A DNA stretch of 64,000 nt, from contig CAZRKS010000001.1 of assembly GCA_964600315.1 (NCBI GenBank), positions 7,078 to 71,077 on the forward strand, written 5' to 3'. The stretch comes from an uncultured Steroidobacteraceae bacterium. Lineage in GTDB: Bacteria > Pseudomonadota > Gammaproteobacteria > Steroidobacterales > Steroidobacteraceae. Under the pieces are notes generated by a model, which was not told the DNA's origin, ran no database searches, and was given only the letters and a program-made list of their open reading frames with translations. Of the stretch, positions 1 through 64,000 are shown one piece after another (positions within the stretch are counted from its first letter, which is position 1; each line of letters starts with the position of its first letter). The position numbers and the translations under genes were made by a program.

Positions 1-608
1 CCCTGCAGCCGCACCTCGGCGACGGGACGGGTGGCGTCGTGACTGGCTCGCGGACGGCGCGTGACGCCCGCAGCGTCGAGCGCGACGGCCAAGAGCAGTC
101 GGCCCTGTTCGCTCTGCGCTGGCAGCAGCAGCCAACGCGCGGCCATCGCCGCAGGCACCGCCGGCAGCACCCCGTCGAGGCGCCAGCCCGCGTCCTCGCG
201 GCGCGCCTCGGGCGGCGCTCCCTCGAGCAGACCGATGTCGAGCGTGAAGATTTCTTCGCCGCTCGCGAGGGCCGGCAGCCAGCGCGCCGCGACCGCCTCG
301 TCGCCGACCGACAGGATCGTCGTGCCGGCGAGCGCCACGCTCTCGAGCCAGGGCACGCAGGCCAGGCGGCGACCGAACGCCTCCGCGACCAGCACGAGTT
401 CGGTGACGCCGAGGCCGAGGCCGCCGTGCGCCTCGGGAATGTGCAACCCGCAGGCGCCGAGCTCGGCGACCTGCTGCCACAGCGCCGGATCGAAGCCACC
501 GCCTTCGAATGCCGCACGCCGCATGCGCGTCGAGTCGCTCGCATTGGCGAGCAGCTCCTCGACCGAGTCCGCGATCTGACGCTGCTCTTCGCTGAGCCTC
601 AGGTCCAT
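1..608 (-). CDS. acyl-CoA dehydrogenase, N-terminal part (gene runs off the left edge)
   Basis: Own translation of the minus strand from ATG at 608: MDLRLSEEQRQIADSVEELLANASDS...GLHIPEAHGGLGLGVTELVLVAEAFGR, a typical ACAD N-domain. Absent from the ORF track because it has no stop inside the window. Starts 9 nt after the stop of the upstream SDR. Confidence 0.7.
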   Translation of the reverse strand, partial: MDLRLSEEQRQIADSVEELLANASDSTRMRRAAFEGGGFDPALWQQVAELGACGLHIPEAHGGLGLGVTELVLVAEAFGRRLACVPWLESVALAGTTILSVGDEAVAARWLPALASGEEIFTLDIGLLEGAPPEARREDAGWRLDGVLPAVPAAMAARWLLLPAQSEQGRLLLAVALDAAGVTRRPRASHDATRPVAEVRLQ

Positions 609-617
609 CTGCTCGCC

Positions 618-1493
618 TCAGCTGCCGTAGACCGGCTGTGCCGGCCGCCCTTCGGCGATCAACTGGTCGACCACCGCGGTCAACTCCGCCGGCTCCCAGC
701 GCGCTTTCTTGTCCGTGATCCGGCCCGTGTGCCAACCCTCGGCGATCGACAGCTCGCCGCCCTTGGCCTCGAAGCAGCGCCCGGTGACGTGGGACGACCG
801 CGGGCTGCCGAGCCAGACCACGATCGAGGCCACGTTCATCGGGTCCCAGACGTCGAATCCGCTCTGCGGCTTCTTGACCATCTCGGGCATCGCGCCTTCG
901 GTCATCGCGGTGCGCGCCGCCGGCGCCAGGCAATTGACGGTGATGCCGTAGCGCTTCAACTCCGCTGCCTGCACCAGCGTCAGCGCGGCGATGCCGCCCT
1001 TGGCCGCCGAGTAGTTGCTCTGCGCGACCGAGCCCTGCAGGCCGGCGCCGGAGCTGGTGTTGATGATGCGCGCATCGACCGGCTTGCCCGCCTTGCTGGC
1101 ATCGCGCCAGCGACGCCCGAGCACGCTGGCGAGGCAGAAGTGGCCCTTCAGGTGCACGCGCATCACGGTGTCCCAGTCGTCCTCGCCGAGCGACAGGAAC
1201 ATGCGGTCGCGCAGCACGCCGGCGTTGTTAACGAGCACGTGCACCTCGCCGAACGCCGCCAGCGCAGCGTCGACGATGCCCTGCGCGCCCTCGAGCGTGG
1301 TGATGTCGCCGCTGTCGGCCAGCGCGCGTCCGCCCGCGGCGCTGATCTCCGCGACCACGGCCTCCGCCGCCTCGCGCCGGATGTCGTTGACGACGACGTT
1401 GGCGCCCTCGGCCGCGAACGTGAGCGCGTAGGCGCGGCCGAGGCCGCCGCCGGCGCCGGTGATGATTGCGGTGCGTCCGTCACAGATGCCCAT
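618..1493 (-). CDS. short-chain dehydrogenase, MFE-2/Hsd4A-type 3-hydroxyacyl-CoA dehydrogenase-like
   Basis: Track ORF 618..2444 trimmed to the in-frame ATG at 1493 (MGICDGRTAIITGAGGGLGRAYAL...). Has TGxxxGxG, NNAG and YSAAK motifs. The upstream part of the track ORF is an Arg/Gly-rich shadow over the thiolase gene. Confidence 0.85.
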   Translation of the reverse strand: MGICDGRTAIITGAGGGLGRAYALTFAAEGANVVVNDIRREAAEAVVAEISAAGGRALADSGDITTLEGAQGIVDAALAAFGEVHVLVNNAGVLRDRMFLSLGEDDWDTVMRVHLKGHFCLASVLGRRWRDASKAGKPVDARIINTSSGAGLQGSVAQSNYSAAKGGIAALTLVQAAELKRYGITVNCLAPAARTAMTEGAMPEMVKKPQSGFDVWDPMNVASIVVWLGSPRSSHVTGRCFEAKGGELSIAEGWHTGRITDKKARWEPAELTAVVDQLIAEGRPAQPVYGS

Positions 1494-1498
1494 CTTTG

Positions 1499-2653
1499 CT
1501 ATCCCAGTCGTTCGATGATCGTCACGTTGGCCTGCCCGCCGCCCTCGCACATCGTCTGCAGGCCGTAGCGCCCGCCGGTGCGCTCGAGTTCGTGCAGCAG
1601 GGTCGTCATCAGCTTCGTTCCGCTCGCCCCGAGCGGGTGACCGAGCGCGATCGCCCCGCCGTTCACGTTGGTGCGCCCGTGCGGATAGCCGGTTTCCTTC
1701 AGCCAGGCCATGACCACCGAGGCGAAGGCCTCGTTGATCTCCACGAGGTCGATGTCCTCTAGCCCGAGGCCGGCTTTCGCGAGCGCCCGCCGTGTCGCCG
1801 GAATCGGCGCGGTGAGGTGCCAGATCGGGTCGTCGGCCAGCACCGACAGGTGCACGATGCGCGCGCGTGGCTCGAGCCCGTAGCGCTTCAGGGCCGCCGC
1901 CGAGACCACGAGCACCGCGGAAGCGGCGTCGCAAACGGAACTGGATACGGCCGCGGTGATCTTCGGGAACGCCGGGTCGACCGGCTGCAACGTCGCCATC
2001 TTCTCGAGCGTGCTGACGCGCGCCGTCTCGTCCATGCGCAGCCCGCCGAGCGGAACCACCTCGCGGTCGAAGCGCCCCTCGGCCATGGCCGCGAGCGCAC
2101 GGTCGTGGCTCTCCTTGGCAAAGACCTCCATCGCCTCGCGGCTGATGTCCCAGCGGTCGGCGATGCGCTGCGCCGCGTAGAACTGGTTGACCGGCGCATC
2201 GCCGAATCGCGCCTGCCAGCCCTTGCTCTGCGCGAACGGGGTCGTGAACCCGAGGGGCTGCCCGGCCCGCATCGCGGAGGAAATCGGGATGCTCGACATC
2301 GTCTGCACGCCGCCGGCCAGCACCACGTCCTGCGTGCCGCTCATCACGGCCTGCGCCGCGAAATGCACCGCCTGCTGCGAACTTCCGCACTGCCGGTCCA
2401 CCGTCGTTCCCGGCACGTTGATCGGCAGGCCCGCGGCCAGCCACGCCGTGCGCGCGATGTCGCCCGCGAGTGCGCCGATGGTGTCGACACAGCCGAAGAT
2501 GACGTCGTCGTACTCGGCCGCCGGGATGGCGTTGCGGTCGACGAGCGCCTTGATGACGTGCGCGCCGAGATCGGCGCCGTGCACCTGGGCCAGCGAGCCG
2601 TTGCGCCGGCCCGTGGGCGAGCGCAGCGCGTCGACGATGAAGGCTTCGGCCAT
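1499..2653 (-). CDS. acetyl-CoA C-acyltransferase (degradative thiolase)
   Basis: Track ORF trimmed to ATG 2653 (MAEAFIVDALRSPTGRR...). Thiolase motifs VDRQCGSSQQA, NGGAIALGHPLGASG and CEGGGQAN. 384 aa. Confidence 0.9.
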   Translation of the reverse strand: MAEAFIVDALRSPTGRRNGSLAQVHGADLGAHVIKALVDRNAIPAAEYDDVIFGCVDTIGALAGDIARTAWLAAGLPINVPGTTVDRQCGSSQQAVHFAAQAVMSGTQDVVLAGGVQTMSSIPISSAMRAGQPLGFTTPFAQSKGWQARFGDAPVNQFYAAQRIADRWDISREAMEVFAKESHDRALAAMAEGRFDREVVPLGGLRMDETARVSTLEKMATLQPVDPAFPKITAAVSSSVCDAASAVLVVSAAALKRYGLEPRARIVHLSVLADDPIWHLTAPIPATRRALAKAGLGLEDIDLVEINEAFASVVMAWLKETGYPHGRTNVNGGAIALGHPLGASGTKLMTTLLHELERTGGRYGLQTMCEGGGQANVTIIERLG

Positions 2654-2670
2654 GGAGCGTCCTTCCATTC

Positions 2671-3741
2671 TCATTTCAGGGTGGCGGCCGGCCCGAGCGG
2701 CGCGCCGTCGCAGAGCAACGCGTCGCCCAGGCGCGCCTTGTGGAACGCGCGATCGCCCCAGGCGGCGTCCAGCACCCAGGCTCGCTTCATGAACATCTGC
2801 AGGTCGACCTCCCAGGTGTAGCCGTTCGCGCCGTGGACCTGGATGCCCTTGCGCGCCGCGGTCCAGGCGGCGTCGGCACAGGCGAGCTTCGCGTGCGACA
2901 CGAGCGCCGCGCGGTGACGCTCGCCGCGCTGCAGCGCCAGCGCCGCCCGGTAGAGCACGGGCCGGGCGAACTCGATCCGGGTCACGACGTCGGCGAGGTG
3001 ATGCTTGACGGCCTGGAAGGAGCCTATCGGCTTGCCGAACTGCTTGCGCTGCGCGGCGTAGTCCACGGACAGGTCGAGCATGCGCTGCGCCAGGCCCACC
3101 AGCTGGCCGGCCACTGCGACGGTTGCACGGTCCACCGTCTCGTCCGCGAGCGCCTGCACCTCGGCACCCGCCATCAGCCTCGTCGAGACATCGAGCGGCT
3201 GCGGCAGGGTGGCGAGACGGCGCGACGCATCGATGCTGCTCATCGCCGAGCGCTGCAACTCGGCGCCGGGCACCGCGTGCAGCTCGAGGGAACCGCCCGC
3301 TCCCGCGCGGAACGCGAGCAGCAGGTCGGCCATGTGCGCGTCGGCCACCCACGGATTGACCGGGTGCTCGATCGACACGCGCGCGGTGCCGTCGGCGATC
3401 CTGGGCAGCCACTGGTCACGCAGCTTGCCGGCCCCGGGCAGTGCGCACAGCAGGCCCGTGGCCACGCAAGCCGTATCGGCCAGCGAGTCGGGAATCGCGT
3501 AGTAGCCGAGTTCCTCCGCGATCAACGCCCAGTCGACGTCGCCCATGCCGAGACCGCCATAGGCCTCCGGCACCGACAGTCCCGTCATGCCCTGCGCGGC
3601 GATCTTGGCGCGCAGCTCGGGCGAGCGGCCGCCGCCGGTCTCCCAGATCTCGCGCAGCAGCTCGGGAGCCGCCTCGTTCATCAGGAAGCGGCTGACCGAA
3701 TCGCGCAGCGCGAGCTGGTCTTCGGTGAACGTGAAGTCCAC
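2671..3741 (-). CDS. acyl-CoA dehydrogenase family protein, beta-type subunit (no catalytic-base motif)
   Basis: GTG start at 3741 preceded by GAGGGAGGG. ACAD-like over its whole length, but the C-terminus (GANGYTWEVDLQMFMKRAWVL) lacks the G-T-x-E-I motif present in its neighbour. Confidence 0.85.
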   Translation of the reverse strand: MDFTFTEDQLALRDSVSRFLMNEAAPELLREIWETGGGRSPELRAKIAAQGMTGLSVPEAYGGLGMGDVDWALIAEELGYYAIPDSLADTACVATGLLCALPGAGKLRDQWLPRIADGTARVSIEHPVNPWVADAHMADLLLAFRAGAGGSLELHAVPGAELQRSAMSSIDASRRLATLPQPLDVSTRLMAGAEVQALADETVDRATVAVAGQLVGLAQRMLDLSVDYAAQRKQFGKPIGSFQAVKHHLADVVTRIEFARPVLYRAALALQRGERHRAALVSHAKLACADAAWTAARKGIQVHGANGYTWEVDLQMFMKRAWVLDAAWGDRAFHKARLGDALLCDGAPLGPAATLK

Positions 3742-3756
3742 GATGCTCGCCCTCCC

Positions 3757-4911
3757 TCAGGATTTCGGCAGGCCGAGCACCCGCTCGGCGATGATGTTGC
3801 GCTGGATCTCGTTGGTGCCCGCGTAGATCGGCCCGGCCTGCGCAAACAGGAAACCCTCGAGCCAGTCGTGCACCTCGGGATCGTCGATGAGCTCGGCGCG
3901 CGGCCCGAGGATCCGCATCGCGGTCTCGTGCATCTGCAGGTCGAGCTCCGACCAGAAGATCTTGTTGGTGCTCGATTCGGCGCCGATTCGAGCACCCTTC
4001 AGCAGCCGGCCCACGGTGTGGTAGCTCGCGAGGTTGTAGGCCTCGGCGTCCATCCACGCCTTCAGCACCCCGTCGCGGATCGAAGGGTCGCGATCGGCAG
4101 TCGCCTGATGACGCCGGTACAGCTCGACGAGTCGCTGCGCCGTCCGCTGGAAGCGGGCCGGCGAGCGCAGCAGCAGTCCGCGCTCGAAGCCGGCCGTGGC
4201 CATCGCCACGTTCCAGCCCTGGCCTTCTTCGCCGATGCGGTTGCCGACGCTGACCCGCACGTCGTCGAAGAACACCTCGGCGAACGCCTGCTTGCCGTTC
4301 AAAGCCTTGATCGGACGGATGGTGATGCCCTTGGCATCCAGGGGCACCAGCAGGTAGCTGAGGCCATGGTGGCGGGCGCTCTGCGGGTCGCTGCGGAACA
4401 GCCCGAACAGCCAGTTGGCGAACACCGCGCGCGTCGCCCAGATCTTCTGGCCGTTGATGACGTACTCGTCGCCGTCGCGGATCGCACGGCTCGTGATGTT
4501 GGCCATGTCCGAGCCGGCGTTGGGCTCGCTCCAGCCCTGCGCCCACATGTCGTCGCAGCGGGCCATGCGCGGCAGGAAGCGCGCCTTCTGCTCCGCCGTG
4601 CCGAACTCCATCAGCGTGGGCCCGAGCAGCAGGATGCCGTTCTGGTTCACGCGCATCGGCGCGTCGGCCGCGTGGTACTCCTCCTCGAAGATCAGCCACT
4701 CGATGAGGTCGGAACCGCGGCCGCCGAGTTCCTTCGGCCAGATCACGCTGCTATAGCCACCCTCGGCGAGCCGTGCCTCCCAGGCGCGATGCTGCTCGAA
4801 ACCTTCGCGCGTATCGTAGCTCCCGAGCGGCGACTTCGGCACGTTGTCGCGCAGCCACGCGTGCACCTCGGCGCGAAAGGCTTGCTGCTGCGGAGTGAAA
4901 TCGAGGTCCAT
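3757..4911 (-). CDS. acyl-CoA dehydrogenase, alpha-type (catalytic) subunit
   Basis: 384 aa, ATG at 4911. C-terminal IYAGTNEIQRNIIAERVLGLP carries the catalytic Glu motif. The adjacent partner gene starts 16 nt downstream. Confidence 0.9.
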   Translation of the reverse strand: MDLDFTPQQQAFRAEVHAWLRDNVPKSPLGSYDTREGFEQHRAWEARLAEGGYSSVIWPKELGGRGSDLIEWLIFEEEYHAADAPMRVNQNGILLLGPTLMEFGTAEQKARFLPRMARCDDMWAQGWSEPNAGSDMANITSRAIRDGDEYVINGQKIWATRAVFANWLFGLFRSDPQSARHHGLSYLLVPLDAKGITIRPIKALNGKQAFAEVFFDDVRVSVGNRIGEEGQGWNVAMATAGFERGLLLRSPARFQRTAQRLVELYRRHQATADRDPSIRDGVLKAWMDAEAYNLASYHTVGRLLKGARIGAESSTNKIFWSELDLQMHETAMRILGPRAELIDDPEVHDWLEGFLFAQAGPIYAGTNEIQRNIIAERVLGLPKS

Positions 4912-4922
4912 GCGTCGCTCCG

Positions 4923-5678
4923 TCAGAACTTGGTGTCGCGCTTCTCGACGAAGGCGCGCCGCGTCTCCGCCGAGTCCGGGCTCAGGTAGGCCTGCAGCGT
5001 GAAGCCCTGCTCCCAGCGGTACTTCGCCTCGAGGTTGCCGTCCTCGATGCCGGTGAGCGCTTCCTTGGCGATGCGGATCATCGCCGGGCTCTTCGCGGCG
5101 ATCTTCGCGGCCACGGCCAGCGCCTCCTCGCGCAGGCGCTCGCGCGGGACCACCCGCTCGATGGCGCCGAGCCGGAACGCTTCGGGCGCAGCGATCATCT
5201 CGCCCGTGAAGAACAGGTAGCGCGTCTTCTGCACGCCGAACATGCGCTGCAGGTGCGCGGCCCCGCCCATGGCGCCGCGGTCGACCTCGGGCAGGCCGAA
5301 GCGCGCGTCCTCGGCGGCGATGACGATGTCGGCCGCGCCGCAGATGCCGATGCCGCCGCCGAGCACGAAGCCGTGCACCGCCGCGATCACCGGCACCTTG
5401 TTGAGGTGCACGGCCTGGAATGTCGCGTAATTGCCGGCGTTGACCTGCACGATCAGGCCCGGGTCGGCATCGAGTTCCTTGATGTCCACGCCCGCGCAGA
5501 AGCCACGGCCCTCGGCGCGGATGACGATGACGCGCACGGCCGGGTCGTCGCCGAGCGCGGCGATGCGCTGCGCGAGCGCGTGCCAGCCGGCGGAATTCAG
5601 CGCGTTGACCGGCGGGCGGTCGAGCACGACCTCGGCGACGCCCTCGTCGTGCACCTTGCTCGTGAACTGGTCAGTCAT
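4923..5678 (-). CDS. enoyl-CoA hydratase/isomerase (crotonase family)
   Basis: 251 aa. Crotonase oxyanion-hole motifs FCAGVDIKEL and GGGIGICGAADIVIAAEDARFGLPEV. Overlaps the upstream gene by 8 nt. Confidence 0.9.
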   Translation of the reverse strand: MTDQFTSKVHDEGVAEVVLDRPPVNALNSAGWHALAQRIAALGDDPAVRVIVIRAEGRGFCAGVDIKELDADPGLIVQVNAGNYATFQAVHLNKVPVIAAVHGFVLGGGIGICGAADIVIAAEDARFGLPEVDRGAMGGAAHLQRMFGVQKTRYLFFTGEMIAAPEAFRLGAIERVVPRERLREEALAVAAKIAAKSPAMIRIAKEALTGIEDGNLEAKYRWEQGFTLQAYLSPDSAETRRAFVEKRDTKF

Positions 5679-6756
5679 GGCCTTCCTCGACAGTGCTTGT
5701 GGCGAGCAACGAGTCGCGGCGTTCGCGCGCCTGCGCGATGATGCCGTCGATGAGTTCGCGGCAGCTCGGCAGCCGGTCGATCAGCGCCGCCACCTGGCCC
5801 GCGGACATCACGCCCTCGGCAGGCCTGCCGTCCACCATGGAGCGCTGCAGCAGCATCGGCGCATTGGCGGCCATCACCGTCTGTGCGACGCTGCTCGCGT
5901 CCTCGCGCAGGCCCTGCCAGAGCACGCCAAGGGCGTGTCCGGTCGTCATGCCGGTCTGCGCTTTCCACTGCAGCGCGAGCTGCAGCGCGAGACGCAGCCG
6001 CTTGAGCGGCGAGGCCTTCTCGAGCATCGCGAGGTACTCGTTGGGGATCATCCGCTGCGGCATGCCGTCGACGAGGTAGGAGACCTGGATCTTCTCGGCA
6101 TCCCTGGCGTCGAGGTAGCGCTGCAGCGTCGCCTGCGGCACGTGGCTGTCGCTGGTCATCAGGAAGCGCGTGCCCATGGCGATGCCCTGTGCGCCGAAGG
6201 CGAGCGCGGCCAGCAGCCCGCGACCGTCGTAGAAGCCGCCCGCGGCCACCACCGGCACCTGCACGGCGTCGACGACCTGCGGCAGCAGCACCGTGGTCGG
6301 CACGCTGCCGGTGTGGCCGCCGCCCTCGGCGCCCTGGATCGTGATGACGTTGGCGCCCATCTCGATCGCCTTCTGCGCATGCTTGAGCGCGCCGACGGTG
6401 GGCATGCAGACGATGCCTGCATCGCGCAGGCGACCGATCACTTTCTTGTCCGGCCCGCGCCCGTAGCTCACGGCGCGGACGCGATGCTTGACCGCCAGGT
6501 CGAGCAACTGCGCCGCATTCGGCTGGAACATGTGGAAGTTGAGGCCGAAAGGCCGGTCGCCCGTGAGTTCCTTGACCCGGACGATCTCGGCCTCGATGCG
6601 ATCGGCGGCGATGGTGGCGCCGGCCAGGAAGCCGAAGCCGCCGGCGTTGGTCGTCGCCGCCACCAGGTCCGAGCCCGCCACCCAGCCCATGGCCGTCTGC
6701 ACGATCGGGTAACGGCAGCCGAGCAGGTCACAGAGCGGCGTGTGGAAACCGGACAT
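5671..6756 (-). CDS. ipdC: nitronate monooxygenase-fold flavoprotein (IpdC-like acyl-CoA enoyl reductase)
   Basis: 361 aa. YPIVQTAMGWVAGSDLVAATTNAGGFGFL, GAEGGGHTGSV and VVAAGGFYDGRG are typical of the NMO/2-nitropropane dioxygenase fold. The symbol is by analogy only, from synteny with the CoA-transferase pair, crotonase, thiolase and ACADs (actinobacterial KstR2-regulon pattern). Confidence 0.75.
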   Translation of the reverse strand: MSGFHTPLCDLLGCRYPIVQTAMGWVAGSDLVAATTNAGGFGFLAGATIAADRIEAEIVRVKELTGDRPFGLNFHMFQPNAAQLLDLAVKHRVRAVSYGRGPDKKVIGRLRDAGIVCMPTVGALKHAQKAIEMGANVITIQGAEGGGHTGSVPTTVLLPQVVDAVQVPVVAAGGFYDGRGLLAALAFGAQGIAMGTRFLMTSDSHVPQATLQRYLDARDAEKIQVSYLVDGMPQRMIPNEYLAMLEKASPLKRLRLALQLALQWKAQTGMTTGHALGVLWQGLREDASSVAQTVMAANAPMLLQRSMVDGRPAEGVMSAGQVAALIDRLPSCRELIDGIIAQARERRDSLLATSTVEEGHD

Positions 6757-6768
6757 CGCGTTCGGGCC

Positions 6769-7950
6769 TCAGCGCTTGACGATGACCGTGGAGCCGTGGC
6801 CGAACAGGCCCTGATTGGCGGTGATGCCGACCCGAGCGCCGCTCACCTGACGCGCACCGGCCTCGCCACGCAACTGCCACGTCAGCTCGCACACCTGCGC
6901 CAGCGCCTGCGCCGGCACGGCCTCGCCGAAGCACGCGAGGCCACCGGAGGCGTTGACCGGGATGCGGCCGCCGACCCGCGTCGCCCCGGCGCGCAGCAGC
7001 GCGGCGGCTTCGCCGCGACCACACAGCTGCAGGTCCTCCATCCAGTCGAGCTCGAGCGCCGTCGACAGGTCGTAGACCTCGGCGAGACTGACGTCGGTCG
7101 GGGCGATACCAGCCTCCTCGTAGGCCTTCGCGGGCAGTGCGGCGCGAAAACTGTGCGCCTCGGCGGCGACGGCCGAGTCCGTGGCGAGGTCCGGCATCTC
7201 GATCATCGCCGAGGCGAAAGTCGGCGTGACGGTGGAGATCGCGGCCACGCGCGGCGCGTCCGCTCGCCCGATGCGCCGCGCATACTCGACGCTCGACACG
7301 ATCAGCGCCGCCGCGCCATCGGAGGTTGCGCACACGTCCATCAACCGCAGCGGGTTCGCCACCATCGGCGAGGCGGCGACCTCGGCCGCGGTGAAGCGCT
7401 TGCGGTAGCGCGCGTTCGCGTTCTCGAAACCGTGCTCGGAGTTCTTGATCTTGACGCGTGCGAAGTCGTCGACCGTGTCGCCGTACAACGCCATGCGCCG
7501 CCGCGCATACAGCGCGAAGTAGGTCGGATTGGTGATGCCGAGCCGAAAGCGCACCCAGTCCGGATCGTCGGGGCGATCGCCCTTGGCGGGCGCGAGGAAC
7601 CCCTTGGGCGTGGTGTCGGACCCGATCACCAGCGCGAGTTCGCACTCGCCCGAGAGGATCTTGGAGCGCGCCGCGGCCAGCGCCTGCGAGCCCGACGCAC
7701 ACGCGGCATAGGAGGTGTTGACCTGCGCGCCCTGCCAGCCGAGCGCCTGCGCGAAGGTGGCGCCGGCCACCTGCCCGGGATAGCCGTTGCGGATCGTCGC
7801 CGCGCCGCTGACGAACTGCACGGCCCGCCAGTCCACGCCGGCGTCGGCGAGCGCCGCGCGCGCCGCGACCACGCCGTAGTCGATGAAGCTGCGTCCCCAC
7901 TTGCCCCAGGGGTGCATGCCGACGCCGAGGATCGCGATGTCCTTGCTCAT
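6769..7950 (-). CDS. SCPx/lipid-transfer-protein-type thiolase-like protein
   Basis: Track ORF trimmed to ATG 7950 (MSKDIAILGVGMHPWGKWG...), 393 aa. Nucleophile-like AACASGSQA is present, but the C-terminal loop reads NASGGLACFGEAV. 4-nt ATGA overlap with the DUF35 gene. Confidence 0.85.
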   Translation of the reverse strand: MSKDIAILGVGMHPWGKWGRSFIDYGVVAARAALADAGVDWRAVQFVSGAATIRNGYPGQVAGATFAQALGWQGAQVNTSYAACASGSQALAAARSKILSGECELALVIGSDTTPKGFLAPAKGDRPDDPDWVRFRLGITNPTYFALYARRRMALYGDTVDDFARVKIKNSEHGFENANARYRKRFTAAEVAASPMVANPLRLMDVCATSDGAAALIVSSVEYARRIGRADAPRVAAISTVTPTFASAMIEMPDLATDSAVAAEAHSFRAALPAKAYEEAGIAPTDVSLAEVYDLSTALELDWMEDLQLCGRGEAAALLRAGATRVGGRIPVNASGGLACFGEAVPAQALAQVCELTWQLRGEAGARQVSGARVGITANQGLFGHGSTVIVKR

Positions 7951-8381
7951 GCGGCGGGCTTCCACTTCCAGGTGAGGTGACGCTCGCCCGAGGCCTCGGA
8001 CAGCGTCTCGATCACGAGTTCCATCGGCATGCCGAGTTGCAGTGCATCGACGTCGACGCCCTGCACCACCGGCCCGAGCACGATCATCTTCTCCCGCTCG
8101 AGTTCCACGGCGGCGATCGCGAACGGCTGGTACGGTTCGGCCGCGATGAACGGTTCGGGCGGCTGGTAGCACGCGTTCGTGTACGACCACAGGCGACCGC
8201 GCCGCGACAGCGGCACCTCCTCGAACTGCTCGCCCTGGCACGCGGGGTTGCGGCAGAAGCGCGCCTGGCGCGGAAAATAGAACGTGCCGCAACTCGTGCA
8301 GCGCGTGCCGACCAGGTGCGCGCCGGACTCGCCCTGCGCGAACCAGCCTTCGAGGAACGGTCGTTCGGTCTTCGCGCTCAT
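7947..8381 (-). CDS. DUF35 OB-fold/zinc-ribbon protein (thiolase/aldolase partner)
   Basis: 144 aa. Zn-ribbon cysteines CTSCGTFYFP...CRNPAC followed by an OB-fold-like region. Translationally coupled to the SCPx-thiolase-like gene. Confidence 0.85.
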   Translation of the reverse strand: MSAKTERPFLEGWFAQGESGAHLVGTRCTSCGTFYFPRQARFCRNPACQGEQFEEVPLSRRGRLWSYTNACYQPPEPFIAAEPYQPFAIAAVELEREKMIVLGPVVQGVDVDALQLGMPMELVIETLSEASGERHLTWKWKPAA

Positions 8382-8385
8382 GGCC

Positions 8386-9153
8386 TCAGGTTCCCAGCGC
8401 GGACGCCCGCAGCCCGTGCGGATCGAGCTGCGCGAGCAGCGCCAGCTGCCCGGCCGTCGGCGCCGCGGTGACCGGCACCTCGGCCGGGACGTGCAGCGGG
8501 AAGCCGGTCGCCTGCTGCACCTGGCCGGAGGTCACGCCCGCGTGGAGGCTGCGCAGCCGCACCTGGCGCGACGGACCGCCGAAATCCATCACGCACAGGT
8601 TGGTGACGATGAGCCGGATGTCGATGTCCTCGAGCCGCCAGCCGCGCGCGAGCCGCGCCGGGTTGTAACCCGCGGAGGCGACCATGTCGACCTCGCCCTC
8701 GACGAACACCTTGGGGCTGTGGTTCGGCACGAAGAACGAGTTGGCGTGGTTCATCGAGTTCCCCGGGAAACCGCGCACGCCTAGCATCTGTGCCTTCGGC
8801 CTGCGGTAGTCCGCGCCGATCATCGAGATGTTGGCCTGGCCATAGCGGTCCACCTGCGTGGGCCCGACCATGGCGTGGCGCTTGCCGCCCCAGACGTTGT
8901 CGAAGATGCGCGCGAAGCCCATGTGCGCCTCGCGCCGGATGCGGTAGTCGCCGCGAGGCCCGACCGGCACCGGTTCGGCCACCAGCCACGCCTCGCTGTC
9001 GGTCATCATCAGGTCCGGATTGCAGGTCCTCTTCGCGAGCGAGGCGGCCAGCCGCGGCACGATGCCGATGCCGCTCGCGAGCACCTCGCGGTCGTGGCGC
9101 CAGGCCTCGGAGGCCGCGCAGATGAGGGTGTCCACCAGGGTCGTGTCGGTCAT
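8386..9153 (-). CDS. ipdB: CoA-transferase subunit B (IpdB-like)
   Basis: 255 aa, ATG 9153, glutaconate/3-oxoacid CoA-transferase beta-subunit-like. Follows the subunit A gene by 11 nt. Symbol by synteny analogy. Confidence 0.8.
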   Translation of the reverse strand: MTDTTLVDTLICAASEAWRHDREVLASGIGIVPRLAASLAKRTCNPDLMMTDSEAWLVAEPVPVGPRGDYRIRREAHMGFARIFDNVWGGKRHAMVGPTQVDRYGQANISMIGADYRRPKAQMLGVRGFPGNSMNHANSFFVPNHSPKVFVEGEVDMVASAGYNPARLARGWRLEDIDIRLIVTNLCVMDFGGPSRQVRLRSLHAGVTSGQVQQATGFPLHVPAEVPVTAAPTAGQLALLAQLDPHGLRASALGT

Positions 9154-9164
9154 CGCGCGCTCCG

Positions 9165-10040
9165 TCAGAACACCGGCAGCGGCAAACTCTTCACCGCCAC
9201 CTCACCGCCGACACGCTGCAGGTACTCGGCCTCGCCGCAGGCGACGTAGCGCTCGAAGTACTGCGCCCAGCCGCTCTGTTCCTTCGCGCTCGCGGCGTAC
9301 TCCTTGAAATGCCTGACGTCGAACCCGTAGAGCGGCGCACAGGAAGTCGGGTGTGCGCCACAGGGCGCGTGCACGACGCCGGTGGTCTGTGCGCGCTCCC
9401 AGAACACGTAGCGCGCCTCCTCGCCCTGCTCGAACACGGCCGGCTCGACCAGTTCGTCGCACGTGACGTACGTGCGCGTGGCCGCGCGCGCGTACAGATC
9501 GTCCATGTAGAGGTCCGGACCCTTGACCTGACAGACGCCGCGCGCATCGGCACGGTCCACGTGCAGCAGGGCGACGTCGAGCGGCAGCGCCGGCATCGCC
9601 ACCCACTGCCGGTCGTCGTAGGGCGAGTCGACGAGCTGGATTCCGGGGTTGTGCCGGAGCACGTCGGTGCCGAGCCCCACGCGCGTCGGTATGAACGGCA
9701 CGCGCATCGCCGCCGCCTTCAATCCGAGCAGGAGCAACCCTTCGTCGATCTCCATCACTTCGATCGACCCGGACTGGCGCGCGACGCGGAAGTAGGGTTC
9801 GAGCGGGATGAAGTCGAGCGACACGAAGGCGAAGACCAGCTTCTTCACCTTTCCGGCAGCGCACAGCATGCCGACGTCCGCGCCGCCGTAGGACACGAGG
9901 GTGAGATCCTCGAGCGGGCTGCGCAGGATCTCGCGGATGAGCGCCATCGGCTTGCGCCGCGGCCCCCAGCCGCCGATGCCGATGGTCATGCCGTCGCGCA
10001 GCTGCGCGACGACGTCGCTGGCAGTCATGAGCTTGTTCAT
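9165..10040 (-). CDS. ipdA: CoA-transferase subunit A (IpdA-like)
   Basis: 291 aa. MTIGIGGWGPRRKPMALIREI is a typical class I CoA-transferase alpha N-terminus. First gene of the minus-strand operon. Alternative start at MTASDVV (10028). Confidence 0.8.
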   Translation of the reverse strand: MNKLMTASDVVAQLRDGMTIGIGGWGPRRKPMALIREILRSPLEDLTLVSYGGADVGMLCAAGKVKKLVFAFVSLDFIPLEPYFRVARQSGSIEVMEIDEGLLLLGLKAAAMRVPFIPTRVGLGTDVLRHNPGIQLVDSPYDDRQWVAMPALPLDVALLHVDRADARGVCQVKGPDLYMDDLYARAATRTYVTCDELVEPAVFEQGEEARYVFWERAQTTGVVHAPCGAHPTSCAPLYGFDVRHFKEYAASAKEQSGWAQYFERYVACGEAEYLQRVGGEVAVKSLPLPVF

Positions 10041-10116
10041 TCGAAAGCCATCCAGGCCACGAGCGCATCCCGAAAGATGCCAGCTCGCTTTTTACGCGAT
10101 CAGGTGGTGGGTGGCG

Positions 10117-10136
10117 CTACGTCCTAAAGGACTAGG
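10117..10136. promoter_or_regulatory. operator-like palindrome CTACGTCC-TAAA-GGACTAGG
   Basis: 12/16 arm positions match CATCGTCC-N4-GGACGATG. Lies in the 285-nt divergent region between the ipdA-like gene (start 10040) and the SDR (start 10326). Confidence 0.4.
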
Positions 10137-10325
10137 ACCGGCAAGCATCGAGCGAAATTGCCTTGCAACTGAGACGCTTGCGCGGACGCAGCCTGCGGCG
10201 GACCCAGGTTGGGGCTGCTCCATTTGCCATTCGCTCAATCGTTCTCGCAAACTGACCTCAACCACCCCCGCCTGCCGAGGACTCGCGGCGGCCCGGTGGA
10301 CCCGCGCTACGGAGGCAGGAACGCA

Positions 10326-11135
10326 ATGACGAGGCTCGCCGGAAAGATCGCGATCGTGACGGGTGCCGCTCGCGGCATGGGGGCGGCGATTGCGCGCCGT
10401 TTTGCGGAGGAAGGGGCGACCGTCGCGCTGACCGATGTCCTGCCCGAGGTCGAAGCGACGGCCGCGGCGATCGGTCCGATGGCCACGGCCTACCGCCACG
10501 ACGTTACCGATGAATCCCGCTGGCAGGAAATCGTCGACGGCGTGATCGCGCGCCACGGCCGCATCGACGTGCTGGTCAACAACGCGGGCATCCTGATGTT
10601 CAAGGACCTGCTCACGACGACCGTCGCCGACCTGCGCAGGATCCTCGACGTCAACGCGGTGGGCACGTTCATCGGGATGCGCACCGTCGCGCCCCACATG
10701 ATCCGGCAGCGCAGCGGTTCCATCGTCAACAACTCGTCGTGCGACGGCATCTCACCGGCCAACTCGCTCATCGCCTATGCCAGCTCGAAGTTCGCCGTGC
10801 GCGGGATGACGAAGGTTGCCGCGCTCGAACTCGGCCCGCATGGCGTGCGCGTCAACTCGGTGCACCCCGGCAGCATCAACACCCCCATGGTGAACCCGCT
10901 GGGTGCACCCACCGACGCGCTCAACCGAGGAATGTCGTGGTACTCGGCACAGCGGGTCGGCGATCCCGTAGAGGCCGCCAACTGCTTCGTGTTCCTCGCC
11001 TCCGACGAGTCGAGCTTCTGCATGGGCACCGAGTTGGTCGTCGACGGCGGCCTCATCGCCGGTCACTATTACTACGGCCTGCCTGGTGCACCCGAAGGGG
11101 TCCTGCCGCCGATGCGGAAGCCTTCGGGAGAATAG
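10326..11135 (+). CDS. short-chain dehydrogenase/reductase (hydroxysteroid dehydrogenase-like)
   Basis: Track ORF trimmed to ATG 10326, with GGAGG 10 nt upstream. [30 protein letters not shown] and YASSK motifs. Confidence 0.85.
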
Positions 11136-11200
11136 GCCGGATCGGTCACGGATGGCCTGGCGGCGCGGCCCCGGCGCCGCGCAGCGCCGCACCCGGTCCG

Positions 11201-12661
11201 TCAGCCGCGGCAATCGAAGTCGGCGGGATCGGGCGTCGTCATGGCATCCGCGAACGCCTGGTAACTCCACGGCCAGGTGTTTGGCACGCCCTCGGCGTCG
11301 AGGTACCAGCTGGCGCAGCCGGTCCCGAAGATCGTGCCTCGCGCCGCGGCGATGCGCCGCTCCTCATAGGCGGCAAGTGCGCTGCGCCTGGGCGCGATCT
11401 CGCGGCACTCGCCCCGATCGAGGCGTTCGATGAGCTGGGCGATGTAACCCCACTGGCGCTCGGCGACGTCGATGAGCGAGAAATTGCCGACGGGTGCGCC
11501 CGGTCCGTTCAGCATGAACAGGTTCGGAAAATCGGGCATCGAGATCGCCAGGTAGGCGTGCGGCCGCCTCGCCCAGAACTCCTCGAGCCGGACCCCGTCG
11601 CGGCCGACGACGTCCATCGGCCGCATGAAGCGATCGGCATGGAAGCCCGTCGCGAGAATCAGGACGTCGAGACCGTGGAGTGCGCCGTCGGCCGTCCGCA
11701 CCCCCTCCCCCTCGATGCGCTGGATCCGCTCCGTGACGAATGCGACGTCGGGTCGCTGCACGGCCTGGTAGTAGTCCGGCGAGAACACGAGACGCTTGCA
11801 CGCCGCGCGGTACGTCGGGCGCAGTTTCTCCCGCAGCGCCGGATCCTGGATGCTGCTCTCGAGGTGGGACCGGACGAGGCCCTCGATGAGGTGCATCGGC
11901 TCGGCGTCCGGATCCGCCACGGCATCGGTGAAGCGGCGGACGTTCGCGAGGTACGTATCGTCGAAGCGGATGGCATCGATGAGCCCGGGATCGGCGCGAA
12001 ACGCGCGCCGCTGCTCGTCGGTGTAACGCGGGTTCTCGATCGGCATGATCCACTGGGGCGAGCGCGAGAACTGCTCGACGCGCGCGGCGACTCCGGCGAG
12101 GGCGGAGACGAGCTGCACGCCCGTCGAGCCGTTGCCGATGATGCCGACGCGCTTGCCCTTCAGGTCGATGCCATCCTGCCAGCGCGCACTGTGGAAACAC
12201 GGACCCGCGAACGACCCGAGGCCCTCGATGTCCGGCATCCGCGGATGGTGCAGCACGCCGGTCGCGGCAATGACGACGTCGGCCTCGTAGCGGCCGCCGC
12301 GCAGGGTCTCGACCCGCCAGCAGCCGTCGAGAAAGCGGCACCGGCTGACCTCCTCGTCGAAGCGCATGACCTCGTGCAGTCCGAATCGGTCTGCGACGCC
12401 CTCGAAATAGCGCTGGATCTCCGGACCCGGGGCCAGATAACTGCTCCAGTCCGGATTCGGCGCGAAGGAATACGTGTAGGCATGGGCGGGCACGTCGCAA
12501 TAGAGCCCCGCATAGCGGTTCTCGCGCCAGGTGCCCCCGAGAGTCGCCCCCTTCTCGAGAATCGCGACCTTCTCATAGCCCGCCTCGCGCAGCCGGATAC
12601 CCGCGAGAATGCCGGACATTCCGGCGCCGATCACCACGAACCGCAGGTCACGATCAGGCAT
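11201..12661 (-). CDS. type I Baeyer-Villiger monooxygenase (FAD/NADPH)
   Basis: 486 aa. Dinucleotide motifs GAGMSG and GNGSTG. BVMO fingerprint FAGPCFHSARW (FxGxxxHxxxW). Confidence 0.85.
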   Translation of the reverse strand: MPDRDLRFVVIGAGMSGILAGIRLREAGYEKVAILEKGATLGGTWRENRYAGLYCDVPAHAYTYSFAPNPDWSSYLAPGPEIQRYFEGVADRFGLHEVMRFDEEVSRCRFLDGCWRVETLRGGRYEADVVIAATGVLHHPRMPDIEGLGSFAGPCFHSARWQDGIDLKGKRVGIIGNGSTGVQLVSALAGVAARVEQFSRSPQWIMPIENPRYTDEQRRAFRADPGLIDAIRFDDTYLANVRRFTDAVADPDAEPMHLIEGLVRSHLESSIQDPALREKLRPTYRAACKRLVFSPDYYQAVQRPDVAFVTERIQRIEGEGVRTADGALHGLDVLILATGFHADRFMRPMDVVGRDGVRLEEFWARRPHAYLAISMPDFPNLFMLNGPGAPVGNFSLIDVAERQWGYIAQLIERLDRGECREIAPRRSALAAYEERRIAAARGTIFGTGCASWYLDAEGVPNTWPWSYQAFADAMTTPDPADFDCRG

Positions 12662-13499
12662 CTTCGTCGTACTCCGCGGCCATCGATGGCGTCGCCTGGG
12701 TCGTGAGGTAGTGCGCGCGTTCCGCAGCCATCTGCGTCGTCATCTCCGGGTGGGTCGATACCCAGAAACGACGCGCCGCAATGCCTTCCAGGATGAGCCG
12801 GGCCGCCTCGTCGGGTTCCATTCCATGGGCGGCCAGCAGCCGCTTCATCTGGGCGACGTGGCGGGTGACAGGCCCCGGGCGGGTATCTTGCGGTACATCC
12901 TCGAAGATACGGGTCTTGACCGGGCCGGGCAGCACCGCCGAGACGCTCACGTGCGGCGCCGCGAACTGCAACTCGAGCGACAGGCACTCGCTGAACGAGA
13001 GGACGGCGTGCTTGCTCACGAGGTACGGCGCTTCCCACGCGGCCATGCCCAGACCGCCGACCGAGGAGAGGTTCGCGATGTAGGCCGGAGCACCGCGCTC
13101 GATCATCGGCGGCAGGAAGGTGCGCGCGCCGTGGATCACGCCGAGCACGTTCACGCGCAAGGCCCGCTCCCAGTCCCCAGCCGTCAGGTCCCACGTGCTG
13201 CCCGCGAGTTCGACGCCCGCGTTGTTGACGAGGAGACGGACGTCGCCGAATCGTTCGCGGGTCGCGGCGGCGAGCGCTTCGACGGAGGCTGCGTCGGCGA
13301 CGTCGGTCGTCACGGGCAACGCAGCACCTCCTCCGGCGCAGATTTCCTCCGCGACGCGCGCGATGCGCTCCGCGGCGATGTCCGCGAGCACGACGCTCAT
13401 GCCGAGGCCCGCGGCGGCGCGCGCAATGCCCTCGCCGATGCCGCTGCCGGCCCCCGTCACCACAGCGACGCCGCCTGCGAATGCTTCTCGCGGATTCAC
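12654..13499 (-). CDS. short-chain dehydrogenase/reductase
   Basis: GTG start 13499. VAVVTGAGSGIGEGIA, NNAG and YLVSK motifs. 8-nt overlap with the BVMO gene. Confidence 0.85.
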   Translation of the reverse strand: MNPREAFAGGVAVVTGAGSGIGEGIARAAAGLGMSVVLADIAAERIARVAEEICAGGGAALPVTTDVADAASVEALAAATRERFGDVRLLVNNAGVELAGSTWDLTAGDWERALRVNVLGVIHGARTFLPPMIERGAPAYIANLSSVGGLGMAAWEAPYLVSKHAVLSFSECLSLELQFAAPHVSVSAVLPGPVKTRIFEDVPQDTRPGPVTRHVAQMKRLLAAHGMEPDEAARLILEGIAARRFWVSTHPEMTTQMAAERAHYLTTQATPSMAAEYDEDA

Positions 13500-13533
13500 T
13501 GCAAGCCGTGTCCTCTGTCGCCCTGCCGGGCCG

Positions 13534-14505
13534 TCAGTCGAACATCGCGCGACGCAGCGCCTCGCGACTGTCGCGCAGCGCTGCCAGTGACGTGCGCGCC
13601 TCTGCCGCGATGTTGAATCCGTGGTACGCGCCCGGATAAACGTGCAGTTCGACCGCGACCCCTGCGCGAGTCAGGCGACGCGCGAACTCCAGGTTTTCCT
13701 CCAGGAACAGGTCGAGCGCACCGACCGAGATGAAGGCCGGAGGGAGCCCGGAGAGATCCGTCGCTCGCGCCGCGGCGGCGCAGGCCGGGACGCCCTCGCC
13801 TCCGGCGGGCCGCCCCAGGTACGCCTCCCAGCCAATCCGGTTGTCCTCCGGCGTCCATACGAATTCGCCGGTGTACGGATGCGGATCTGGATCGACGCAG
13901 GTCCGGTCGTCGATCATGGGGTAGATCAGGTGCTGGAAGGCGATGGCCGCCAGACCCCGATCACGTGCCAGCAGGGCGAGGGCGGCCGCGAGCCCGCCGC
14001 CTGCGCTCTCGCCCATGACGCCGATTCGCGCCGGATCGACCCCGAGCGACGATGCCTCGCGGGTGAGCCAGTGCAGGACCGTGAAGCAGTCCTCCAGAGC
14101 CGCCGGGTACGGATGCTCGGGCGCCAGGCGGTAGTCCACCGAGCAGACGACGCAACCGAGTTCCGCGACCAGCAACCGGTTCGACAGGTCGTTGACCTCG
14201 GGCGCGCCGACCACGTAGCCGCCACCGTGGATCTGCAGCACAGCCGGACGCAGCCCCGCGGCACCCACCGGCCTGTACAGCAGCACGCGCACGTCCGTTG
14301 CATGGCCCGGCGCGCCCGCCCGAAGCTCATCGCGGCGGACCGGAAGATCGTCGCGCGGTGGAACTTCCGCGTACAACGTCGCGAAGCGCGCGCGCGTTTC
14401 CGCAATGGTCTCGGGGGTGAGTCGAATCGCCGGGAGCAGTTCGAGCCCGGGCTTCAACTGCGGATCGACGAGGTGAGCGGTCGCTCGCACGACGCGGGAG
14501 TTCAA
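13534..14505 (-). CDS. alpha/beta hydrolase, hormone-sensitive-lipase-family esterase
   Basis: HGGGYVVG oxyanion motif and GESAGG nucleophile elbow. The track start at 14505 is TTG, overlapping the upstream stop (TTGA). In-frame GTG codons a few residues downstream are alternatives. Confidence 0.8.
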   Translation of the reverse strand: MNSRVVRATAHLVDPQLKPGLELLPAIRLTPETIAETRARFATLYAEVPPRDDLPVRRDELRAGAPGHATDVRVLLYRPVGAAGLRPAVLQIHGGGYVVGAPEVNDLSNRLLVAELGCVVCSVDYRLAPEHPYPAALEDCFTVLHWLTREASSLGVDPARIGVMGESAGGGLAAALALLARDRGLAAIAFQHLIYPMIDDRTCVDPDPHPYTGEFVWTPEDNRIGWEAYLGRPAGGEGVPACAAAARATDLSGLPPAFISVGALDLFLEENLEFARRLTRAGVAVELHVYPGAYHGFNIAAEARTSLAALRDSREALRRAMFD

Positions 14506-16199
14506 GGCTGCTCACTGAAGAGGCGCTGGAGATCGGCCTTGAGCAGCTTGCCCGTCGGATTCTTCGGCAGCGGTTCCCGGCGCACGAGGATGCGGGACGG
14601 CACTTTGTAGGCGGCGAGGCGCTCGGCGACGAAGGCCCGGAGCTGCGCCTCGGTCGGGGACGCGCCTGCCACCGGAACGACGACGGCCGCCACCGCCTCG
14701 CCGTGTGCCGGGTCGGGGATCGGTATCACGCCGGCCTCGGCGAGTCCCGGGTGCTGCAGCAGGCAGGATTCGACCTCGGCTGCCGCGATCTTCTCGCCGG
14801 CCCGGTTGATGACGTTCTTGATCCGGTCGACGACGAACAGGGAGCCGTCCTTCAGGTAGCCGACATCGCCGGTGCGCAGCCAGCCATCGTGCAGCGCCGC
14901 GGCCGTCGCCTCAGGCATGCCCCAGTACTCGCGCATCACGGCGACGCCGCGCACCTGGATTTCGCCCGCCTCACCCTCCGGCTGGATCCGGCCCTCGGGG
15001 CTCACGATGCGCAGCTCCGCGATCGGTGAGATCTTGCCCGAGCTCGTGGGCGCCGCGCGGAAGCCGTCGCCCGAGATCGCGGTCACCGCGCCGCCGGTCT
15101 CGGTCATGCCGAAGCCGACGCCCGACATCGACGGCCCGAGGCCTTCGAGGACCTCGTCGATCACGCGCTGTGGCAGCCCGGCGCCGCCGAAGCCGATGCC
15201 GGCGAGCAGGCTGCGCACCGCCTTGTAGTCGAACGTCGGGTGCTCCAGCATCCGCATCACCATCGCCGGCGCGGCGTTGAACTGCGTCACCCGGTGCTCG
15301 AGGATCAGTTCGATCGCTTCGGCCGGGTCCCAGCGGTGCATGAAGACGAGCTTGCGGCCGTGGACCAGATTGGTCAGGAGCTGCGCGTGCAGCCCGCTCA
15401 CGTGGAAGAGCGGCACGACCGTGAGCGTGGTCGGCGCCAGCGCGCGGCGCATGAGGTTCTCGACGACGCCCGGGGAGGACATCGCCGACAGGGCGGCGAT
15501 GTAGTCGATGTTCATGATCGACTGGCAGACCGCGAGATGGGTCGTGAGCACGGCCTTCGGCCGCGTCGTGGCTCCCGAAGTGAACAGCAGCAGCGCCGGG
15601 TCCTGCGGACCGAGCTGCACCGGCGGCGGCGCCGGGCGCGCGGGCCGCGTGACGTCGTGCCACGCGTGCACGCCACTGCCGGGCTTGGGCTCGCCATCGC
15701 AGAGCACGACCTCGGCGCCGAGCGACCGCCAGTCCTCGCCCAGCCGCTCGAGCCGGTCGGCATCCATGATCAAGGCCCGAGGCTTGACCGTGGCGCACGC
15801 CCCCAGCAGCTCGTCATGCAGGCCGAAGCTGTTCACCGGCGCGGGCACCGCACCCGCGAGTGCGGCGCCCAGGAACGCGACCGCCCATTCCGGCCGGTTG
15901 CGCATCGCAATCACGACGCGGTCGCCCGGCTGGACACCCAGCTTTTCCCTCAGTGCCCAGGCCAGGGCATCGGCCTCGGCGAACACGCGCGCGTACGTCC
16001 AGGTCTCGTCCCGGTAGACGATGAACGGCTTCTCGCCGTGCGCCCGCGCGGTGTTGATGAGATCGGGCAGCGTCGCCTTTGCGTGGCGGTAGGCCCGGAG
16101 CTTCTGTCCGCCGACTTCGACTTCGGTCAGCTCGAACGGCGCGCCGGGCCCCGTCAGCTTCTCACGCAGGCCCGTCAGCAGGCTGGTAATGGCGTCCAT
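14502..16199 (-). CDS. acyl-CoA synthetase (AMP-forming, ANL superfamily)
   Basis: Track ORF trimmed to ATG 16199 (MDAITSLLTGLREKL...), 565 aa. AMP-binding motif LLFTSGATTRPKAV, plus GFGMTETGG and TGDVGYLKDG. Confidence 0.85.
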   Translation of the reverse strand: MDAITSLLTGLREKLTGPGAPFELTEVEVGGQKLRAYRHAKATLPDLINTARAHGEKPFIVYRDETWTYARVFAEADALAWALREKLGVQPGDRVVIAMRNRPEWAVAFLGAALAGAVPAPVNSFGLHDELLGACATVKPRALIMDADRLERLGEDWRSLGAEVVLCDGEPKPGSGVHAWHDVTRPARPAPPPVQLGPQDPALLLFTSGATTRPKAVLTTHLAVCQSIMNIDYIAALSAMSSPGVVENLMRRALAPTTLTVVPLFHVSGLHAQLLTNLVHGRKLVFMHRWDPAEAIELILEHRVTQFNAAPAMVMRMLEHPTFDYKAVRSLLAGIGFGGAGLPQRVIDEVLEGLGPSMSGVGFGMTETGGAVTAISGDGFRAAPTSSGKISPIAELRIVSPEGRIQPEGEAGEIQVRGVAVMREYWGMPEATAAALHDGWLRTGDVGYLKDGSLFVVDRIKNVINRAGEKIAAAEVESCLLQHPGLAEAGVIPIPDPAHGEAVAAVVVPVAGASPTEAQLRAFVAERLAAYKVPSRILVRREPLPKNPTGKLLKADLQRLFSEQP

Positions 16200-16227
16200 T
16201 CGATCTTCCCCCTGGTCTCGCCGGCCG

Positions 16228-17376
16228 TCAGAACGCCCGCAGGCGCGCGTAGCGATCGCGATGAAACGAGCCGTCGCCGAAAGTCTGTTGTAGCACGCGT
16301 GCCCGCTTGAGAAACAGCCCGATGTCGAGGTCGTCGGTGACGCCGACGCCGCCGTGCATCTGCACCGCCTCGTTGAGCGCCTTCTCGCTAAGGTCGGAGG
16401 CGCGCGCCTTGGCGAGGCTCGCGAGCTCCGCCGCCCCGCCCTCGCCACGGTCGTCGGCATCCGCGGCCTCGAGCGCCGCGGCGAGGCTGCTGCGCAGCAG
16501 TTCGATCTCGACGTACAGCCGCGCAGCGCGGTGCTGCAGCGCCTGGAACGATCCAATGGGCACGTCGAACTGCACCCGCTGCTTGAGATAGGCGACCGTA
16601 CGCTCGAACGCCTCGCTGATCACGCCCAGCAGTTCCGCGGCGACGCAGACGCGCGCACGATCGAGCACGCGGTCGAGCACGCCGAACGCCACGTCCGGCG
16701 CGCCGATGACAGCCTCGTCACCGAGCTGAACGCCCTCGAGGCGGACGCGCGCCGCGTTGCGGCTGTCCACCATCCAGCGGCGCTCGACCTGCACGCCGGG
16801 CGCCGCCGGGTCCACGAGGAAGAGGCTGAGCCCGGCAGACTGACCCGCCGCGCCCGAACTGCGCGCCACCACGATGAGCCGGTCGGCGACGTGGCCGTCG
16901 AGCACGAACTCCTTGTCCCCGTCGAGCCGCCAGAGACCCGCCTCGCGCGAGGCACGCAGCGTCACCCGCGTCGGGTCGTGGCGCGGCGTCTCTTCGAGCG
17001 CAACGGCGAGCAGCGCCTCGCCCGCGGCGATCCTCGGCAGCCAGATCTCGCGCTGCGCCTCGCTGCCGGCCTCCGTGAGCAGGCCCCCGCCCAGCACGAC
17101 GGTGGACAGGAGTGGCGTGGCGGCGAGGTTGCGGCCGATCTGCTCGAAGACGGCGCCCAGGCCCTGGTAGCCGACTCCCAGTCCGCCGTAGGCCTCGGGC
17201 AGCACGGCGGCCGGCCAGCCGAGCCCGGCCATCTCGTGCCAGATTGCCGGGTCGTAGCCGCGCTCGTCGCGTCGATCCCGCAGCGCCCGCAGCGCCGAGA
17301 CCGGCGAACGGGTGGCTAGGAACTCTGCCGCGCTGTCGCGCAGCATGCGCTGCTCGTCGTTCAAGAGGAGCGTCAC
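16228..17376 (-). CDS. acyl-CoA dehydrogenase family protein, beta-type subunit
   Basis: Trimmed to GTG 17376 (VTLLLNDEQRMLRDSAAEFL), with GAGG 5 nt upstream and 8 nt after the partner's stop. The C-terminus HGGVGVTDDLDIGLFLKRARVL lacks the catalytic Glu motif. Confidence 0.8.
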   Translation of the reverse strand: MTLLLNDEQRMLRDSAAEFLATRSPVSALRALRDRRDERGYDPAIWHEMAGLGWPAAVLPEAYGGLGVGYQGLGAVFEQIGRNLAATPLLSTVVLGGGLLTEAGSEAQREIWLPRIAAGEALLAVALEETPRHDPTRVTLRASREAGLWRLDGDKEFVLDGHVADRLIVVARSSGAAGQSAGLSLFLVDPAAPGVQVERRWMVDSRNAARVRLEGVQLGDEAVIGAPDVAFGVLDRVLDRARVCVAAELLGVISEAFERTVAYLKQRVQFDVPIGSFQALQHRAARLYVEIELLRSSLAAALEAADADDRGEGGAAELASLAKARASDLSEKALNEAVQMHGGVGVTDDLDIGLFLKRARVLQQTFGDGSFHRDRYARLRAF

Positions 17377-17383
17377 GGCGACC

Positions 17384-18556
17384 TCAGGTCGGTAGCCCGA
17401 GCACGCGCCGGGCGATGATGTTGAGCTGGATTTCCGAGGCGCCGCCCGCAATCGTGTACGACTTGGCATAGAGCCAGAGCCGGCACACCGCGCGCTCATC
17501 CGTGGTGAAGCCCTCGCCTTCCATGCCGAGACCGCGCTGCCCCATGATCTGCTGCAGCAGTTCGTACTTGGCGGATTCCTGTTCCGTCTGCACGAGCTTC
17601 ATGATCGAAGCGAGCCCGTGGACGTCCTCGCGCGCCAGGGCCATCTCGCGCAGGCGGCGCACCGTCAGCGAGAACGCGTGCTGGTCCATCAGCGCGGCGG
17701 CCATGCGGTCGCGCCACACCGGACCGGCCTCGGCCAGGTAGGGCACGGCAATGGCCAGCGCGTCGAGCGACGGGGCGCCGCCCTCGGACAACTTCGACAT
17801 CGCGGCCCGCTCGTGTTCGAGCAGCTTCTTCGCCACGCCCCAGCCCTGGTTGATGCCGCCGACGACATTCCGCGCCGGCACGCGCACGCCATCGAAAAAC
17901 ACTTCGCAGAACCCGGACTTGCCGCTGATCAGCTCGATCGGGCGCACCGTGACCCCGGGCGACTTCATGTCGAGCAGGATGAAGCTGATGCCCTGCTGCT
18001 TCTTCGCCTGCGGATCGGTGCGCACCAGGGCATACATCCAGTCGGCCAGGTCGCCGTCGCTGGTCCAGATCTTCTGTCCGGTGACGATGAAGTCGTCGCC
18101 GTCGCGCACCGCGGCGGTCTTCAGGCTCGCAAGGTCCGAGCCGGCGTTCGGCTCCGAGAAGCCCTGGCACCAGCGCACCTCTCCACGAGCCATCGGGACC
18201 AGGTGTTCCCGCTTCTGCTCCTCGGTGCCGAACTCGAGCAGCACCGGTCCGAGCATCCAGATGCCCAGGTTGTACTGCGGCTCGCGGCAGCCGAGCGCGC
18301 GCGTCTCCTGCTCCAGGATCCGCTGCTCGCGCGGACCGAGGCCGCCGCCACCAAGCGCCTTGGGCCAGCCGGGGACGAACCAGCCGCGGTCACGCATTCG
18401 CTCGAACCAGACACGCTGGTCCTCCGCGCGGAAGCTGACGCGGGAACCACTCCACACCATCTCGTCCGGGCTCGTGATCGGAGAGCGCATCGAGTGCGGG
18501 CAATTGGCTTCCAGCCATTGCCGCGTCTCGGCCCGAAACGTGTCGCTCTCGCTCAC
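17384..18556 (-). CDS. acyl-CoA dehydrogenase, alpha-type (catalytic) subunit
   Basis: Trimmed to GTG 18556 (VSESDTFRAETRQWLEANCP), preceded by GGGAGA. C-terminal YTIAGGASEIQLNIIARRVLGLP. The exact start is uncertain. Confidence 0.8.
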   Translation of the reverse strand: MSESDTFRAETRQWLEANCPHSMRSPITSPDEMVWSGSRVSFRAEDQRVWFERMRDRGWFVPGWPKALGGGGLGPREQRILEQETRALGCREPQYNLGIWMLGPVLLEFGTEEQKREHLVPMARGEVRWCQGFSEPNAGSDLASLKTAAVRDGDDFIVTGQKIWTSDGDLADWMYALVRTDPQAKKQQGISFILLDMKSPGVTVRPIELISGKSGFCEVFFDGVRVPARNVVGGINQGWGVAKKLLEHERAAMSKLSEGGAPSLDALAIAVPYLAEAGPVWRDRMAAALMDQHAFSLTVRRLREMALAREDVHGLASIMKLVQTEQESAKYELLQQIMGQRGLGMEGEGFTTDERAVCRLWLYAKSYTIAGGASEIQLNIIARRVLGLPT

Positions 18557-18636
18557 CAGTGCGTCTCCCTGTGGTCGGCCCTCTGCGCGACGCTGCGGCG
18601 GAAGGCGTCGTTCGCCTCGATGGGGCGCGCGGCCGC

Positions 18637-19410
18637 CTAGAACAGGGTCGGACGGCTCATCCCGTCGACGCCGCCGTCGACGAAGACCTGGGTGCCATGG
18701 ACATAGCTGGCGCCCGGTCCCATCAGGAACTCGATCACCGACGCCAGTTCCGCGGGCCGCGCTCGCCGCCCGATGGGTGCGACGAATTCGCTGATGGCCT
18801 TGCCATAGAGGGGGTCTGCCAGCCCGGCCTGCAGGAGCGGCGTCTCGACCGCACCGGGCGCCACGGTGTTCAGGCGAATCCCGAGCCGGCCCCACTCGAC
18901 CGTGCGCCGCCGCACCGCCACCGTCAATGCGTTCTTGGAGCCCGCATACGCCAGTTGCCCGGCGTGCTCGCCCGCCTTGCCCAGCACCGCGGCCACCTGC
19001 GCTTCATCCCCGGCCTCGAGTGCCGGTCCGATCGGGTTCTTCTCCCACGCCACGTGCACCGATGCCACCGAGGAGACGACGACTGCAGCGGGCGAGGAGC
19101 CGCGTGCCAGCGCATCGCGGAGTCCGTCGAGCAGCGCCACCGCCCCGAAGTAGTTCACCGCGGCAATCTTCGCGTGGGGCTTCACGACCGGGCCGAGGCC
19201 TGCGCACAGCACGAGGCCGTCCAGCGTCCCGTTGCAGCGCTCCAGCACCGCCGAGACCGCGCCGGCACGCCCTTCCGCCGACGACAGGTCGGCAGTGACG
19301 TCCGCTCCCTCGATGTCGATGCCGAGGGTTCGGTGCCCGCGCTCGCGCAACAGCGCGACCGTCGCTGCCCCGATCCCGGACCTGGAACCCGTGATGGCGA
19401 TGAGTGACAT
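18637..19410 (-). CDS. hsdA: 3alpha-hydroxysteroid dehydrogenase/carbonyl reductase-like SDR
   Basis: Trimmed to ATG 19410, 257 aa. MSLIAITGSRSGIGAAT...GLVLCAGLGP...LAYAGSKNALTVAVR...PLLQAGL...YVHG aligns along its full length with my recollection of Comamonas testosteroni 3alpha-HSD/CR, which is also 257 aa. Confidence 0.8.
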   Translation of the reverse strand: MSLIAITGSRSGIGAATVALLRERGHRTLGIDIEGADVTADLSSAEGRAGAVSAVLERCNGTLDGLVLCAGLGPVVKPHAKIAAVNYFGAVALLDGLRDALARGSSPAAVVVSSVASVHVAWEKNPIGPALEAGDEAQVAAVLGKAGEHAGQLAYAGSKNALTVAVRRRTVEWGRLGIRLNTVAPGAVETPLLQAGLADPLYGKAISEFVAPIGRRARPAELASVIEFLMGPGASYVHGTQVFVDGGVDGMSRPTLF

Positions 19411-19456
19411 GGCGTTTTCCCTCTCCGGGAAACATGTCACAGCTCCCCGGCGGCCG

Positions 19457-19476
19457 CACCCGCCAAACGGACGATG
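19457..19476. promoter_or_regulatory. operator-like site CACCCGCC-AAAC-GGACGATG
   Basis: Contains the exact 13-mer CAAACGGACGATG (19464-19476), 53 nt upstream of the hsdA-like start. 13/16 to the palindrome consensus. Confidence 0.55.
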
Positions 19477-19533
19477 CCGGCCCCGCATGCCCGGCGCCCG
19501 CAGATGCGCCCGGGTCGGTCCGCTGCGCCGTGT

Positions 19534-20904
19534 TCAGGCCGGCTGCAGGCGCAGCGGGACTCCGTCGGCCGGCTTCGGCAGTGGGACCCACTCCAGGCGC
19601 GGCGCGTAGCCCTCCGGCACCGTGAACTCGTAACGCCGGACGAATTTCCAGAGGAAGGCCTTCACCATCAGTTCGGCGAAGAACATGCCGATGCACTTGT
19701 GCGCGCCGCTGCCGAACGGGTGGAAGCACATCGGGTGGCGCTTCTGCTCCTGGCGCGGCGCCGCGAATCGAGCCGGATCGAAGGTGTCAGCGTCGGTCCA
19801 CCAGCGCGGGTCACGCTGGTTCATCATCATCGGCAGGTGGAGGACCGTGTGCGCCGGGACCCTGAACCCGCCGAGCTCGGTGTCGCGGATCGTGCGCCGC
19901 ATGGCCATCGGCACCGGCGGGTGCAGGCGCATGGCCTCGTACAGGCAGTGCTGGGCGAAGTCCATGCGGGCGAGGTCGGCATGGGCGAGCGGACCGGGCC
20001 CGAACTGCGCCAGGTGCTCGCGCAGGCGCGTCTGCAGCGCAGCATCCCGGCCGAGGTACATCGCGAGGTGCGAGAGCGCGCTGGTGCTGGTGTCGTGCGC
20101 GGCGAACAGCAGGAAGATGGTGTGATCGACGATCGCCCCCACGTCGTACGGCCGGCCCTGTTCATCCGTCGCGCGGCACAACTGGCTCAGCACGTCGTCG
20201 CCGGCGGCCCCGCGCTGGCGGCGTTCGGCGATCATCGCCCTGCACCAGCGCTCGAGTTCGCGTCGCGCGCGCATTGCACGACCAAAAGTCCCGAACGGCA
20301 GTTCGACCCGCAACACGGAAGTCAGGCCCGCATTGAGGTCGAGGAACAGGTCGTTGATGGTGACGGCCTCGCGCTCGAAGTCCTCGATGCCGAGGAAGCA
20401 CAGGGCGCCGATCTCGAGCAGCAGCTGCTTGATGCGCGGATAGAAGACGACGCCCTCCTCGCGGCCCCAGACCTGCAGGTGGCGGTCCATCACCGGTTGC
20501 ATCATCTCGACGTAGCGATGCAGCGCCGCCGCCTTGAAGGCGCCCTGCATCATCCGCCGGTTGGCACGGTGCTCGTCGAAGTCCATCAGCAGCAGGCCGC
20601 GCGGATAGAACGTGCCGAGCTGCCTGTTGTAACCCTTCTCCGCGGAGAAGCACTCCTCGGGGTCGTGGAAGATGCGCTCGTACAGATCGACGCCCGTCAC
20701 GAGCAGCCCGCCCTGCCACGCCAGCCGGATACGCGACACTGGCCCGAACTCGCGCACGTGGCGGGTCGCCACCGCGTGCAGGTCGTGCAGCACCGCAAAC
20801 GTCTGGCCGATCACCGGCCAGCCCTCGTCTCCCGGGATGTGCGCCAGGTCGGTCGCGTCGGACGCCTGCCGGTAAGACCGGTCGACCGCGGACTGCGCCG
20901 TCAT
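19534..20904 (-). CDS. cytochrome P450 monooxygenase
   Basis: Heme-thiolate loop FHPFGSGAHKCIGMFFA and EXXR (YEAMRLHPP). Trimmed to the ATG at 20904, because the track start at 20973 is TTG. 456 aa. Confidence 0.85.
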   Translation of the reverse strand: MTAQSAVDRSYRQASDATDLAHIPGDEGWPVIGQTFAVLHDLHAVATRHVREFGPVSRIRLAWQGGLLVTGVDLYERIFHDPEECFSAEKGYNRQLGTFYPRGLLLMDFDEHRANRRMMQGAFKAAALHRYVEMMQPVMDRHLQVWGREEGVVFYPRIKQLLLEIGALCFLGIEDFEREAVTINDLFLDLNAGLTSVLRVELPFGTFGRAMRARRELERWCRAMIAERRQRGAAGDDVLSQLCRATDEQGRPYDVGAIVDHTIFLLFAAHDTSTSALSHLAMYLGRDAALQTRLREHLAQFGPGPLAHADLARMDFAQHCLYEAMRLHPPVPMAMRRTIRDTELGGFRVPAHTVLHLPMMMNQRDPRWWTDADTFDPARFAAPRQEQKRHPMCFHPFGSGAHKCIGMFFAELMVKAFLWKFVRRYEFTVPEGYAPRLEWVPLPKPADGVPLRLQPA

Positions 20905-20963
20905 CGACGCAACCCGGAACCGCCGGCGGGCGGGCGAGCCCGCCTGCGCACGCAACGCGCTGT

Positions 20964-20983
20964 TCGCGTCCAAACGGACGATG
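20964..20983. promoter_or_regulatory. operator-like site TCGCGTCC-AAAC-GGACGATG
   Basis: Exact 13-mer at 20971-20983, in the 143-nt divergent region between the P450 (start 20904) and the OYE-type reductase (start 21048). 13/16. Confidence 0.55.
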
Positions 20984-21047
20984 ACCGGAACGTTTCCAAC
21001 ATCAGAATGCCTCCGACAACTTCGCCGCCCGCACGAGTGGAGTCTAT

Positions 21048-23171
21048 ATGACCGCCGCCCTCACGCACCTCCTCGAGCCGGGTCGCATCGGCGGGCTCGA
21101 ACTGCGCAACCGCATCGGCATGGCGCCGATGGGCTCCAATTTCGCCGAGGCCGACGGACACTGCGGCGAGCGCATCCAAGCTTATTATGAAGCGCGTGCA
21201 AAGGGCGGCGCCGGACTGCTGATCATGGGCGTGGGCTCCATCGCCTACCCCGCGGGCGCGGCCGAGCCTTACCAGGTCGGCATCTCCCGCGATGATTTCA
21301 TCCCGGGCCTGGCCGGCGTGGCTGAACGCGCGCACCGGCACGGCGCCAAGATCGCGATTCAGCTGCAGCACGCCGGCAAGACCGCCATGCGCGACCTCGC
21401 CGAGGGGCGCCCCCTCTGGGCGCCGTCGCCGCCGCCCCCTGCGTCGAACGCGATGCTGAGCGCCCTCACTCGCGAAGAGATGGCGGCCTTCGTCGGCGGC
21501 ATGGGCAGCCACAAGCCGCAATTGCGCGTGATGGACCAGGGCGACATCGAGCAGCTGATCGAGTGGTTCGCCGCCGCGGCCGCACGCGCGCAGGCCGCCG
21601 GATTCGATGGCGTCGAGTTGCACGGCGCGCACGGCTACGTCGTCGCGAGCTTCCTCTCGCCCTACTACAACAAGCGCGAGGACGAATACGGCGGCCCGCT
21701 CGAGAACCGTGCCCGGCTGCTCCTCGAGATCATCCGGGCCGTGAAGAGCCGCGTCGGCGCCGATTTTCCGGTCTGGGTGCGGCTGGACGGCGAAGAACTG
21801 CGCACCACAGGCGGCATCACCATCGACGACACCGTGGCCACGGCCCGCATGGCCGAGCAGGAAGGTGCGGACGCCTTCAGCATTTCGGCGTACTCACGGC
21901 TCACCGACGGCGTCGCGTTCACCGAGGCCCCGCTCGTTCACCAGCCGGGCGCGCTCGTGGGCTACGCCGCAGCGGTCAAGAAGGCCGTCGGCGTTCCCGT
22001 CCTGGCTGCGGGGCGCATCGCCCCGGAGGTGGCGGACGAAGGCATCGCGCAGGGCAATTACGACTTCCTGCTCGTCGGCCGCGGGCTGCTGGCCGACCCG
22101 GAGCTGCCCCACAAGCTCGCGCAGGGAAGCACCGAACTGATTCGGCCGTGCATCTACTGCTACTCGTGCGTCAGCCAGATCTTCATCAACCGGCGCGTCA
22201 AGTGCGCCGTCAACGCGCAGTGCGGCCACGAGTATGAATGGCCGCTCGAGGCGGCCCCGGCACGGCGCCACGTGCTGGTGGTCGGCGGCGGGCCGGCGGG
22301 CCTCGAGGCAGCGCGCGTGGCGGCCGAGCGCGGCCACCGCGTGACGCTCGTCGAGCGCAGTGACCGCCTCGGCGGCGTGCTGTTCTTTGCCGCGCTCGCC
22401 TATGAATCGAACGGCCCGTTGCTCGACAACCTGCTGGCGCAGGTGCGCGCGCTGCCGATCGAGGTGCGACTGTCCACCGAGGCCACTCCGGCGCTGGTCG
22501 CCGAGATCGAGCCGGACGCCATCATCGTCGCGACCGGGCTGCGCCGCACGGCCCCGCCCATTCCGGGCGCGGACCTGCCGCACGTCTGGAGCGGCGACGA
22601 GCTCAAGCGCCTGATGACGGACGACCGCGCCGAGGAGATCGCCGCCCGCAAACTCACGCTCGCCCAGCGCGCGCTGCTGAAGGCAGGCGGCATCCTGAAG
22701 GTCACGGACAGCACGCGCGCGCTGCAGGGTCTGTCGAAGCTGTGGATGCCGCTCGGCCGGCGCGTGGTCATCGTCGGCGGGGGCCTGGTCGGGCTCGAAC
22801 TGGCGGAGTTTCTGCTGGCGCGCGACCGGGAAGTCACCGTCCTCGAGGGCTCGGACAAGGCGGGGCGCGAGCTGCCGATCGTGCTGCGCTGGCGCGTCGT
22901 GGATGCGGTCGAGAAGCGTGCCCAGCTGCACCGCAAGGCGCGCGTGACGTCCATCACGGAGGATGCCGTGCTGTGGACCGACGCGCTGGGCGCCGAGCAG
23001 CGCACCGAGGCGGATTCGGTCATCATGGCTCTCGGCGCCGAGCCGGACGACAGCGTCGCGCAGGCCCTGGCCGCGAGTGGCGTGCCGTTGCACCGCGCCG
23101 GCGACTGTCGCACGGTCGGCTGCATCGAAGGCGCGATCGAGGACGGCTACAACGCCGGGCGCCTCGTCTGA
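21048..23171 (+). CDS. OYE-family FMN / FAD-NAD(P)H / [4Fe-4S] oxidoreductase (2,4-dienoyl-CoA reductase FadH / BaiH-type enoate reductase)
   Basis: 707 aa. N-terminal OYE TIM-barrel motifs (RIGMAPMG, IQLQHAGK, VELHGAHGY). Cys cluster CIYCYSCVSQ...C. C-terminal GGGPAGLEAA and GGGLVGLELA Rossmann motifs. Confidence 0.9.
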   Translation: MTAALTHLLEPGRIGGLELRNRIGMAPMGSNFAEADGHCGERIQAYYEARAKGGAGLLIMGVGSIAYPAGAAEPYQVGISRDDFIPGLAGVAERAHRHGAKIAIQLQHAGKTAMRDLAEGRPLWAPSPPPPASNAMLSALTREEMAAFVGGMGSHKPQLRVMDQGDIEQLIEWFAAAAARAQAAGFDGVELHGAHGYVVASFLSPYYNKREDEYGGPLENRARLLLEIIRAVKSRVGADFPVWVRLDGEELRTTGGITIDDTVATARMAEQEGADAFSISAYSRLTDGVAFTEAPLVHQPGALVGYAAAVKKAVGVPVLAAGRIAPEVADEGIAQGNYDFLLVGRGLLADPELPHKLAQGSTELIRPCIYCYSCVSQIFINRRVKCAVNAQCGHEYEWPLEAAPARRHVLVVGGGPAGLEAARVAAERGHRVTLVERSDRLGGVLFFAALAYESNGPLLDNLLAQVRALPIEVRLSTEATPALVAEIEPDAIIVATGLRRTAPPIPGADLPHVWSGDELKRLMTDDRAEEIAARKLTLAQRALLKAGGILKVTDSTRALQGLSKLWMPLGRRVVIVGGGLVGLELAEFLLARDREVTVLEGSDKAGRELPIVLRWRVVDAVEKRAQLHRKARVTSITEDAVLWTDALGAEQRTEADSVIMALGAEPDDSVAQALAASGVPLHRAGDCRTVGCIEGAIEDGYNAGRLV

Positions 23172-23192
23172 GCCCCCGTCAGGCCCGCGGAG

Positions 23193-23966
23193 TCAGACCC
23201 AGATCGGGGCCTCTGCGCCGCCGTCGACGCCGAGCACCTTGCCTGTGATCCAGCCCGACGCCGGGGACGCGAGGAACAGCGCGGCCGCGGCGATGTCCTC
23301 AATCTCGCCCAGCCGTGCGAGCGGAGTGCGTTCGAGCATCGCCGCGTTGCGCTCGGGCGTGAGGTACGGCCGCAGCGCATCGGTCAGGATGCTGCCGGGC
23401 TCGATGGCATTGATGCGGACGTGCGGCGCGAAGTCCTGCGCCAGGTTGCGCGTCATCTGGTTGAGAGCCGCCTTGGCCGCACCATAGGCGCTGAAATGCT
23501 TCTGCGCATAGCGCGCGGCGCTCGACGAGATGTTCACCACCGCGCCGCCACCGGCCTCGCGCATCCGGGGGACGCACTTCTGGATCAGCGCATAAGCCGG
23601 CACCACGTTCCAGGCCAGCACCTTGGCGAAATCCGCGCCCGGCATCCGCCGCGGATCGTTCGGCCCGGCGCCGCCCGCGTTGTTGACCAGGATCGTGACC
23701 TTGCCGAGTTCCGCCACCGTGGACTGGACCAGTCGGTCGAGCGCCGCGTCGTCGTTGACGTCGCAGGTCACTGCGATGGCGCGCCGGCCTGCGGCGCGGA
23801 TTTCGTCGGCGACTGCATCGATGTCGGGACGCGTGCGCGCCGCGACGGCGACGTCGGCACCCGCCTGCGCGAGGGCGAGCGCGCAGGCACGGCCGATGCC
23901 CTTGCCGGCACCGGTGACGATGGCCACCTGGCCTTCGACGGAAAACAGGGCGGGGATATTCCGCAT
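23193..23966 (-). CDS. short-chain dehydrogenase/reductase
   Basis: Trimmed to ATG 23966 (MRNIPALFSVEGQVAIVTGAGKGIG), with GGAG upstream. NNAG and YGAAK motifs. 257 aa. Confidence 0.85.
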   Translation of the reverse strand: MRNIPALFSVEGQVAIVTGAGKGIGRACALALAQAGADVAVAARTRPDIDAVADEIRAAGRRAIAVTCDVNDDAALDRLVQSTVAELGKVTILVNNAGGAGPNDPRRMPGADFAKVLAWNVVPAYALIQKCVPRMREAGGGAVVNISSSAARYAQKHFSAYGAAKAALNQMTRNLAQDFAPHVRINAIEPGSILTDALRPYLTPERNAAMLERTPLARLGEIEDIAAAALFLASPASGWITGKVLGVDGGAEAPIWV

Positions 23967-24028
23967 CGAGACGACTCCGTTCGCGGACTGGCGAGCGCCA
24001 TGATCCTCGGGCTCCGCCGGGCGGGAAG

Positions 24029-24048
24029 CATCGCACAAACGGACGATG
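24029..24048. promoter_or_regulatory. operator-like site CATCGCAC-AAAC-GGACGATG
   Basis: Exact 13-mer at 24036-24048, in the divergent region between the SDR (start 23966) and the membrane protein (start 24145). 14/16. Confidence 0.55.
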
Positions 24049-24144
24049 GCCCTCGAGCGCGGCACGCCCTAGTCTGGCGGACCATCGGGGGCGAGGCGTG
24101 CGCCGTGGCGCGTGCCACATGTGGCGTGATGTCAGACAAGAGGC

Positions 24145-24648
24145 ATGACCATGTCCAATCGAAGACACTTCATCATCTCGCAGCAGCTGACTCCGTTCGT
24201 CATCAACGGAGTCCTGAACGGCTGGATCGCCTGGGCCACGCACAAGAACCATCCCCCGGCGTCGCTCTGGGGGGCTCATGGCTACTGGTCCGATCTCGTG
24301 CTCACCGGCGTGCTGCTGCCCGGCATCACCTGGCTGATCCTCTGGCCGCTGATCCGCAAGCAGGCGGCCGCCGGCAAGGCCCCGGCAACGGACGGCGTTC
24401 CCGAGCCCTGGGCCCTGCGCTTCTTGCCGAGCACGCTGTGGGGCGGTTCCGCCGTGATCGGCATCCTCGGCGGATTGATCGGTCTCGTCGTCGCGGGAAT
24501 CATGCACGCCCTCGGAGCTCCCAGCCTGCCGGCGGCGAGCTACATGGTCTTCAAGGGCGTCTACGGCGGCATGCTCTCCGTGCTGCTGCAGCCGTCGATG
24601 GTCTTCGCCATTCTGCGATCCGTCCGAGCGGTTCCCGCGCGAGCCTGA
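24145..24648 (+). CDS. hypothetical integral membrane protein
   Basis: 167 aa with several hydrophobic spans (LVLTGVLLPGITWLILWPLI, AVIGILGGLIGLVVAGIMHAL, GGMLSVLLQPSMVFAIL). No family recognised. Confidence 0.5.
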   Translation: MTMSNRRHFIISQQLTPFVINGVLNGWIAWATHKNHPPASLWGAHGYWSDLVLTGVLLPGITWLILWPLIRKQAAAGKAPATDGVPEPWALRFLPSTLWGGSAVIGILGGLIGLVVAGIMHALGAPSLPAASYMVFKGVYGGMLSVLLQPSMVFAILRSVRAVPARA

Positions 24649-24671
24649 GCGACGGGCGGGAGACCGTCTCC

Positions 24672-25697
24672 ATGCGGGTGATGGTCACCGGATCGACCGG
24701 CTACGTCGGCGCCTTCAGCGTCAAGGCGCTCATCGACGCCGGCCACCGGGTCCGGTTGCTCGTGCGCGATCCCGCCAAGGCGGGAACCGTGCTTCGTGCC
24801 GTCGGGGTCAGCGGCCGGCTGGACTGCGTGCAGGGTGACATGACCGACGAAGCGTCGGTGCTGGAGGCCCTGAAGGGCTGCGACGCGGCACTGCACTGCG
24901 CGGCCGTGGTCAGCACGCACGCGTCGCGCGAGCAGGAAATGCTGCGCGCCAATCCGCAGGGTGCCGAGTTCGTGATCGGCCACGCCGTGCGCCTGGGGCT
25001 CGATCCGGTCATCCATTGCTCCAGCGTCACCGCCCTGCTGCGGCCGGGCGCCACGGTCCTCACGGCCGACATGCCGCCGGGCACGCTCACGCGCGGCTAC
25101 GCAGGTTCCAAGATCATCTGCGAGCAGTACGTGCGGACGCTGCAGAGCACGGGCGCGCCGGTCGTCATCACCTACCCCGGCAGCGTGACGGGTCCGGCTG
25201 CGTGGAGCATCCTCGGTGAAGCGACGCTGGGCGTGGCGGCGACCGTCCGCGCGGGCTTGCTGCCGACGCGCGAGGCGGCCCTTTCGATCATCGACGCGCG
25301 CGACCTCGGGGCCATACACGCCGCACTGATGACCCGCGGACGCGGCCCACGACGGATCCTGTGCGGCGGCCACTACCTGACTCCGGTGGACATCGCGCAG
25401 CGACTGCAGAATCTCACGGGGCGAAAGTTCCGCGTGCTGCCCGTGTCCGCCGCGCTGCTGCGCGGCGCTGGCCTGCTGTCCGACGCCGTTTCGCGCGCGC
25501 TGCCGCGGCTCGCCAACCCGTTCACGCACGAGGCCATGGTCTATTTCACGCAGTTACCGCCGACCGACGACTCCGCGGTGTGGCGTGAACTCGGCCTGCG
25601 TTACCGCGATGTCGAGGACACGCTGCGCGCGTCCATCCTCGCGGCGCGGGCCGCCGGTCTGCTGAGCGACGCTCAGATCGGCAAGCTGGCGTCTTGA
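24672..25697 (+). CDS. NAD-dependent epimerase/dehydratase-family (extended SDR, 3beta-HSD-like) protein
   Basis: Trimmed to ATG 24672, with GGGAGA upstream. MRVMVTGSTGYVGAF Rossmann motif and YAGSK catalytic motif. 341 aa. Confidence 0.8.
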   Translation: MRVMVTGSTGYVGAFSVKALIDAGHRVRLLVRDPAKAGTVLRAVGVSGRLDCVQGDMTDEASVLEALKGCDAALHCAAVVSTHASREQEMLRANPQGAEFVIGHAVRLGLDPVIHCSSVTALLRPGATVLTADMPPGTLTRGYAGSKIICEQYVRTLQSTGAPVVITYPGSVTGPAAWSILGEATLGVAATVRAGLLPTREAALSIIDARDLGAIHAALMTRGRGPRRILCGGHYLTPVDIAQRLQNLTGRKFRVLPVSAALLRGAGLLSDAVSRALPRLANPFTHEAMVYFTQLPPTDDSAVWRELGLRYRDVEDTLRASILAARAAGLLSDAQIGKLAS

Positions 25698-26692
25698 CGA
25701 TCCCGCCGCGGCCGTGCCGCGGCGCGCGGTTTCTGCCGGGACCGTCCCCGGGTCCGACCGGACCCTGTCGCACGCACCTTGCGCTTCCCCCCGGCCGTCG
25801 CCGCCTGCGTGGTTTCCCGCATGAATTCGCCCATCCGGGCGATTGCCGCCTTGGTCTCGGGCAGGAACGGCACCATGTGCCACACGTGCGGCACCTGGTC
25901 CCAGACCTCGACCCTGAAGTCCACGCCCTGCGCGACGGCGCGCTTCGCGACGCGACGCGTGTCGTCGAGCAGCACCTCGGTGCTGCCCACTTGCGCGAGG
26001 ACCGGCGGCAGCCCGTGAAAGTCGCCGAACACCGGCGAGACCAGCGGGTTGTCGTGCAGCGCGTCGTCGAGATAGAGCGCGTTCATCATCTTCATGCTCT
26101 TCGGCGACAGCATCGGGTCGCGACGCGCATTCGAGAACCGCGACTCGCCGCCGAAACTGAAGTCGGTGAACGGCGAGATCACGACCGCGCCGGCCGGCAT
26201 CGGGTCGCCGTCGTCCCGCAGCGCCAGCAGGGTCGACAGCGTCAGCCCGCCTCCGGCGGAGTCGCCGGCAATCACGATGCTCGCGGGGTCGGTCCCGAGG
26301 TCCAGCAGGTGGCGATAGGCCGCCAGGCAGTCCTCGAGCCCGGCCGGAAACGGGTGTTCGGGCGCCAGCCGGTAATGCACCAGCAGCGCCCGCGATCCTG
26401 CCGCCCGGCACACCCGTGCCACCATCAGCGGCACCTGCCCCGACGCCGGCAACATGAAGCCGCCGCCCGGCAGGTAGAGCAGGGTCATCGCATCGCTCGA
26501 CTCCCGCGTCCGTATCCATTCGCCGCGGAAGGCGTGAGCCGCCACCGGGGACATCTTCACTCCGGCCGGCAACCTCGGCCTGCCCCGCCCTTCGACGAAG
26601 CGCCGCGTCTCCTCGAGCGTGCTGTTGGTCATCATCCGCTTGACCGTGAAGTGCAGCACCAGGTTCAGGACCTTTGCCTGCCAGCTCGCCAT
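25673..26692 (-). CDS. alpha/beta hydrolase, HSL-family lipase/esterase with basic C-terminal tail
   Basis: 339 aa. LPGGGFM oxyanion region and GDSAGG nucleophile elbow. The last ~40 aa are Arg/Lys-rich (GGKRKVRATGSGRTRGRSRQKPRAAARPRRDR). The 3' end overlaps the convergent gene by 25 nt. Confidence 0.8.
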   Translation of the reverse strand: MASWQAKVLNLVLHFTVKRMMTNSTLEETRRFVEGRGRPRLPAGVKMSPVAAHAFRGEWIRTRESSDAMTLLYLPGGGFMLPASGQVPLMVARVCRAAGSRALLVHYRLAPEHPFPAGLEDCLAAYRHLLDLGTDPASIVIAGDSAGGGLTLSTLLALRDDGDPMPAGAVVISPFTDFSFGGESRFSNARRDPMLSPKSMKMMNALYLDDALHDNPLVSPVFGDFHGLPPVLAQVGSTEVLLDDTRRVAKRAVAQGVDFRVEVWDQVPHVWHMVPFLPETKAAIARMGEFMRETTQAATAGGKRKVRATGSGRTRGRSRQKPRAAARPRRDRQDASLPI

Positions 26693-26699
26693 CGTAACC

Positions 26700-27689
26700 T
26701 CACTTCGCCGGCGCCGTGCGCGCGGCTGACGGTCGCCGGGCCGGTCGCCTCAGCTTGCGGAAAGTCTCAAGCAGCTTCGCCGTGCGCGTCCCTGCCTGCC
26801 GGTAAGGCCGGCCCGCCGCCTTGAACGCCTCGGACCAGATATGCGCCAACTGCCGCGTGATGTCGCCTGACATCCTGGAATTGCGCGTGCAAGCCTCGCG
26901 GACCACCACGACGCGTCGGCGAAACGACTCGGCCCGACGCAGGTCGCGCATGAATTCCAGCTTGGCGCCGAGCGACTCGCGCTGGTGCCGCGACAAGCTC
27001 GCACTCGCCTTCGTCGCTCCGGCGAGCAACGCGCTGACGGCCTCGATCGCCGCGGCCGCCTCGACCCAGTTGGAGCGCGCGGCCTGCCGGCGACCGGCAT
27101 GGGGCGCAATGTCCTCGTGCCCGCGGAGCACCTCGAATTCGGCCGTGGCTTCCTCCCCGAACACCGGGTCCAGGATCGGCTTCATGTTCGCATCGATCTC
27201 GGCCCAGTCCGCGGACCTGAGCACCTGCCGGGCACGCGGGAAGGCCCGGAGTTCCTCGACGTCCATGTGCCGCCGCAGATGGCCGATATAGCGGTGTGCG
27301 CTCTTGCGCAGCGCGAAGGTGTCGGCGGTCCTGGGATCGGCACGGCAGCGGTCGATCAGCGCGAGCAGCTCGGCGCCCCGCGCCAGGATCTGCACGTGGT
27401 CCGCGAGCAAGTGCTCCACCTGCGGCGCGGAGGGCGGATCGCGCTCCACGAGCTTGCGGAAGACGAGGTCCTCCTTGGGGTGGTGGAAGCGGTCCGGGTA
27501 GTTGGTCATGTAGCGCATGACGCCGTGCATGACCTCGTAGTCGGGCTGCTTGCGCTGGTTGAGCAGGGCCACCTGCTTCTCCAGCAGCCTGAACACCCGC
27601 AGCTGGTAATGGTGCTCTTCGACCAGGGCCCGCAGGATGTCGGGCACCTCCAGAGCCTGTTTGCCACGTCCTCGTGCTGGGGTCGCCAT
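26700..27689 (-). CDS. hemerythrin-like domain protein with helical, basic C-terminal extension
   Basis: 329 aa, GAGGGAGA SD. The N-terminal ~190 aa carry His/Glu motifs typical of hemerythrin/HHE domains (EEHH, FHHPKED, LLADH, HLRRHMDVEE). The C-terminal ~140 aa match no family I recognise and end in KLRRPARRPSAARTAPAK. Confidence 0.75.
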   Translation of the reverse strand: MATPARGRGKQALEVPDILRALVEEHHYQLRVFRLLEKQVALLNQRKQPDYEVMHGVMRYMTNYPDRFHHPKEDLVFRKLVERDPPSAPQVEHLLADHVQILARGAELLALIDRCRADPRTADTFALRKSAHRYIGHLRRHMDVEELRAFPRARQVLRSADWAEIDANMKPILDPVFGEEATAEFEVLRGHEDIAPHAGRRQAARSNWVEAAAAIEAVSALLAGATKASASLSRHQRESLGAKLEFMRDLRRAESFRRRVVVVREACTRNSRMSGDITRQLAHIWSEAFKAAGRPYRQAGTRTAKLLETFRKLRRPARRPSAARTAPAK

Positions 27690-27716
27690 GGGGTCTCCCT
27701 CGTTCAGCCTCTGCCG

Positions 27717-28175
27717 TCAGCCGCGGGTGCTCCGGCGCCTGCCCGCTGGCTTCCTGTTGACCGGGCGCGTCCCCGCGGCCCGCCGTTGCGGTTCGGCGCG
27801 CGCGAGCAGGCGATCGACCTTGTCGCGCAGCTCGGCCATGTCCTCGCCGGTCGGCACGCCCAGGCGCATCAAGACCGCCATGACCCGCTCGTCGAACACG
27901 CCCTGCAATCGCCCTTGGGACGGCAAGCCCATCATTCTGCTCGGCGACCCGGTCCAGTCACTCCAGACCTTGCGGGCCACCTCGTGCAGTTCCGGCTCCA
28001 GCCTGCGGCCTTCTGCGACGAGGGTCCTGAAGTCCGCCCGGGCCCGGTTCCTGTCGGCCCCGTTGGCACGGTTCAGGGACGCCAGCCCGGCGAGGACGAC
28101 GTCGTGGGACGACTCCCGGACGCGCGAAAGCCAGGCGTCGGATTCGGCCTTCGTGCGGATCTTTCGGCTCGGCAT
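27717..28175 (-). CDS. phasin-like granule-associated protein (PhaI/PhaF N-domain type)
   Basis: 152 aa, GGAGAAATC SD. VVLAGLASLNRA...FRTLVAEGRRLE...VFDERVMAVLMRLGVPTGEDMAELRDKVDRL matches the pattern I recall for Pseudomonas PhaI/PhaF (WLAGLGAY...FDxRVxxxLxRLGxPSxxDxxxL). Basic tail. Confidence 0.7.
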   Translation of the reverse strand: MPSRKIRTKAESDAWLSRVRESSHDVVLAGLASLNRANGADRNRARADFRTLVAEGRRLEPELHEVARKVWSDWTGSPSRMMGLPSQGRLQGVFDERVMAVLMRLGVPTGEDMAELRDKVDRLLARAEPQRRAAGTRPVNRKPAGRRRSTRG

Positions 28176-28244
28176 GATTTCTCCGGTGCTCGCAGATGGG
28201 AATGCCCGATTCAGACCCTAGGCCCCGGGATTAGAGCAATCAAC

Positions 28245-28937
28245 TCAGGTACTTCCCGCAAGCTGCGGCAGGTAGCGGCGCGCCACGCGCCGGAACTCCT
28301 CCTGCTTCGGGCCTCGAAGGTAAGGGGTGACCAGCGACATCACCTGGAAGACTCCTTGCGAGAGCGCGTCGTCGTCGACCAGGGCCGGTCCGGCACCCAC
28401 CGGGCGCTGCAGGGCTCGAAAGTTCAGCCAGTAGGTCGTCAAGAGCGAGATGTTGGTCGCCAGCGCGCGCGCCTCGTCCGGCGTCGCATCGAGCGAGCCG
28501 GAGGTGACGAGCGCCCGGCAGTAGGCGCTCAGGCGGGAAACGCCGGACTCGAGACCGCGCAGGAAGCGCCGGCGCAGCACTGGATACGCCGAGCACAGTT
28601 CGCTCAGGTCGCGGTGAATGAACTGGTAGTCCTGGATCACCTCGAACGACAGGTGCAACAGCAGCCACAGGTCGTCGACAGCCTGCCGGTAGCCGGCGTC
28701 GTCGCCGGTGACCTCCGCGACGGCGCCCTGGTAGCGCTCGAACAGCGCCATGACGATGTCTTCCTTGTGGCGGAAGTGATAGTAGAGGTTGCCCGGGCTG
28801 ATCCCGGCCGCATCGGCGACGTGATTGGTGGTGACGTGCGGCACGCCTCGTTCGTTGAACAGGGCCAGCGCCGCCGCCAGGATGCGCTCGCGGGTCTGGG
28901 TCGCTCCGCGCCTCGCGGCAGGCTCGCGCGGCTTCAC
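28245..28937 (-). CDS. TetR/AcrR-family transcriptional regulator
   Basis: GTG start 28937, overlapping the WS/DGAT stop (GTGA). HTH segment RERILAAALALFNERGVPHVTTNHVADAAGISPGNLYYHF. Confidence 0.85.
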   Translation of the reverse strand: MKPREPAARRGATQTRERILAAALALFNERGVPHVTTNHVADAAGISPGNLYYHFRHKEDIVMALFERYQGAVAEVTGDDAGYRQAVDDLWLLLHLSFEVIQDYQFIHRDLSELCSAYPVLRRRFLRGLESGVSRLSAYCRALVTSGSLDATPDEARALATNISLLTTYWLNFRALQRPVGAGPALVDDDALSQGVFQVMSLVTPYLRGPKQEEFRRVARRYLPQLAGST

Positions 28938-30433
28938 GCGCGGGCCCGTCGCTTCGCTGCCTTGCGTGGTGTCGCGGCGCGGGGCGACCTGAGGCCCATG
29001 GCCTTCTCGAGGATCGCGAGTTCCTCGCCGGCATACACGGCGATCCGCTGCGGGCTCGGGCAGAGATCGGGACAGGCCAGGATGCCCATGTCCAGGCTGG
29101 CGCCGAAATTGCTCACCGTGATGTTCAGCGCCTGGCCCGCCAGCAGCAGCGAAGTCGCATACATCGCCTCGAGCCGCGCGCCGTTGACGTACTGAGTCTC
29201 GCGCGGTCCGGGCACGTTGGAGATCACGAGGTTGGCATTGAGCACCTTGTGCGCGAACGTCGTCTTCGCCGCGAGAATCTGCGGGATCATCGCCAGCTGG
29301 GTGTAATTCTGGTAAGTGTCCGCGTCGAGCTCGTGCATGAGCCCCTTGTTGGCGCGGCTCGAGGCAACGACGGCCAGCAGGCGTCGCCGGGGGTTGGCGA
29401 TTTCGGTTCCGAGCGACACCAGGATCTGGCCGACCGCATTGCCGCTGGCCGCGTCATCGGCGCGCTCGCGCGCCACCGGGCAGGCGGCGATCAGCGGCTT
29501 CTCCGGCAGTGCACGCTGCTCCTTCAGGTAGCGGCGCAACGCGCCGCCACAGACGGCCAGCAGGACCTCGTTCACCGTGGCGCCGCCGGGCACGGCCGCG
29601 CCGATCGCCTTCATGCGATCGATCGACAGCGACACCGTGCCGAGCCGCCGGCGCGCGGTCAGCGTGCCGTTCAGGATCGTCGCCGGCGCCGAATACGGAG
29701 CGATCTTGCCCCCACCGGATTTGCCGAGGCTCAGCTCGCCCACCTTCTGCAGCGCCGTGCCCCAGGAGGCGAGCGCCTGCAGGGTGCTCGTCTGCGGGAC
29801 CGGCACCTTCTTTTTGGCCGGTGCTTTCGCGGCGCGGGCGCGCAACTGCTTCAGGTCGACCGCCCAGACCGGCGGCATCCCTCGCGCCGCGGGATCGGTC
29901 GAGCGGATGTACCGGCTGAGTTCCATGCCCCGCTTGCCGTCGAACTGCGAGTGGTGGAGCTTGGTGTAGATCGCGAAGCGCCCGCCCTCCAGCCCCTCGA
30001 TCAGGTGCATCTCCCACAGCGGGCGGCTGCGGTCGAGACGGTTCACGTGCAGGCGCGCAACGAGTTCGCCGAGTTCACGCTGGCCGCCGGGACGCGGCAG
30101 GGCGTGCAGGTAGATGTGTTCGTCGACGTTCACCTTGTCGAGCTTGGCCCAGGCCCGGAACGGCTTGGGTTTGCCGCCGCCGAGCACGCGTGGCCGCAGC
30201 TTGCCCAGCAGCGACTTGCGCTTCGGCTCCGGTGCGACCGTCACGAGCTTGTAGTTGAAAGGCTCGGCCCGCACCGGCGACTTGCGCAGGTAGGCGTGCA
30301 GCTGCTGGAGGTAGTCGCGTCCCGCCCCCTCCGGCAAATCGTAGATCTCCAGTCCGCCGATGTGCGTCGGCGCCGCGACAGTGTCGGAGTCGAGGAAATA
30401 TTCGTCCTGCCGGTTCAGTCGTTGGAAGGCCAT
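28934..30433 (-). CDS. wax ester synthase/acyl-CoA:diacylglycerol acyltransferase (WS/DGAT), paralog 1
   Basis: 499 aa. Active-site HHxxxDG motif (KLHHSQFDGKRG) and N-terminal APTHIGGL typical of WS/DGAT. Basic C-terminal tail. Confidence 0.9.
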   Translation of the reverse strand: MAFQRLNRQDEYFLDSDTVAAPTHIGGLEIYDLPEGAGRDYLQQLHAYLRKSPVRAEPFNYKLVTVAPEPKRKSLLGKLRPRVLGGGKPKPFRAWAKLDKVNVDEHIYLHALPRPGGQRELGELVARLHVNRLDRSRPLWEMHLIEGLEGGRFAIYTKLHHSQFDGKRGMELSRYIRSTDPAARGMPPVWAVDLKQLRARAAKAPAKKKVPVPQTSTLQALASWGTALQKVGELSLGKSGGGKIAPYSAPATILNGTLTARRRLGTVSLSIDRMKAIGAAVPGGATVNEVLLAVCGGALRRYLKEQRALPEKPLIAACPVARERADDAASGNAVGQILVSLGTEIANPRRRLLAVVASSRANKGLMHELDADTYQNYTQLAMIPQILAAKTTFAHKVLNANLVISNVPGPRETQYVNGARLEAMYATSLLLAGQALNITVSNFGASLDMGILACPDLCPSPQRIAVYAGEELAILEKAMGLRSPRAATPRKAAKRRARA

Positions 30434-30445
30434 GGCCTCGCCCCC

Positions 30446-31846
30446 CTATGGCTTCGAAACACGTGCATGGGCACCGCGCGCCGCGCGACCCCTCGCGCGC
30501 GGCTTCAGCTCGAGCGCCGCCTCCAGCTCACGCAGCGCGACCGGCAGCTGCAGCGCCAGGTACTGCACGCTCGGCAGCGTGTCGGGGCAGGCGACGAGGC
30601 CGAAATGCAGGTGCTTGCGATAGCTCAGCACCGTGATGTTGAGCCGCTGGTCCCCCGACAACACTGACAGCGGGTACATGCCGTCGACCTCGGCGCCCCG
30701 GAAATACAGTCGTTGCATCGGTCCCGGCACGTTGGAGATCGTTAGGTTGGTGAACGCCGCCCGATCGGGATCCGTGTTCTCGCGCTTCGGGACCATCATC
30801 ATGAGCTGCATGCCGACGGAATTGACCGCCTTGTGCAGCGACATGGGCATGACCTGGAATTCCTCTTTGGCCGCGCGCATTTCCTTGCGAATGGCCAGCA
30901 ATCGCTTGCGGGGGTCGCGCTGCTGCGTCGCGATCGCGGTGTGGATGCTGGCGACGGAACTGCCGTGCGTGTCGCCCGCGGGGCGCGGCAGCGCGACCGG
31001 CACCGTGGCGAGCAGGCTGTCCTTCGGGATGCGGTCACATTTCGCGAGGTAAGCGCGCAGCGCACCGCTGCAGACCGCCAGCACGACGTCGTTGACCGTG
31101 GCGTTCGCCGCACGGGCGACGGCCTTGATGCGCGGCAGGCTCAAGTCCTGCGTGGCGAGGCGCCGCCGGCTGGTGCTGCTCCCGTTCAGCACGCACCGGG
31201 GTCCGCGCGGGATCAGCGGCACGTCGCGCGAACGCGCCCGCGATCCGCCGACGTTGCGCAGCAACTCCGCGAAGAACCGGCGCCAGTCCTCGTCGGCCGA
31301 CTGCGTCGCCCGGACGGTCACGCGGGCCCTGCGCGGTGTCGACCACGGCGGCAGACTCGGGCTGCGCGGCGACTCGCCGAGGGCGCCCGCGACCTTGTTG
31401 ATCAGCCCGATCCCGTCGCCCAGGGAGTGGTGGACCTTGAGGTACAGCGCGAAACGGTCGGGCCGCAGGCCTTCGATCAGCGTGCACTCCCACAGCGGGC
31501 GCGAACGCTCGAGGGGCAGCGAATGCAGGCGCGAGATCGCAAGCCCCAACTCGCGCTGGCCGCCCGGCCACGGCAACGCCTCGTGGCGCAGGTGGTACTC
31601 GAGGTCGACGTGTTCGGCCGCCTCCAGCGCGGGCGAGTACTTGCCGAGGCCCCGCTTCTCCACGAGCCGCAGGTTGAACGGCTCGCTGTCCACGGCGCAG
31701 CGCGCGAGCTTCGCGTGCAGTTCCTGCATGAAGTCGGGCGACGCCCCCTTCGGCAGCCTGCAGGTCATCAGGAGCCCGATGTGCATCGGGGCCTCGGGGG
31801 TTTCGAGTCGCAGGAACAAGGCGTCCTGCGTGCTGAGCTTGACCAT
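30446..31846 (-). CDS. WS/DGAT acyltransferase, paralog 2
   Basis: Trimmed to ATG 31846, with AGGAGAA upstream (MVKLSTQDALFLRLETPEAPMHIG). HHSLGDG motif. 466 aa. Confidence 0.9.
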   Translation of the reverse strand: MVKLSTQDALFLRLETPEAPMHIGLLMTCRLPKGASPDFMQELHAKLARCAVDSEPFNLRLVEKRGLGKYSPALEAAEHVDLEYHLRHEALPWPGGQRELGLAISRLHSLPLERSRPLWECTLIEGLRPDRFALYLKVHHSLGDGIGLINKVAGALGESPRSPSLPPWSTPRRARVTVRATQSADEDWRRFFAELLRNVGGSRARSRDVPLIPRGPRCVLNGSSTSRRRLATQDLSLPRIKAVARAANATVNDVVLAVCSGALRAYLAKCDRIPKDSLLATVPVALPRPAGDTHGSSVASIHTAIATQQRDPRKRLLAIRKEMRAAKEEFQVMPMSLHKAVNSVGMQLMMMVPKRENTDPDRAAFTNLTISNVPGPMQRLYFRGAEVDGMYPLSVLSGDQRLNITVLSYRKHLHFGLVACPDTLPSVQYLALQLPVALRELEAALELKPRARGRAARGAHARVSKP

Positions 31847-31984
31847 CGGCTCTGATTCTCCTGCAGGGGCCGGTTCTGCCGCCGGCACTCGTGAGCGATG
31901 ACACGGCCGGGCCCGACCGTCGAGTCGGCGTTCCGGCCTCGCCAGCGTCGCAGGCAGGACTGCTGCGCTCATCCCCCGTTCAGA

Positions 31985-33469
31985 CTACCGGCGCCGCGCA
32001 GCGCCGCGTCCGGGGCTGGTCGGCCGGGCGGCCCGGCGCGAGCCTGAGCCGGTCGTACGCCGGCCGGCGAGCGCCCGCTCGAGTTCGTCGAGTGACTCCA
32101 GGATGAGCCCGCCGACCCGCCGCGGATCCGGGAGCAGATCCGGACAGACCAGCACGGCCACGTCGAGCATGTTCCGGCGGCTGATCACGGTGATGTTCAT
32201 CGCCTGTCCCGGCACGAGCAGCGACATCGGGTAGTCCGCCTCGATCAGGGCCCCGTTCGAATAGCGCTTCTCGCGCAGGCCCACGACGTTCGAGATCACG
32301 ACGTTGTGGGCGTGCGCCTTCTCGGCCCGGCCGAAAATCGTGAACAGGATGTAGGGCAGGCCGATCAGGCCCATGTAGATGTTGAGCGCCGTGGGCGACG
32401 GCAGGCCGTGGATCAGTTCCTTCGCGTGCTGGCTCGACGAGCGCACGGCCTCGAAGCGCCGCACGGGATCCTTGAGATGCGTCGCGAGCGAAACCTGGCC
32501 GGACGCAATCGCATTGCCGCCGGCCTGGCCGCCGGCCCGGGTCACGGCGACGATCATGTTGGCGACCAGCGCCTCCTTCGGCAACGCGTGCCGCCCGAGC
32601 AGATAGCGGCGGAGCGCGGCGCCGCAGATGGCCATCACGACGTCGTTGATCGTCGCGCCCTGGGACCTGGCCAGCCGCTTGAGGCGCGACAGCGGGAGCC
32701 GCGTGACACCGATCTCGCGCTGGGCCGTGACCTTGCCATTGAGGATGCTGTCGGGTGCGCGGTAGATCGGCACCAGGCCGCCGTCGGTCGGATGCCGATA
32801 CGAGTCGATCACCCGGCCGAACGCGGTGCCGAGTTCGCTCACGACCTCGACGCCGTCGCTCACGCCGGCGCGGCCGCGTTCCAGCCAGCCGCGCGCGGGT
32901 TCCGCGCTCCGCCCGCCCCGCTTCGTCGCCGCCGCTTCGCTCCTCTCCTCCATGGTCACGCCCCAGAACGGCAGCAGCCCGCGTTCGTCGGGGTCCGCGC
33001 TGGTGGTCTCGCGGTAGAGCCGCATGCCCCACTGGCCATCGACGTACGCGTGATGGATGCGCGAGAAGGTTGCGTACCGGTTGCCAGGGAGGCCCTCGAT
33101 CAGGTGGTGCTCCCACAGCGGCCGCGAGCGGTCGAGCAGCCCGGAGTTGAGGCGCGAAACGAGTTCGAACAGTTCGTTCTCCGTCCCCGGCCACGGCAAC
33201 GCGTGATGGAAGATGTGCCTGCGAAGGTCGACCGCGTCGAGGACCTTCCAGCCAGGGATACCCGGCAGCGGCCCGCTCGCCGTGTACAGGTAGTTGAAAG
33301 GCGCGCCGTTCGCAGGGATGTTCATCAGCTGATCGCGCAGCTTGCGCACGTAGTCGCGACCCGCGCCGGGCGGCTTGCGCAGGATCTGCACGCCGGCGAC
33401 GTGCATCGGCGTCTCGGGCGACTCCATCGTCAGCATCATGATGTCCATCGGATTCATCGACTTCAGCAT
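31985..33469 (-). CDS. WS/DGAT acyltransferase, paralog 3
   Basis: Trimmed to ATG 33469 (MLKSMNPMDIMMLTMESPETPMHVAG). HHAYVDG motif. 494 aa. Close paralog of the next gene. Confidence 0.9.
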   Translation of the reverse strand: MLKSMNPMDIMMLTMESPETPMHVAGVQILRKPPGAGRDYVRKLRDQLMNIPANGAPFNYLYTASGPLPGIPGWKVLDAVDLRRHIFHHALPWPGTENELFELVSRLNSGLLDRSRPLWEHHLIEGLPGNRYATFSRIHHAYVDGQWGMRLYRETTSADPDERGLLPFWGVTMEERSEAAATKRGGRSAEPARGWLERGRAGVSDGVEVVSELGTAFGRVIDSYRHPTDGGLVPIYRAPDSILNGKVTAQREIGVTRLPLSRLKRLARSQGATINDVVMAICGAALRRYLLGRHALPKEALVANMIVAVTRAGGQAGGNAIASGQVSLATHLKDPVRRFEAVRSSSQHAKELIHGLPSPTALNIYMGLIGLPYILFTIFGRAEKAHAHNVVISNVVGLREKRYSNGALIEADYPMSLLVPGQAMNITVISRRNMLDVAVLVCPDLLPDPRRVGGLILESLDELERALAGRRTTGSGSRRAARPTSPGRGAARRR

Positions 33470-33530
33470 CGCTGCAAACCTCCCGCTGCCTGACCTCTTC
33501 CCCGGCTCCTCGCAACACCGGCACCCGATC

Positions 33531-34946
33531 CTACCGCTTCCTGGCGAGCGCCCGTTCGAGCTCGTCCAGCGATTCCGCGATGGCCTCGCCGACACGCTGC
33601 GGACCGGGGACCACGCTCGGGCAGACGAGCACGGCCACGTCGAGCATGTTCGCGCGGCTGATGACCGTGATGTTCATCGCCTGGCCCGGCACGAGCAGCG
33701 ACATCGGGTAGTCGGACTCGACCAGCGCCCCGTTGACGTAGCGCCTTTCGCGAAGGCCGATGAGGTTGGAGATGACGACGTTCTGGGCCCGCGCCCTGTC
33801 GGCCCGGCCCAGGATCGTGTAGAGCGCGAACGGCACGCCGGTCAGGCCCATATAGAGGTTGAGCGCCGTCGGCGAGGCCATGCCGTGGATGTGGTCCTTC
33901 GCGCGCCGGCTCGACGAGCGCACGGCCTCGAAACGCTTGACCGGGTCCCTGAGGTGGGTCGCCAGCGACACCTGCGCGGCCGCAACGGCGTTGCCGGCGC
34001 TCGCGCCCTGCTGACGTGCGACGGCCACGATCATGCCCGCGATCAGCGCCTGCTTGGGCAGGGCGTCGCGCTCCAGCAGGTAGCGCCGCAGGCCGCCGCC
34101 GCAGATGGCCAGCACGACGTCGTTGACCGTCGCACCGTGCGCCCGGGCCAGCCGCTTGATGCGCGCCAGCTCGAATTGCGTGACGCCGATCTCGCGTCGC
34201 GCGGTGACCTTGCTGTTCAGGATGCAGAGCGGCGCCTGGTAGATCGGCACGAGGCCGCCGTCCGTCGGATGCCGGCGCGCTTCGAACAGGTGGCCGAATG
34301 CGGCGCCCAGTTCGGTCACGGCCTCGACGCCTTGATCGAGGCCGGCGCGGCCCCGTTCCAGCCAGCCCGGCGTGGGCGGCCCGCCGCGCGGGGAAGCCCT
34401 CTTCGGCGTCGCAGCGGGCTTCTCGTGGATTTCCACGGCCCAGTACGGCAGCAGCCCGCGGACGTTCGGGTCCGGACTGGTGGTCGCCTCGTGCAGCTTC
34501 ATGCCCCACTGGCCGTCGATCAGCGCGTGGTGCACGCGCATGAACGTGGCATAGCGCTGCCCCGCGAGACCCTCGATCAGGTGGTATTCCCAGAGGGGCC
34601 GCGAGCGATCGAGGTGACTCGAGTTGAGGCGCGAGACGAGCTCGAACAGTTCCGCCTGCGTCCCTGGCCAGGGCAGCGCGTGGTGGAAGACGTGCTCCCG
34701 GAGGTCGACCTCGTCCAGCACTTGCCACGCGGGCACGCCCGGCACCAGCCCGCTGGCGGCGTACCGATAGTTGAAGGGGGCGGCGCGCGCCGGGATGCGC
34801 AGCAGCTGGTCGCGCAGCTTGCGCACGTAATCGCGGCCTGCGCCGCGGGGTTTGCGCAGGATTTGCACGCCACCGATGTGCATCGGCGTTTCCGGTGACT
34901 CCATCGCCAGCAGCATGGCGTCCAGCAGGTTCATCGATTTCAGCAT
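33531..34946 (-). CDS. WS/DGAT acyltransferase, paralog 4
   Basis: 471 aa (MLKSMNLLDAMLLAMESPETPMHIGG). HHALIDG motif. First gene of the minus-strand string. Confidence 0.9.
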   Translation of the reverse strand: MLKSMNLLDAMLLAMESPETPMHIGGVQILRKPRGAGRDYVRKLRDQLLRIPARAAPFNYRYAASGLVPGVPAWQVLDEVDLREHVFHHALPWPGTQAELFELVSRLNSSHLDRSRPLWEYHLIEGLAGQRYATFMRVHHALIDGQWGMKLHEATTSPDPNVRGLLPYWAVEIHEKPAATPKRASPRGGPPTPGWLERGRAGLDQGVEAVTELGAAFGHLFEARRHPTDGGLVPIYQAPLCILNSKVTARREIGVTQFELARIKRLARAHGATVNDVVLAICGGGLRRYLLERDALPKQALIAGMIVAVARQQGASAGNAVAAAQVSLATHLRDPVKRFEAVRSSSRRAKDHIHGMASPTALNLYMGLTGVPFALYTILGRADRARAQNVVISNLIGLRERRYVNGALVESDYPMSLLVPGQAMNITVISRANMLDVAVLVCPSVVPGPQRVGEAIAESLDELERALARKR

Positions 34947-35057
34947 CGCCGCAAACTCAACCGCCCGGCACTCTCACCCGTTCTCGTAGCACCTGTTCGA
35001 GCGGGGGTCCATACGCGGCCGCCACGAGCCCCATGAGCGCGCCGGCTTGCGTCCGGG

Positions 35058-35077
35058 CGTCGTCCGAAGGGACGATG
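35058..35077. promoter_or_regulatory. near-perfect palindromic operator CGTCGTCC-GAAG-GGACGATG
   Basis: 15/16 arm positions are symmetric. Lies in the 171-nt divergent region between WS/DGAT paralog 4 (start 34946) and the SDR (start 35118). Confidence 0.6.
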
Positions 35078-35117
35078 TCCGGGCCGGCGGCGGCACTCAA
35101 CCTTTGGACTCGCTGCA

Positions 35118-35966
35118 GTGGAGCACCTCGTGAACCTCCAGAGCCCACCCGTCGTCCTCGTCACCGGCGCTAGCCGCGGCATCGGCGCGGCCACCGCACT
35201 GGCCTTCGCCCGGAGCGGCTGGCGCGTCGCGATCACGGCGCGAACCCAAAGTGAGGGACAGCGGCTGGACCACCAGCTGCGCCGCCCCGACGGCACGGTC
35301 ATGGCGGGCAGCCTGGCGTCCACCGCCGCGGCCGTGAGTGAGGCCGGCGCGGAGGCATTCGCATATCCGATGGATCTCATGGATTCGGGTTCGCTCGACG
35401 CCGCCTTCGATGCGGTGCTCGCGCACTTCGGCCGCATCGACGTGCTGCTGAACAACGCCGTCTACCAGGACAGGGAGTCCAACGCGATGCTCGCCGACCT
35501 GACCGACGCGGCGCTCGAGCGCACGCTGCGGGGCAATGTGATCGCGCCGTTCCACCTGGTACGCCGCGCCCTGCCGGTCATGGTGGCGCAGGGCGGCGGC
35601 CAGATCGTCAACGTCAGCTCGGGCGCCGGCCAGCACGACCCGCCCGTGCCGGCCGACCAGGGCGCCTGGGGCTATGCCTACGGCGCCTCCAAGGCGGCCC
35701 TGGCACGGCTCTCCGGCTGCATCAACGTGGAATATGGCCGCCAGGGCGTACGCGCGTACACGGTCAATCCGGGCCTGGTCAGCACCGAGGCGGTGACGGC
35801 CACGCTCGGCGACGGAGGCGTGCTGGAACAGCGCTATGGCGCGATGACGCCGCAAGCGATCGCCGGCGCCCTCCTCTGGCTCGTCACCGACCCCGAAGCC
35901 GCGACGCTCGCCGCCCGTCCGTCGATGATCGACCTGCAGGACCTGATTCGAGAGGGCCGCGTCTAG
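35118..35966 (+). CDS. short-chain dehydrogenase/reductase
   Basis: VVLVTGASRGIGAATA, NNAV and YGASK motifs. Start is GTG at 35118, or the in-frame GTG at 35130. Confidence 0.8.
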   Translation: MEHLVNLQSPPVVLVTGASRGIGAATALAFARSGWRVAITARTQSEGQRLDHQLRRPDGTVMAGSLASTAAAVSEAGAEAFAYPMDLMDSGSLDAAFDAVLAHFGRIDVLLNNAVYQDRESNAMLADLTDAALERTLRGNVIAPFHLVRRALPVMVAQGGGQIVNVSSGAGQHDPPVPADQGAWGYAYGASKAALARLSGCINVEYGRQGVRAYTVNPGLVSTEAVTATLGDGGVLEQRYGAMTPQAIAGALLWLVTDPEAATLAARPSMIDLQDLIREGRV

Positions 35967-37573
35967 GCGCCGGCCCGCTCCGCCGCCACCTTCTTCGCCC
36001 AGCCGTAGTCGGCCTTGCCGGCGGGCGTGCGCTTGACCTCTTCGACCAGCACGACCGCGCGCGGCACTTTGTAGCCCGCGAGCTTCTCGCGGCAGACCCG
36101 GTCGAAATCGGCGCGGTCGAAGACGGCCCCCGGCAACAGCGCGACCACGGCCACGACCTTCTGGCCCCAGCGCTCGTCGGGCACTCCGACCACCAGCACG
36201 TCGCCGACGGGCGGGTAGCGGCGCACGGCCTCCTCGACCTCCTCCGGGAAGACCTTCTCGCCGCCGGTGTTGATGCACGACGAGCCGCGACCGAGCAGGA
36301 CGTAGGTGCCGTCGTCGTCGATGCGGACGCGGTCGCCGGTGACGACCCAGATGCGGTTGTCGATGCTGACGAAGGTTTCCGCGCTCTTCTTCGCGTCGCC
36401 GTAATAGCCGATCGGTGTGAAACCGGTGCGCGCCAGCGTGCCCTCGGTGCCCGGGGCATCGACGATGCGGCCGTCGTCGCCGATCACGGCGAGGTCCGGG
36501 CGCGGGTCGATCACCATGAAGCCGCCGGAGTGGTCGACGCGGTCGCGGCCGCCGATGACCCCCGATTCCGACGAACCCATGCCGTTGCTCACGATGATGT
36601 TCGGCAGCAGGGCCTTCAGGCGCGCCTGGGCCTGCTGCGAGAACACCGCCCCGCCGTTGCCGAAGGTGATCAGGTACGACAGGTTCCAGCGTCCGGGGTT
36701 CTCCTCGAGCGCACGGATCAGCGGCATGGCCATCGCGTCCCCGACCACCTGCACGATGTTGACGCCGTCGCGCACCACGAGATCCCAGACGTGCTCCGGA
36801 TCGAAGCGCGGCTCGTCGTTCACCACGACCGTGTAGCCGGCGAGCAAGCTGATCAGCGTCGCCCACATCGCCGCGCCATGCATCATCGGCGCGACCGGGA
36901 AGAAGGACAGCGGCGGACCGTGCGGGACGAACTCCTCCAGTTCCTCCGGACGCTGGATCGGCGGGCGGCGGAAGAAGATGCCGCCGCCCCCGAGCGCCGC
37001 CATGAAGATCGACTTGTGCGGCCACATCACGCCTTTCGGCATGCCCGTCGTGCCGCCCGTGCACAGCATGTAGATGTCGTTGTCCGACCGGTCCGGGTCG
37101 TCGAGCTGCGGCTCGCCGGAGGCGATCACGGCGGCAAAGTCCTCGCGGCCGGCCGGCGGGACGCCGTCGCCGACGCGCAGCAGCGTCTGGAGCGTCGGCA
37201 CGCGCGGGACCGTCGCGGCCACCTCGGCTTCGAAGTCGGATCCGTACACCAGCGCCTTGAGATCCAGCATGCCGAACAGGTAGGCGAGTTCCTCGCTGAC
37301 GTAGCGGTAGTTCACGTTGACCGGCACGGCGCCGATCTTGCAGCAGCCGAAGAACGTCTCGAGGTACTCGACCGAGTTGTAGAGCTGGATGCCGACGTGG
37401 TCACCGCGCCGCAACCCGCGCGCGCGCAGCGCCGTGCCGAGCCGGTTGGCGCGCTCGTCGAGTTCGCGGTACGTCAGTGCATGGTCGCCGCAGCGGAACG
37501 CGATGCGGTCCGGCACGCAGCCGGCCACGATCTCGAACAGGTCGGCGAGATTGTAGGTTCGCGAACGGCTCAT
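35963..37573 (-). CDS. acyl-CoA synthetase (AMP-forming, ANL superfamily)
   Basis: Trimmed to ATG 37573, with GGGAGA upstream (MSRSRTYNLADLFEIVAG). Motifs MLCTGGTTGMPKGV and TGDRVRIDDDG, with C-terminal PAGKADY. 536 aa. Confidence 0.85.
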   Translation of the reverse strand: MSRSRTYNLADLFEIVAGCVPDRIAFRCGDHALTYRELDERANRLGTALRARGLRRGDHVGIQLYNSVEYLETFFGCCKIGAVPVNVNYRYVSEELAYLFGMLDLKALVYGSDFEAEVAATVPRVPTLQTLLRVGDGVPPAGREDFAAVIASGEPQLDDPDRSDNDIYMLCTGGTTGMPKGVMWPHKSIFMAALGGGGIFFRRPPIQRPEELEEFVPHGPPLSFFPVAPMMHGAAMWATLISLLAGYTVVVNDEPRFDPEHVWDLVVRDGVNIVQVVGDAMAMPLIRALEENPGRWNLSYLITFGNGGAVFSQQAQARLKALLPNIIVSNGMGSSESGVIGGRDRVDHSGGFMVIDPRPDLAVIGDDGRIVDAPGTEGTLARTGFTPIGYYGDAKKSAETFVSIDNRIWVVTGDRVRIDDDGTYVLLGRGSSCINTGGEKVFPEEVEEAVRRYPPVGDVLVVGVPDERWGQKVVAVVALLPGAVFDRADFDRVCREKLAGYKVPRAVVLVEEVKRTPAGKADYGWAKKVAAERAGA

Positions 37574-37675
37574 CGTCGGGTCTCCCTGAATTTCACTCCC
37601 GGCCGGGACGCGCCGCGCGCAGGCCACGCCAAGGGTTCGTGGCCTCGGATGTTCTGCCCCCTCCTGCCCTCCCCT

Positions 37676-37687
37676 CATCGTCCAAAC
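37676..37687. promoter_or_regulatory. isolated half-site CATCGTCC-AAAC
   Basis: Perfect left arm plus AAAC spacer, but no recognisable right arm. Lies in the divergent region between the acyl-CoA synthetase (37573) and the FAR (37842). Confidence 0.2.
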
Positions 37688-37841
37688 AGGGTAGCGGAGG
37701 GCGTCGGCCGGCGTGTCCCGCACCGCAGCACGACCGGGCCGACGGGCGCCTGCGGCTAGTCCGGTTGAGTGATTTGTCCGTCGACGGGGGAAACTAATGT
37801 GCGTTACTCGAAGATCCAAGCGACAGGCAGGGGAGACAATC

Positions 37842-39833
37842 GTGCAGTACTTCGTCACCGGCGGAACCGGATTCATCGGTCGTTTCCTGATCGGCAAGCT
37901 GCTCGAGCGCGGCGGCACCGTGCACGTGCTCGTCCGGGCCGGCTCCGGGCAACGCTTCGAGCAGTTGCAGGCGCGCTATCCGTCGGCAGGCGACCGCCTG
38001 CAGGCCGTGACCGGCGACCTGGCGCGGCCACGCCTCGGCCTCGCGGACCCCGACGTCGAGCGCCTGCGCGGGCAGATCGGCCACTTCTTCCACGTCGGCG
38101 CGATCTACGACATGAACGCCGACGCCGCGCGCCAGCAGGCGGCCAACGTCGACGGCACACGCCACGCCGTGCAGTGTGCCGAGGCCCTCGAGGCGCGTTG
38201 CTTCCAGCACGTCAGCTCCGTCGCCGTGGCAGGCCTGTACGACGGCAGCTTCAGCGAGGACATGTTCGAGGAGGCAGGCGAACTGCCGCATCCCTACTTC
38301 CAGACCAAGCACGACTCGGAGGCCGTGGTGCGCCGGGAGTGCAGGCTGCCCTGGCGCATCTACCGCCCGGCATCGGTGGTGGGACATTCCGAAACCGGCG
38401 AGATCGACAAGATCGACGGCCCCTACTACTCGTTCAAGCTGCTGCAGAAGATCCGGCGGCTGCTGCCGCCATGGTTCCCGCTGATCGGCATCGATTCCGG
38501 CAAGTTCAACATCGTGCCCGTGGACTACGTCGCGGCGGCGATGGACTGGCTCGCACACCAGGACGGCCTCGACGGCGAGTGCTTCCATCTCGTCAACCCC
38601 GAGCACTACAGCAGCGGCGAGATGCTCAACATCTTCGCGGACGCCGCGCACGCCCCGCGTTTCGCGCTCCGGCTCGACAGCAAGGTGTTCTCGTTCATGC
38701 CGTCGGGACTCGCCGCCACGCTCGGCAAGCTGCCGCCCGTCAAGCGCCTGATGTCGTCGCTGCTGGCCGGGGCCGGCCTGCCGTCGGGCGCGGCGGCGCT
38801 GTTCAACTGGAACACCCGCTTCGAAAGCCGCATGACCCGCAAGGCGCTCAAGGGCAGCGGCATCGAGGTACCGAAGCTCGACAGCTACGCCCACCGGCTC
38901 TGGGATTACTGGGAACGCAACCTCGACCCGGACCTGTTCATCGACCACTCGCTCGAAGGCAACGTGCGCGGCAAGGTCGTCATCGTCACCGGCGGCGGCT
39001 CCGGCATCGGCCTGGCCGCGGCCCGCCGCCTGGCCGGCGCCGGGGCGATCCTCGTGATCGCCGGGCGCACGCTCGACAAGCTCGAGGAAGCGAAGCAGTC
39101 GATCGAGGCCGCCGGCGGCATCTGCCACCTCTATCAGGTCGACCTGGCCGACCTTGCCGCGGCCGACCGCTTCATCGACCAGGTGCTCGCCGACCATGGC
39201 CGCGTCGACGTCCTGATCAACAATGCCGGCCGCTCGATCCGCCGCGCGGTGGAGCATTCCTACGACCGCTTCCACGACTACGAGCGCACCATCCAGATCA
39301 ACTACTTCGCGCCGCTGCGGCTCGCGCTGCGCGTGCTGCCCGGCATGAGCGAGCGACGCTCGGGCCACGTCATCAACGTCTCGTCCATGGGCGTGCTCGG
39401 CCCGCCGGCGCGCTTCTCCGCGTACATCGCGTCGAAGTCCGCGCTCGAGGGCTGGACGCGCTGCGCCGAGGTCGAGTACGCGAACCGCAACGTGCACTTC
39501 ACGAACATCAACATGCCGCTGGTGCGCACGCCGATGATCAGCCCGACCAAGGTGTACGAGTACGCGCCGACGCTCACCCCCGAGGAGGCGACCGAGCTGG
39601 TGGTCGACGCCGTGATCAACCGGCCGAGCCGCGTCGCGACCGACATGGGCCGCTTCATGCAGATCTGGAACCTCCTCTCGCCCAAGTCCTATGCGAACTC
39701 CATGAACGGCATCTTCCGCATGTTCGACGAGACGCTGGCGGCGCCGGCCGCCAGGGGCGCGCCGGCCCTGCCTGCGGAGCCCACCAGCGAGCAGGTCGCG
39801 ATCGCCTCGCTGATGAAGGGGGTCCATTACTGA
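37842..39833 (+). CDS. two-domain fatty acyl-CoA reductase (N-terminal thioester-reductase-type domain plus C-terminal SDR)
   Basis: Trimmed to GTG 37842, 5 nt after GGGGAGA. N-domain FVTGGTGFIG...YFQTK. C-domain VTGGGSGIG...NNAG...YIASK. The architecture matches what I recall for Marinobacter-type FAR enzymes. Confidence 0.8.
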   Translation: MQYFVTGGTGFIGRFLIGKLLERGGTVHVLVRAGSGQRFEQLQARYPSAGDRLQAVTGDLARPRLGLADPDVERLRGQIGHFFHVGAIYDMNADAARQQAANVDGTRHAVQCAEALEARCFQHVSSVAVAGLYDGSFSEDMFEEAGELPHPYFQTKHDSEAVVRRECRLPWRIYRPASVVGHSETGEIDKIDGPYYSFKLLQKIRRLLPPWFPLIGIDSGKFNIVPVDYVAAAMDWLAHQDGLDGECFHLVNPEHYSSGEMLNIFADAAHAPRFALRLDSKVFSFMPSGLAATLGKLPPVKRLMSSLLAGAGLPSGAAALFNWNTRFESRMTRKALKGSGIEVPKLDSYAHRLWDYWERNLDPDLFIDHSLEGNVRGKVVIVTGGGSGIGLAAARRLAGAGAILVIAGRTLDKLEEAKQSIEAAGGICHLYQVDLADLAAADRFIDQVLADHGRVDVLINNAGRSIRRAVEHSYDRFHDYERTIQINYFAPLRLALRVLPGMSERRSGHVINVSSMGVLGPPARFSAYIASKSALEGWTRCAEVEYANRNVHFTNINMPLVRTPMISPTKVYEYAPTLTPEEATELVVDAVINRPSRVATDMGRFMQIWNLLSPKSYANSMNGIFRMFDETLAAPAARGAPALPAEPTSEQVAIASLMKGVHY

Positions 39834-41140
39834 TGGCCGCCGCGCTGCAACTGCTGCGCTCGCTGCTCGCGGGCGTCGTCCTGGCGCTCACCGCCGGCGG
39901 CGCGGCCGGCCAGGCACTGCCGGTTCCCGCGGCGGCTCCGGCGATCGATCCTGCACGGCTGATGCAGGGCTTTCCGCCGCCGCCGGAGTACCGCGTCTAC
40001 ATCGGCAACTGGCAGCGCTGGCCGCAGAAGATCTGGTCGTTCCAGCACACGCGTGAGCTGTTCCCGACGCGCCGGCTGCAGCCCGTGGGTCCGGTGTGGA
40101 AGTTGCCTGCAGCGCGCCGGTCGCTCGACCAGCTGCAGGTCGGGACCGCGGAAGCGCCGCAGACCTGGCCGCAGATGCTCGAAGCCTCGCACACGGATGC
40201 CGTGCTCGTGCTCCACAAGGGGCGCATCGTGGAGGAGCGGTACTTGAACGGCATGCGGCCCGAGACGCCGCACCTGATGTTCTCGGCCACCAAGTCCATG
40301 GTGGGGCTGATGGCCGCAGTGCTGGTCGCCGAGGGCAAGCTCGACCCCGCGGCGCGCGTAGGCACGCTGATTCCAGAACTCGCGGCGAGCGCCTGGGGTG
40401 AGGCGACGGTCCGCCAGGTGCTGGACATGACCGACGCGGTGCGCTTCACCGAGGTCTACACGGACCCGAAGTCGGACATCTTCGCCTACGTCGGCGCGAT
40501 GGGCTGGGCACCCGAACTCAGGAATCCCGCCAACCCGACCGGCATCCGCGACATGCTGGCGACCCTCACCACGCAGACCGGCGAGCCGCGCGGGACGGCG
40601 TTTCACTATCACTCGCCGGCCACGGATGTGGCCTGCTGGCTCGCATCGCGTGCGGCCGGTCAGTCGCTCACCGATTGGCTGCAGCAGCGTCTCTGGAGCC
40701 AGCTCGGCATGGAGTTCGACGGCAACATCATGCTCGACCCGGTCGGTACCGAGGTCGCATTCGCCGGGATGAGCGCCAGCCTGCGCGACCTCGGCCGTCT
40801 CGGCCAGATGCTGCTGCAGCACGGCCGGGTCCACGGCCGGCAGTTCATCCCGGCGAGCGTCGTCGACGAACTGATCCGCGGCGGCGACGTGCGTGCCTTC
40901 GAATCCTCGGGCATGCCGTTCCGGGCCGGCTGGTCGTACCGGTCGCAGTGGTGGGTCAACCCCAACCCGCCGCGGTCCTTTGCGGCGATGGGTGCGTTCG
41001 GTCAGCGGCTGTACGTCTTCCCGGACGCGGACATGGTGGTCGTGATGTTCGGCAGCCACCCCGAGCCGATCGCGGCGCTGATCGACCCGCAGCAACGGCG
41101 CGCGTTCGCGGCCTTGATCGACGCGCTCGGCGAGCGCTGA
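39833..41140 (+). CDS. exported beta-lactamase/esterase-family serine hydrolase
   Basis: ATG overlaps the FAR stop (TGATG). Signal-peptide-like MAAALQLLRSLLAGVVLALTAGGAAGQA. SxxK motif in FSATKSMVG. 435 aa. Confidence 0.8.
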   Translation: MAAALQLLRSLLAGVVLALTAGGAAGQALPVPAAAPAIDPARLMQGFPPPPEYRVYIGNWQRWPQKIWSFQHTRELFPTRRLQPVGPVWKLPAARRSLDQLQVGTAEAPQTWPQMLEASHTDAVLVLHKGRIVEERYLNGMRPETPHLMFSATKSMVGLMAAVLVAEGKLDPAARVGTLIPELAASAWGEATVRQVLDMTDAVRFTEVYTDPKSDIFAYVGAMGWAPELRNPANPTGIRDMLATLTTQTGEPRGTAFHYHSPATDVACWLASRAAGQSLTDWLQQRLWSQLGMEFDGNIMLDPVGTEVAFAGMSASLRDLGRLGQMLLQHGRVHGRQFIPASVVDELIRGGDVRAFESSGMPFRAGWSYRSQWWVNPNPPRSFAAMGAFGQRLYVFPDADMVVVMFGSHPEPIAALIDPQQRRAFAALIDALGER

Positions 41141-41220
41141 TCGAGCGCTCGGCGCGCCTGAGCCGAGGGCCGCCCGAGCGGCCTGGACGTTTCAGTGATT
41201 CGACAGTGGAGGAACAGCTC

Positions 41221-42759
41221 GTGCCCCTGCACCGATTCTTCGCAGCTGCGGTGATGGCCGCCGCGATGGCACCTGTCGCCGCGTCGCACGCCGCGCCGGC
41301 GGCGCAGCGCCCGAACATCCTCGTGATCATGTCCGACGACGTCGGCCACACCAACGTGGGCCTCTACAGCCACGGCATGATGGTGCCCACGCCGAACATC
41401 GACCGCATCGGTCGCGAAGGCCTGCTGTTCACCGACCATTACGCGGAGCCGAGCTGCACGCCGGGCCGCGCGGCGTTCGTCACGGGCCAGATGCCGATCC
41501 GGACCGGCCTGACGACGGTGGGCCTGCCGGGCTCGACCATCGGCCTCGACTCGCGCGACCCCACGCTCGCGGAGGTCCTGAAACCCCTCGGCTACCGCAC
41601 CGGACAGTTCGGCAAGAACCACCTCGGCGACCGCAACAGCCATCTGCCGACGGTGCACGGCTTCGACGTCTTCTACGGCAACCTCTACCACCTCAACACC
41701 GAGGAGGAGCCCGAGCTCGCGATGTGGCCGAAGGACGCGGGCTTCGACCAGCGCTACCGTCCGCGCGGCGTGCTCGACTGCGTGGCCACCGACGTGGACG
41801 ACCCGACAGAGGACGCGCGCTTCGGCCGCGTGGGCCGGCAGCGCTGCAAGGACACCGGGCCGCTCACGGCGAAGCGCATGGAGACGATCGACGACGACCT
41901 CGAGGCTCGCACCGAGAAATTCATCACGGAGTCCGTCCGTGCGAAGCAGCCCTTCTTCGTATGGTTCAACTCGACGCGCATGCACATCTACACGCACCTG
42001 AAGCCCGAGTCGCGCCACCTCGCCGATTCGATCTCCTCGGAGTTCGACACCTTCGGCAGCGGCATGATGGAGCACGACGGGCATGTCGGCCGCCTGCTCG
42101 CGCTGCTCGACCAACTGCAGATCGCCGACGACACCATCGTGATCTACACCAGCGACAACGGGCCGATGAGCGCGTGGTGGCCGGATGGCGGCACCGGGCC
42201 GTTCCGCGGACAGAAGGCCACGACCTGGGAAGGCGGAGTGCGCGTGCCGATGCTGCTGCGCTGGCCCGGACACGTGCCGGCCGGCAGCGTGTCGAACGGC
42301 ATCCAGACACATTACGACCTGTTCACGACGCTGGCGTCCGCCGCAGGCGCGCCCGGCATCGCGGACCGGCTGCGCGAATCGAACAAGGTGCACATCGACG
42401 GCGTCGACAACCTGCAGCACTGGCTCGGCAAGTCGCCGTCGCAGCGCAACTCGCTGATCTACTACAACGAAAGCGAGATCACGGCGGTACGCATCGGGCC
42501 CTGGAAGTCGCATATCAAGACGCGCGAAGGTTTCTTCGACTTCCTGCAGCCGAGCACGCTCGTGTTCAACCTGCGCATGGACCCGTTCGAGCAGCACGGT
42601 GGCCAGAAGTCGAACGACCTCGCCATGCGCATGGGCGTGGCGTTCGGCGGCCAGGTGTACGACCTGATGGGCGCGCACCTGGCCTCACTCAAGCAGTTTC
42701 CCCCGCGACAGAAAGGCGGCAGCCTGATGGTCAAGACGAAACAGGACGCGGCGCAGTGA
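41221..42759 (+). CDS. exported formylglycine-type (aryl)sulfatase
   Basis: Trimmed to GTG 41221, with GGAGGAA upstream. Signal peptide, then ILVIMSDDVG, the CxPxR motif (SCTPGRAAFVTGQ) and GKNHLGD. 512 aa. Confidence 0.85.
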   Translation: MPLHRFFAAAVMAAAMAPVAASHAAPAAQRPNILVIMSDDVGHTNVGLYSHGMMVPTPNIDRIGREGLLFTDHYAEPSCTPGRAAFVTGQMPIRTGLTTVGLPGSTIGLDSRDPTLAEVLKPLGYRTGQFGKNHLGDRNSHLPTVHGFDVFYGNLYHLNTEEEPELAMWPKDAGFDQRYRPRGVLDCVATDVDDPTEDARFGRVGRQRCKDTGPLTAKRMETIDDDLEARTEKFITESVRAKQPFFVWFNSTRMHIYTHLKPESRHLADSISSEFDTFGSGMMEHDGHVGRLLALLDQLQIADDTIVIYTSDNGPMSAWWPDGGTGPFRGQKATTWEGGVRVPMLLRWPGHVPAGSVSNGIQTHYDLFTTLASAAGAPGIADRLRESNKVHIDGVDNLQHWLGKSPSQRNSLIYYNESEITAVRIGPWKSHIKTREGFFDFLQPSTLVFNLRMDPFEQHGGQKSNDLAMRMGVAFGGQVYDLMGAHLASLKQFPPRQKGGSLMVKTKQDAAQ

Positions 42760-43550
42760 GCGACCGCCTGCAGGGTCGCAGCGCCGTCGTCACCGGCGGC
42801 GCGCTCGGCATCGGGCGCGGCATCGCGCGCGCCTTCGCCCGCGAAGGGGCTTCCGTGCTGGTGTCCGACGTCAACGAGGAAGCCGGCCTCGCGACGGTGC
42901 GGCAGCTGCGCGACGAATTCGGCGCGCGCGCGGAGTTCACGCGCACCGACGTCAGCGTCAAGGCCGACGTGCTGGCCATGGTGGCGACGGCGCGCGAGCA
43001 TTTCGGGACGGTCGACATCCTGGTCAACAATGCCTGGGCCGGCAGCGGCCTGAAGCGGGTCGAGCACAAGAGCGACGAGGACTTCGAGCGGTCGCTGCGC
43101 ATCGGCCTGATGGCGGCGCTGTGGTCGATGCAGGCGGTCTTCCCGCTCATGCGCGAGCGCCGGCAGGGCCGCATCATCAACCTCGCCTCGCTCAACGGCG
43201 TGAACGCGCACGTAGGCACCGTCGACTACAACGCCGCCAAGGAAGCGCTGCGCGCGCTCACCCGGACGGCGGCGCGCGAGTGGGCTCCGCACCAGATCTG
43301 CTGCAACGTCATTTGCCCGGGCGCACGAACCGAGGCGTTCGACCGCTTCGCCGCACACAGCCCCGAGAATGCACGCGCCATCACGGCTGCCAATCCGATG
43401 GGCCGCTTGGGCGACCCGGAGGGCGACATCGGGCCGGTGGCGGTATTCCTCGCGAGCGACGACTGCCGCTACCTGACCGGCAACACGCTGTTCGTCGACG
43501 GCGGCAGCCACATCAACGGGGTGGCCTGGGCACCGCAGCTCCCGGACTGA
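42756..43550 (+). CDS. short-chain dehydrogenase/reductase
   Basis: GTG 42756 overlaps the sulfatase stop (GTGA). SAVVTGGALGIGRGIA, NNAW and YNAAK motifs. 264 aa. Confidence 0.85.
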   Translation: MSDRLQGRSAVVTGGALGIGRGIARAFAREGASVLVSDVNEEAGLATVRQLRDEFGARAEFTRTDVSVKADVLAMVATAREHFGTVDILVNNAWAGSGLKRVEHKSDEDFERSLRIGLMAALWSMQAVFPLMRERRQGRIINLASLNGVNAHVGTVDYNAAKEALRALTRTAAREWAPHQICCNVICPGARTEAFDRFAAHSPENARAITAANPMGRLGDPEGDIGPVAVFLASDDCRYLTGNTLFVDGGSHINGVAWAPQLPD

Positions 43551-43564
43551 CCGGCGTCGCGGCG

Positions 43565-45001
43565 TCAGTTGGCCGGCACCAACCGTGGCAGCGGAGCGGC
43601 ACCACGGCGCATGGCCTCGGACGGCAGGTAGATGCGCAGCACCAGGGCATAGGCTCCGGCCGGCGCCGGCAGCCAGTGGCTCGTGTCGGACGGCGCCTCG
43701 TGCTGCAGCAGCAGTTCCAGTGAGCCGTCGGCCTGGCGCTGCAGGCCCGGCGTGCGATCGCCGACCGCGTAACGACCGATCGGGTTGTCGATGAAGAACA
43801 GGCGGCCGTCGCCACTCTTCTCGTACATCGACAGCGACCAGAAAGCCTGCGTCTCGATGGGTGGCACGACGAGCTTCCAGCGCTGCGTCCCGCTGAGCGG
43901 CGCGCCGTCCGGATCCGTTTCGCGCGTCAGGTAGAGCGCCTCGATCGGCGGCAACGCACCCAATCCGCCGAGCGCCACGGCAGCGCGCAATGGCTCGTCC
44001 CCCTGGTAGTCGCCCAGTTTCGGCGACGGCATCGACCAACCTTCCACCGTGCGGGCGCCGTATTGCAGGCCGATCTCGAGGTTTTCGTGCAAGACCGGCA
44101 GGCGTCGCTGCCACGCGGCCTGCACCTCCGGGCTCGTGCGCAGGTACGCATCGGGCCCTGCGCCGATGCCGAGATCGCTCCAGCCCCGGTAGCGCGCCCG
44201 CTCGGCCGCCGGCAGCGGGTTGCGCGACAGGAACTCGTTGACCACCGCAAGAAAATTCGCGGGATCGGTCGACGTGGTCACCGTCACCCACTGCGGCAGC
44301 AACGGCGCCTCGGCGGCCACCTGGCTGAGGCGAATGCCGTCCTGCAGGCGGTGAACGGCCGGCGCATCGGCGGGGCCGTCGACCAGGAACCGACCGATGA
44401 GCTGCGCATCGCTGGTGGGCGAGCGGATCACCCGGCCCGCCGGCACCGGGCCCGTCCAGTCCGGCCCCACGACCACCACGTCCACGGGGCCGCTGCCGTC
44501 CATGCGCCGGCCGAGGATCGCGAAGTCGTTCGTCCAGGCGTCGAGCAGCGCGACCGACCAGTAGCGATCGCCGTCGACCCGGGGCACGTGGATGCGCACC
44601 GGCGTGGCATGCAGGTCGAGCCACGTGCCGGAATAGAGCGTGTCGTTGTTTGGTGTCGTGACCTGCCGGGCGGTGTGGTCGGCCAGCGTGCGTCGGTGGA
44701 CGGGAGTGCCGTTCGGCGGGCGCGGCGACGGATTGCGCGGGTTGGCGATCGTGTTGAATCGCATGCGCGCCATTTCGTACAACGGAAACGTCGCGATGAA
44801 GGCCTCGTCCACGCGGCGCTCGAGCTCGCTCGCCGGCCGCGACGGTACCAGGGAATCGGCCGACGCGGGCAGTGCTGCCGCCGGGCCGGGCCACGCCGCA
44901 ATCGCGACGACCGCGACCGCGAGCAGCGCACGCAGTCCGTGCACTCCGCGCACTCCGCGCGCTCCTGGACCGACGACGAAGTTGGGCGATGGCACGTTCA
45001 T
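43565..45001 (-). CDS. DUF1254/DUF1214 two-domain protein, exported
   Basis: 478 aa. Hydrophobic N-terminal leader, DUF1254-like PNNDTLYSGTWLDL and DUF1214-like AFWSLSMYE. ATGA overlap with the upstream paralog. Confidence 0.75.
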   Translation of the reverse strand: MNVPSPNFVVGPGARGVRGVHGLRALLAVAVVAIAAWPGPAAALPASADSLVPSRPASELERRVDEAFIATFPLYEMARMRFNTIANPRNPSPRPPNGTPVHRRTLADHTARQVTTPNNDTLYSGTWLDLHATPVRIHVPRVDGDRYWSVALLDAWTNDFAILGRRMDGSGPVDVVVVGPDWTGPVPAGRVIRSPTSDAQLIGRFLVDGPADAPAVHRLQDGIRLSQVAAEAPLLPQWVTVTTSTDPANFLAVVNEFLSRNPLPAAERARYRGWSDLGIGAGPDAYLRTSPEVQAAWQRRLPVLHENLEIGLQYGARTVEGWSMPSPKLGDYQGDEPLRAAVALGGLGALPPIEALYLTRETDPDGAPLSGTQRWKLVVPPIETQAFWSLSMYEKSGDGRLFFIDNPIGRYAVGDRTPGLQRQADGSLELLLQHEAPSDTSHWLPAPAGAYALVLRIYLPSEAMRRGAAPLPRLVPAN

Positions 45002-46383
45002 GGTCGCAGAGGCTCCACGGGAGGCGCGCTCCAGCGTGCGGAGCGGATCTCCTCGCGCGGCAGGTACGTGCGCAGCGTCAGCACGAACGGCGTGGCCGGC
45101 GTCGGCAGCCAGTTGCTCTCGCGCGCCGGGCCGGGCGATTCGTGTTGCACGTCTATCGTGATCGCGCCATCGGCGTCGCGCTGCAGCGAAGGCAACATCG
45201 GCGAATTGATCACGTATCGCTCGAGCGGGTTGGCATAGAGCAGCCGCTCCTCGGTATAGACGGTGATCGACCAGAACGCGTCGACCGGCGGCAACTGGCC
45301 CGCGGCGAAGCGGATGCGGTAGCGCTTGCTGCCGTCGAACGGCTGCCCGTCGGCATCGGCCTGCCAGCCGACTCCCAGGAATTCTTCGGCCGAGTTGCCG
45401 AGGATCCCGAGCATCGCACCCGTGGCTCGCGTCAGGTAATCCTGCTTCAGGAATTCCCGGCTGCCGAACAACTCGGCCGACGAGCGCACGCGACGCGCCC
45501 GCGCCTGCATCTCCTGCAGGGCCGCGGCCATGCCCGCCTCCACCTCCCGTCGCAGCGCGTCACCGGGCGCGAACCGTCGGCCCGGCACGACGCCCAGCGA
45601 CTCGAAGTCCTCACGCATTCGCGCCTCGTCCGGCAGCACGGGCATGAACTGCAGCATCCAGTTGAGCACGTCGAAGAATGCCGGGTCCGTGGCGCGCTGG
45701 CGCAGGTTCAATGGCGGCGCGAGCGGCGGCAAGGGCAGCGCTGCGGGGGCGCTCCGCCCCAGGTATGCCGAGAGCGTTCGTACGCGCATGCGGTCCTGCA
45801 GCGCGTGCACGTTCGCGAGGTCGTGCGGCCCGAACGACTGCGTGCGGAACATGCCGAGCGTGAGCTGCGTCGTGGAGTGGAAGACCTGGCGGATACCCGG
45901 CGGTGTCGGTCCCAGCCAGCCCGGCGGCGCCACCAGGAAATCCCCGCCAGCCTGTCCGTTGGTACGCGGGGTGACGTAACCGAGGATCCACGAGTAGAGG
46001 TCGGACAACTGCAGGGACAGGTAGCGTTCCCGCTCGAACGGCGGCACGGTGACGACCACCGGTTCCGCGCGCAGGTCGAGCCAGGCATACGAGTACGGCG
46101 TATCGACATTCGGGGCGATGACCGCGCGGTCGTCCGGCGTCGCCACGGCACGGGCATGGCCGACACCGTTGAGCGGAGCCTTGAACTCGGGCGACGACCG
46201 ATCCAGCGCGTATCCGCACAGGATCGCGTAGAGATCCACGGTGGGATAGCCCCAGATGTACGCATCACGCGCCAGATCCCGAGCGGCAGCCTGCCCCCGC
46301 CCTATGGCGGGCCAGCCGAGGCCGAGCGCGCCCAGTGCGCGCAGGAACGCGCGGCGGTCAAGCGTGCTCGCTGCGCGAGTCAT
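44998..46383 (-). CDS. DUF1254/DUF1214 two-domain protein, Tat-like leader
   Basis: Trimmed to ATG 46383 (MTRAASTLDRRAFLRALGALGLG). PNVDTPYSYAWLDL and AFWSITVYT motifs. 461 aa. Confidence 0.75.
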   Translation of the reverse strand: MTRAASTLDRRAFLRALGALGLGWPAIGRGQAAARDLARDAYIWGYPTVDLYAILCGYALDRSSPEFKAPLNGVGHARAVATPDDRAVIAPNVDTPYSYAWLDLRAEPVVVTVPPFERERYLSLQLSDLYSWILGYVTPRTNGQAGGDFLVAPPGWLGPTPPGIRQVFHSTTQLTLGMFRTQSFGPHDLANVHALQDRMRVRTLSAYLGRSAPAALPLPPLAPPLNLRQRATDPAFFDVLNWMLQFMPVLPDEARMREDFESLGVVPGRRFAPGDALRREVEAGMAAALQEMQARARRVRSSAELFGSREFLKQDYLTRATGAMLGILGNSAEEFLGVGWQADADGQPFDGSKRYRIRFAAGQLPPVDAFWSITVYTEERLLYANPLERYVINSPMLPSLQRDADGAITIDVQHESPGPARESNWLPTPATPFVLTLRTYLPREEIRSARWSAPPVEPLRP

Positions 46384-46414
46384 GCGCCCCGGTGTGCGGG
46401 CACGCACGGAAGCG

Positions 46415-47176
46415 TCACGACAGGATGACGCGGTCGCCGGCGGTCCAGCCGCCGTCGACGAGAAGGCAGTGGCCCGTGACGAACGAAGCATCGTCGGAGA
46501 CGAGGAACAGCGCGGGCCCCGCGACCTCCTCGGGCCGGCCGAACCGGGCGAGCGCGTGCCAGTCCCGCATCTGCTGCTCGACCGGAGGGTACTGTGAGAT
46601 CGCCGCCGTCATCGGCGTCTTGATCACCCCCGGACACAGCGCGTTGACGCGGATGCCGAGCGCTCCGTATTCCATCGCCATGGACCGGACCAGCATCACG
46701 ACCCCGCCCTTCGACATGCTGTACGCGGCGCTGCCGGCCTGGGCGTGCAGCCCGAGCACGCTCGCGAGCAGCACGATGCTGCCGCTGCGCGCCGCGAGCA
46801 TCGGCCGGACCGCGTGCTTGGCCACGTACGCCGAGCCCTTCAGGTTCACGTCGAGGACGCGCTCGAGGCTCGCGGCCTCGAGCTCGTGTGTGGCGCCGTG
46901 GCCTTCGATGCCGGCCGCGTGCACGACCGCGTCGAGCCGGCCGTGCCGCTGCAGCACGGCCGCCACCATGGCTTCGACACTGCGCTCGTCGCTGACGTCG
47001 ACCGCGAGCGACAGCGCCCCGGGCGCCTGGAGCCACGCCGCGGCGCCGTCCATCGGCTGCTGGTCGGCCCCGGCGACCAGCGCGCCCTCCCGTGCGAAGC
47101 GCTCCGCGCAGGCCGCACCGATGCCCGAGGCGGCGCCGGTGACCAGGACGACCTTGCCATCGATTCTGTGGGCCAT
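46415..47176 (-). CDS. short-chain dehydrogenase/reductase
   Basis: 253 aa. KVVLVTGAASGIGAACA and YSMSK motifs. Confidence 0.85.
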   Translation of the reverse strand: MAHRIDGKVVLVTGAASGIGAACAERFAREGALVAGADQQPMDGAAAWLQAPGALSLAVDVSDERSVEAMVAAVLQRHGRLDAVVHAAGIEGHGATHELEAASLERVLDVNLKGSAYVAKHAVRPMLAARSGSIVLLASVLGLHAQAGSAAYSMSKGGVVMLVRSMAMEYGALGIRVNALCPGVIKTPMTAAISQYPPVEQQMRDWHALARFGRPEEVAGPALFLVSDDASFVTGHCLLVDGGWTAGDRVILS

Positions 47177-47279
47177 GGTCAGTTCATCCGTATCGTGATT
47201 GGCGATCGCGCTGCCGCTGATGCGGCCGGCCAGTTGTCGGCGGCTCGAGCTTCAGTCTCGCAGCGCGGGTCTGGCCACG

Positions 47280-47299
47280 CCTCGTCCGAACGGACAACC
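47280..47299. promoter_or_regulatory. operator-like site CCTCGTCC-GAAC-GGACAACC
   Basis: 12/16. Sits between the TetR stop (47322) and the SDR start (47176), directly abutting a hairpin. Confidence 0.45.
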
Positions 47300-47320
47300 G
47301 GGTGCCCGATTCGGGCACCC
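47300..47320 (-). terminator. GC-rich hairpin GGGTGCCCG-ATT-CGGGCACCC immediately after the TetR stop
   Basis: Perfect 9-bp stem with a 3-nt loop, 1 nt downstream of the stop codon at 47322-47324. No U-tract follows, so intrinsic-terminator function is uncertain. Confidence 0.35.
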
Positions 47321-47321
47321 G

Positions 47322-48050
47322 TCACTGCGCACCGCGGGCCTTGCGTCCGTTCGACAGCATCAGTTCGCCGCTCAGCATTCGCTCGAAGGCACGCAGCAGG
47401 GACGCAAAGTCCTTGCTGCCTGTCGGCGGACCGTCCACCGCAGCCAGCCCCGAGATGCAGGCAATCAGCATCTGTGCCGCCGCCTCGATGTCGACGCCGC
47501 GCCCGAGTTCCCCGCGCCGACGGGCCCGCCGCAGCAAGCCGCGAAAGAACTCCGGAAACGCGTTGGCATCCTCGGGGTCCAACCAGTCGAGATCGTCGTA
47601 GCGAGCGATCTCGCCGGCCGAAGCCCCCGCGAATGCCATCAGCCCGGGATAGCGCCGCGACAGCGCCAGCACCTTTTCGAGGCCCAGGCACAACTGCCCC
47701 ATGCTGGTGCCGTCCGGAAGTTCCTCGCACGCCGAACGGTAGGCATCGACGAGGATCGCATTCGCCGCCTGCAGGGCACTGCGGTACAGCGCCGCCTTCG
47801 AGTCGAAATAGTGATACAGGAGCGTCGCCGTGACGCCTGCATCGGCTGCGATGGTCTTGTTGCTCGCCTTGGCGTAGCCCTGGCTCGCAAAGCACCGGAT
47901 GGCCGCTTCGATGATCCGCTGCCGCGTGTCCGCCGCGACGCTGCCGCCCCGGGGGCGACCCGGTCGGCGCCGGGCAGGGGCGGTGGCGGCTGGCTTGCGG
48001 GGCATGGTTGCGCGCCAGTCTATGCGCAGCGTGCGCGGCTCGACAATCAT
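47322..48050 (-). CDS. TetR/AcrR-family transcriptional regulator
   Basis: HTH segment RQRIIEAAIRCFASQGYAKASNKTIAADAGVTATLLYHYF. ATG at 48050 or the in-frame ATG at 48005. Neither has a clear SD. Confidence 0.8.
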   Translation of the reverse strand: MIVEPRTLRIDWRATMPRKPAATAPARRRPGRPRGGSVAADTRQRIIEAAIRCFASQGYAKASNKTIAADAGVTATLLYHYFDSKAALYRSALQAANAILVDAYRSACEELPDGTSMGQLCLGLEKVLALSRRYPGLMAFAGASAGEIARYDDLDWLDPEDANAFPEFFRGLLRRARRRGELGRGVDIEAAAQMLIACISGLAAVDGPPTGSKDFASLLRAFERMLSGELMLSNGRKARGAQ

Positions 48051-48213
48051 CCGCGCTGGGCAAGGCGCGCACGGGCCGCAGCCGTTTCGGGTTGGCCACC
48101 GGCAACGGAGGCTTCATGTCGAAGCAATCGGTGGGCATCTACTCGAGCCTGCCCGGCGCGGGCTAGTGGCGGCGCTAGGCGACGTCAGCAACCACAAGGG
48201 GCGCAACACGTTC

Positions 48214-48233
48214 GTGCCGAGGCCATTCGGCAC
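48214..48233 (-). terminator. hairpin GTGCCGA-GGCCAT-TCGGCAC downstream of Mo operon 1
   Basis: 7-bp stem about 80 nt after the delta 1 stop. A second short stem, CGGTG-TCTTCGG-CACCG, lies nearby. No U-tract. Confidence 0.25.
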
Positions 48234-48315
48234 CTGATCCCGCCGGTGTCTTCGGCACCGCCGTTCACCGGAGCGAAGATCGCGGCGCTGCGACGCCCCG
48301 GCTCGTCGACCCGAC

Positions 48316-48951
48316 CTACGGCAGGGTCGCGAGGCGCGCAATCAGGCGCGCGAGGGTGAGGTAGTACCGGTGCGCGTCGTGGCGCTCCAGCCGCGCCGCC
48401 AGATCCGTCGCCCAGCGCGCCGGATGGCGGCGCTGGAAATCGGTACGCGCGCGCCGGTAGTCGTCGGCGCCTGTGCCCGCGACCAGGCACTCGGCCTCGC
48501 GCTGGCTCAAGAAATGCAGGAAATCCATCTGCGCGAACGCATGATCGGGCAGCTCGTTCCCCGGCGCACCGGCGGCGGTGAGCCCGAAGTGGTTATAGAA
48601 CCGCACCAGTTCCTCCAGCAGCTTCATGCGTCCGTCCTGCCCGAGCAGCGCACCGCTGTTCAGCGGGCACGCCGGGCCGCCCGGCCCGATCGGGTCGAAC
48701 AGCCGTGAGTATTCGGTCGCGAGCGCTTCGCCCGCGGGAACGTCCGCGAGCGCCGACCAGTCGATCGCACCTTCCAGCGACGGGTCGAGCGCGCCGAGCA
48801 GCTCCCTCGCCCGCTGCATCACCGCACCATCCTGGATCAGTGCCACCAGCGCTGCGTCGGGGTATTCGAGCGCGGCGGCCAGCAACCCCCACGCCTCGCT
48901 GCGCAGCCGCGCCCTCTCGGCCAGGCGCCCGCGGTCGAGCGCAATCGTCAT
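48316..48951 (-). CDS. NarJ/TorD/EbdD-type molybdoenzyme assembly chaperone (delta 1)
   Basis: Trimmed to ATG 48951, overlapping the alpha stop (ATGA). 211 aa. EYSRLFDP motif and acidic helical character typical of redox-enzyme maturation proteins. Confidence 0.7.
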   Translation of the reverse strand: MTIALDRGRLAERARLRSEAWGLLAAALEYPDAALVALIQDGAVMQRARELLGALDPSLEGAIDWSALADVPAGEALATEYSRLFDPIGPGGPACPLNSGALLGQDGRMKLLEELVRFYNHFGLTAAGAPGNELPDHAFAQMDFLHFLSQREAECLVAGTGADDYRRARTDFQRRHPARWATDLAARLERHDAHRYYLTLARLIARLATLP

Positions 48952-51836
48952 GCCCGGGTCACCTCGACCGCCGCGCCGCGCGGGACGTGGCTGGGTGCGC
49001 CGTAGAACATCCGGTAGTGCAACTGGCTGTAGCCACCCGCAAGGTGCAGCGCCTTCCACGGCGCCTCGATCGGTTCGGTGGGCCCCTTCCACTGCTTGAA
49101 CTGGTAAGGCTCCCACGCGTGATAGACGATCACCTCGCCCGGGGCCGTCGCCGCCGCGACCTTCACCATGCACTCGAACTCGCCGCGGTCATTGTGCACG
49201 CGCACGCGGTCGCCGTCGGCGATGCCGCGCGGCTCGCAGTCGCGAGGATTCATGAAGCAGACCGGCTGCCCGCGCTCGAGTTGCAGCATGAGCTTCATGT
49301 CGCGCCAGATGGCGTGGACGCTCCAGCGGTTGTGCCCGCCATAGACCCGCAGCGGAAACCTGCTGCTCGCGAGCGGCGGATCCTTGTGCACCGGCAGCAC
49401 CTCGCCGCCCTCGAGGTACCACGGATGGTCGAGGTAGAACTGCTGGCGGCCGGTCAGCGTGGGCCACGCGACCTTCTTCTCGACGAAATCACGGTGCGGC
49501 CAGTGCGTGTCGTTCCGGTCGTAGTCGCTGTAGTTCTGGTAAATCAGTGTCGGGCGCGCGGTATCGATCACCGGGACCGCGCCCATGTCGAGCGCTTCGC
49601 GCGCGCTGTTCGCGGCCACGCTGGGGCTCCCGGCGAAGATCGCGTCCATCAGCCGCAGCGGATCCTCCGGATCGGTCGGGTCGTACTTGCCGTCCTGCGT
49701 GTGGCGGTCGTACACGGTCCGCAGGTCGAGCGGCTCGTCGCGGAAGCCGCGTACCGTCGAGACGCCGCGCTGCCGTGCTCGTTCGGCGATGTACTTGCTC
49801 AGCAGGCCGAACGTCTCCCAGTCGGACTTGGCCTCGCCGGGCGGCTCGGTCGCCTTGTCCGAGCAGATGATGTACGGCACGTAGGTCTGTCCGTACTTGA
49901 TGCCGTACTTCTCGTAGTAACCCGCCACCGGCAGGACGTAGTCGGCGTACATGCCCGAAGTCGACATGCGGAAGTTGACCGACACGACGAGGTCGAGCTT
50001 CGGCCACAGCTTCTCGCGCGCGATCTGCGCCGCCGGCCAGCGCCGCAACGGGTTGCAGCCGGTGAAGATGTAGACCTTCGGCGAACGGTCCTCCGGCGGG
50101 TGGACCTTCATCCAGCCGCGGTCGAGGGATTCGCGCACGTACTCGCGGAGGTGGCGCGGCAGCGCCGGGTCCTGCAGGTGAGCCTCGTCCCACATCTCGC
50201 GGTAGCCACCGTGGACGTACAGGAACACCATCAGCGGCACGATCGGCTCCCGCTCGCTCATGCCGACGAAGACGCTCTCGTAGTCGCGCGGCGTCAGTCC
50301 GCGGATCGCCTTCGGAATGAGCCGCAGCTTCTCCATCGTGGTCAGCGCCGACTGCGAGGCGATCGCATCGAGGCCGTCCATGCCCCACCACGCCGCGATG
50401 CGCACGCCGCCGCCCTGCCGCCCCTGGTTGCCGGTCAGCGCCATCAGCAACATCATCGAGCGCTGGAACAGATCGCTGTGGTAGTGCTTGCAGGCACCCC
50501 AGGACGCGAAGATCATCGAGCGCCGCGCGCCGGCCATCCCACGCGCAAAGGTCCGGATGGTGTCCGGATGCAGGCCGGTGAGCACCGCGGCCTGCTCGGG
50601 GCGATAGTGCGCGTCGAGCTGCGCGCGCAGCCTGTCGAACACCGTCTCGACCCAGACTTTGGAGCCGTCGGCGAGCTTCACCTCGAAGCGTCCGGACAGC
50701 GCCGGACGGATGCTGCCGAGCGCGAGGCTGCGCCCGCCCTCGCCATCGCCCTCGCAGCCGGGTGCCTGCACGAGCCGATTCGTCGCCTGGTCCCACAGGT
50801 ACAGCGCGTTGTCCGCACCGCCGCGCCGGAGGTCGGATTCACGCAGGAAACGCTGATTGTCGGCGCGCACCAGGAACGGCAGGTCGGTCTGTTCGAGCAC
50901 GTAGTCCGGCTTGAACAGCTGCTCCTCGATCATGACCTGCGCGCACGCGAGCCCCAGCGCGGCGTCGGTCTCCGGCCTCACGTTGAGCCACAGGTCGGCG
51001 TGGATCGCGCTCGGACTGTAGTCCGGCGCGATCACCACCAGCCGCGCGCCACGGTAGCGTGCCTCGTGCATGAAGTGCATGTCGGGGATGCGCGTGTACG
51101 CGGGGTTCCCCAGCCAGACCACGATGTAGTCGGACAGGAACCAGTCGTCGGCGGTGCCCTCGCTGTTGAACAGCCCCCAGGTCTGCACCGCGCCCATCGG
51201 CATGTCGCTCACGCCGGCCCACGAGTCGATGCGCGTCGCCTGCAGCGACTGCGCGAAACGCATGTCGCCCGCCGAATCCGGCCCGTAGCCGGCATTGGTC
51301 GTGCCGTCGTCGAAGATCACCGACTCGGTGCCGTGCTCGAGCGCGGCGTCGATCACGCGATCGGCGATGTCGGTCAGGGCCTCGTCCCACGAGACGCGCT
51401 TCCACTTGCCCTCGCCGCGCTCGCCCACCCGCTTCAGCGGATGCGTGACGCGCGATTCGGCGAGCTGCAGGTGCGTGTAACAGGCACCCTTCTGACAGCC
51501 ACGCGGGTTGAAGTCTGGTACGTCGGGACGGTGCGGCGCGTAGACCGCGGCCTGCTCCTCGCGCCACGCGATCCCGTCCTTCACGTAGACGTCCCACGAG
51601 CACGCGGAGATGCAGTTGGCGCGAGTGTGCGTGCCCTTGGCCACCCGGTCCCAGGTCCATTTCTCGCGCCAGATGTCGGAGAAGTCGTCGTAGCGCACGC
51701 GCTCGGTGGCCACCGGCGGCACCGGCTGGTAGGCGGGCTTCTGCGCCGGCCGCGGGCGCAGGTTGTGGAGAATCAGGCCACCCGCAGCGGCCACCGCGGC
51801 CGAACCGAGGATGAAGCGACGACGTGAGATGGACAT
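48948..51836 (-). CDS. molybdopterin oxidoreductase catalytic subunit, type II DMSO-reductase family (EbdA / steroid C25 dehydrogenase alpha-like), copy 1
   Basis: 962 aa, AAGGAGAA SD. Twin-arginine leader MSISRRRFILGSAAVAAAG. N-terminal His/Cys cluster HTRANCISACSW...NPRGCQKGAC. Candidate Mo-ligand Asp in WAGVSDMPMG. Confidence 0.9.
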   Translation of the reverse strand: MSISRRRFILGSAAVAAAGGLILHNLRPRPAQKPAYQPVPPVATERVRYDDFSDIWREKWTWDRVAKGTHTRANCISACSWDVYVKDGIAWREEQAAVYAPHRPDVPDFNPRGCQKGACYTHLQLAESRVTHPLKRVGERGEGKWKRVSWDEALTDIADRVIDAALEHGTESVIFDDGTTNAGYGPDSAGDMRFAQSLQATRIDSWAGVSDMPMGAVQTWGLFNSEGTADDWFLSDYIVVWLGNPAYTRIPDMHFMHEARYRGARLVVIAPDYSPSAIHADLWLNVRPETDAALGLACAQVMIEEQLFKPDYVLEQTDLPFLVRADNQRFLRESDLRRGGADNALYLWDQATNRLVQAPGCEGDGEGGRSLALGSIRPALSGRFEVKLADGSKVWVETVFDRLRAQLDAHYRPEQAAVLTGLHPDTIRTFARGMAGARRSMIFASWGACKHYHSDLFQRSMMLLMALTGNQGRQGGGVRIAAWWGMDGLDAIASQSALTTMEKLRLIPKAIRGLTPRDYESVFVGMSEREPIVPLMVFLYVHGGYREMWDEAHLQDPALPRHLREYVRESLDRGWMKVHPPEDRSPKVYIFTGCNPLRRWPAAQIAREKLWPKLDLVVSVNFRMSTSGMYADYVLPVAGYYEKYGIKYGQTYVPYIICSDKATEPPGEAKSDWETFGLLSKYIAERARQRGVSTVRGFRDEPLDLRTVYDRHTQDGKYDPTDPEDPLRLMDAIFAGSPSVAANSAREALDMGAVPVIDTARPTLIYQNYSDYDRNDTHWPHRDFVEKKVAWPTLTGRQQFYLDHPWYLEGGEVLPVHKDPPLASSRFPLRVYGGHNRWSVHAIWRDMKLMLQLERGQPVCFMNPRDCEPRGIADGDRVRVHNDRGEFECMVKVAAATAPGEVIVYHAWEPYQFKQWKGPTEPIEAPWKALHLAGGYSQLHYRMFYGAPSHVPRGAAVEVTRA

Positions 51837-51890
51837 GGCGCAATTCTCCTTCCGGCCGACCGATCCGTGCCCCGCCCCGACGCGCTCCGC

Positions 51891-52913
51891 TCAGACCCAC
51901 TTGATCGTCTGGGGATCGCGGTCAAAGCCGCCGAACATGTCCTGCCAGCGGTAGGCGATCAGCAGGTCCATGAGTTCGGAGCGCTCGCCGCGCGCGGTCT
52001 TCGCGCGCTCCTCGGCCAGGATGCGCAACGCGTCGAGCACCCGCTCGCCGAACAGCGACACGAGGTACTCGTTCGGGATGCGCGGGCTCGCGGTGTCGAC
52101 GCGTCCCTCGGCGTCGAAACGCGCGGGAGCGCTCGGCGGCACGTAGAACACGTTCGGCTCGGTGCCGAATTCCGGATGCAGCGGCAAGGCAACCTGCCAC
52201 TTGTCGACCAGCTTCCAGATCGGCGCATCCTGGTCGTCCCGGTACCCGACGAAGCGCACGCGCCCCGGGCACTGGCGGGCGCACGCCGGCGCCACGCCCT
52301 GCTCGAGACGGGGAAAGCAGAAGATGCACTTCTGTGACACGCGCGTGGCGTGATTGAAGTAGATCTTCTTGTACGGGCAGGCTTCCATGCAGTGGCGGTA
52401 GCCGCGGCAACGGTCCTCGTTGACCACCACGATGCCGTCCTGCGCGCGCTTCTCGATCGCCCCGCGCGGACAGGCCTCCCTGCACGCCGGATGTGTGCAG
52501 TGGTTGCAGAGGCGCGGCAGGTAGAAGAAGAAACTGTTGGGGAATTCACCGCCACCCTGGTCCTCGTCCCAGTTCGGTCCCCACTGCGGCGCGGCGCCCT
52601 TCACCGACAGGTGCACGTCCTGCCCTTTGCCGCCGTAGAACACTTCCTCGTGGTTGTACTGCCACGCATCGCCGAATTCGCCCAGCGACGGCAGCGTGCC
52701 GAGTTGCGCCTCGCCGCCCGGGAAGCCGCCGCCCATCTTCTCCCACTGCCGCGGTGTGCCCTCGCCGGGCATCGTGTTCACGGTGTTGAAGAACATGTGC
52801 TCCATGCCCTGGCTCGACGTCCACAGCGTCTTGCAGGCGACGCTGCAGGTCTGGCAGCCGATGCACTTGTTGAGATCCAGGACCATCGCCATCTGGCGCT
52901 TGATTTCCGCCAT
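51891..52913 (-). CDS. four-cluster Fe-S electron-transfer subunit (NarH/EbdB-like beta), copy 1
   Basis: 340 aa. Cys clusters CIGCQTCSVACK, CNHCTHPACREACP, CRGYRHCMEACP and CIFCFPRLEQGVAPACARQCP. Confidence 0.9.
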   Translation of the reverse strand: MAEIKRQMAMVLDLNKCIGCQTCSVACKTLWTSSQGMEHMFFNTVNTMPGEGTPRQWEKMGGGFPGGEAQLGTLPSLGEFGDAWQYNHEEVFYGGKGQDVHLSVKGAAPQWGPNWDEDQGGGEFPNSFFFYLPRLCNHCTHPACREACPRGAIEKRAQDGIVVVNEDRCRGYRHCMEACPYKKIYFNHATRVSQKCIFCFPRLEQGVAPACARQCPGRVRFVGYRDDQDAPIWKLVDKWQVALPLHPEFGTEPNVFYVPPSAPARFDAEGRVDTASPRIPNEYLVSLFGERVLDALRILAEERAKTARGERSELMDLLIAYRWQDMFGGFDRDPQTIKWV

Positions 52914-52955
52914 CGCCTCGCTCCCCTGGGTGCCCCGGCCAGATCGCCGACGTGA

Positions 52956-53600
52956 CTACGCGAGCACCAGTTCCCGCCAATCGCCCGAGTACGCCTTCAG
53001 TCCACCGCGTTCCCGGTGCGACCCTTCCCACACCGCGACGCCGAAACGCGTCGTCTGTCCGGCCGCGAGCGCGAGGCTGTCGGCGTTGCCTTCGCCCGCA
53101 AGCGTGCGCGCCATCACCAGTTGCCAGGCCTCACCGCGCCATGCCGCCCGCGCCTGCACGCCACGGCCGGTGATGCGCGTCGTCCCCGGCCCCTCGGCAC
53201 GAACCTCGAAGCCCTGCGGGCCGCTGTCGGCACGCCACAACCACGCCGTGAGCGGCATGCCCGGTGCGCCCATCGTGATCAGGGGCGCAGACGCGTGCAG
53301 CGGCAGTGCGATCGCGGCGGCGTCCGGGAACACCGTGTTGTCACCGTGGTCGTAGTTCGGTGCGGGATCGGCCCAGCGCAGATGGAAGAGCAGTGAATCA
53401 CCCGCGACGAGGGCCCGCACCTCGACCGCGCGGACTGCGCCGATGACACGATCGTACCAACCGTTGCGCACCGCGGCGGTGGGCTGCAATCCGACCGGAG
53501 TGCCCTGCAACGCGACCGCGGTCGCCGCCACCTCGCCCCACGCGGGTGCGGCGGGATCGAGCAGGCTCGCCAGGGAGTGAACGGTGGAACTCGCTTTCAT
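52956..53600 (-). CDS. heme b-binding gamma subunit (EbdC / EB_dh-domain-like), copy 1
   Basis: 214 aa. LITMGAPGMP and C-terminal ERGGLKAYSGDW resemble the Met and Lys heme-ligand contexts I recall for ethylbenzene dehydrogenase gamma. The N-terminus also resembles EbdC. Confidence 0.75.
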   Translation of the reverse strand: MKASSTVHSLASLLDPAAPAWGEVAATAVALQGTPVGLQPTAAVRNGWYDRVIGAVRAVEVRALVAGDSLLFHLRWADPAPNYDHGDNTVFPDAAAIALPLHASAPLITMGAPGMPLTAWLWRADSGPQGFEVRAEGPGTTRITGRGVQARAAWRGEAWQLVMARTLAGEGNADSLALAAGQTTRFGVAVWEGSHRERGGLKAYSGDWRELVLA

Positions 53601-53817
53601 CGCCCTGCTCCGGAAACGGCAGCCGCCATCGGCACGTGTCGGGATTCACCTGACCAACGATTCTAGGGAGCGTGCAACGGCACGGAGGGCCGGCATCCCC
53701 AGATTGGGCGATCTGGCGCCCGCTCTGGCCGGGACCCGTCGCGTCGACAGTTCGCCGCACCCTTCGCTATCATCGCGCGGGGCCCGAGCCCGCCAGCCGA
53801 CTCGCCGGGGCCGCGAC

Positions 53818-54276
53818 GTGAAGATCGACGAAGCCGAGTTCTCCGCGCATTACTACCAGCTCTCGTACATGCTCTCGCGCTTCCTCGTACCGACGATGCG
53901 CGAAACCTACCGCGAGTTCGGCGGAGACATGCTGCTAACGCTGGTGCTCGGCGAGATCGCCACGCGCAACCTCGGACAATTCTTCGCACGCGGCGAACCC
54001 GAACTGCCGGAATCGGTGCTGAACGACCCGTCGCTGCAACGACGGTTGCTGCGTCCCTGCAATGCTCTGTCGATCAGCGACGCGACCGGGATTCCGCGCG
54101 AAACCGTGCGTCGACGCGTCAAGACGCTGTGCGAACTCGGATTGATCGACCAGGACGAACGCGGACACCTCTACGTGACACAGAAGGCCGCGGACCGATT
54201 CCAGCGCATCACCCGCTCGGCGCTCGAGGACCTTCTCCCCATCGCCGAATCCCTCAACGCCCTGCTGCGCCGGTAG
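53818..54276 (+). CDS. putative winged-helix transcriptional regulator
   Basis: The C-terminal two-thirds contain ISDATGIPRETVRRRVKTLCELGLIDQDERGHLYVT (HTH plus wing). GTG 53818 was chosen because the longer track ORF would overlap the gamma gene start. The start is uncertain. Confidence 0.45.
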   Translation: MKIDEAEFSAHYYQLSYMLSRFLVPTMRETYREFGGDMLLTLVLGEIATRNLGQFFARGEPELPESVLNDPSLQRRLLRPCNALSISDATGIPRETVRRRVKTLCELGLIDQDERGHLYVTQKAADRFQRITRSALEDLLPIAESLNALLRR

Positions 54277-54294
54277 TTCGGTCTACGAGCGAAA

Positions 54295-55743
54295 TCAGCC
54301 GCCGGCGACCGCCTCGGCGACGGTGAAGCCCGACATGATCGCCTGCTGCGTGCCGATGCCCCGGCCGCCGGCATCACAGCCGACCAGGTAGAGGCCCTGC
54401 ACCGGAGTCTGGATCGACGGCTTGCTGTCCCCGCACTGGCCGACGATCTGTGCCAGGCCGATGGTCTCTCCACCGGTGCCTGGCAGGGTGGGGTCACGGG
54501 TGGCGTTCGAGACGCTTCGGGTGGTGTAGAGGTCCTTCTCCTCGATCAGGCCGCGCGCCTGCGGGAACAGGCCGAAGAAGATCTCCTCGCCGGCATTGGC
54601 CCACGCCGCAATCGATTCCTTCCTCATCGCCGGATCGGGCGGGCAGAACGAGCCGGTGAGGATCACCTGCTTGCCGGCCGGTGCGGCGCCGGGGTGGTAG
54701 TTGTTGGGTGCTTCGAAATAGAGCACCCCTTCGCGCGACGCCTCGCCGCGGTCGGCGGCAGCCAGCCGGGCACTGCTCCAGGGGCTGCTGTCGGAAAAGA
54801 CCACGCCGAACCCCTTGTCGGTGATCGGCTCCCGGAGGAAGTAGCGGTAGCCGAGCAGCGCCTGCGAGGGCACGAGTCCCTTGACGCGCTCGACGTAGTC
54901 GGTCGGGAATGCCGCCTCGCCGGCCAGCTTCAGCACGGTCGGCTGGATGCCGGCGTTGCTGATCACGATCGGCGCCCGATGGATGGCGCCGTCCCTGGTT
55001 TCGATGCCGGTCACCCGCCCCGCTTCGATCAGGATGCGGTTGACGCGGGTGTGCATCCGCACCGTACCACCGTTGCGACGCACCGATTCCACGCATGCCT
55101 CGCCCAGTGCGCCGTATCCCCCCTGACAGAAGAGCCCACCGCCGCGCAGGAAGATGTCCTGGAGCCCCAGGATCGCCTCGGCGGCGTCGAGCCGGTCGAC
55201 CGGCACCATGTACATTCCGTCGAGACAGAGACTGACGATGAAGGCATAGAGCGGCTGCGGGAGGCCGGCGGCCCTGATGAGGCTCTCGAAATCGGTGCCC
55301 TCGTGGCTCTTGATCCGCTCCGGCGGCATCAGGGTGAGGGCGATGAAGAACTCGAGCGCCCGGGCGCGGTCGGGACCGGCGACGCCGAGCCAGTCGAAGA
55401 GAAGGTTGGGGTCGACATGGCCGTCCATTTTCGGCATCGCGTGGTACTTCCCCTGGGGGGTCTTGTAGTAGCTGCCCGACTCGGAGGCGACCAGCGTGAC
55501 GGCATCCGCGATCCCGAGCTCATCGACCAGCTTCTGGCACCCGTTCGGCCTGACCGGAGCCCCCATGATCGGCCAGGCGGAGTAGGTGAAACCCTTCTTG
55601 CTCAGGGACAGCGCCTTGCCGCCGGCGACGCTGTTCTTCTCCACGACCAGGACGTTGAGCCCCCGCCTGGCGAGCAGTCCGGCACAGGCGGCACCGCCGA
55701 GGCCAGCCCCGATCACGATGGCGTCGAGACCTCTGCTGGTCAT
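54295..55743 (-). CDS. FAD-dependent oxidoreductase, phytoene desaturase (CrtI)/amine-oxidase-like family
   Basis: Trimmed to ATG 55743, overlapping the TetR stop (ATGA). DAIVIGAGLGGAACAGLLARRGLNVLVVEKNSVAGGK dinucleotide fold and C-terminal GLYLVGCDAGGRGIG. 482 aa. Confidence 0.8.
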   Translation of the reverse strand: MTSRGLDAIVIGAGLGGAACAGLLARRGLNVLVVEKNSVAGGKALSLSKKGFTYSAWPIMGAPVRPNGCQKLVDELGIADAVTLVASESGSYYKTPQGKYHAMPKMDGHVDPNLLFDWLGVAGPDRARALEFFIALTLMPPERIKSHEGTDFESLIRAAGLPQPLYAFIVSLCLDGMYMVPVDRLDAAEAILGLQDIFLRGGGLFCQGGYGALGEACVESVRRNGGTVRMHTRVNRILIEAGRVTGIETRDGAIHRAPIVISNAGIQPTVLKLAGEAAFPTDYVERVKGLVPSQALLGYRYFLREPITDKGFGVVFSDSSPWSSARLAAADRGEASREGVLYFEAPNNYHPGAAPAGKQVILTGSFCPPDPAMRKESIAAWANAGEEIFFGLFPQARGLIEEKDLYTTRSVSNATRDPTLPGTGGETIGLAQIVGQCGDSKPSIQTPVQGLYLVGCDAGGRGIGTQQAIMSGFTVAEAVAGG

Positions 55744-56432
55744 GCGGCGCGGGCCGCCCGGTCCATGGCCCCCTCGACCAGCATGGCCACGAGTTCGGCC
55801 TGCTTCTTCCTCGCCCTCGCAGACATCGGCTCGGCGCCCAGCAGTCCCGCATAGAGCGGCGCCATGGTGATGTAGGACATCACCATGTTGTTGAGGGCCA
55901 CGACGGCCCAGCCCTGCAGCAGCCGCTCTCCCAGCACTTCGAGATTCGCGGTTTTCAACTTCGCCGGATCGCGGCGAAACATCGGTCCGAGCAGCCTGGC
56001 GACGAGCTCCTCGGTGCGGGGTCCGCCGTCGAGCGCGGCATGCTGCAGCAGTCGCGCCAGGTTCGGATGCTCGAAGTGCCGCGCGACGTAGCGGCGCAGC
56101 CATTCGAGCACGCGCTCGCGCGAGATCACCCCGGTCTGCAGCTCGGTCGTGAGCGGCACGAAACGCGCGAGCAGCCGCTCCATCACCGCGAGGTACAGCG
56201 CTTCCTTGCTGCGGTAGTGGCTGTAGAGGCTCGGGGCGCGGATGCCGACCTGCTCGGCGATGTCCACGAGCGAAGCGGCCGCGTAGCCGCGCGCCGCGAA
56301 CGTCTGTTCCGCGACGTCGAGGACGCGTTCGGCGGTGGACGTGCGCTGCCCGGTGCCGCGTGCGGGGAGTGCCGCGGGCCGGCGCCGGCGGCCCGTGCGG
56401 GCCGGCTCAGCCCGCTGCGATGCGCGTGTCAT
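55740..56432 (-). CDS. TetR/AcrR-family transcriptional regulator
   Basis: 230 aa. HTH segment AERVLDVAEQTFAARGYAAASLVDIAEQVGIRAPSLYSHY. The 5' end overlaps delta 2 by 26 nt. Confidence 0.8.
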   Translation of the reverse strand: MTRASQRAEPARTGRRRRPAALPARGTGQRTSTAERVLDVAEQTFAARGYAAASLVDIAEQVGIRAPSLYSHYRSKEALYLAVMERLLARFVPLTTELQTGVISRERVLEWLRRYVARHFEHPNLARLLQHAALDGGPRTEELVARLLGPMFRRDPAKLKTANLEVLGERLLQGWAVVALNNMVMSYITMAPLYAGLLGAEPMSARARKKQAELVAMLVEGAMDRAARAA

Positions 56433-56910
56433 GTTGGAATGCCTCGAGAATGGCTGTCATGCGTGCATCGCCGTGCTGCAGCGCCGTGCGCGCCGCCTCC
56501 GACCAGGGGGCGATGCAGCGCTGCACCAACCCTGCCACGAGCACCGGCTCCTCGCGCTCGATGGCGAGCGCGTAGAGCTCGCACGCGAGCGCCAGGTGAT
56601 CGGGCGGCAGCAGTCGCCCGCTAGTCTCGACCTCGAGGTGCTCGGCAACCCTTAGCAGCGTCTCGCGCAGCGTGCTGCCGTCGGCGCCCGGCAGCGCGTG
56701 CAGTTGCAGGGGCACGGGGGGTTGCGGCACTCCGGCATGGAAGGTGTTCCAGAAATCGACGCACGCGGTGTCGTAGCTGCCCGGCAGCGCGAGCGCCTCC
56801 CACGCTGCGTGGAGCGTGGCTACCTCGCTCAACGGGCTCCACAGTCGCGCCCAGGCGAGCATGCGCAGCGTGCCGTCCTTGATCGCGGGCACCGTCGCCA
56901 CGGAGTTCAC
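56407..56910 (-). CDS. putative molybdoenzyme assembly chaperone (delta 2)
   Basis: GTG 56910 overlaps the gamma 2 stop (GTGA). 167 aa, acidic and helical, in the position of EbdD/NarJ. Sequence similarity to delta 1 is weak by eye. Confidence 0.5.
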   Translation of the reverse strand: MNSVATVPAIKDGTLRMLAWARLWSPLSEVATLHAAWEALALPGSYDTACVDFWNTFHAGVPQPPVPLQLHALPGADGSTLRETLLRVAEHLEVETSGRLLPPDHLALACELYALAIEREEPVLVAGLVQRCIAPWSEAARTALQHGDARMTAILEAFQHDTRIAAG

Positions 56911-57452
56911 GCGAGCTCCACCCAGCCGGGGCTGACGGACTTGAGTCCGGCGCGTTCCTGCTCGGCGCCGCGCCAGATGGCGAGCGCGAGGCGACGGTGC
57001 GCCGCGAGCGCCGGCCACTCCGCCACCGCGAAGGCCACGCGCCAGCGGCCGCTCTCCCAGGCCGACGTCGCGCGGATGCCGGATGGAACTGCACTGCGCT
57101 GCATGCTGCCGAGACCTTCCGCACGCACCCGCAGTGGCGCGTCCTTGTCCGCGCGCCAGAGCCAGCCCTGCACGGCCATGCGCGGCGCGCCCATGGTGAT
57201 CCACGGCGCCTCGGGGACTTCGGGCGCGAAGATGGCACAGGCGTCGACGAAACGGTCGGTCTCGCGGGCGACATCCCGCACCGGCTGTGGGCAATCCCAG
57301 GCGAGCACGATCTGCCACCCCTGGTCCGCGGGCTCCACGGCGATCTCAGCCGTGGCGGTGAGCGGCGTCGCGCGATCGGCGTAGGCTGCCGGCACGTAGC
57401 CGCCGGGCTGGATCGCGGTCGGCGCCGACATCAGTGCGACTCTCTGCTTCAT
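56907..57452 (-). CDS. heme b-binding gamma subunit (EbdC-like), copy 2
   Basis: 181 aa. WITMGAPRMA and ERAGLKSVSPGW are counterparts of the copy 1 motifs. Starts 4 nt after the beta 2 stop. Confidence 0.7.
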   Translation of the reverse strand: MKQRVALMSAPTAIQPGGYVPAAYADRATPLTATAEIAVEPADQGWQIVLAWDCPQPVRDVARETDRFVDACAIFAPEVPEAPWITMGAPRMAVQGWLWRADKDAPLRVRAEGLGSMQRSAVPSGIRATSAWESGRWRVAFAVAEWPALAAHRRLALAIWRGAEQERAGLKSVSPGWVELA

Positions 57453-57456
57453 GGCA

Positions 57457-58494
57457 TCACGCGAACACTTCGCGCTGGTGCGGTGCCAGCCGGAAATTCT
57501 GCTGCCAGTCGTACGCGATCAGCAGGTCCATGAGTTCGCTCGGCTCACCGCGCTGGCGCTTCGCGCGCTCGGCACGGAGCGTCTCGAGCGCAGGTCGCAC
57601 GGCCGCGCCGAACAGCGACTCGAGATACGCGAGCGGAATGCGCGGCTCTGCCGTCGGGCGCCCGTCCGCATCGAGCTGCGGCGGCGAGAGCGGCGGCACG
57701 TAGAAGACGTTCGGCCCCAGGCCGTACTCGGGGTGCAAGGGAATGGCCACCTGCCACTTCTCGACCAGCTTCCAGATCGGGCCCTGCTCGTCGTCGCGGA
57801 AGCCGACGAAGCGCAGGCGGCCCGGGCACTGCCGCGCGCAGGCCGGCGCCACGCCCTCCTCGATGCGCGGCAGACAGAAAATGCACTTTGCCGCGACCTG
57901 GCGCACGTGGTCGTAGTAGACCTTCTTGTAGGGACAGGCCTCGACGCAGAAACGATAGCCGTGGCAGCGGTCCTGGTCGACCAGCACGATGCCGTCCTGC
58001 CTGCGCTTCTCGATCGCCGCGCGCGGGCAGGCATCGAGGCAGGCCGGATGCGTGCAGTGGTTGCACAGGCGCGGCAGGTAGAAGTGGTGATTGTCCCGAG
58101 GATAGCGGCCGGCGCCCTGGTCCTCGTCGAAGTTCGGCCCCCATTGCACCTGCCCGGCGGGCCGGATCCAGATCTTCTCCTTCGCGCCCGCCGACGCGCG
58201 CGCCTGCTCGTGATCGAAGGTCCACGCGCGCCCGTAGCCGGTATCGACGTTCGGCACGACGCCGCGCTTCACCTCGCCGCCCACGGTGCGCCCACCCGTC
58301 GCGGGATCGTGCACGCCCGCCGGGAAGCCCTTGCCCGGCAGCGTCTCGACGTTGTTCCAGTAGCTGTAGTTCGTGCCCTCGTCGGTGTTCCAGAGCTTCT
58401 TGCAGGCGATCGTGCAGGTCTGGCAGCCGAGGCACTTGTTGAGGTCGAGCACCATCGCGACCTGGGCGTCGGGTTTCGGGACGTCGTACTTCAT
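57457..58494 (-). CDS. four-cluster Fe-S subunit (NarH/EbdB-like beta), copy 2
   Basis: Trimmed to ATG 58494 (MKYDVPKPDAQVAMVLDLNKCLGCQTCTIACK). Further clusters CNHCTHPACLDACP, CHGYRFCVEACP and CIFCLPRIEEGVAPACARQCP. 345 aa. Confidence 0.9.
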   Translation of the reverse strand: MKYDVPKPDAQVAMVLDLNKCLGCQTCTIACKKLWNTDEGTNYSYWNNVETLPGKGFPAGVHDPATGGRTVGGEVKRGVVPNVDTGYGRAWTFDHEQARASAGAKEKIWIRPAGQVQWGPNFDEDQGAGRYPRDNHHFYLPRLCNHCTHPACLDACPRAAIEKRRQDGIVLVDQDRCHGYRFCVEACPYKKVYYDHVRQVAAKCIFCLPRIEEGVAPACARQCPGRLRFVGFRDDEQGPIWKLVEKWQVAIPLHPEYGLGPNVFYVPPLSPPQLDADGRPTAEPRIPLAYLESLFGAAVRPALETLRAERAKRQRGEPSELMDLLIAYDWQQNFRLAPHQREVFA

Positions 58495-58504
58495 GCGGGG
58501 CGCC

Positions 58505-61465
58505 TCAGGTGTCGACCACCGGCTTCGCGCCGGTGGCCTGCCCCGTCCAGGGACGCAGGCCGATGCGCGTGTCCTGCACGGCACTGCCGGGTTGATAACG
58601 ATTCATGGCCTGCCGGATGTGGCCGTAGCCTCCCGCCATGTGCAGCGGGTTGACCAGGCCCGGGATTAGGAACTTGTAGGACTCGTGATTCGCGAACTGG
58701 TGCGGCTCCCAGGCGTGGTAGTAGTACGCGACGCCCGGGCGCACCATGGCGGCGACCTTCACGCGCATGCGCACCGAACCGTAGTCGTTGAAGATCTCCG
58801 CGTACTCGTAGTCGTGCACACCGCAGCGCGCGGCATCTTCGGGGTTGACCCACACCTGCGGCTCGCCGCGTTGCAGCCGCAGCATCATCGGCGTGTCGCG
58901 CCAGGTGGAGTGGATCGACCAGCGCGCGTGGCAGCTCACGAACTGGAACGGGTAGTCGCCGCCGGCCTTCGGGCTCGCCTTGTGGGTCGCGAACTGCTCG
59001 CGGAATTCCACGAACCACGGGTGGTCGATGAACGTCGTGATGCGCCCGCTGTAGGTCGGCCACGGCTCCTTGTGCTCGGTGAAGCGCGTGAGCGTCGTGA
59101 GCACGCCGGGGCCCTTCCAGTCGGGGTTGTGCAGCGACGTCGCCGCAATGTCCATGCCGGTGGCGGTGTAGCGGGCGATGCCTGTCTGCTTGAGGCCCGC
59201 GACGGTCATGCCGTCCGTGGACTTGCTGCGCAGGATCTCGTCGGCGAGCTTCTCGGCATCCTTGGGGCCGAGCGTGCCCTGGTTGGAATAACGCTGGTGC
59301 AGCGTCTTCCAGTCGATCGGCCCGCGGCCGCAGCCGTCGAACACCGGCAGGTCGCGCTCCTGCGCGAGGCGCTCGATCTCGCGGCTCAGGAGCCAGTAGA
59401 TCTCGTACTCGTCCTTCGCTTCGCCGAGCGGCGGCACGGCCGCGTCGCAGTAGTGGAGGTAAGGGACGTGCGCGACGGTGTACTTGATGCCCGATTTCTC
59501 GTACCAGCCGGCCGCCGGCAGGATGTAATCCGCGTGCATGCCGGTGAAAGTGAACTTCGGGTTGATGTCGACGATCAGCTCCATCTGGTCGAGCTGATGG
59601 GCCTTCAGGTACTGCGGCAGGTTGTTCCGCCGCAGCAGGTTGGCGCCGCCCGAGAAGTACACCCTGGGCGGCGCCTTGCGCGGCAGGCCCGGCGCCCAGC
59701 CTTTGTCGTGCGCCTCGTCGTAGTAGGCGCCGAGCGGGCGCGGCGACAGGCCCTGCTGTTCGCGCTCGAGCGCGGCCCGGTAGCCCGGCGCCTTCAGGTT
59801 CACCTCCACGACGTCCGTCGTGCAGAGCTTCGTATCGAGGTACTTGGTCTCGCCCGCGAGCGCCACGTCGAGTTCGGTCTTGCGCTTCCTGGCGATCTCG
59901 AGCATTGCGTTGAAGAGTTCGCCGGGCGTGACGGCCCCGAACAGCACGGCGAGCCGGCCGCGCAGCCCGGGCTGCTCCATCCGCATCGCGTTGCTGAACC
60001 CGTCGAGGTCGACCCATGCGGTCGATTGATAGCCCGCGCCCCTGCGCCCGAGCGCGCCCTTCAGCGCCAGGCACAGGAGCTTCGCGCGGTTCATCAGGTC
60101 GGAGTGCACGTAGCGGTTGGAGCCCCACGAGGACAGCACCATCGGCCGTTCGGCCCGCGCCCAGCCCTGCGCGAACTGCCGGACCTGATCGACGTGAAGG
60201 CCGGTGACCTCGGCCGTGCGCTCGAAGGTCCAGGGCTCGAGATGCTCTTTCAGCAATGCGCCCACCGGGACCACGAGCACCTCGCGGCCGTCGGCGAGCG
60301 CCACCGGCCACTGACCGTCGATTGGCGGCTCGAAGTCGAGCGTCAGGCGGCGCGTCTCGCTGCCCGAAGCGCCGGGCGCTGCGACGGGCTCCCTGCGTCC
60401 CGGGTGCCACAGGTAGAGCTGGTCCGGCCGGCCGCCCGTCTGGAGATCCTCTTCGCGCAGGAAGCGCCCCGTGTCGAGGCGCACCAGCAAGGGCAGGTCC
60501 GTCTGCTCGCGCACGAAGGGCAGGTCGACGGCGTTCGCCTCGAAGAGGTGCCGCGCCACGGCGAGCGCGAGCGCCGCATCGGTACCGACGGCAATCGGAA
60601 GCCACTGGTCGGCGTGGATGGCGGTGGGCGAGTAGACGGGATCGATCACCACCAGTTCGGCGCCCCCGTAGCGCGCCTCGTAGAGAAAATGCGCGTCCGG
60701 GATCTGCGTGACCGACGGGTTCATCATCCACACGACGAGGAAGTCGGAGAGGAACCACTCGTCCGAGGAGCCACCGGTGTGCGCGAAACCCAGGGTCATG
60801 GTCGCGCCGATGTTGAGGTCGCCGATCTCGGCCCAGTTGTCGGCGAAGATCCCGCCCGCCATGAACTGGAACTTGAAGCGCCCGGCGGTCGTGGGACCGA
60901 AGTCGAAGTTCGGGCCGAGATCCTGGTACAGCGTGTCGGTGCCGTAGCGCGTGGCCGCGTCGATGCATTTCCCGGCGATCTCGCGCATCGCCTGCTCCCA
61001 GCCGATGCGCTGCCACTGGCCCGAGCCACGGGGCCCGATGCGCTTCAGCGGCACGAGGGTGCGTGAGGGCCCGTACATCACTTCCGTGTAGCAGGCGCCT
61101 TTCTGGCAGCCGCGCGGATTGAAGTCCGGCACGCCGGGCTCCGACTGCGCATAAGTGGCCGTTTGCTCTTCGCGGACCACCACGCCGCCCTTGACGTACA
61201 TGTCCCAGGCGCAAGCCGAGCGGCAGTTGGCCCAGCCGTGGGAGCCCTTGACGACGCGGTCCCAGGTCCACCGCTGGCGGTAGAGGTCCTGCCAGTTGCC
61301 GAGCTTCGGCGTCGTGCGGGGCCCGGGCACGGCGGCGGGCGCGCCACGCTTGAAGACGTAGTGGTACAGCGGAATGCCGGCGGCGCTCGCGGCGGCCGCG
61401 CCACCCAGCAGCTGCAGCAGGCGGCGGCGGTTCAGGCGCAGGCCCCGGCGTTCGTCGACGGACAC
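58505..61465 (-). CDS. molybdopterin oxidoreductase catalytic subunit, type II DMSO-reductase family (EbdA/S25dA-like), copy 2
   Basis: 986 aa. GTG start 61465, preceded by GAGGGAGAG. Tat leader RLNRRRLLQLLGGAAAASAAG. HGWANCRSACAW...NPRGCQKGAC. Candidate Asp in WAEIGDLNIG. Confidence 0.9.
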   Translation of the reverse strand: MSVDERRGLRLNRRRLLQLLGGAAAASAAGIPLYHYVFKRGAPAAVPGPRTTPKLGNWQDLYRQRWTWDRVVKGSHGWANCRSACAWDMYVKGGVVVREEQTATYAQSEPGVPDFNPRGCQKGACYTEVMYGPSRTLVPLKRIGPRGSGQWQRIGWEQAMREIAGKCIDAATRYGTDTLYQDLGPNFDFGPTTAGRFKFQFMAGGIFADNWAEIGDLNIGATMTLGFAHTGGSSDEWFLSDFLVVWMMNPSVTQIPDAHFLYEARYGGAELVVIDPVYSPTAIHADQWLPIAVGTDAALALAVARHLFEANAVDLPFVREQTDLPLLVRLDTGRFLREEDLQTGGRPDQLYLWHPGRREPVAAPGASGSETRRLTLDFEPPIDGQWPVALADGREVLVVPVGALLKEHLEPWTFERTAEVTGLHVDQVRQFAQGWARAERPMVLSSWGSNRYVHSDLMNRAKLLCLALKGALGRRGAGYQSTAWVDLDGFSNAMRMEQPGLRGRLAVLFGAVTPGELFNAMLEIARKRKTELDVALAGETKYLDTKLCTTDVVEVNLKAPGYRAALEREQQGLSPRPLGAYYDEAHDKGWAPGLPRKAPPRVYFSGGANLLRRNNLPQYLKAHQLDQMELIVDINPKFTFTGMHADYILPAAGWYEKSGIKYTVAHVPYLHYCDAAVPPLGEAKDEYEIYWLLSREIERLAQERDLPVFDGCGRGPIDWKTLHQRYSNQGTLGPKDAEKLADEILRSKSTDGMTVAGLKQTGIARYTATGMDIAATSLHNPDWKGPGVLTTLTRFTEHKEPWPTYSGRITTFIDHPWFVEFREQFATHKASPKAGGDYPFQFVSCHARWSIHSTWRDTPMMLRLQRGEPQVWVNPEDAARCGVHDYEYAEIFNDYGSVRMRVKVAAMVRPGVAYYYHAWEPHQFANHESYKFLIPGLVNPLHMAGGYGHIRQAMNRYQPGSAVQDTRIGLRPWTGQATGAKPVVDT

Positions 61466-61566
61466 TGCTTCGCTCTCCCTCGGCTGGACGGTGGACCGCG
61501 GGAGGAGCGTAGCAGACTAACGCCTAATAGGGTATAGGTTCCGCAAGGCGGCGCGACGCGAGGCGG

Positions 61567-62580
61567 TCAGGACCGCAGCAGTTCCGCGACGTCGCGCACG
61601 GCGTCGATGTCCTGGCAGGCGACCAGCATCGTCGTCACCGGTGACTCTTCCCAGACGGCGAGGCGCTCGCGTATGCGCGCGCGTGGCCCGAGCAGCGAGA
61701 TCTCGTCGGCGAACTGGTCCGGGACGGCCCTCACCGCCTCGGTGCGCCGGCCCGCGAGGAAGTGCTCCTGGATGGCGTTCGCCTCGGCCTCATAGCCCAT
61801 GCGCGCCATCAGGTTCTTGTGGAAATTGTGTTCCTGCGCACCCATGCCGCCGACGTAGAAGGCGAGCGCCGTCTTGACCGGCAGCAGCGCAGCCTGCAGG
61901 TCGTCGTTCACGTTGACCATCACCATCGGCGCGATCTCGAAGCCGGGCTTCGCATCGCGGATCTGGTCCGCGTAGATCTCGGGGTGAAACGGTGTGTAAT
62001 AGAGCGGCAGCCAGCCGTCGGCAATGGCCGCCGTCTGGGCAACGTTCTTCGGGCCTTCCGCGCCGATGTAGATGGGAATGTCCGCGCGCAGCGGATGCGT
62101 GTTGGCGCGCAGCGGCTTGCCGACGCCGACGGCCCCGGGCCCGCGATAGGGCAGCGGGTAATGAGGGCCCGGGTTCGTCACGGGCTTCTCGCGCCTGAGC
62201 ACCTGGCGCACGACGTCGACGTATTCCCGGGTTCGCGCCAGGGGCTTGTCGAAGGGCATCCCGTACCAGCCTTCCACGACCTGCGGACCGGAGACCCCGA
62301 GACCGAGGATCATCCGTCCGCCGGACAGCCGGTCGAGCGCCAGCGCCGCCATGGCGCACGCGGTCGGCGTGCGCGCGGAGAGTTGCGCGATGCCCGTGCC
62401 GAGCTTGATGCGCTTCGTGTGCGCACCGATCCAGGCGAGCGGCGTGAAAACGTCGTTGCCCCACGACTCCGCCGTCCAGACCGAGTCGAAGCCGAGACGC
62501 TCCGCTTCCTGCGCCAGCCCGACGTGGCCATCGGGCGGCGGCTCCGAACCCCAGTAACCGAGCTGCAATCCGAGCTTCAT
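61567..62580 (-). CDS. luciferase-like (LLM-class) flavin/F420-dependent oxidoreductase
   Basis: MKLGLQLGYWGS...GFDSVWTAESWGND is typical of LLM TIM-barrel enzymes. ATG 62580 is preferred, with GGAGG 10 nt upstream. The track start is GTG 62589. Confidence 0.85.
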   Translation of the reverse strand: MKLGLQLGYWGSEPPPDGHVGLAQEAERLGFDSVWTAESWGNDVFTPLAWIGAHTKRIKLGTGIAQLSARTPTACAMAALALDRLSGGRMILGLGVSGPQVVEGWYGMPFDKPLARTREYVDVVRQVLRREKPVTNPGPHYPLPYRGPGAVGVGKPLRANTHPLRADIPIYIGAEGPKNVAQTAAIADGWLPLYYTPFHPEIYADQIRDAKPGFEIAPMVMVNVNDDLQAALLPVKTALAFYVGGMGAQEHNFHKNLMARMGYEAEANAIQEHFLAGRRTEAVRAVPDQFADEISLLGPRARIRERLAVWEESPVTTMLVACQDIDAVRDVAELLRS

Positions 62581-62677
62581 TTCGTTCACGCCTCCGCCGT
62601 CATCATGGGTTCTGTGGGCCGAGGGCTGCCTCGGCGGTCGCGAGGGCCCAGCACCACGCCCTCGCCTCGAGCATCTT

Positions 62678-63859
62678 TCAGATCACCTGCTGGTCGTGCA
62701 ACTCCTGCACTTCCCGGGCGCCATAGCCCAGGCTGCGCAGGATCTCGTCACTGTGTTCGCCCAGCCGGGGTGGCCGGCGATCGACGGTGAACTGGAAGTC
62801 ACTCATCTTCACCGGGAAAGTGAAATGCCGATAGCGCTCACCGTCCGGGCCGACACCTTCGGCGACCATGCCCCGCGCCTGCGTCAAGGGATGCGCGACC
62901 ACCTCGTCCAGTCGCAGCACCGGCGTGGCGCAGCCATCGACGCCGTCGAGCAGGGACTGCCAGTCCGCCAGGGAGCGGCTGCGGACGAGTTCGGCGACTT
63001 CCGCCTTCGCGGCCGCCGCCTGCGGTCCCATCGCCCAGGCTTTCGGGATCAGGTCCGGTCGTCGCGCCGCCTCGCAGAGCGCCTGCCAGAATTGCGGCTC
63101 GAGCGCACCGAGCGCCAGCCAGCGGCCATCCGCGGTCTCATACACGCCGTAACAAGGGAGGCAACCGGTCACATAGTCTTCGCCGCGCGCCATCGGCTGG
63201 CCCTGGCCATAGGTGTCCATGGCCGCCATCGCCGACACCATGTTGACCAGACTGGCGTCGGTCATCGAGACATCGAGATACCGGCCGCGACCGCTGCGCC
63301 CGGCGTCGAGCAGCGCGGCCAGCACCGTCATCGCTGCAGTCAATGCTCCGCCCGCCACGTCGCCCACCTGGAATCCGCCCGGCGCCGGCGGACCGCCGGC
63401 GGTGCCGCTTTGTTCGAGGACGCCCGCCATGCTCTGGTAGTTGATGTCGTGGCCGCCGAGCTGCGACCACGGTCCGTCCTGCCCGTAGCCCGAGATGGAG
63501 CAATAGACGAGGCGTGGATTGACGGCCCGGAGCGCTTCGTATCCCAGGCCGAGTCGATTCATCACGCCGGGACGGAAGCCCTCGATCAGGACATCGACCT
63601 CGCCCGCGAGCCGCCTGGCGATGGCAGCGCCCTCCGGACGGCGCAGGTCGAGCGCCAGCGAACGCTTGTTGCGATTGAGCAGCAGGAACATCCGCGAGGT
63701 TCCTCCCCCCGGCTGCGGCCGCGCGAGATCGCCGCCCACGCGGTTCTCGACCTTGATCACGTCGGCCCCGAGGTCGCCGAGGTGCTGGGTTGCCAGTGGC
63801 CCGGGCAGGTATTGCGTGAAGTCGAGGACGCGGATTCCAGAAAGCGGCTTGTCGTGCAT
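62678..63859 (-). CDS. family III CoA-transferase (CaiB/BaiF / alpha-methylacyl-CoA racemase-like)
   Basis: 393 aa. GIRVLDFTQYLPGPLATQHLGDLGADVIKVE, NRNKRSLALDL and VLIEGFRPG are hallmark family III motifs. Confidence 0.85.
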   Translation of the reverse strand: MHDKPLSGIRVLDFTQYLPGPLATQHLGDLGADVIKVENRVGGDLARPQPGGGTSRMFLLLNRNKRSLALDLRRPEGAAIARRLAGEVDVLIEGFRPGVMNRLGLGYEALRAVNPRLVYCSISGYGQDGPWSQLGGHDINYQSMAGVLEQSGTAGGPPAPGGFQVGDVAGGALTAAMTVLAALLDAGRSGRGRYLDVSMTDASLVNMVSAMAAMDTYGQGQPMARGEDYVTGCLPCYGVYETADGRWLALGALEPQFWQALCEAARRPDLIPKAWAMGPQAAAAKAEVAELVRSRSLADWQSLLDGVDGCATPVLRLDEVVAHPLTQARGMVAEGVGPDGERYRHFTFPVKMSDFQFTVDRRPPRLGEHSDEILRSLGYGAREVQELHDQQVI

Positions 63860-64000
63860 CGTCAGGTTCCCGAGGGTTGAGTGCGCCCTGCGACGTCAGG
63901 CGCATGGCCGCTTGCATGCTGTGTGCGCCCGGCGCTCCCGTCAAACGGCGCCCGGCACCGGGAACCGCTTCGCGACGGCGGAATCCGGCCATCGCGGCGG

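Follow-up and report, generated by a model that had tools for sequence, protein, structure and literature searches.

A conserved tandem array of WS/DGAT genes in Steroidobacteraceae, probably part of a neutral-lipid storage and turnover locus

Introduction

Four WS/DGAT genes, here called W1 to W4, lie one after the other in a 64-kb stretch of DNA from an uncultured Steroidobacteraceae bacterium (hereafter the window), which raises the question of why such acyltransferases are kept side by side and what they produce there. Acinetobacter has a single main WS/DGAT, the paralogues of Marinobacter are dispersed, and those of actinobacteria lie mostly apart, though adjacent pairs occur occasionally. 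A sequence-only reading of the window had suggested sub-functionalisation of the four enzymes for different acceptors, possibly including sterols. According to a study of Antarctic and Subantarctic sediment metagenomes, Gram-negatives usually carry 1-3 ws/dgat genes (PMC10351704). In our judgement W1-W4 probably constitute the synthase block of a conserved neutral-lipid (wax ester/TAG) storage and turnover locus, shared by a steroid-degrading bacterial group from soil and water.

Results and Discussion

W1-W4 are full-length members of the WS/DGAT family

All four genes are located on the minus strand and encode, as had been read from the sequence, proteins of 471, 494, 466 and 499 aa with an HHxxxDG motif: W1 (33531-34946, HHALIDG at residue 139), W2 (31985-33469, HHAYVDG, its length being counted from the ATG that aligns with the W1 start), W3 (30446-31846, HHSLGDG) and W4 (28934-30433, HHSQFDG at residue 160). 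Each of them matched PF03007 (E 1e-53 to 1e-62) and PF06974 and scored 354-379 bits on NCBIfam TIGR02946, whose cut-off is 310; a fifth WS/DGAT gene was looked for in the window and none was found. When compared with the PDB, W3 matched 6CHJ (E 2e-77) and 7NXG (E 9e-72), and the same two entries are the closest folds to the AlphaFold model of W1 (pLDDT 88, pTM 0.87), with target-normalised TM of 0.85-0.86. These entries correspond to the bifunctional WS/DGATs Ma1 of Marinobacter aquaeolei VT8 (6CHJ) and AtfA/AbWSD1 of Acinetobacter baylyi ADP1 (7NXG), with which W1-W4 share the two-domain architecture, the HHxxxDG active site, the PLW motif and the fold, while being only 33-38% identical to either. 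The junction between W1 and W2 is no assembly artefact, since two separate SRA assemblies (L001 and L002) independently contain the same W1 sequence between the SDR gene and the start of W2. W1-W4 are full-length, bona fide members of the family with intact HHxxxDG motifs; as enzymes they are ordinary and the arrangement of their genes is the sole unusual aspect, that is, a known enzyme family in a new locus architecture.

The array consists of three old clades under purifying selection

In a neighbour-joining tree the four proteins fall in three old orthologue clades, A (W1 and W2, bootstrap 100%), B (W3, 90%) and C (W4, 99%), each related genome contributing one gene per clade where enough of the genome was recovered. 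From clade to clade, that is for every pair of W1-W4 except W1/W2, protein identity is 34-40%. Orthologues of W3 were found in seven loci at 51-86% identity, and those of W4 form a series from 87% down to 54%, after which identity falls to 44% or less.

The N-terminus MLKSMN, which the sequence-only reading had given to paralogues 3 and 4 as obviously recent duplicates, belongs to the 471 and 494 aa proteins, numbers 1 and 2 of its list, and this pair is not recent: W1 and W2 share 70.7% of their protein and 77% of their DNA sequence, dS is about 0.52, and no gene conversion tract was found between them. The numbering 3 and 4 holds only if the genes are counted along the plus strand. The W2 orthologues L022_a (77.7%) and L003_a (74.3%) cluster with W2 at a bootstrap of 100%. 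Judged from these comparisons, the W1/W2 duplication is old and the split predates the divergence from the species with 72-78% identical orthologues. W1 is an extra clade A copy, two such copies occurring only in the window among the related loci; L018 holds a degraded one and the others a single one.

The dN/dS ratio was 0.18-0.44 for every orthologue pair, as estimated by NG86, which is approximate at these divergences and with genome GC3 near 90%, indicating purifying selection on each clade. The clades also differ at motifs. The SNVPGP motif, conserved elsewhere, has lost its two prolines in clade A, whose activity or role may therefore differ, while in clade C, where HHSQFDG is invariant, PTH replaces PMH and about 22 aa of basic sequence are inserted. 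The third variable residue of HHxxxDG is small (G/S/A) in clade B and I/V/M in clade A, and the position of alcohol selectivity (A360 in Ma1, G355 in AtfA) is occupied by bulky residues in W1-W4 (L, L, M and L, respectively). The loss of the prolines, the clade C changes and this bulky position all set W1-W4 apart from AtfA and Ma1.

Side-by-side retention of three clades under purifying selection is the pattern expected from non-redundant, sub-functionalised isoforms, and to this extent the earlier proposal agrees with the data. The best reading of the sequences is that the array represents three ancient non-redundant isoform classes, A, B and C, with W1 as an additional old A copy. It is doubtful, on the other hand, that the array only raises the dose of wax/TAG synthase, its copies being kept by chance or for expression level. 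The promiscuity of characterised WS/DGATs (10.1101/775916) would favour such redundancy, and both the changing copy number of clade A and its dN/dS, the highest of all (0.26-0.44), fit relaxed constraint; however, the clades share only 34-40% identity, have been kept as separate orthologue lineages across genomes diverged to 51-57% orthologue identity, and carry fixed changes of their own beside the catalytic histidines and in the PMH and NVPGP motifs, and such long persistence under purifying selection is not expected of redundant copies.

The array belongs to a conserved gene string

Genes of clades A, B and C are adjacent in at least ten related loci from Steroidobacteraceae MAGs and metagenome contigs. 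A clade C gene is followed by TetR, phasin, hemerythrin-domain protein and lipase genes, in this order, in L003, L018-L023, L026, L064 and L084 (L026 without a detected phasin), whereas the full module was found in none of 87 unrelated WS/DGAT loci. In this comparison sample, where flanks of 1.5 kb or more were available on both sides of 49 loci, no co-directional WS/DGAT tandem was found and a second copy lies nearby in two loci, both times on the opposite strand; the actinobacterial loci fetched (five Rhodococcus and one Mycobacteriaceae) have one WS/DGAT copy each within 10 kb. The tandem arrangement is unusual in general, as the sequence-only reading held, and typical of this clade, and the three-gene array is ancestral to the whole clade and no peculiarity of this genome.

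The successive gaps from W1 to the lipase gene are 61, 138, 12, -4, 69, 27 and 7 nt, an operon-like spacing which suggests co-transcription of the string as one operon; promoter and terminator scans returned nothing, so that the operon structure is argued from the spacing of the genes. The array, as the earlier reading missed, is the front of this larger conserved, putative operon, with a fatty acyl-CoA reductase (FAR) candidate and an acyl-CoA synthetase next door.

The neighbouring genes point first to wax esters

Directly after the clade C gene in 10/10 related loci is the gene of a TetR-family regulator (28245-28937, minus strand, PF00440 and PF13972), whose GTG start overlaps the TGA of W4 by 4 nt (GTGA), as previously noticed. 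It is followed on the same strand by the gene of a phasin-like protein of 152 aa (27717-28175), a candidate lipid-body coat whose PF05597 score of 49 bits exceeds the gathering cut-off of 28.8; nine of the ten related loci have a homologue in this place, L026 being the one where none was detected. Next in the string is a hemerythrin-domain protein of 329 aa (26700-27689, minus strand, PF01814), whose position is unchanged in every related locus, identity being 35-70%. The string ends with an esterase/lipase of the hormone-sensitive-lipase (HSL) family, 339 aa long with a GDSAG motif (25673-26692, minus strand, PF07859 at E 1e-50), which is 68-88% identical in all related loci and whose nearest NCBIfam models are HSL subfamilies, each scoring below its cut-off.

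On the other side, divergent from W1, is a classical SDR oxidoreductase gene (35118-35966, plus strand, PF00106), kept at the same position in L003, L018, L020, L021 and L022 at 80-87% identity. Next is an acyl-CoA synthetase (35963-37573, minus strand, AMP-binding and AMP-binding_C) of 536 aa from the ATG at 37573, a start set by inspection of start codon and Shine-Dalgarno sequence; it scores 641 bits on NF005863/PRK07798 (cut-off 543) and is 73-77% identical in L003, L018 and L020. Beyond it lies the two-domain FAR candidate of 678 aa (37797-39833, plus strand), with PF07993 ('male sterility' NAD_binding_4) and PF00106 (SDR) and 891 bits on NF005539/PRK07201 (cut-off 549), which stands beside the array in L003, L021 and L022 at 85-87% identity. 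All three genes are upstream in L003, L021 and L022, and synthetase and SDR in L018 and L020. In M. tuberculosis, TAG reserves are mobilised by LipY, a lipase of the HSL family. The FAR candidate shares its architecture, two domains in about 650 aa, with the characterised reductases Maqu_2507 and Rv3391 (PMC3522743).

With the TetR-phasin-hemerythrin-lipase string on one side and the FAR candidate and acyl-CoA synthetase on the other, the context points first to wax esters. In the proposed pathway, acyl-CoA would be supplied by the synthetase and part of it converted to fatty alcohol by the two-domain reductase; the WS/DGATs, with the second His of HHxxxDG as general base, would then transfer acyl groups to the alcohol, giving wax ester, and probably also acylate diacylglycerol, giving TAG. 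The product would gather in lipid bodies, with the phasin-like protein as their coat, and be remobilised by the HSL-type lipase. No Kennedy-pathway genes (GPAT, AGPAT, PAP) occur near the array, so TAG synthesis has no contextual support, and a literature search returned no report of neutral-lipid accumulation in Steroidobacteraceae. We infer the substrates of the WS/DGATs, the lipid-body role of the phasin-like protein and any role of the hemerythrin-domain protein.

It is very unlikely that the esters serve outside storage, as envelope or secreted waxes or as detoxification products of alcohols from hydrocarbon, terpenoid or steroid breakdown, with phasin, hemerythrin-domain protein and lipase unconnected to lipid bodies. 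The neighbourhood does encode possible sources of assorted alcohols, namely a Baeyer-Villiger monooxygenase accompanied by an esterase, together with a sulfatase, a hydrolase of the beta-lactamase fold and numerous SDRs, and wax esters do affect cell-wall permeability in M. tuberculosis (PMC3522743). Against this, the phasin-family and lipase genes are fixed in the string (L026 aside for the phasin), in keeping with an inclusion that is assembled and later drawn on inside the cell, and no gene for export or transport recurs within the module in the gene tables of the related loci.

A palindrome upstream of W1 is a candidate operator

The SDR/W1 intergenic region contains a 16-bp palindrome, TCGTCC-N4-GGACGA (35060-35075), proposed as an operator from its conservation: a 24-nt block at this site is invariant in 8 loci with diverged flanks. 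The fetched loci, 1.3 Mb in total, contain 11 exact copies of its arms, 10 of them in loci of this clade, and 12 related sites were found in the window where 3.2 were expected; the alternative of an RNA hairpin is weaker (z = -2.4). In the storage and turnover model the TetR protein, translationally coupled to W4, would repress the operon, probably at this palindrome, until a ligand, lipid or acyl-CoA, releases it. With three TetR genes in the window (28245-28937, 47322-48113 and 55740-56456), and palindromes of the same type preceding other genes too, assigning the site to the W4-linked TetR is a guess; both this pairing and the ligand are tentative. In the distant loci L019 and L023 the TetR gene is present, but no such palindrome occurs beside the array.

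Steroid genes in the neighbourhood

The sterol-ester idea is plausible in view of the steroid-catabolism-type genes around the locus and of WS/DGATs being published suspects (10.1101/775916). In its full form, at least one paralogue clade would be a steryl or steroid-alcohol ester synthase that attaches acyl groups to sterols at the 3-beta-hydroxyl, or to hydroxylated steroid intermediates, and thereby lets the cell store surplus steroid substrate in lipid bodies; the array would then be functionally part of the surrounding steroid-catabolism island. Such a role is compatible with wax/TAG synthesis by the other clades; we consider it unlikely. The window holds a cluster resembling steroid C/D-ring degradation at 618-10004 (thiolase, two acyl-CoA dehydrogenases, enoyl-CoA hydratase, NMO-family reductase, lipid-transfer-type thiolase, CoA-transferase alpha and beta) and two sets of ethylbenzene-dehydrogenase-like molybdoenzymes, a type used in oxygen-independent hydroxylation of steroid side chains. 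A P450 and a BaiCD/OYE-type flavoenzyme lie about 6 kb from the array and also beside it in L018, L021 and L022; KshA_C-type Rieske oxygenase genes are less than 10 kb away in L019, L020 and L023, and a KstD-like flavoprotein is near it in L020. Sterol-degrading Actinobacteria and Gammaproteobacteria accumulate steryl esters; homologues of known sterol acyltransferases were not detected, and suspicion falls on WS/DGATs (Holert et al., 10.1101/775916); a search for later literature identifying the steryl-ester-forming enzyme found none. Proximity is nevertheless the sole link to steroid genes, and it may mean little because genes for steroid and lipid catabolism seem to abound in these genomes, whereas the tightest and most universal partners of the array (FAR, acyl-CoA synthetase, lipase and phasin) fit fatty-alcohol/acyl chemistry. 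The bulky residues at the A360/G355 position might speak weakly against sterols as well, A360I in Ma1 shifting preference to smaller alcohols (PMC10236719).

Comparison with known systems

As in Marinobacter, a Maqu_2507-type two-domain reductase is on hand as alcohol source (PMC3522743); unlike in Acinetobacter or Marinobacter, three clades stand here in one co-directional string with regulator, phasin and lipase. The tgs/atf families of M. tuberculosis and Rhodococcus likewise comprise numerous WS/DGAT isoforms in a single genome, their roles partly distinct, in hosts of a type that combines sterol degradation with steryl ester storage (10.1101/775916), and M. tuberculosis also uses a two-domain reductase (FCR1, Rv3391) for wax esters (PMC3522743) and an HSL-family lipase for mobilisation. 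The difference is that genes for synthesis, regulation, coating and mobilisation are united here in one conserved Gram-negative string. Environmental scaffolds resemble the locus in that Maqu_2507-like reductase genes adjoin ws/dgat and, in Proteobacteria, phasin or PHA-system genes are present on the same scaffolds; the available portions of that study describe neither tandem arrays nor a TetR-phasin-hemerythrin-lipase string and, unlike our reading, take the phasin genes as PHA-related (PMC10351704).

With regard to PHA, no PhaD model was among the NCBIfam matches. The medium-chain PHA cluster of Pseudomonas (phaC1-phaZ-phaC2-phaD-phaF-phaI) contains paralogous synthases, a hydrolase, a TetR-family regulator and a PF05597-family phasin. 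By analogy, the present locus would follow the same logic, its phasin-like protein matching PF05597 as well, but the WS/DGATs have a condensation/CAT-like fold in place of the alpha/beta-hydrolase fold of PhaC, the product would be a neutral lipid ester where Pseudomonas makes a polyester, and the string has an extra hemerythrin-domain gene.

Four tandem WS/DGAT genes

Four consecutive WS/DGAT genes lie on the minus strand of the window: W1 (33531-34946, 471 aa, HHALIDG), W2 (31985-33469, 494 aa, HHAYVDG), W3 (30446-31846, 466 aa, HHSLGDG) and W4 (28934-30433, 499 aa, HHSQFDG). For W2 and W3, the start codons chosen are ATGs that align with the orthologues and have a Shine-Dalgarno sequence. 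The sequence-only reading of four co-directional WS/DGATs with the HHxxxDG motif was borne out, as all four proteins matched over the full model length both the N-terminal catalytic domain PF03007 (181-212 bits, gathering score 23.6) and the C-terminal domain PF06974 (91-102 bits, gathering score 20.7), together with full-length matches to the NCBIfam family TIGR02946 (369.5, 353.7, 379.2 and 366.8 bits, curated cut-off 309.95). The HHxxxDG motif is found in 26 of 26 aligned proteins from the window and the related loci and also in the solved bacterial enzymes 6CHJ and 7NXG, and the PLW motif in all four window proteins; PLW and SNVPGP are conserved features of the family, with no standing as formal membership criteria. 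W3 matched the solved enzymes by sequence (6CHJ, E 2e-77; 7NXG, E 9e-72), and an AlphaFold model of W1 (pLDDT 88.2, pTM 0.87) had the same two structures as top Foldseek matches (E 1e-40 to 1e-43, target-normalised TM 0.85-0.86), followed in the ranking by NRPS condensation domains. The fold of solved WS/DGATs, two CAT/condensation-like subdomains, was thereby compared through a model for W1 and through sequence for W3. Judged by these matches, W1-W4 are new members of a well-known family, with acyl-CoA-dependent acylation of fatty alcohols and/or diacylglycerol as their predicted activity.

The 64-kb window holds no WS/DGAT gene beyond W1-W4, and Rfam and tRNA scans over its whole length returned no match. 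An assembly artefact as the origin of the fourth copy was rejected, since the SDR-W1-W2 junction, with W1 between the SDR gene and the W2 start, was recovered in two independent SRA assemblies in which W1 is identical.

Three orthologue clades and their gene order

A neighbour-joining tree (442 columns, 200 bootstraps) resolved three orthologue clades, namely clade A with W1 and W2 (100% bootstrap), clade B with W3 (90%) and clade C with W4 (99%). W1 and W2 share 70.7% protein identity, every other pair 34-40%; the pair with the common MLKSMN N-terminus, earlier called paralogs 3 and 4, is in fact the 471- and 494-aa proteins, the first and second of that list. Among GTDB species representatives, the nearest genome is L003, a Steroidobacteraceae MAG with three WS/DGAT genes, in which synteny extends over at least 21 kb and the neighbouring genes are 84-88% identical. 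In metagenomes, W4 orthologues form a dense series from 87% down to 54% identity, after which identity falls abruptly to 44% or less. Ten related loci were compiled from L003, the contigs of six W4 orthologues and a metagenome scan (L003, L018-L023, L026, L064 and L084). The TetR gene, linked to the clade C gene throughout, the hemerythrin-domain gene and the lipase gene lie 3' of the W4 orthologue in 10/10 of them, and the phasin gene belongs to that string in nine, being undetected in L026.

The order of the array is A-A-B-C in the window, A-B-C in L003, L018, L021 and L022 (the A copy being degraded in L018) and B-A-C in L020, L026 and L064; the two most distant genomes, L019 and L023, have B-C and, on the divergent strand, a fourth type that pairs with a PHA_gran_rgn gene. 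In the case of L023, clade A is represented on a separate contig of the same MAG (L005). The recurrence of clades A, B and C across loci indicates that the three-clade array is ancestral to a whole lineage. Judged from gene order, clade C and the downstream module form the fixed core of the locus and clade A is its mobile part.

Two further observations concern these relatives. In L018, a close relative of L003, the clade A gene (7517-8563) is fragmented, with just 187 aa of the C-terminus in the gene table and the N-terminal part lying in other frames; whether a pseudogene or a set of assembly frameshifts, it fits a dispensable clade A. The fourth WS/DGAT type is very divergent and accompanies PHA_gran_rgn (PF09650) at L019 6370-8285 and L023 6409-8286 (minus) and at L064 6903-7619; in the most distant relatives it is transcribed divergently from the B-C array, a second tie of WS/DGATs to "PHA granule" families.

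Age of the W1/W2 duplication and selection

The pair had been described as obviously recent duplicates, which the divergence of the two genes contradicts: in addition to the 70.7% protein identity, W1 and W2 are 77% identical at the nucleotide level, uniformly along the gene (69-88%), with a dS of ~0.52, and a gene conversion scan along W1-W2 found no tract of elevated identity. Moreover, W1 branches outside the group of W2 and the clade A copies of L022 and L003 (100% bootstrap). Recent duplication and gene conversion were thus ruled out by the uniform identity, the dS and the branching of W1. That W1 evolved faster and branches outside for this reason was not supported either, W1 being no further than W2 from the outgroups L020_b and L004_a. 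Since the dS between W1 and W2 is comparable to that between the window and its L021, L022 and L003 orthologues (0.34-0.87) and no conversion tract is present, the duplication is about as old as those species splits, and differential survival would account for the single clade A genes of the relatives. By approximate NG86 estimates, in a genome of very high GC3, no orthologue pair reaches a dN/dS of 0.45 (A, 0.26-0.44; B, 0.19-0.30; C, 0.18-0.26). The four genes therefore appear, on these estimates, to be kept by selection, which constrains clade A least.

Clade-specific sequence signatures

The SNVPGP motif is intact in W3 and W4, in the rest of clades B and C and in 6CHJ and 7NXG. In the alignment, the window members of clade A lack both of its prolines (SNLIGL in W1, SNVVGL in W2), and every clade A orthologue is altered there, with the pattern SN(V/L/M)(V/I/P/H)G(L/V); the fold prediction of W1 is confident despite this change. 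In clade C, HHSQFDG is invariant, the N-terminal PMH is replaced by PTH, a basic insertion of ~22 residues is conserved C-terminal to the PFNY motif (W4 residues ~70-92), and the C-termini are rich in Lys, Ala and Arg, the tail being long enough in several orthologues to match the histone-H1-like family HC2 (PF07382). The orthologues listed with W4 for the basic insertion or tail are P0014, P0022, P0024, P0030, P0036, P0040, P0051 and the clade C copies of L019 and L023. The tail is reminiscent of PhaF, a phasin with a DNA-binding tail, and may act as a nucleoid or droplet tether. In clade B, the residue preceding DG in the active-site motif is small (G/S/A), and an insertion is present in the region matching L356-A360 of Ma1, an enzyme in which the substitution A360I changes alcohol selectivity (PMC10236719); the residues at the A360 position are L, L, M and L in W1-W4. 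Such fixed differences near the predicted catalytic centre fit differing substrate preferences, without indicating which.

Neighbouring genes and a probable storage locus

The array continues into a downstream string on the same strand, with successive gaps from W1 onward of 61, 138, 12, -4, 69, 27 and 7 nt. The overlap with a TetR gene reported from sequence was confirmed: the GTG start of the TetR gene (28245-28937, minus; PF00440 and PF13972) overlaps the W4 stop codon to give GTGA. It is followed by a phasin-family gene (27717-28175, minus; PF05597, 49.1 bits against a gathering score of 28.8), the orthologues of which in L019-L023 are also recorded with PF05597, a hemerythrin-domain gene (26700-27689, minus) and a hormone-sensitive-lipase (HSL)-family esterase gene with a GDSAG motif (25673-26692, minus). 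Upstream of the array lie an SDR gene divergent from W1 (35118-35966), an acyl-CoA synthetase gene (35963-37573) and, on the other strand, the gene of a 678-aa, two-domain reductase candidate (37797-39833; NAD_binding_4 "male sterility" plus SDR). The latter protein matched PF07993, PF00106 and NF005539 (891 bits, cut-off 549), and GxTGFIG and YxxxK motifs were seen in its translation. No solved homologue spans the whole of it; its two-domain architecture is like that of Maqu_2507 and Rv3391 (FCR1), which are characterised alcohol-forming fatty acyl-CoA reductases (PMC3522743). The reductase gene adjoins the array in L003, L021 and L022 as well. Scans of the 25.4-38 kb region gave no promoter-like sites, and terminator-like sites were at chance level.

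Taken together, the most economical reading of this gene content is a wax-ester/TAG storage and turnover locus. In such a locus the synthetase would activate acyl groups, the reductase would form the alcohols, three classes of ester synthase would join them, and a repressor, a coat protein and a mobilising lipase would complete the set. No literature on neutral lipids in Steroidobacter or Steroidobacteraceae was found. The Pseudomonas PHA cluster, where synthase paralogues occur with a depolymerase, the TetR-family regulator PhaD and PF05597 phasins, would by analogy parallel the WS/DGAT locus in layout. WS/DGATs are key enzymes of bacterial wax-ester/TAG storage and much used in lipid biotechnology, and most of what is known about them derives from a small number of enzymes of Acinetobacter, Marinobacter and actinobacteria. 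In this Gram-negative and probably steroid-degrading lineage, a reductase, a regulator, a phasin-like protein and a lipase accompany three isoform classes of old origin, and all parts can be cloned and tested as one package. The locus makes testable the division of labour between isoforms by acceptor, the coating of neutral-lipid bodies by phasin-family proteins, as on PHA granules, and the identity of the enzyme behind the steryl esters of sterol-degrading bacteria. If only the storage reading holds, it is a tidy and unsurprising addition to a known family.

Apart from this gene content, an EthD-like gene is present between the reductase and acyl-CoA synthetase genes in L021 (3176-3862), L022 (3778-4176) and L018 (3479-4204), the window having a 223-nt spacer only at the same spot (37574-37796). 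Further along the window (43565-46317, minus), two tandem DUF1254/DUF1214 proteins are encoded with a sulfatase, a beta-lactamase-fold hydrolase and an SDR adjacent, the latter trio being kept beside the reductase gene in L003 and partly in L021 and L022.

Frequency of the tandem in unrelated loci

The sequence-only reading had held that WS/DGAT paralogues are usually dispersed, and this is supported by a sample of 87 unrelated loci outside the clade (12 distant genome loci and 75 metagenome loci), biased toward W3 relatives and with many short contigs, in which no co-directional WS/DGAT tandem occurred. At least 1.5 kb was available on each side of the gene in 49/87 of them. A second WS/DGAT gene was present in two of the 87, on the opposite strand both times, and the full TetR-phasin-hemerythrin-lipase module in none. 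One to three ws/dgat copies are typical for Gram-negatives, with exceptions of up to 17 (PMC10351704). No description of the tandem-plus-module architecture was found in the searchable literature. The novelty is modest and resides in the conserved tandem of three old isoform clades and in the TetR-phasin-hemerythrin-lipase module attached to it.

A candidate operator upstream of W1

The SDR/W1 intergenic region contains a 16-bp palindrome, TCGTCCCTTCGGACGA (35060-35075; TCGTCC-N4-GGACGA), which occupies positions 113-128 nt before the W1 ATG and precedes the SDR start by ~45 nt. An invariant 24-nt block surrounding it is shared by eight loci with diverged flanks. The exact arms occur 11 times in the 1.3 Mb of fetched loci, ten of these within the clade, and near-copies in the window gave 12 strand-hits against 3.2 expected. 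They include sites in the intergenic region of a P450 and an OYE-type flavoenzyme gene (20966-20981; also L018 18631-18646), upstream of another SDR gene (47282-47297), and at 24031-24046 and 16006-16021. This arrangement suggests a TetR-type operator at the palindrome and a small, local regulon that would include the WS/DGAT operon. As to which regulator, two other TetR genes are present in the window besides the W4-linked one (47322-48113 and 55740-56456), and the distant loci L019 and L023 have the TetR-linked array without the palindrome at the array.

Most near-copies are situated between divergent genes (P450/OYE-type flavoenzyme, SDR/hypothetical and TetR/SDR). The same arms recur in another palindrome, TCGTCCAAGCGGACGA, within an AT-rich spacer of an unrelated, low-GC metagenome contig (L083 2597-2612). 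There, a single WS/DGAT gene, 38% identical to W3, follows after ~65-80 nt; a location beside a TetR gene was rejected in this case, the divergent neighbour being a methyltransferase.

Steroid-catabolism-type genes around the locus

By gene content, the set at 618-10004 (minus) resembles a steroid C/D-ring (HIP)-type pathway, comprising an SDR, a thiolase, two acyl-CoA dehydrogenases, an enoyl-CoA hydratase, an NMO-family reductase, a lipid-transfer-type thiolase and CoA-transferase alpha and beta subunits, of which the thiolase (NF005865), the enoyl-CoA hydratase (NF005925) and the lipid-transfer-type thiolase (NF004715) scored above cut-off. Elsewhere in the window are paired acyl-CoA dehydrogenases and a P450 with a BaiCD/OYE-type flavoenzyme. 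Two paralogous ethylbenzene-dehydrogenase-like (EBDH-like) molybdoenzyme sets of the type II DMSO-reductase family (48316-53645 and 56407-61516, minus) each encode a 4Fe-4S beta subunit together with an alpha subunit of ~960-1000 aa; an EB_dh gamma subunit and a NarJ-like chaperone are additional members of the first set. Their best PDB match was 2IVF (E 1e-171), and all matches were below equivalog cut-offs. These sets are candidates for the oxygen-independent hydroxylation of steroid or alkyl side chains; the name steroid C25 dehydrogenase was rejected, only EBDH-like, type II DMSO-reductase membership being supported. In the more distant relatives, KshA-type genes flank the array in L019, L020 and L023, as does a KstD-like gene in L020.

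Such surroundings, together with the published suspicion that WS/DGATs are the bacterial steryl-ester enzyme (10.1101/775916), lend plausibility to another reading, in which one of the three paralogue clades would be a bacterial steryl-ester synthase, acylating the 3-hydroxyl of sterols, an activity for which bacteria have as yet no sequence-defined family. The best candidates would be clade A, because of its lost SNVPGP, and clade C, because of PTH, the invariant HHSQFDG and the basic insertion. The operon would then build a steroid-buffering lipid droplet, with a phasin-like coat, a hemerythrin sensor of O2, NO or iron, a steryl/wax-ester hydrolase and the TetR protein acting at the TCGTCC-N4-GGACGA operator. 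We regard this as improbable, since the tightly linked genes point to fatty-alcohol chemistry, whereas the link to steroids is one of proximity. The wax-ester/TAG reading thus remains preferred.

A row of three genes elsewhere in the window (11201-14511, minus) encodes a Baeyer-Villiger-type flavin monooxygenase, an SDR and an Abhydrolase_3 esterase, a putative form of the classic route from ketone through ester to alcohol plus acid, which would supply alcohols usable by WS/DGATs.

Follow-up and report, generated by a model that had tools for sequence, protein, structure and literature searches.

A short spacer between two divergent genes of an uncultured Steroidobacteraceae bacterium, one for a WS/DGAT protein and the other for an SDR, raises the question of whether a single DNA element could switch steroid breakdown and neutral-lipid storage together. 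In a sequence-only reading of the window (the whole 64-kb stretch of DNA analyzed here), this spacer had been described as containing a near-palindrome, hereafter site A, which was taken as the operator of a factor controlling both steroid-type catabolic genes and an eight-gene lipid string. Whether the element recurs beyond chance, what kind of site it resembles, which factor would bind it and whether it reaches the lipid genes are considered below; the features discussed are collected in the table.

The element and its recurrence

The plus strand at site A reads CGTCGTCCGAAGGGACGATG, and seven of its eight arm pairs are complementary, so that it departs from the perfect palindrome CATCGTCC-N4-GGACGATG by a single mismatch. 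The near-palindrome is thus as originally described, and so is the relation of its right arm GGACGATG to a 13-mer: the arm forms the terminal part of CAAACGGACGATG, which has exact copies at 19464–19476, 20971–20983 and 24036–24048. The spacer is likewise bounded as proposed, with Pfam-assigned WS/DGAT (33531–34946, minus) and SDR (plus) genes on its two sides, and only the SDR start has to be moved. The proposed position, 35118, is the first in-frame GTG, but the likeliest start is the GTG at 35130, which has a Shine-Dalgarno sequence (GGAG) and corresponds to the 278 aa predicted by gene callers for identical metagenome contigs. Searches of NCBIfam and PDB for the substrate of this SDR gave generic SDR matches only. 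The window organism also has anaerobic-type (C25-dehydrogenase-like) steroid genes.

Features of the window around site A and the related sites (offsets counted from the motif edge)
Feature	Position	Strand	Sequence	Context
Site A	35058–35077	.	CGTCGTCC-GAAG-GGACGATG	20-bp dyad common to the putative divergent SDR and WS/DGAT promoters
-10-like hexamer	35098–35103	+	CAACCT	faces SDR gene, exactly 20 nt from edge of site A
SDR gene, 278 aa	35130–35966	+		orthologues of 70–89% identity in Burkholderiales and Steroidobacteraceae, within steroid-type clusters
Eight-gene string, putative operon downstream of site A	25673–34946	-		Pfam: four WS/DGAT, an ORF without assigned function, phasin, hemerythrin-domain protein, Abhydrolase_3 esterase/lipase; tightly packed, synteny conserved
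Site 1	19457–19476	.	CACCCGCC-AAAC-GGACGATG	has 13-mer; intergenic; 15–16.7 bits; -10 CATGTT (19431–19436, minus) faces SDR 18637–19410 and acyl-CoA dehydrogenase genes downstream
Site 2	20964–20983	.	TCGCGTCC-AAAC-GGACGATG	has 13-mer; -10 CAGAAT (21003–21008, plus) faces OYE/FadH-like (BaiCD-like) gene 21048–23171
Site 3	24029–24048	.	CATCGCAC-AAAC-GGACGATG	has 13-mer; bidirectional; plus-side -10 TAGTCT (24070–24075) faces membrane protein and epimerase genes; minus-side -10 GAGGAT (24003–24008) faces SDR 23193–23966
Site 5	10117–10136	.	CTACGTCC-TAAA-GGACTAGG	between CoA-transferase subunit gene 9165–10040 (minus) and SDR 10209–11135 (plus)
Site 6	37676–37695	.	CATCGTCC-AAAC-AGGGTAGC	one arm half-degenerate; between acyl-CoA synthetase gene (start 37573, minus) and FAR gene (start GTG 37843, plus); -10 GAACAT, offset 21, faces acyl-CoA synthetase gene
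Site 4, weaker	47280–47299	.	CCTCGTCC-GAAC-GGACAACC	11.5–12.8 bits, level of shuffle maxima; between TetR gene 47322–48050 (minus) and SDR 46415–47176; -10 GAGACT (47254–47259, minus), offset 20; hairpin 47299–47322 after TetR gene

Bare palindromy of site A proves nothing, because 8-4-8 inverted repeats are common in the window: those with at least seven of eight pairs number 98 (six of them intergenic), against 63 ± 9 in shuffled sequences, and the 8-mer GGACGATG alone stands at chance level, with five copies observed and 4.35 expected. Palindromy was therefore rejected as evidence. The sequence itself is over-represented. The 20-mer consensus has six matches in the window at up to three mismatches, against 0.57 expected and a level that none of 100 shuffles attained; CATCGTCCNTTNG has five at up to one mismatch, against 1.03 expected; and four of the five GTCC-N4-GGAC cores in the window are intergenic, although intergenic DNA makes up only about 4–5% of it. 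It is thus the sequence, and not the dyad form, that makes site A special, a matter that conservation across genomes settles. Other sources of repetition were also considered and rejected. Conservation of coding sequence or of start codons does not account for the 13-mer, as its three copies lie in different frames or upstream of the likeliest starts with unrelated flanks, and a dispersed repeat of the REP or MITE kind does not either, as the copies have only a 13–20-bp core in common.

When a matrix of ten sites, all from Burkholderiales, was used on the window, site A was the top match at 24.4 bits (mean maximum in shuffle controls 11.7, 95th percentile 16.4 bits), although the training sites had been found with a window-derived consensus and the test is thus not fully independent. 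The top five matches are all intergenic, and the three 13-mer sites are among them, next best after site A. Intergenic restriction and the spacing to -10 hexamers described below are properties independent of the window-derived consensus.

In related loci, the 20-mer is kept as CATCGTCCCTTYGGACGAMG in at least seven distinct SDR/WS-DGAT spacers (L003/L019, L018, L026, L027, L029 and L042) whose flanks are otherwise unalignable and whose neighbor proteins are 57–87% identical, and all related loci that keep the SDR/WS-DGAT arrangement also keep the site between both genes. Other sites of the window are conserved as well: site 3 in L019, L026, L027, L028 and L029; site 5 as CTACGTCCTAAAGGACTAGA in the same gene context of a Steroidobacteraceae MAG (L048:631, with further sites at 9949 and 12474); and site 6 at L029:1271, in Paraburkholderia (L051:8562) and in L003, where its reverse complement is CATCGTCCAAACAGAGTACC. 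Farther away, the motif lies in cultured or complete genomes as well, always in intergenic DNA. Perfect copies of CATCGTCC-N4-GGACGATG stand between genes of the steroid-degradation clusters of Caldimonas (L052:10450, with further sites at 4586 and 3054), Alicycliphilus (L053:7362, with another at 13381) and a Comamonas-like genome (L054:7365, with another at 13656), which supports the original view of the 13-mer as the strong half of a full dimer-type site. A perfect copy also lies at L055:7370, further sites lie at L056:7384, 15147 and 15187, and Paraburkholderia has near-perfect copies at L051:5881 and 1200 in addition to 8562. At up to two mismatches, all ten matches in L043–L056 are intergenic.

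The genes flanking the motif in Beta- and Gammaproteobacteria include an OYE/BaiCD-like flavoenzyme, SDRs, an acyl-CoA synthetase, a CoA-transferase, an SDR-MaoC-thiolase-tesR operon, a KshA-like oxygenase and an aldehyde dehydrogenase, and the family CATCGTCC-N4-GGACGATG is, on this predicted gene content, a mark of steroid/bile-acid-type catabolic genes across both classes. Orthologues of site 2 precede the same OYE/FadH-like gene in Paraburkholderia and, beside tesR, in the Alicycliphilus and Comamonas-like contigs. Towards the P450, site 2 has no -10 at the proper spacing; it faces the OYE/FadH-like gene. As for the history of site A, the Caldimonas copy at 4586 is identical to it over the 20-mer and precedes an operon of an MFS gene followed by the SDR orthologue, with an aldehyde dehydrogenase as the divergent partner. 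WS/DGAT orthologues in 'Rubrivivax' MAGs (55% identity) have no SDR neighbor and no motif, and carry a different palindrome. Site A appears to belong ancestrally to the SDR gene, the WS/DGAT array having been plugged in opposite.

Promoter geometry

Across 31 sites, an NAnnnT hexamer lies exactly 20 nt outside the motif edge in 36 of 62 flanks and 21 nt outside it in a further 9, so that 45 of 62 flanks have a -10-like hexamer at 20–21 nt, against a background of about one or two per offset. No -35-like hexamer was found in the flanks of the sites, and a search for sigma-70 consensus promoters was also without result; when the 13-mer was read by hand together with its flanking DNA, an ECF-sigma or sigma-54 promoter did not fit the spacings. 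With start sites inferred from the hexamers, the center of the site would fall near -42.5, taking the position of the -35 element.

In the lux box bound by LuxR and the tra box bound by TraR, an 18–20-bp dyad near -42.5 replaces the -35 element and is bound by a dimer with a GerE/LuxR-type HTH. The geometry found here matches: the dyad is 8-4-8, perfect in the four copies from L052 to L055 named above and with one mismatch at site A, and its center, judged from the hexamer spacing, lies at the same place. The sequence of the sites is unrelated to the lux box, however, two divergent promoters here often share a single site, and one arm is degenerate in many of the sites. Because of the center near -42.5, the lack of a -35 box and the strict 20-nt spacing to the -10 hexamer, the geometry points to a lux-box-like class II activator site rather than a classical repressor operator, and the term 'operator', in its repressor sense, is not the one favored for site A.

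On the SDR side of site A, orthologues have CAACCT, GACCAT, AACCAT or CAACGT at the same offset as the hexamer of the window. On the WS/DGAT side, a canonical TAnnnT -10 stands at the regulon-typical offset of 20–21 nt in six of seven orthologous loci, and since this hexamer faces the WS/DGAT array at that spacing, the lipid block plausibly belongs to the same regulon as the steroid-type genes; together with conservation of the site in related loci, this lends support to the shared regulon proposed at the outset. The window, by contrast, has a degenerate hexamer on this side at offset 20 (CTCATG, without the conserved A at position 2), and control of the WS/DGAT genes in this strain may be weaker or come from another promoter.

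The candidate factor

In the explanation that we consider probable on balance, a dimeric transcription factor would bind site A, and the dyad would replace the -35 element of two back-to-back promoters, centered near -42.5 of each, one leading to the SDR gene and the other, as judged from orthologues, to the WS/DGAT-phasin-hemerythrin-lipase string. The factor would most likely be a class II activator of the TesR/TeiR type within the LuxR family, encoded outside the window and responding to steroid-derived signals. In a Steroidobacteraceae clade, a tandem WS/DGAT array would have been placed opposite the ancestral SDR site, so that induction of steroid catabolism would bring with it the synthesis of neutral lipids (wax ester, TAG or possibly steryl ester).

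Genes of the tesR type, 66–79% identical to one another, lie in the site-bearing clusters L052–L056, where tesR is the only regulator gene consistently present. In L053–L056 it closes an operon at whose head a perfect or near-perfect site stands, and in Caldimonas a perfect site follows it. LuxR-type regulator genes are often controlled by their own site, and the presence of tesR in operons headed by the best sites is a further likeness to the lux system; the TesR-type candidate differs from LuxR in having a PAS-like middle region instead of an acyl-homoserine-lactone-binding domain. TesR/TeiR is a LuxR-type positive regulator needed to induce most steroid-degradation genes of Comamonas testosteroni (PMC6678751; PMC8700777), and the regulon outlined here resembles that of C. 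testosteroni in its positive regulation (PMC6678751), in the motif copies adjoining tesR homologues, in the scd-type operon ending in tesR and in the OYE-type flavoenzyme, SDRs and acyl-CoA dehydrogenases. It differs in its host, a member of the Steroidobacteraceae, and in reaching a WS/DGAT-phasin lipid-storage operon. Co-localization with tesR does not single out TesR, because it is expected for any regulator of a steroid cluster.

A rather unlikely but serious alternative keeps the regulon and the activator geometry and assigns them to another factor encoded elsewhere, of the CRP/FNR family or the GntR/FadR type. The 5-4-5 core CGTCC-N4-GGACG is compatible with CRP/FNR, for which a class II position at -41.5 is indistinguishable from -42.5 with inferred start sites, and the GT...AC core would suit a GntR/FadR-type protein. 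The distribution of tesR also leaves room for such a factor: tblastn found no homologue in the window or in the WS/DGAT loci fetched, and two loci with three sites each, 12.8 kb of Paraburkholderia (L051) and 20.9 kb of Steroidobacteraceae (L048), contain no regulator gene. Moreover, a report that TeiR is a membrane-associated kinase (Gohler 2008) is cited in PMC6678751. Against this alternative, none of the site-bearing loci examined has a CRP/FNR or GntR gene, and tesR is the one regulator gene that recurs in the site clusters, within the operons of the best sites. Two proteins encoded in the window, a small wHTH protein (53818–54276) and a second TetR (55740–56432), were discarded as candidates; both lie beside Mo-enzyme operons, with no sites nearby.

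It is improbable that the element is instead a repressor operator, at which a protein of the TetR family would block access to the -35 region. The -35 position lies under site A, and a repressor could act there as well; the TetR gene 47322–48050 lies immediately upstream of site 4; in a Rhodocyclales MAG, AATCGTCCGAAAAAACGATT lies ahead of a 76%-identical orthologue of this TetR, and a -10 box, TAGACT, is 22 nt away. Yet another orthologue (P0002 in L043), 79% identical and with the same recognition helix, has no such site in 20 kb, the L043 and Sterolibacterium orthologues carry a different palindrome upstream, GGTCAATTGAC, which has only chance-level matches in the window, and no site was found upstream of the TetR gene of the window itself. 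With orthologue contexts in conflict and a related site present at one Rhodocyclales orthologue, this TetR was rejected as the factor; site 4, the only site adjoining a TetR gene and located downstream of it, is also the weakest of all. Strict 20-nt spacing and the lack of a -35 box are, furthermore, traits of activator-dependent promoters that a repressor does not require.

The wider analogy is with the actinobacterial regulators KstR and KstR2, whose motifs are TnnAACnnGTTnnA and AnCAAGnnCTTGnT, respectively. These TetR-family repressors of steroid genes have palindromic sites distributed over a regulon of steroid catabolism, often between divergent genes (PMC6678751), as is the case here. 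They differ in motif and phylum, in sites that overlap core promoters as opposed to the activator geometry of site A, and in that the TetR candidate here failed the orthologue comparison. Since the host is a gammaproteobacterium of the Steroidobacteraceae, to which the nearest genome, a MAG, also belongs, KstR-type logic does not apply, and an actinobacterial framing was rejected.

Finally, it is very improbable that site A has no protein partner and is an inverted repeat due to chance or the hairpin of an RNA (a terminator or a 5'-UTR structure), for all the frequency of 8-4-8 near-palindromes in this 70% GC window and a plus-strand stem extending over 13 bp with G-T mismatches only. What is conserved is the sequence and not the pairing (in the L003 variant, nothing compensates for a T-T mismatch), and copies of the sequence are found in distant genomes at promoters that are not homologous. 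The site would not be transcribed from its position upstream of the inferred -10 boxes, and it has no T-run, no terminator call and no Rfam match.

Steroid catabolism and lipid storage

The position of site A ahead of the WS/DGAT string suggests joint induction of steroid breakdown and lipid storage. A precedent for a single site family tying degradative to lipid-synthesis genes is FadR of Escherichia coli, a GntR-family protein with a 17-bp site that represses catabolism and activates synthesis, including fabA from a site near -40. Here, in contrast, both gene sets are apparently activated from the same geometry, and the product would be a storage lipid (WS/DGAT) and not the fatty acids of membranes. 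The literature searched contains no prior description of the motif string or of a WS/DGAT-steroid coupling, in agreement with the remark of the sequence-only reading that such coupling was undescribed.

In Proteobacteria, the DNA elements that govern steroid degradation are ill-defined: TesR/TeiR is the key positive regulator named in reviews, but these specify no site for it and in part describe a kinase, and no DNA site for TesR/TeiR was found described in the literature searched. The 20-bp element provides a directly testable cis-target. It also allows regulon prediction in the genomes and MAGs of steroid degraders, be it of hormones in wastewater, of bile acids or of cholesterol under anaerobic conditions, and represents a compact steroid-responsive promoter part for biosensors. 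We tentatively put forward the possibility that CATCGTCC-N4-GGACGATG is the DNA target of TesR/TeiR (a 'TesR box'), that TesR/TeiR acts there as a conventional class II activator, and that in the Steroidobacteraceae clade this switch has captured the WS/DGAT-phasin operon, making storage lipids a programmed part of steroid catabolism. The placing of four WS/DGAT genes, together with those for a phasin and a lipase, behind this element suggests that uncultivated Steroidobacteraceae have neutral-lipid storage tied into their steroid catabolism as a program and, if the TesR box reading is true, the lipids stored may be steryl or wax esters made from steroid-derived or co-metabolized acyl units.

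Site A, its neighbours and its signal above chance

The 20-mer CGTCGTCC-GAAG-GGACGATG, read directly from the window sequence and here called site A, is one base off the perfect palindrome CATCGTCC-N4-GGACGATG and lies in a spacer of 183 nt between a WS/DGAT (wax-ester/triacylglycerol synthase) gene and an SDR gene. GGAG stands 6 nt 5' of the most likely SDR start, and gene callers give the SDR 278 aa on identical metagenome contigs. On one side of site A, the plus-strand SDR gene is succeeded by a minus-strand acyl-CoA synthetase gene and then by the plus-strand gene for a fatty acyl-CoA reductase (FAR). On the other side stands a minus-strand string made up of the four WS/DGAT genes, an unknown ORF and genes for a phasin, a hemerythrin-domain protein and an Abhydrolase_3 enzyme; beyond it come plus-strand genes for an epimerase and a membrane protein, site 3, a minus-strand SDR gene, the plus-strand gene for an OYE/FadH-like, BaiCD-like flavoenzyme, site 2, a minus-strand P450 gene, site 1 and, on the minus strand again, an SDR gene with acyl-CoA dehydrogenase genes after it. 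Sites 1 to 6 are further copies of the motif. The window has a G+C content of 70%, and its closest genome is a Steroidobacteraceae MAG, whose WS/DGAT protein is 68% identical; the source is a gammaproteobacterium and not an actinobacterium, and the taxonomic frame of the sequence-only reading needs correcting. Two ethylbenzene-dehydrogenase-like molybdoenzyme operons, both resembling anaerobic steroid C25 dehydrogenase, have no CATCGTCC-N4-GGACGATG site near them in the window; the second of two TetR genes and a small wHTH gene adjoin these operons.

Palindromy by itself is not more than chance: 8-4-8 inverted repeats with at least 7 of 8 pairs number 98 in the window against 63 +/- 9 in shuffles, and the 8-mer GGACGATG is found 5 times against 4.35 expected. 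A sequence-specific pattern is over-represented in the window, with six matches to the 20-mer consensus at no more than three mismatches (0.57 expected) and four of five GTCC-N4-GGAC cores intergenic, intergenic DNA making up only ~4-5% of the window by our own gene map. The earlier proposal of a dimer-type site with a 13-mer as its strong half holds, the 13-mer CAAACGGACGATG being exact at 19464-76, 20971-83 and 24036-48 and perfect palindromes occurring in other genomes.

Motif copies and associated features in the window and in fetched loci (L numbers)
Feature	Position	Strand	Sequence	Context
Site 5	10117-10136
Site 1	19457-19476
Site 2	20964-20983
Site 3	24029-24048
First of four tandem WS/DGAT genes	33531-34946	minus		Pfam
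Site A	35058-35077		CATCGTCCCTTCGGACGACG	read toward WS/DGAT
-10-like hexamer	35098-35103		CAACCT	SDR side of site A
SDR gene bordering site A	most likely start 35130	plus	GTG	Pfam
Site 6	37676-37695			one degenerate arm
Site 4	47280-47299
First TetR gene	47322-48050
Molybdoenzyme operons	48316-53600, 56907-61465			Molybdopterin alpha, Fer4 beta, EB_dh gamma, NarJ-like chaperone
Small wHTH gene	53818-54276
Second TetR gene	55740-56432
Site A, related loci	L018:991, L026:100, L029:3823, L042:1702		same as window
Site A, related loci	L003/L019		CATCGTCCCTTTGGACGAAG	read toward WS/DGAT
Site A, related locus	L027:611		CATCGTCCCTTTGGACGACG	read toward WS/DGAT
Caldimonas tepidiphila	L052:10450		CATCGTCCGTGTGGACGATG, perfect	just 3' of tesR-type gene
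Caldimonas tepidiphila	L052:4586		CGTCGTCCGAAGGGACGATG, same as window site	5' of MFS-SDR operon
Caldimonas tepidiphila	L052:3054		CATCGTGCGAACGGACGATG	intergenic
Paraburkholderia sacchari	L051:1200, 5881, 8562			three sites, one before SDR orthologue, one before OYE orthologue
Alicycliphilus denitrificans	L053:7362		CATCGTCCTACCGGACGATG, perfect	head of SDR-MaoC-thiolase-tesR operon
Comamonas-like	L054:7365		CATCGTCCTTGCGGACGATG, perfect	head of SDR-MaoC-thiolase-tesR operon
Site 2 orthologues	L053:13381 / L054:13656		CATCGTCCATTTGGACGCAT	OYE/ETF divergent spacer
Further locus	L055:7370		perfect	operon position as in L053, L054
Further locus	L056:7384		near-perfect	operon position as in L053, L054

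Conservation in related loci and in Burkholderiales

Scanning genomes and metagenomes with the WS/DGAT protein yielded loci of the same synteny, and every retrieved locus retaining the SDR/WS-DGAT junction carries the 20-mer, in a spacer that has otherwise diverged. Site 3 is retained in L019, L026, L027, L028 and L029, site 5, with its gene context unchanged, in a further Steroidobacteraceae MAG, and site 6 in L003, L029 and Paraburkholderia, 5' of the synthetase orthologue. Distant WS/DGAT orthologues in 'Rubrivivax' MAGs (55% identity) have neither the SDR neighbour nor the motif; they are preceded by a different conserved palindrome, TCACG-GTTT-CGTGA (L004:4715-4740, L005:235-260, also L024 and L025), which may belong to a separate regulator for the WS/DGAT family. 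Two loci (L018:1090-1200, L042:1802-1910) carry an insertion, a short conserved ORF or remnant (MTTDASAG...), that separates the palindrome from the first WS/DGAT gene and stretches that spacer to 250-400 nt.

The SDR orthologues, 70-89% identical, are found within steroid/bile-acid-type clusters of cultured Burkholderiales, together with a 708-aa OYE, SDRs, an aldehyde dehydrogenase, an acyl-CoA synthetase, a KshA-like Rieske oxygenase, an amidase and an MFS transporter, and the strong motif copies in these clusters are all intergenic. According to a recent preprint (10.64898/2026.09.18.752586), A. denitrificans has the match closest to the tesB-tesR steroid cluster outside Comamonas. One divergent spacer, between an MMPL/BNR operon and a thiolase-like/ChsH2-like operon (L056:15147-15206), holds two motif copies 40 bp apart, each with its own outward -10 box, a pairing not seen in the window. 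When the window was scanned with a symmetrised weight matrix built from 10 Burkholderiales sites only, site A ranked top at 24.4 bits (shuffled mean maximum 11.7, 95th percentile 16.4), followed by sites 3, 2, 5 and 1, all five being intergenic; the matrix is not independent, since its training sites were first located with a window-derived consensus, but their existence, intergenic restriction and gene contexts are.

Promoter geometry at the sites

Across the 62 aligned flanks of 31 sites, -10-like hexamers (NAnnnT), many of them full TAnnnT boxes, were counted per offset and stand exactly 20 nt beyond the motif edge in 36 flanks, at 21 nt in 9 and at other offsets in ~1-2 each; divergent spacers have such a hexamer on both sides. 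Taking the hexamer as -12 to -7 puts the centre of the site at about -42.5. Reading the flanks by hand turned up no -35-like hexamer that would suit these promoters, and the consensus scanner returned no sigma-70 promoter in the site A spacer. Judged from sequence, the layout matches a class II activator site common to back-to-back promoters; the fixed phasing would not be needed by a plain repressor operator, and the earlier label of operator gives way to that of a putative activator site. We judge it highly probable that the motif is a genuine site for a transcription factor, belongs to a steroid-type regulon and has activator geometry.

The proposed link between steroid-type genes and the WS/DGAT block survives, with a difference between clade and strain. 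On the WS/DGAT side, the -10 position reads TAGCTT, TACGGT, TACCCT, TACCGT, TACCCT and TATCGT in six orthologous loci; the window has CTCATG there (35037-35057 region). The case for control of the lipid string is therefore good for the clade and somewhat weaker for this strain, where the WS/DGAT promoter may have decayed or been replaced. The targets need refining at site 2, where CAGAAT at offset 19 faces the OYE gene and not the P450 gene; no properly spaced -10 leads from site 2 toward the P450. The P450 start is ambiguous within 20914-21003 (ATG 21003 with GGAGG, TTG 20973 or an ATG near 20914), and site 2 would fall inside the longest ORF.

Candidate factor and probable origin of site A

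No regulator gene adjoins site A in any locus examined. The only one recurring within site-bearing clusters encodes a ~390-aa protein with a PAS-like region and a GerE (LuxR-type) HTH, 66-79% identical across Comamonadaceae and relatives, a domain make-up and identity that assign it to the TesR/TeiR type. Reviews (PMC6678751, PMC8700777) present TesR/TeiR as the positive regulator required to induce steroid-degradation genes in C. testosteroni. In four lineages a perfect or near-perfect site stands at the head of an operon whose last gene is tesR, an arrangement that would provide positive autoregulation. The lux box of LuxR is likewise a 20-bp dyad at -42.5, and the putative box is alike in both respects. 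Three points speak against TesR: no homologue of its gene was found in the window or in the WS/DGAT loci, TeiR has been reported as a membrane-associated kinase (cited in PMC6678751), and no description of a TesR/TeiR DNA-binding site was found in the literature searched. We give a TesR/TeiR-like factor not quite an even chance.

The TetR protein whose gene adjoins site 4 could instead be the factor, and one Rhodocyclales orthologue of that gene is preceded by AATCGTCCGAAAAAACGATT; however, site 4 is the weakest site, no site lies 5' of the window TetR gene, and both a 79%-identical orthologue with an identical recognition helix and the Sterolibacterium orthologue have a different upstream palindrome and no such site. 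The GGTCAATTGAC-type palindromes upstream of TetR orthologues in a JGI contig (L043:9955-9985) and Sterolibacterium (L047:9850-9880), matched in the window at chance level only, are probably the operator of those orthologues themselves. In the Rhodocyclales MAG, AATCGTCCGAAAAAACGATT, which may be a lower-GC version of the motif, lies between an SDR gene and the TetR gene (L045/L046:9928-9947) with a TAGACT -10 box 22 nt off, and the gene set is anaerobic-steroid-like (MMPL/sterol-sensing, OYE, NMO, sulfatase, radical SAM). In the window, a G+C-rich hairpin, GGGTGCCCG-ATT-CGGGCACCC (47299-47322), directly 3' of the TetR stop codon and terminator-like without a T-run, parts the TetR gene from site 4 and the SDR gene at 46415-47176. 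Genes at 39836-47176 (a beta-lactamase-fold protein, a sulfatase, an SDR and two DUF1254/DUF1214 proteins) form a set that is found with TetR orthologues in other genomes too, a hint of a role in processing steroid sulfates or conjugates.

An RNA hairpin or terminator at site A was rejected, there being no compensatory changes among its variants, a position 5' of the inferred -10 boxes, and no T-run, terminator call or Rfam match, as was a dispersed repeat, the copies having only the core in common.

Caldimonas and Paraburkholderia have the orthologous site in the gap that separates an aldehyde dehydrogenase gene from the operon with the SDR orthologue, which refines the targets by pointing to the SDR gene as the ancestral one; the Steroidobacteraceae clade has the WS/DGAT array as divergent partner, with a canonical -10 box facing outward. 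Promoter capture would explain this most simply: a lipid-storage operon would have been placed opposite a pre-existing steroid-regulon site, the array acquiring its outward -10 box opposite the older SDR site. The claim of novelty stands, in that neither the motif nor a regulatory link from steroids to storage lipids was found described in the literature searched, and the motif of site A is immediately testable and widely applicable.

What the first reader, a model, noticed from the sequence alone, without database searches (positions are those of the whole stretch)
48316..53600. EbdABCD / steroid-C25-dehydrogenase-type molybdenum hydroxylase operon with permuted gamma-beta-alpha-delta order
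The operon encodes four components:
- a Tat-leader alpha subunit (962 aa, SRRRFILG) with an N-terminal His/Cys cluster and an Asp-containing putative Mo-ligand loop
- a four-cluster beta subunit
- an EbdC-like heme b gamma subunit with Met and Lys ligand contexts
- a NarJ-like chaperone
The set resembles O2-independent alkyl-chain hydroxylases (ethylbenzene, p-cymene and steroid C25 dehydrogenases) more than nitrate, perchlorate or selenate reductases, although I cannot run the phylogeny. Transcription order here is gamma, beta, alpha, delta. The second copy in this window keeps alpha, beta, gamma, delta. In a steroid-catabolic neighbourhood, the substrate is plausibly a sterol side chain or another tertiary or benzylic-like carbon.
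Basis: partly seen in the sequence, partly recalled or inferred. Interest (0 to 1): 0.7.

Follow-up and report, generated by a model that had tools for sequence, protein, structure and literature searches.

The report
Sterol side-chain molybdenum hydroxylase operon
This four-gene operon encodes a molybdenum enzyme of the steroid C25 dehydrogenase family, which adds a hydroxyl group from water to a sterol side chain without oxygen; it is a clear new member of a known family, and its "unusual" gene order is the normal one for that family.

Summary
Four tightly packed minus-strand genes at 48316-53600 encode a heme b gamma subunit, a four-cluster beta subunit, a Tat-exported molybdopterin alpha subunit (962 aa) and a NarJ-like delta chaperone.

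The alpha subunit is 68% identical to S25dA3, the catalytic subunit of the characterised steroid C25 dehydrogenase 3 of Sterolibacterium denitrificans. In a 125-sequence tree it sits next to the clade holding S25dA3 (92% bootstrap), away from EbdA and with PcrA as outgroup. It keeps the Asp molybdenum ligand and its Lys partner. Like S25DH, it lacks the His192 of ethylbenzene dehydrogenase.

The gamma-beta-alpha(-delta) order is not a permutation peculiar to this window. It is the order of the S. denitrificans S25DH3 and S25DH4 clusters and of 12 or more related loci.

The "second copy" is a different enzyme: a steroid C26 dehydrogenase (S26DH) orthologue, 75% identical to S26DH1 alpha, in the order alpha-beta-gamma plus a divergent delta-like ORF. 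The window therefore carries both molybdenum hydroxylases of the oxygen-independent sterol side-chain pathway, in an uncultured high-GC gammaproteobacterium-like lineage. The substrate is untested.

Verdict: new member of a known kind, modest interest.

The parts
52956..53600 (-). gamma subunit (214 aa), heme b, S25dC/EbdC type; first gene of the operon
   Evidence: Pfam EB_dh E 1e-22 and TIGR03477 E 2e-37. Aligns with EbdC 2ivf_C over residues 9-210, with Met110 and Lys202 at the heme ligands Met108 and Lys201. 51% identical to the gamma of the S. denitrificans S25DH3 locus.
51891..52913 (-). beta subunit (340 aa), four Fe-S cluster ferredoxin
   Evidence: TIGR03478 scores 506 bits, above the 480.7 cut-off; Pfam Fer4_11. 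75% identical to the S25DH3 beta in L001.
48948..51836 (-). alpha subunit (962 aa), Tat-exported Mo-bisPGD catalytic subunit of S25DH type
   Evidence: SRRRFILG Tat motif. Pfam Molybdopterin plus Molydop_binding; TIGR03479 E 9e-273. 68% identical to S25dA3. Tree placement. Asp211, Lys450, no His at the EbdA His192 position, FS0 His/Cys3 motif.
48316..48951 (-). delta (211 aa), NarJ/SdhD-like cytoplasmic maturation chaperone; ATGA overlap with the alpha stop
   Evidence: Pfam Nitrate_red_del E 4e-13; TIGR03482 E 4e-37. Junction sequence. Homologues follow alpha in 12 or more related loci.
53818..54276 (+). small winged-helix-like ORF (about 152 aa), divergent from gamma; candidate regulator
   Evidence: 54% identical to the 164-aa ORF directly upstream of gamma in the S. 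denitrificans S25DH3 locus. Also found beside the operon in L037, L003, L004 and L006. Only a weak HTH_IclR match and no NCBIfam match. A sigma-70-like site lies at 53744-53773 on the + strand.
58505..61465 (-). alpha2 (986 aa), S26DH-type catalytic subunit with Tat motif NRRRLL
   Evidence: 75% identical to S26DH1 alpha (P0185 = WP_154715926 = S25dA5) and 73% to S26DH3 alpha. Falls inside the S26DH clade at 200/200. 38% identical to alpha1.
57457..58494 (-). beta2 (345 aa), Fe-S subunit of the S26DH-type enzyme
   Evidence: Pfam Fer4_11 E 8e-31. 76% identical to the S26DH1 beta. Start at MKYDV.
56907..57452 (-). gamma2 (181 aa), short heme b subunit of S26DH type
   Evidence: No Pfam hit at 1e-4, but TIGR03477 E 7.5e-20 and EbdC E 3e-12 with the Met and Lys kept. 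51% identical to the 181-aa gamma of S26DH1.
56407..56910 (-). delta2 (167 aa), divergent NarJ-like ORF; GTGA overlap with the gamma2 stop
   Evidence: 46% identical to the 190-aa ORF after gamma in the S. denitrificans S26DH1 cluster. hhalign against the delta1-family alignment gives probability 90%, E 1.7e-6. BLASTP against delta1 gives E 1e-5. Pfam Nitrate_red_del only E 0.029.
54295..55740 (-). CrtI-family FAD oxidoreductase (481 aa) between the two clusters; role unknown
   Evidence: TIGR02734 crtI_fam E 4.5e-24, below cut-off; Pfam Amino_oxidase. A 33% identical homologue follows delta in the Halieaceae locus L035.
55740..56432 (-). TetR-family regulator downstream of the S26DH-type cluster
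   Evidence: Pfam TetR_N E 1.6e-13. A TetR also follows delta2 in L082, L084 and L085.
47322..48050 (-). TetR-family regulator downstream of delta1
   Evidence: Pfam TetR_N E 3.7e-14.

Best explanation
The operon encodes a periplasmic alpha-beta-gamma molybdenum enzyme of the steroid C25 dehydrogenase (S25DH) clade of type II DMSO reductases, plus its cytoplasmic chaperone.

Shown by sequence:
- The alpha subunit has a twin-arginine signal, the FS0 His/Cys3 motif, the Asp that ligates Mo and the Lys that holds it monodentate.
- The beta subunit is a four-cluster ferredoxin.
- The gamma subunit keeps the Met/Lys heme b ligands.
- Delta is NarJ-like.

Inferred from the family (PMC6016249, PMC6153880, PMC7411048):
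- Delta inserts Mo-bisPGD in the cytoplasm.
- The complex is exported by the Tat system.
- Mo(VI)=O takes a hydride from the tertiary C25 of a 3-keto sterol. The hydroxyl group, which derives from water, rebounds onto the carbocation.
- Electrons pass from FS0 through the beta clusters to heme b, then to a periplasmic acceptor.

The neighbouring alpha2-beta2-gamma2-delta2 cluster is an S26DH orthologue. After phosphorylation and elimination of the 25-OH group elsewhere, it would hydroxylate the allylic C26. The exact sterol substrate cannot be read from sequence: the four S. denitrificans isoenzymes, 72-82% identical to each other, already differ in specificity.
For: - All four subunits match their families.
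- The best solved structure is EbdA, 576 bits, against 518 for PcrA.
- 68% identity to S25dA3. Its identity is fixed by the accession SMB27756.1 / SDENCHOL_20460. S25DH3 was produced and assayed (PMC6016249, PMC6153880).
- Beta is 75% and gamma 51% identical to the S25DH3 partners.
- NJ tree of 125 sequences, 929 columns, 200 bootstraps: alpha1 is sister to the S25dA3-containing clade at 184/200, and alpha2 lies inside the S26DH clade at 200/200.
- Asp211, Lys450 and no His at the EbdA His192 position. The review states that S25DH lacks that His.
- The gamma-beta-alpha(-delta) order is shared with L001 and 12 other loci.
- An S26DH-type cluster lies 3 kb away here and directly adjacent in L082.
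- Steroid-type beta-oxidation genes sit at 1-19 kb.
Against: - No activity data exist for this protein or for any member of its own subclade. It branches just outside the Rhodocyclaceae S25dA radiation, so it is related to the four characterised isoenzymes as a group rather than matched to one of them.
- No candidate for the 25-hydroxysteroid kinase (phosphotransferase family), C26 aldehyde dehydrogenase or AcmA/AcmB was recognised in the window.
- The neighbourhood also holds oxygenases (P450, Baeyer-Villiger monooxygenase, luciferase-like monooxygenase) and wax-ester genes. The physiological setting may therefore differ from the denitrifying model organism.
- SerA, ClrA, DdhA, CmdA and S25dA8 were not in my tree.
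Confidence: 0.78

Rival explanations
1. It is an S25DH-fold enzyme whose natural substrate is not a C27-C29 sterol. The substrate could be another lipid with a tertiary or allylic carbon, such as a hopanoid or other isoprenoid, a sterol ester or sulfate derivative, or a branched alkyl chain.
For: - The alpha subunit lies outside the characterised Rhodocyclaceae isoenzymes.
- The window is rich in neutral-lipid genes: four WS/DGAT genes, a fatty acyl-CoA reductase, a sulfatase and esterases.
- Specificity shifts quickly within this family (PMC6016249). S25dA8 is thought to act on a non-steroid isoprenoid (PMC6016249).
Against: - 68% identity to a sterol-active enzyme, with the same subunit set and gene order.
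- An S26DH orthologue at 75% identity sits next door, and S26DH is known only from sterol side-chain oxidation (PMC7411048).
- Steroid-type CoA ligase, lipid-transfer protein and enoyl-CoA hydratase family matches lie upstream.
Confidence: 0.17
2. It is a respiratory oxyanion reductase (perchlorate, chlorate, selenate or nitrate type), or a dimethylsulfide dehydrogenase as some MAG annotations say.
For: - It shares the type II DMSO reductase architecture and the Asp ligand with these enzymes.
- Automatic names such as 'Dimethylsulfide dehydrogenase subunit alpha' and 'selenate/chlorate reductase' are attached to close homologues.
Against: - PcrA scores lower than EbdA, and no PcrA-like sequence falls near alpha1 in the tree.
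- 68% identity to S25dA3.
- NarG and YnfE/DmsA models score far below their cut-offs.
- No respiratory context appears in the window.
Confidence: 0.02
3. It is an ethylbenzene or p-cymene type dehydrogenase acting on alkylaromatics.
For: EbdA is the closest solved structure. All four EthbenzDh NCBIfam models give hits.
Against: - All four equivalog scores are far below their cut-offs (alpha 641 against 2000).
- EbdA His192 is absent.
- EbdA sits on a different major branch.
- The gene order differs from ebdABCD.
- No aromatic-degradation genes are nearby.
Confidence: 0.03

Closest known systems
Steroid C25 dehydrogenases S25DH1-4 of Sterolibacterium denitrificans (closest: S25DH3, alpha3 = SMB27756.1 / WP_154716956)
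   Same: - Alpha 68%, beta 75% and gamma 51% identical.
- Same gamma-beta-alpha gene order, with delta following as in S25DH4-type loci.
- Tat signal, Asp211 and Lys450, and no EBDH-type His.
- The same small winged-helix-like ORF lies beside the operon.
   Different: - It branches outside the Rhodocyclaceae paralogue radiation.
- The host is a roughly 70% GC lineage whose nearest relatives are labelled Pseudomonadales or Pseudomonadota MAGs.
- An S26DH cluster lies next door, whereas the two are about 1.4 Mb apart in S. denitrificans.
- The substrate is untested.
Steroid C26 dehydrogenases S26DH1-3 (S25dA5-7) of S. denitrificans
   Same: This is the family of the second cluster in the window: 75% and 73% identity, alpha-beta-gamma order, a 181-aa gamma, and a following 167-190 aa ORF.
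   Different: The operon in the finding is only 38% identical to this type and has the opposite gene order.
Ethylbenzene dehydrogenase EbdABCD (PDB 2ivf)
   Same: Same fold and cofactor set. The Asp Mo ligand, Lys450 and the Met/Lys heme ligation are conserved.
   Different: The alpha hit scores 576 bits, far below the EbdA equivalog cut-off. There is no His192, the gene order is different, and it lies on a separate branch.
Perchlorate reductase PcrAB (PDB 4ydd/5e7o) and other type II oxyanion reductases
   Same: [quoted passage not shown]
   Different: Lower similarity. PcrA served as the outgroup, and Lys450 is replaced by His in PcrA in the alignment.

Membership tests
Type II DMSO reductase family (NarG/EbdA-type heterotrimers) | Catalytic subunit with a molybdopterin-binding fold, an N-terminal FS0 His/Cys3 motif and an Asp ligand to Mo | tested here: met
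   Pfam PF00384 plus PF01568 and TIGR03479 E 9e-273. H-x4-C-x3-C...C motif, with Asp211 aligned to EbdA Asp223.
Type II DMSO reductase family (NarG/EbdA-type heterotrimers) | Four-cluster beta subunit, heme b gamma subunit and NarJ-like chaperone encoded together | tested here: met
   TIGR03478 above cut-off. TIGR03477 and TIGR03482 give strong hits, though below the subfamily cut-offs. Met110 and Lys202 heme ligands.
Type II DMSO reductase family (NarG/EbdA-type heterotrimers) | Twin-arginine signal on alpha for periplasmic enzymes | tested here: met
   The N-terminus reads MSISRRRFILGSAAVAAAGG.
Steroid C25 dehydrogenase (S25DH1-4) clade | Alpha groups with S25dA1-4 rather than with S26DH, EBDH or the reductases | tested here: met
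   68% identity to S25dA3. Sister to the S25dA3-containing clade at 184/200. Caveat: only S25dA3 was labelled; S25dA1, 2 and 4 are represented by unlabelled Sterolibacterium MAG paralogues.
Steroid C25 dehydrogenase (S25DH1-4) clade | Active site with Asp and Lys but without the EBDH His192 | tested here: met
   Asp211, Lys450, and Asn or Thr at the His192 position. The criterion comes from PMC6153880.
Steroid C25 dehydrogenase (S25DH1-4) clade | Gene order gamma-beta-alpha, with delta after alpha | tested here: met
   The S25DH3 locus L001, the S25DH4 locus tags (PMC6016249) and 12 related loci.
Steroid C25 dehydrogenase (S25DH1-4) clade | Water-dependent hydroxylation of the tertiary C25 of sterols with an artificial or cytochrome acceptor | not testable with these tools
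   Needs production of the enzyme in Thauera aromatica and an assay.
Oxygen-independent sterol side-chain pathway (S25DH, 25-HSK, lyase, S26DH, C26-ALDH) | An S26DH partner is present | tested here: met
   alpha2-beta2-gamma2 at 56907-61465, 75% identical to S26DH1 alpha.
Oxygen-independent sterol side-chain pathway (S25DH, 25-HSK, lyase, S26DH, C26-ALDH) | 25-hydroxysteroid kinase (phosphotransferase family) and C26 aldehyde dehydrogenase are present | tested here: inconclusive
   No phosphotransferase or aldehyde dehydrogenase family hit among the ORFs scanned in the 64 kb. In S. denitrificans these genes are also unlinked (PMC8449060). The rest of the genome is not available.
Ethylbenzene dehydrogenase EbdABCD (NCBIfam equivalogs NF042978-81) | Scores above the equivalog cut-offs, and His192 present | tested here: not met
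   Scores against cut-offs: 641 of 2000, 470 of 740, 101 of 400 and 73 of 360 bits. No His192.
Respiratory oxyanion reductases (PcrA, SerA, ClrA, NarG) | Alpha clusters with these enzymes | tested here: not met
   PcrA and NarG score lower than EbdA, and PcrA is distant in the tree.

The most novel reading that the evidence does not exclude
An uncultured high-GC gammaproteobacterium-like lineage carries a compact sterol side-chain activation island. It holds S25DH and S26DH clusters, each with its own chaperone, plus a conserved small regulator and a CrtI-type flavoenzyme. The island is embedded among oxygenase genes and wax-ester or steryl-ester genes. On this reading, water-dependent molybdenum hydroxylation of sterols is not confined to denitrifying Rhodocyclaceae. 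It would also be used by oxygen-tolerant or facultative bacteria, possibly on sterol conjugates, and S26DH enzymes would have a dedicated chaperone that has so far gone unrecognised.
Probability: 0.3. Interest if true: 0.5.

Novelty: new member of a known kind. Interest (0 to 1): 0.3.

Why it matters
S25DH enzymes hydroxylate unactivated tertiary carbons with water. They are used to make 25-hydroxyvitamin D3, so new and divergent members are useful catalysts to test.

The window also shows that the S25DH and S26DH pair occurs outside the model betaproteobacterium, and that the two clusters can sit side by side. That supports using them together as markers of oxygen-independent sterol side-chain degradation in metagenomes.

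It also corrects a likely mis-annotation. Close homologues are labelled dimethylsulfide dehydrogenase or selenate/chlorate reductase.

None of this changes how the enzyme family is understood.

Tried and rejected
- I first took the best named homologue, P0017, to be the uncharacterised alpha8, because its accession differs from those published for S26DH1-3. The supplementary tables of PMC6208644 showed that it is S25dA3, and I corrected this.
- An exact-sequence look-up of alpha1 found no contig on record. The genome scan found nothing closer than 90% identity, so the source genome is not identified.
- I tested whether the FAD gene between the clusters is a delta-24 steroid desaturase or limonene dehydrogenase type. 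It is a single CrtI-family gene and lacks the conserved His of the covalent-FMN motif G-F-x-x-x-x-H-A. Rejected.
- I tested whether the P450 is a CYP125/CYP142 sterol C26 monooxygenase. Its best structural relatives are CYP120 and CYP51. Rejected.
- I at first thought the second cluster lacked a delta, because a TetR gene follows it. tblastn with the S. denitrificans 190-aa ORF, followed by hhalign, revealed a divergent delta-like ORF.
- The promoter and terminator scan gave no terminator and only one promoter-like site, which faces the small regulator ORF.
- No Rfam family and no tRNA were found in the window.
- I did not use the third large homologue search, the representative-library search or structure prediction. 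The placement was already clear.

Full report
**What is there**

The window is about 70% GC throughout. At 48316-53600, four minus-strand ORFs with strong third-position GC bias (GC3 0.82-0.92) lie head to tail:
- gamma, 52956-53600, 214 aa
- beta, 51891-52913, 340 aa
- alpha, 48948-51836, 962 aa
- delta, 48316-48951, 211 aa

The junctions are 42 nt and 54 nt, each preceded by a GGAG-type ribosome-binding site. Between alpha and delta there is an ATGA stop/start overlap. The ATG at 48951 is the sensible start.

Family matches are unambiguous:
- gamma: EB_dh and TIGR03477
- beta: TIGR03478, above its curated cut-off
- alpha: Molybdopterin plus Molydop_binding, and TIGR03479 at E 9e-273
- delta: Nitrate_red_del and TIGR03482

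Alpha starts MSISRRRFILG, a twin-arginine signal.

**Which enzyme**

Among solved structures, alpha is closest to ethylbenzene dehydrogenase EbdA (576 bits). Perchlorate reductase PcrA scores 518 bits and NarG 244 bits. All four EthbenzDh equivalog models score far below their cut-offs, so it is not an ethylbenzene dehydrogenase.

The large protein search returned 120 hits, all at or above 56% identity. One hit, at 68% identity, was a named Sterolibacterium denitrificans protein, P0017. Its accessions are SMB27756.1, WP_154716956 and AFF61329. The supplementary tables of PMC6208644 identify these as S25dA3, locus SDENCHOL_20460. S25dA3 is the catalytic subunit of S25DH3, one of four steroid C25 dehydrogenases that were produced heterologously and assayed (PMC6016249; kinetic values in PMC6153880). 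I had first guessed that this homologue was the uncharacterised alpha8. That was wrong and is corrected here.

**Phylogeny**

I built a tree from these sequences:
- alpha1 and alpha2 from the window
- S25dA3
- the S26DH1, S26DH2 and S26DH3 alpha subunits
- EbdA and PcrA, both transcribed from the PDB alignments
- 105 alpha sequences taken from 79 genome loci
- ten further database hits

I aligned them and trimmed to 929 columns, then made a neighbour-joining tree with 200 bootstraps.
- Alpha1 and its three 90%-identical orthologues are sister, at 184/200, to a 31-sequence clade. That clade contains S25dA3 and the several Sterolibacterium/Rhodocyclaceae paralogue groups.
- EbdA lies on a different main branch. 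PcrA was used to root the tree.

Limits: SerA, ClrA, DdhA, CmdA and S25dA8 were not available to me, and the method is distance-based.

**Active site**

In the alignment, alpha1 has:
- Asp211 at the position of the EbdA Mo ligand Asp223;
- Lys450 at EbdA Lys450;
- Asn (Thr in the HMMER alignment) at EbdA His192.

The review PMC6153880 states that S25DH keeps the Asp/Lys pair but lacks that His. S25dA3 and the other clade members show the same pattern.

The FS0 motif is H-x4-C-x3-C...C. Gamma keeps Met110 and Lys202 at the EbdC heme ligands Met108 and Lys201.

**Gene order**

The gamma-beta-alpha order differs from ebdABCD only.
- The S. denitrificans S25DH3 locus has gamma-beta-alpha (L001).
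- The published S25DH4 locus tags run 20204 (gamma), 20205 (beta), 20206 (alpha).
- A tblastn of the window proteins against 79 related loci found gamma-beta-alpha-delta in L003, L004, L006, L010, L012, L019, L020, L021, L025, L035, L041 and L052.
- Many Myxococcota and 'Deltaproteobacteria' loci have one gamma-beta pair followed by two or three tandem alpha paralogues and then delta.

The order is therefore a family trait, not a local rearrangement.

**The second set**

At 56407-61465, on the same strand, lie alpha2 (986 aa), beta2 (345 aa), gamma2 (181 aa) and a 167-aa ORF.
- Alpha2 is only 38% identical to alpha1.
- It is 75% identical to P0185 = WP_154715926 = S25dA5, the alpha subunit of S26DH1, and 73% identical to the S26DH3 alpha. 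It falls inside that clade at 200/200.
- S26DH1 hydroxylates the allylic C26 of desmosta-1,4-dien-3-one (PMC7411048). S26DH2 acts on the stigmasterol-derived triene (PMC11061730).
- The S. denitrificans locus has the same alpha-beta-gamma(181 aa) order, followed by an unannotated 190-aa ORF (L002).
- Gamma2 misses the Pfam threshold but matches TIGR03477 and EbdC, with the Met and Lys kept.
- The fourth ORF overlaps the gamma2 stop as GTGA. It is 46% identical to the S. denitrificans 190-aa ORF. It aligns with the delta1 family at hhalign probability 90%, E 1.7e-6.

But this is a different enzyme acting in the same pathway, not a duplicate.

**Linkage of the two clusters**

In S. denitrificans the S25DH3 and S26DH1/2 loci are about 1.4 Mb apart. 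Here they are 3 kb apart. In a metagenome contig carrying an 89% orthologue of alpha2, an S25DH-type gamma-beta-alpha-delta cluster (alpha 65% identical to alpha1) sits directly upstream of the S26DH-type cluster (L082). Adjacency therefore recurs in this lineage.

**Surroundings**

Between the clusters lie:
- a TetR gene;
- a CrtI-family FAD oxidoreductase (not the delta-24 desaturase type);
- a small divergent winged-helix-like ORF, whose homologue sits beside S25DH operons in S. denitrificans and other loci.

At 1-24 kb there are steroid-type beta-oxidation genes:
- paired acyl-CoA dehydrogenases;
- a PRK07938 enoyl-CoA hydratase;
- a PRK06059 lipid-transfer protein;
- two-subunit CoA transferase genes;
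- a CasG-like acyl-CoA ligase.

The same stretch also has a Baeyer-Villiger monooxygenase, esterases and a CYP120/CYP51-like P450.

At 27-40 kb there are four WS/DGAT genes, a phasin and a fatty acyl-CoA reductase. A sulfatase and two DUF1254/DUF1214 proteins follow.

I recognised no 25-hydroxysteroid kinase or C26 aldehyde dehydrogenase. There are no Rfam families or tRNAs.

**Source organism**

The nearest relatives, at 90% amino-acid identity, are MAGs labelled Pseudomonadales or Pseudomonadota bacterium. One member of the alpha2 cluster is labelled Steroidobacteraceae. The genome itself is not in the collections searched.

**Mechanism and confidence**

The cofactor-binding features are shown by sequence. 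The chemistry is inferred from the characterised S. denitrificans and Aromatoleum enzymes:
1. Mo(VI)=O abstracts a hydride from C25.
2. A hydroxyl group derived from water rebounds onto the carbocation.
3. Electrons flow through five Fe-S clusters and heme b to a periplasmic acceptor.
4. The complex is exported by the Tat system after maturation assisted by delta.

I put 0.78 on 'S25DH-type sterol side-chain hydroxylase'. About 0.17 goes to the same fold acting on another lipid, and the small remainder to alkylaromatic or oxyanion substrates.

**Verdict**

This is a correct first-stage call on an ordinary, well-understood enzyme family: a new member of a known kind. The points of modest interest are the gammaproteobacterium-like host, the clustering of S25DH with S26DH, the likely S26DH-specific chaperone, and the oxygenase-rich context.

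Noticed in passing
window 56407-56910 (-); L002:14704-15276; L082:14556-15062: A 167-190 aa ORF follows gamma in S26DH-type clusters. It has no Pfam family at threshold, but it is a divergent NarJ-like protein (hhalign probability 90% against the delta1 family). Published S26DH expression used the S25DH chaperone SdhD, so this may be an overlooked dedicated chaperone.
   Followed up: partly
window 53818-54276 (+); L001:7396-7890: A small winged-helix-like ORF (about 152-164 aa, no curated family) lies beside S25DH operons. It appears here, in S. denitrificans (54% identity) and in L037, L003, L004 and L006, in varying orientation. It is a candidate sterol-responsive regulator.
   Followed up: partly
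window 54295-55740 (-); L035:5829-7265: A CrtI-family FAD oxidoreductase lies between the S25DH-type and S26DH-type clusters, and a 33% identical homologue follows delta in a Halieaceae MAG. It lacks the covalent-FMN His motif of the delta-24 steroid desaturase. Its role is unknown.
   Followed up: partly
L082:4005-15062: In a metagenome relative, an S25DH-type gamma-beta-alpha-delta cluster sits directly upstream of an S26DH-type alpha-beta-gamma-delta cluster. Linkage of the two molybdenum enzymes therefore recurs in this lineage, unlike in S. denitrificans.
   Followed up: partly
L036, L038, L040, L044, L045, L060-L062, L066, L073, L077, L078: Myxococcota, 'Deltaproteobacteria' and Binatota loci carry two or three tandem alpha paralogues and, where the contig extends far enough, one delta. 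Most also show a single gamma-beta pair upstream (L077 and L078 do not). The first alpha in the loci with a gamma-beta pair (about 41% identical to alpha1) groups on the EbdA side of the tree. This suggests several catalytic subunits sharing one electron-transfer module.
   Followed up: no
window 27717-34946 and 37797-39833: There are four tandem WS/DGAT (wax-ester or acyl-transferase) genes, a phasin, a hemerythrin-domain protein and a two-domain fatty acyl-CoA reductase. Together they look like a neutral-lipid or steryl-ester storage module next to the sterol genes.
   Followed up: no
window 40675-46491: A sulfatase is followed by two paralogous DUF1254/DUF1214 proteins. A DUF1214 protein and a sulfotransferase also lie near the clusters in L082. 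This may point to sulfated lipid or sterol substrates.
   Followed up: no
window 1-23171: This stretch holds a steroid-type beta-oxidation set: paired acyl-CoA dehydrogenases, a PRK07938 hydratase, a PRK06059 lipid-transfer protein, a two-subunit CoA transferase and a CasG-like ligase. It sits alongside oxygen-dependent enzymes (a Baeyer-Villiger monooxygenase at 11201-12661 and a CYP120/CYP51-like P450 at 19534-20973) and an old-yellow-enzyme-type reductase.
   Followed up: partly
database annotations of homologues: Close homologues of both alpha subunits in MAGs are auto-named 'Dimethylsulfide dehydrogenase subunit alpha' or 'selenate/chlorate reductase subunit alpha'. These are probably mis-annotations of S25DH/S26DH-type enzymes.
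   Followed up: no
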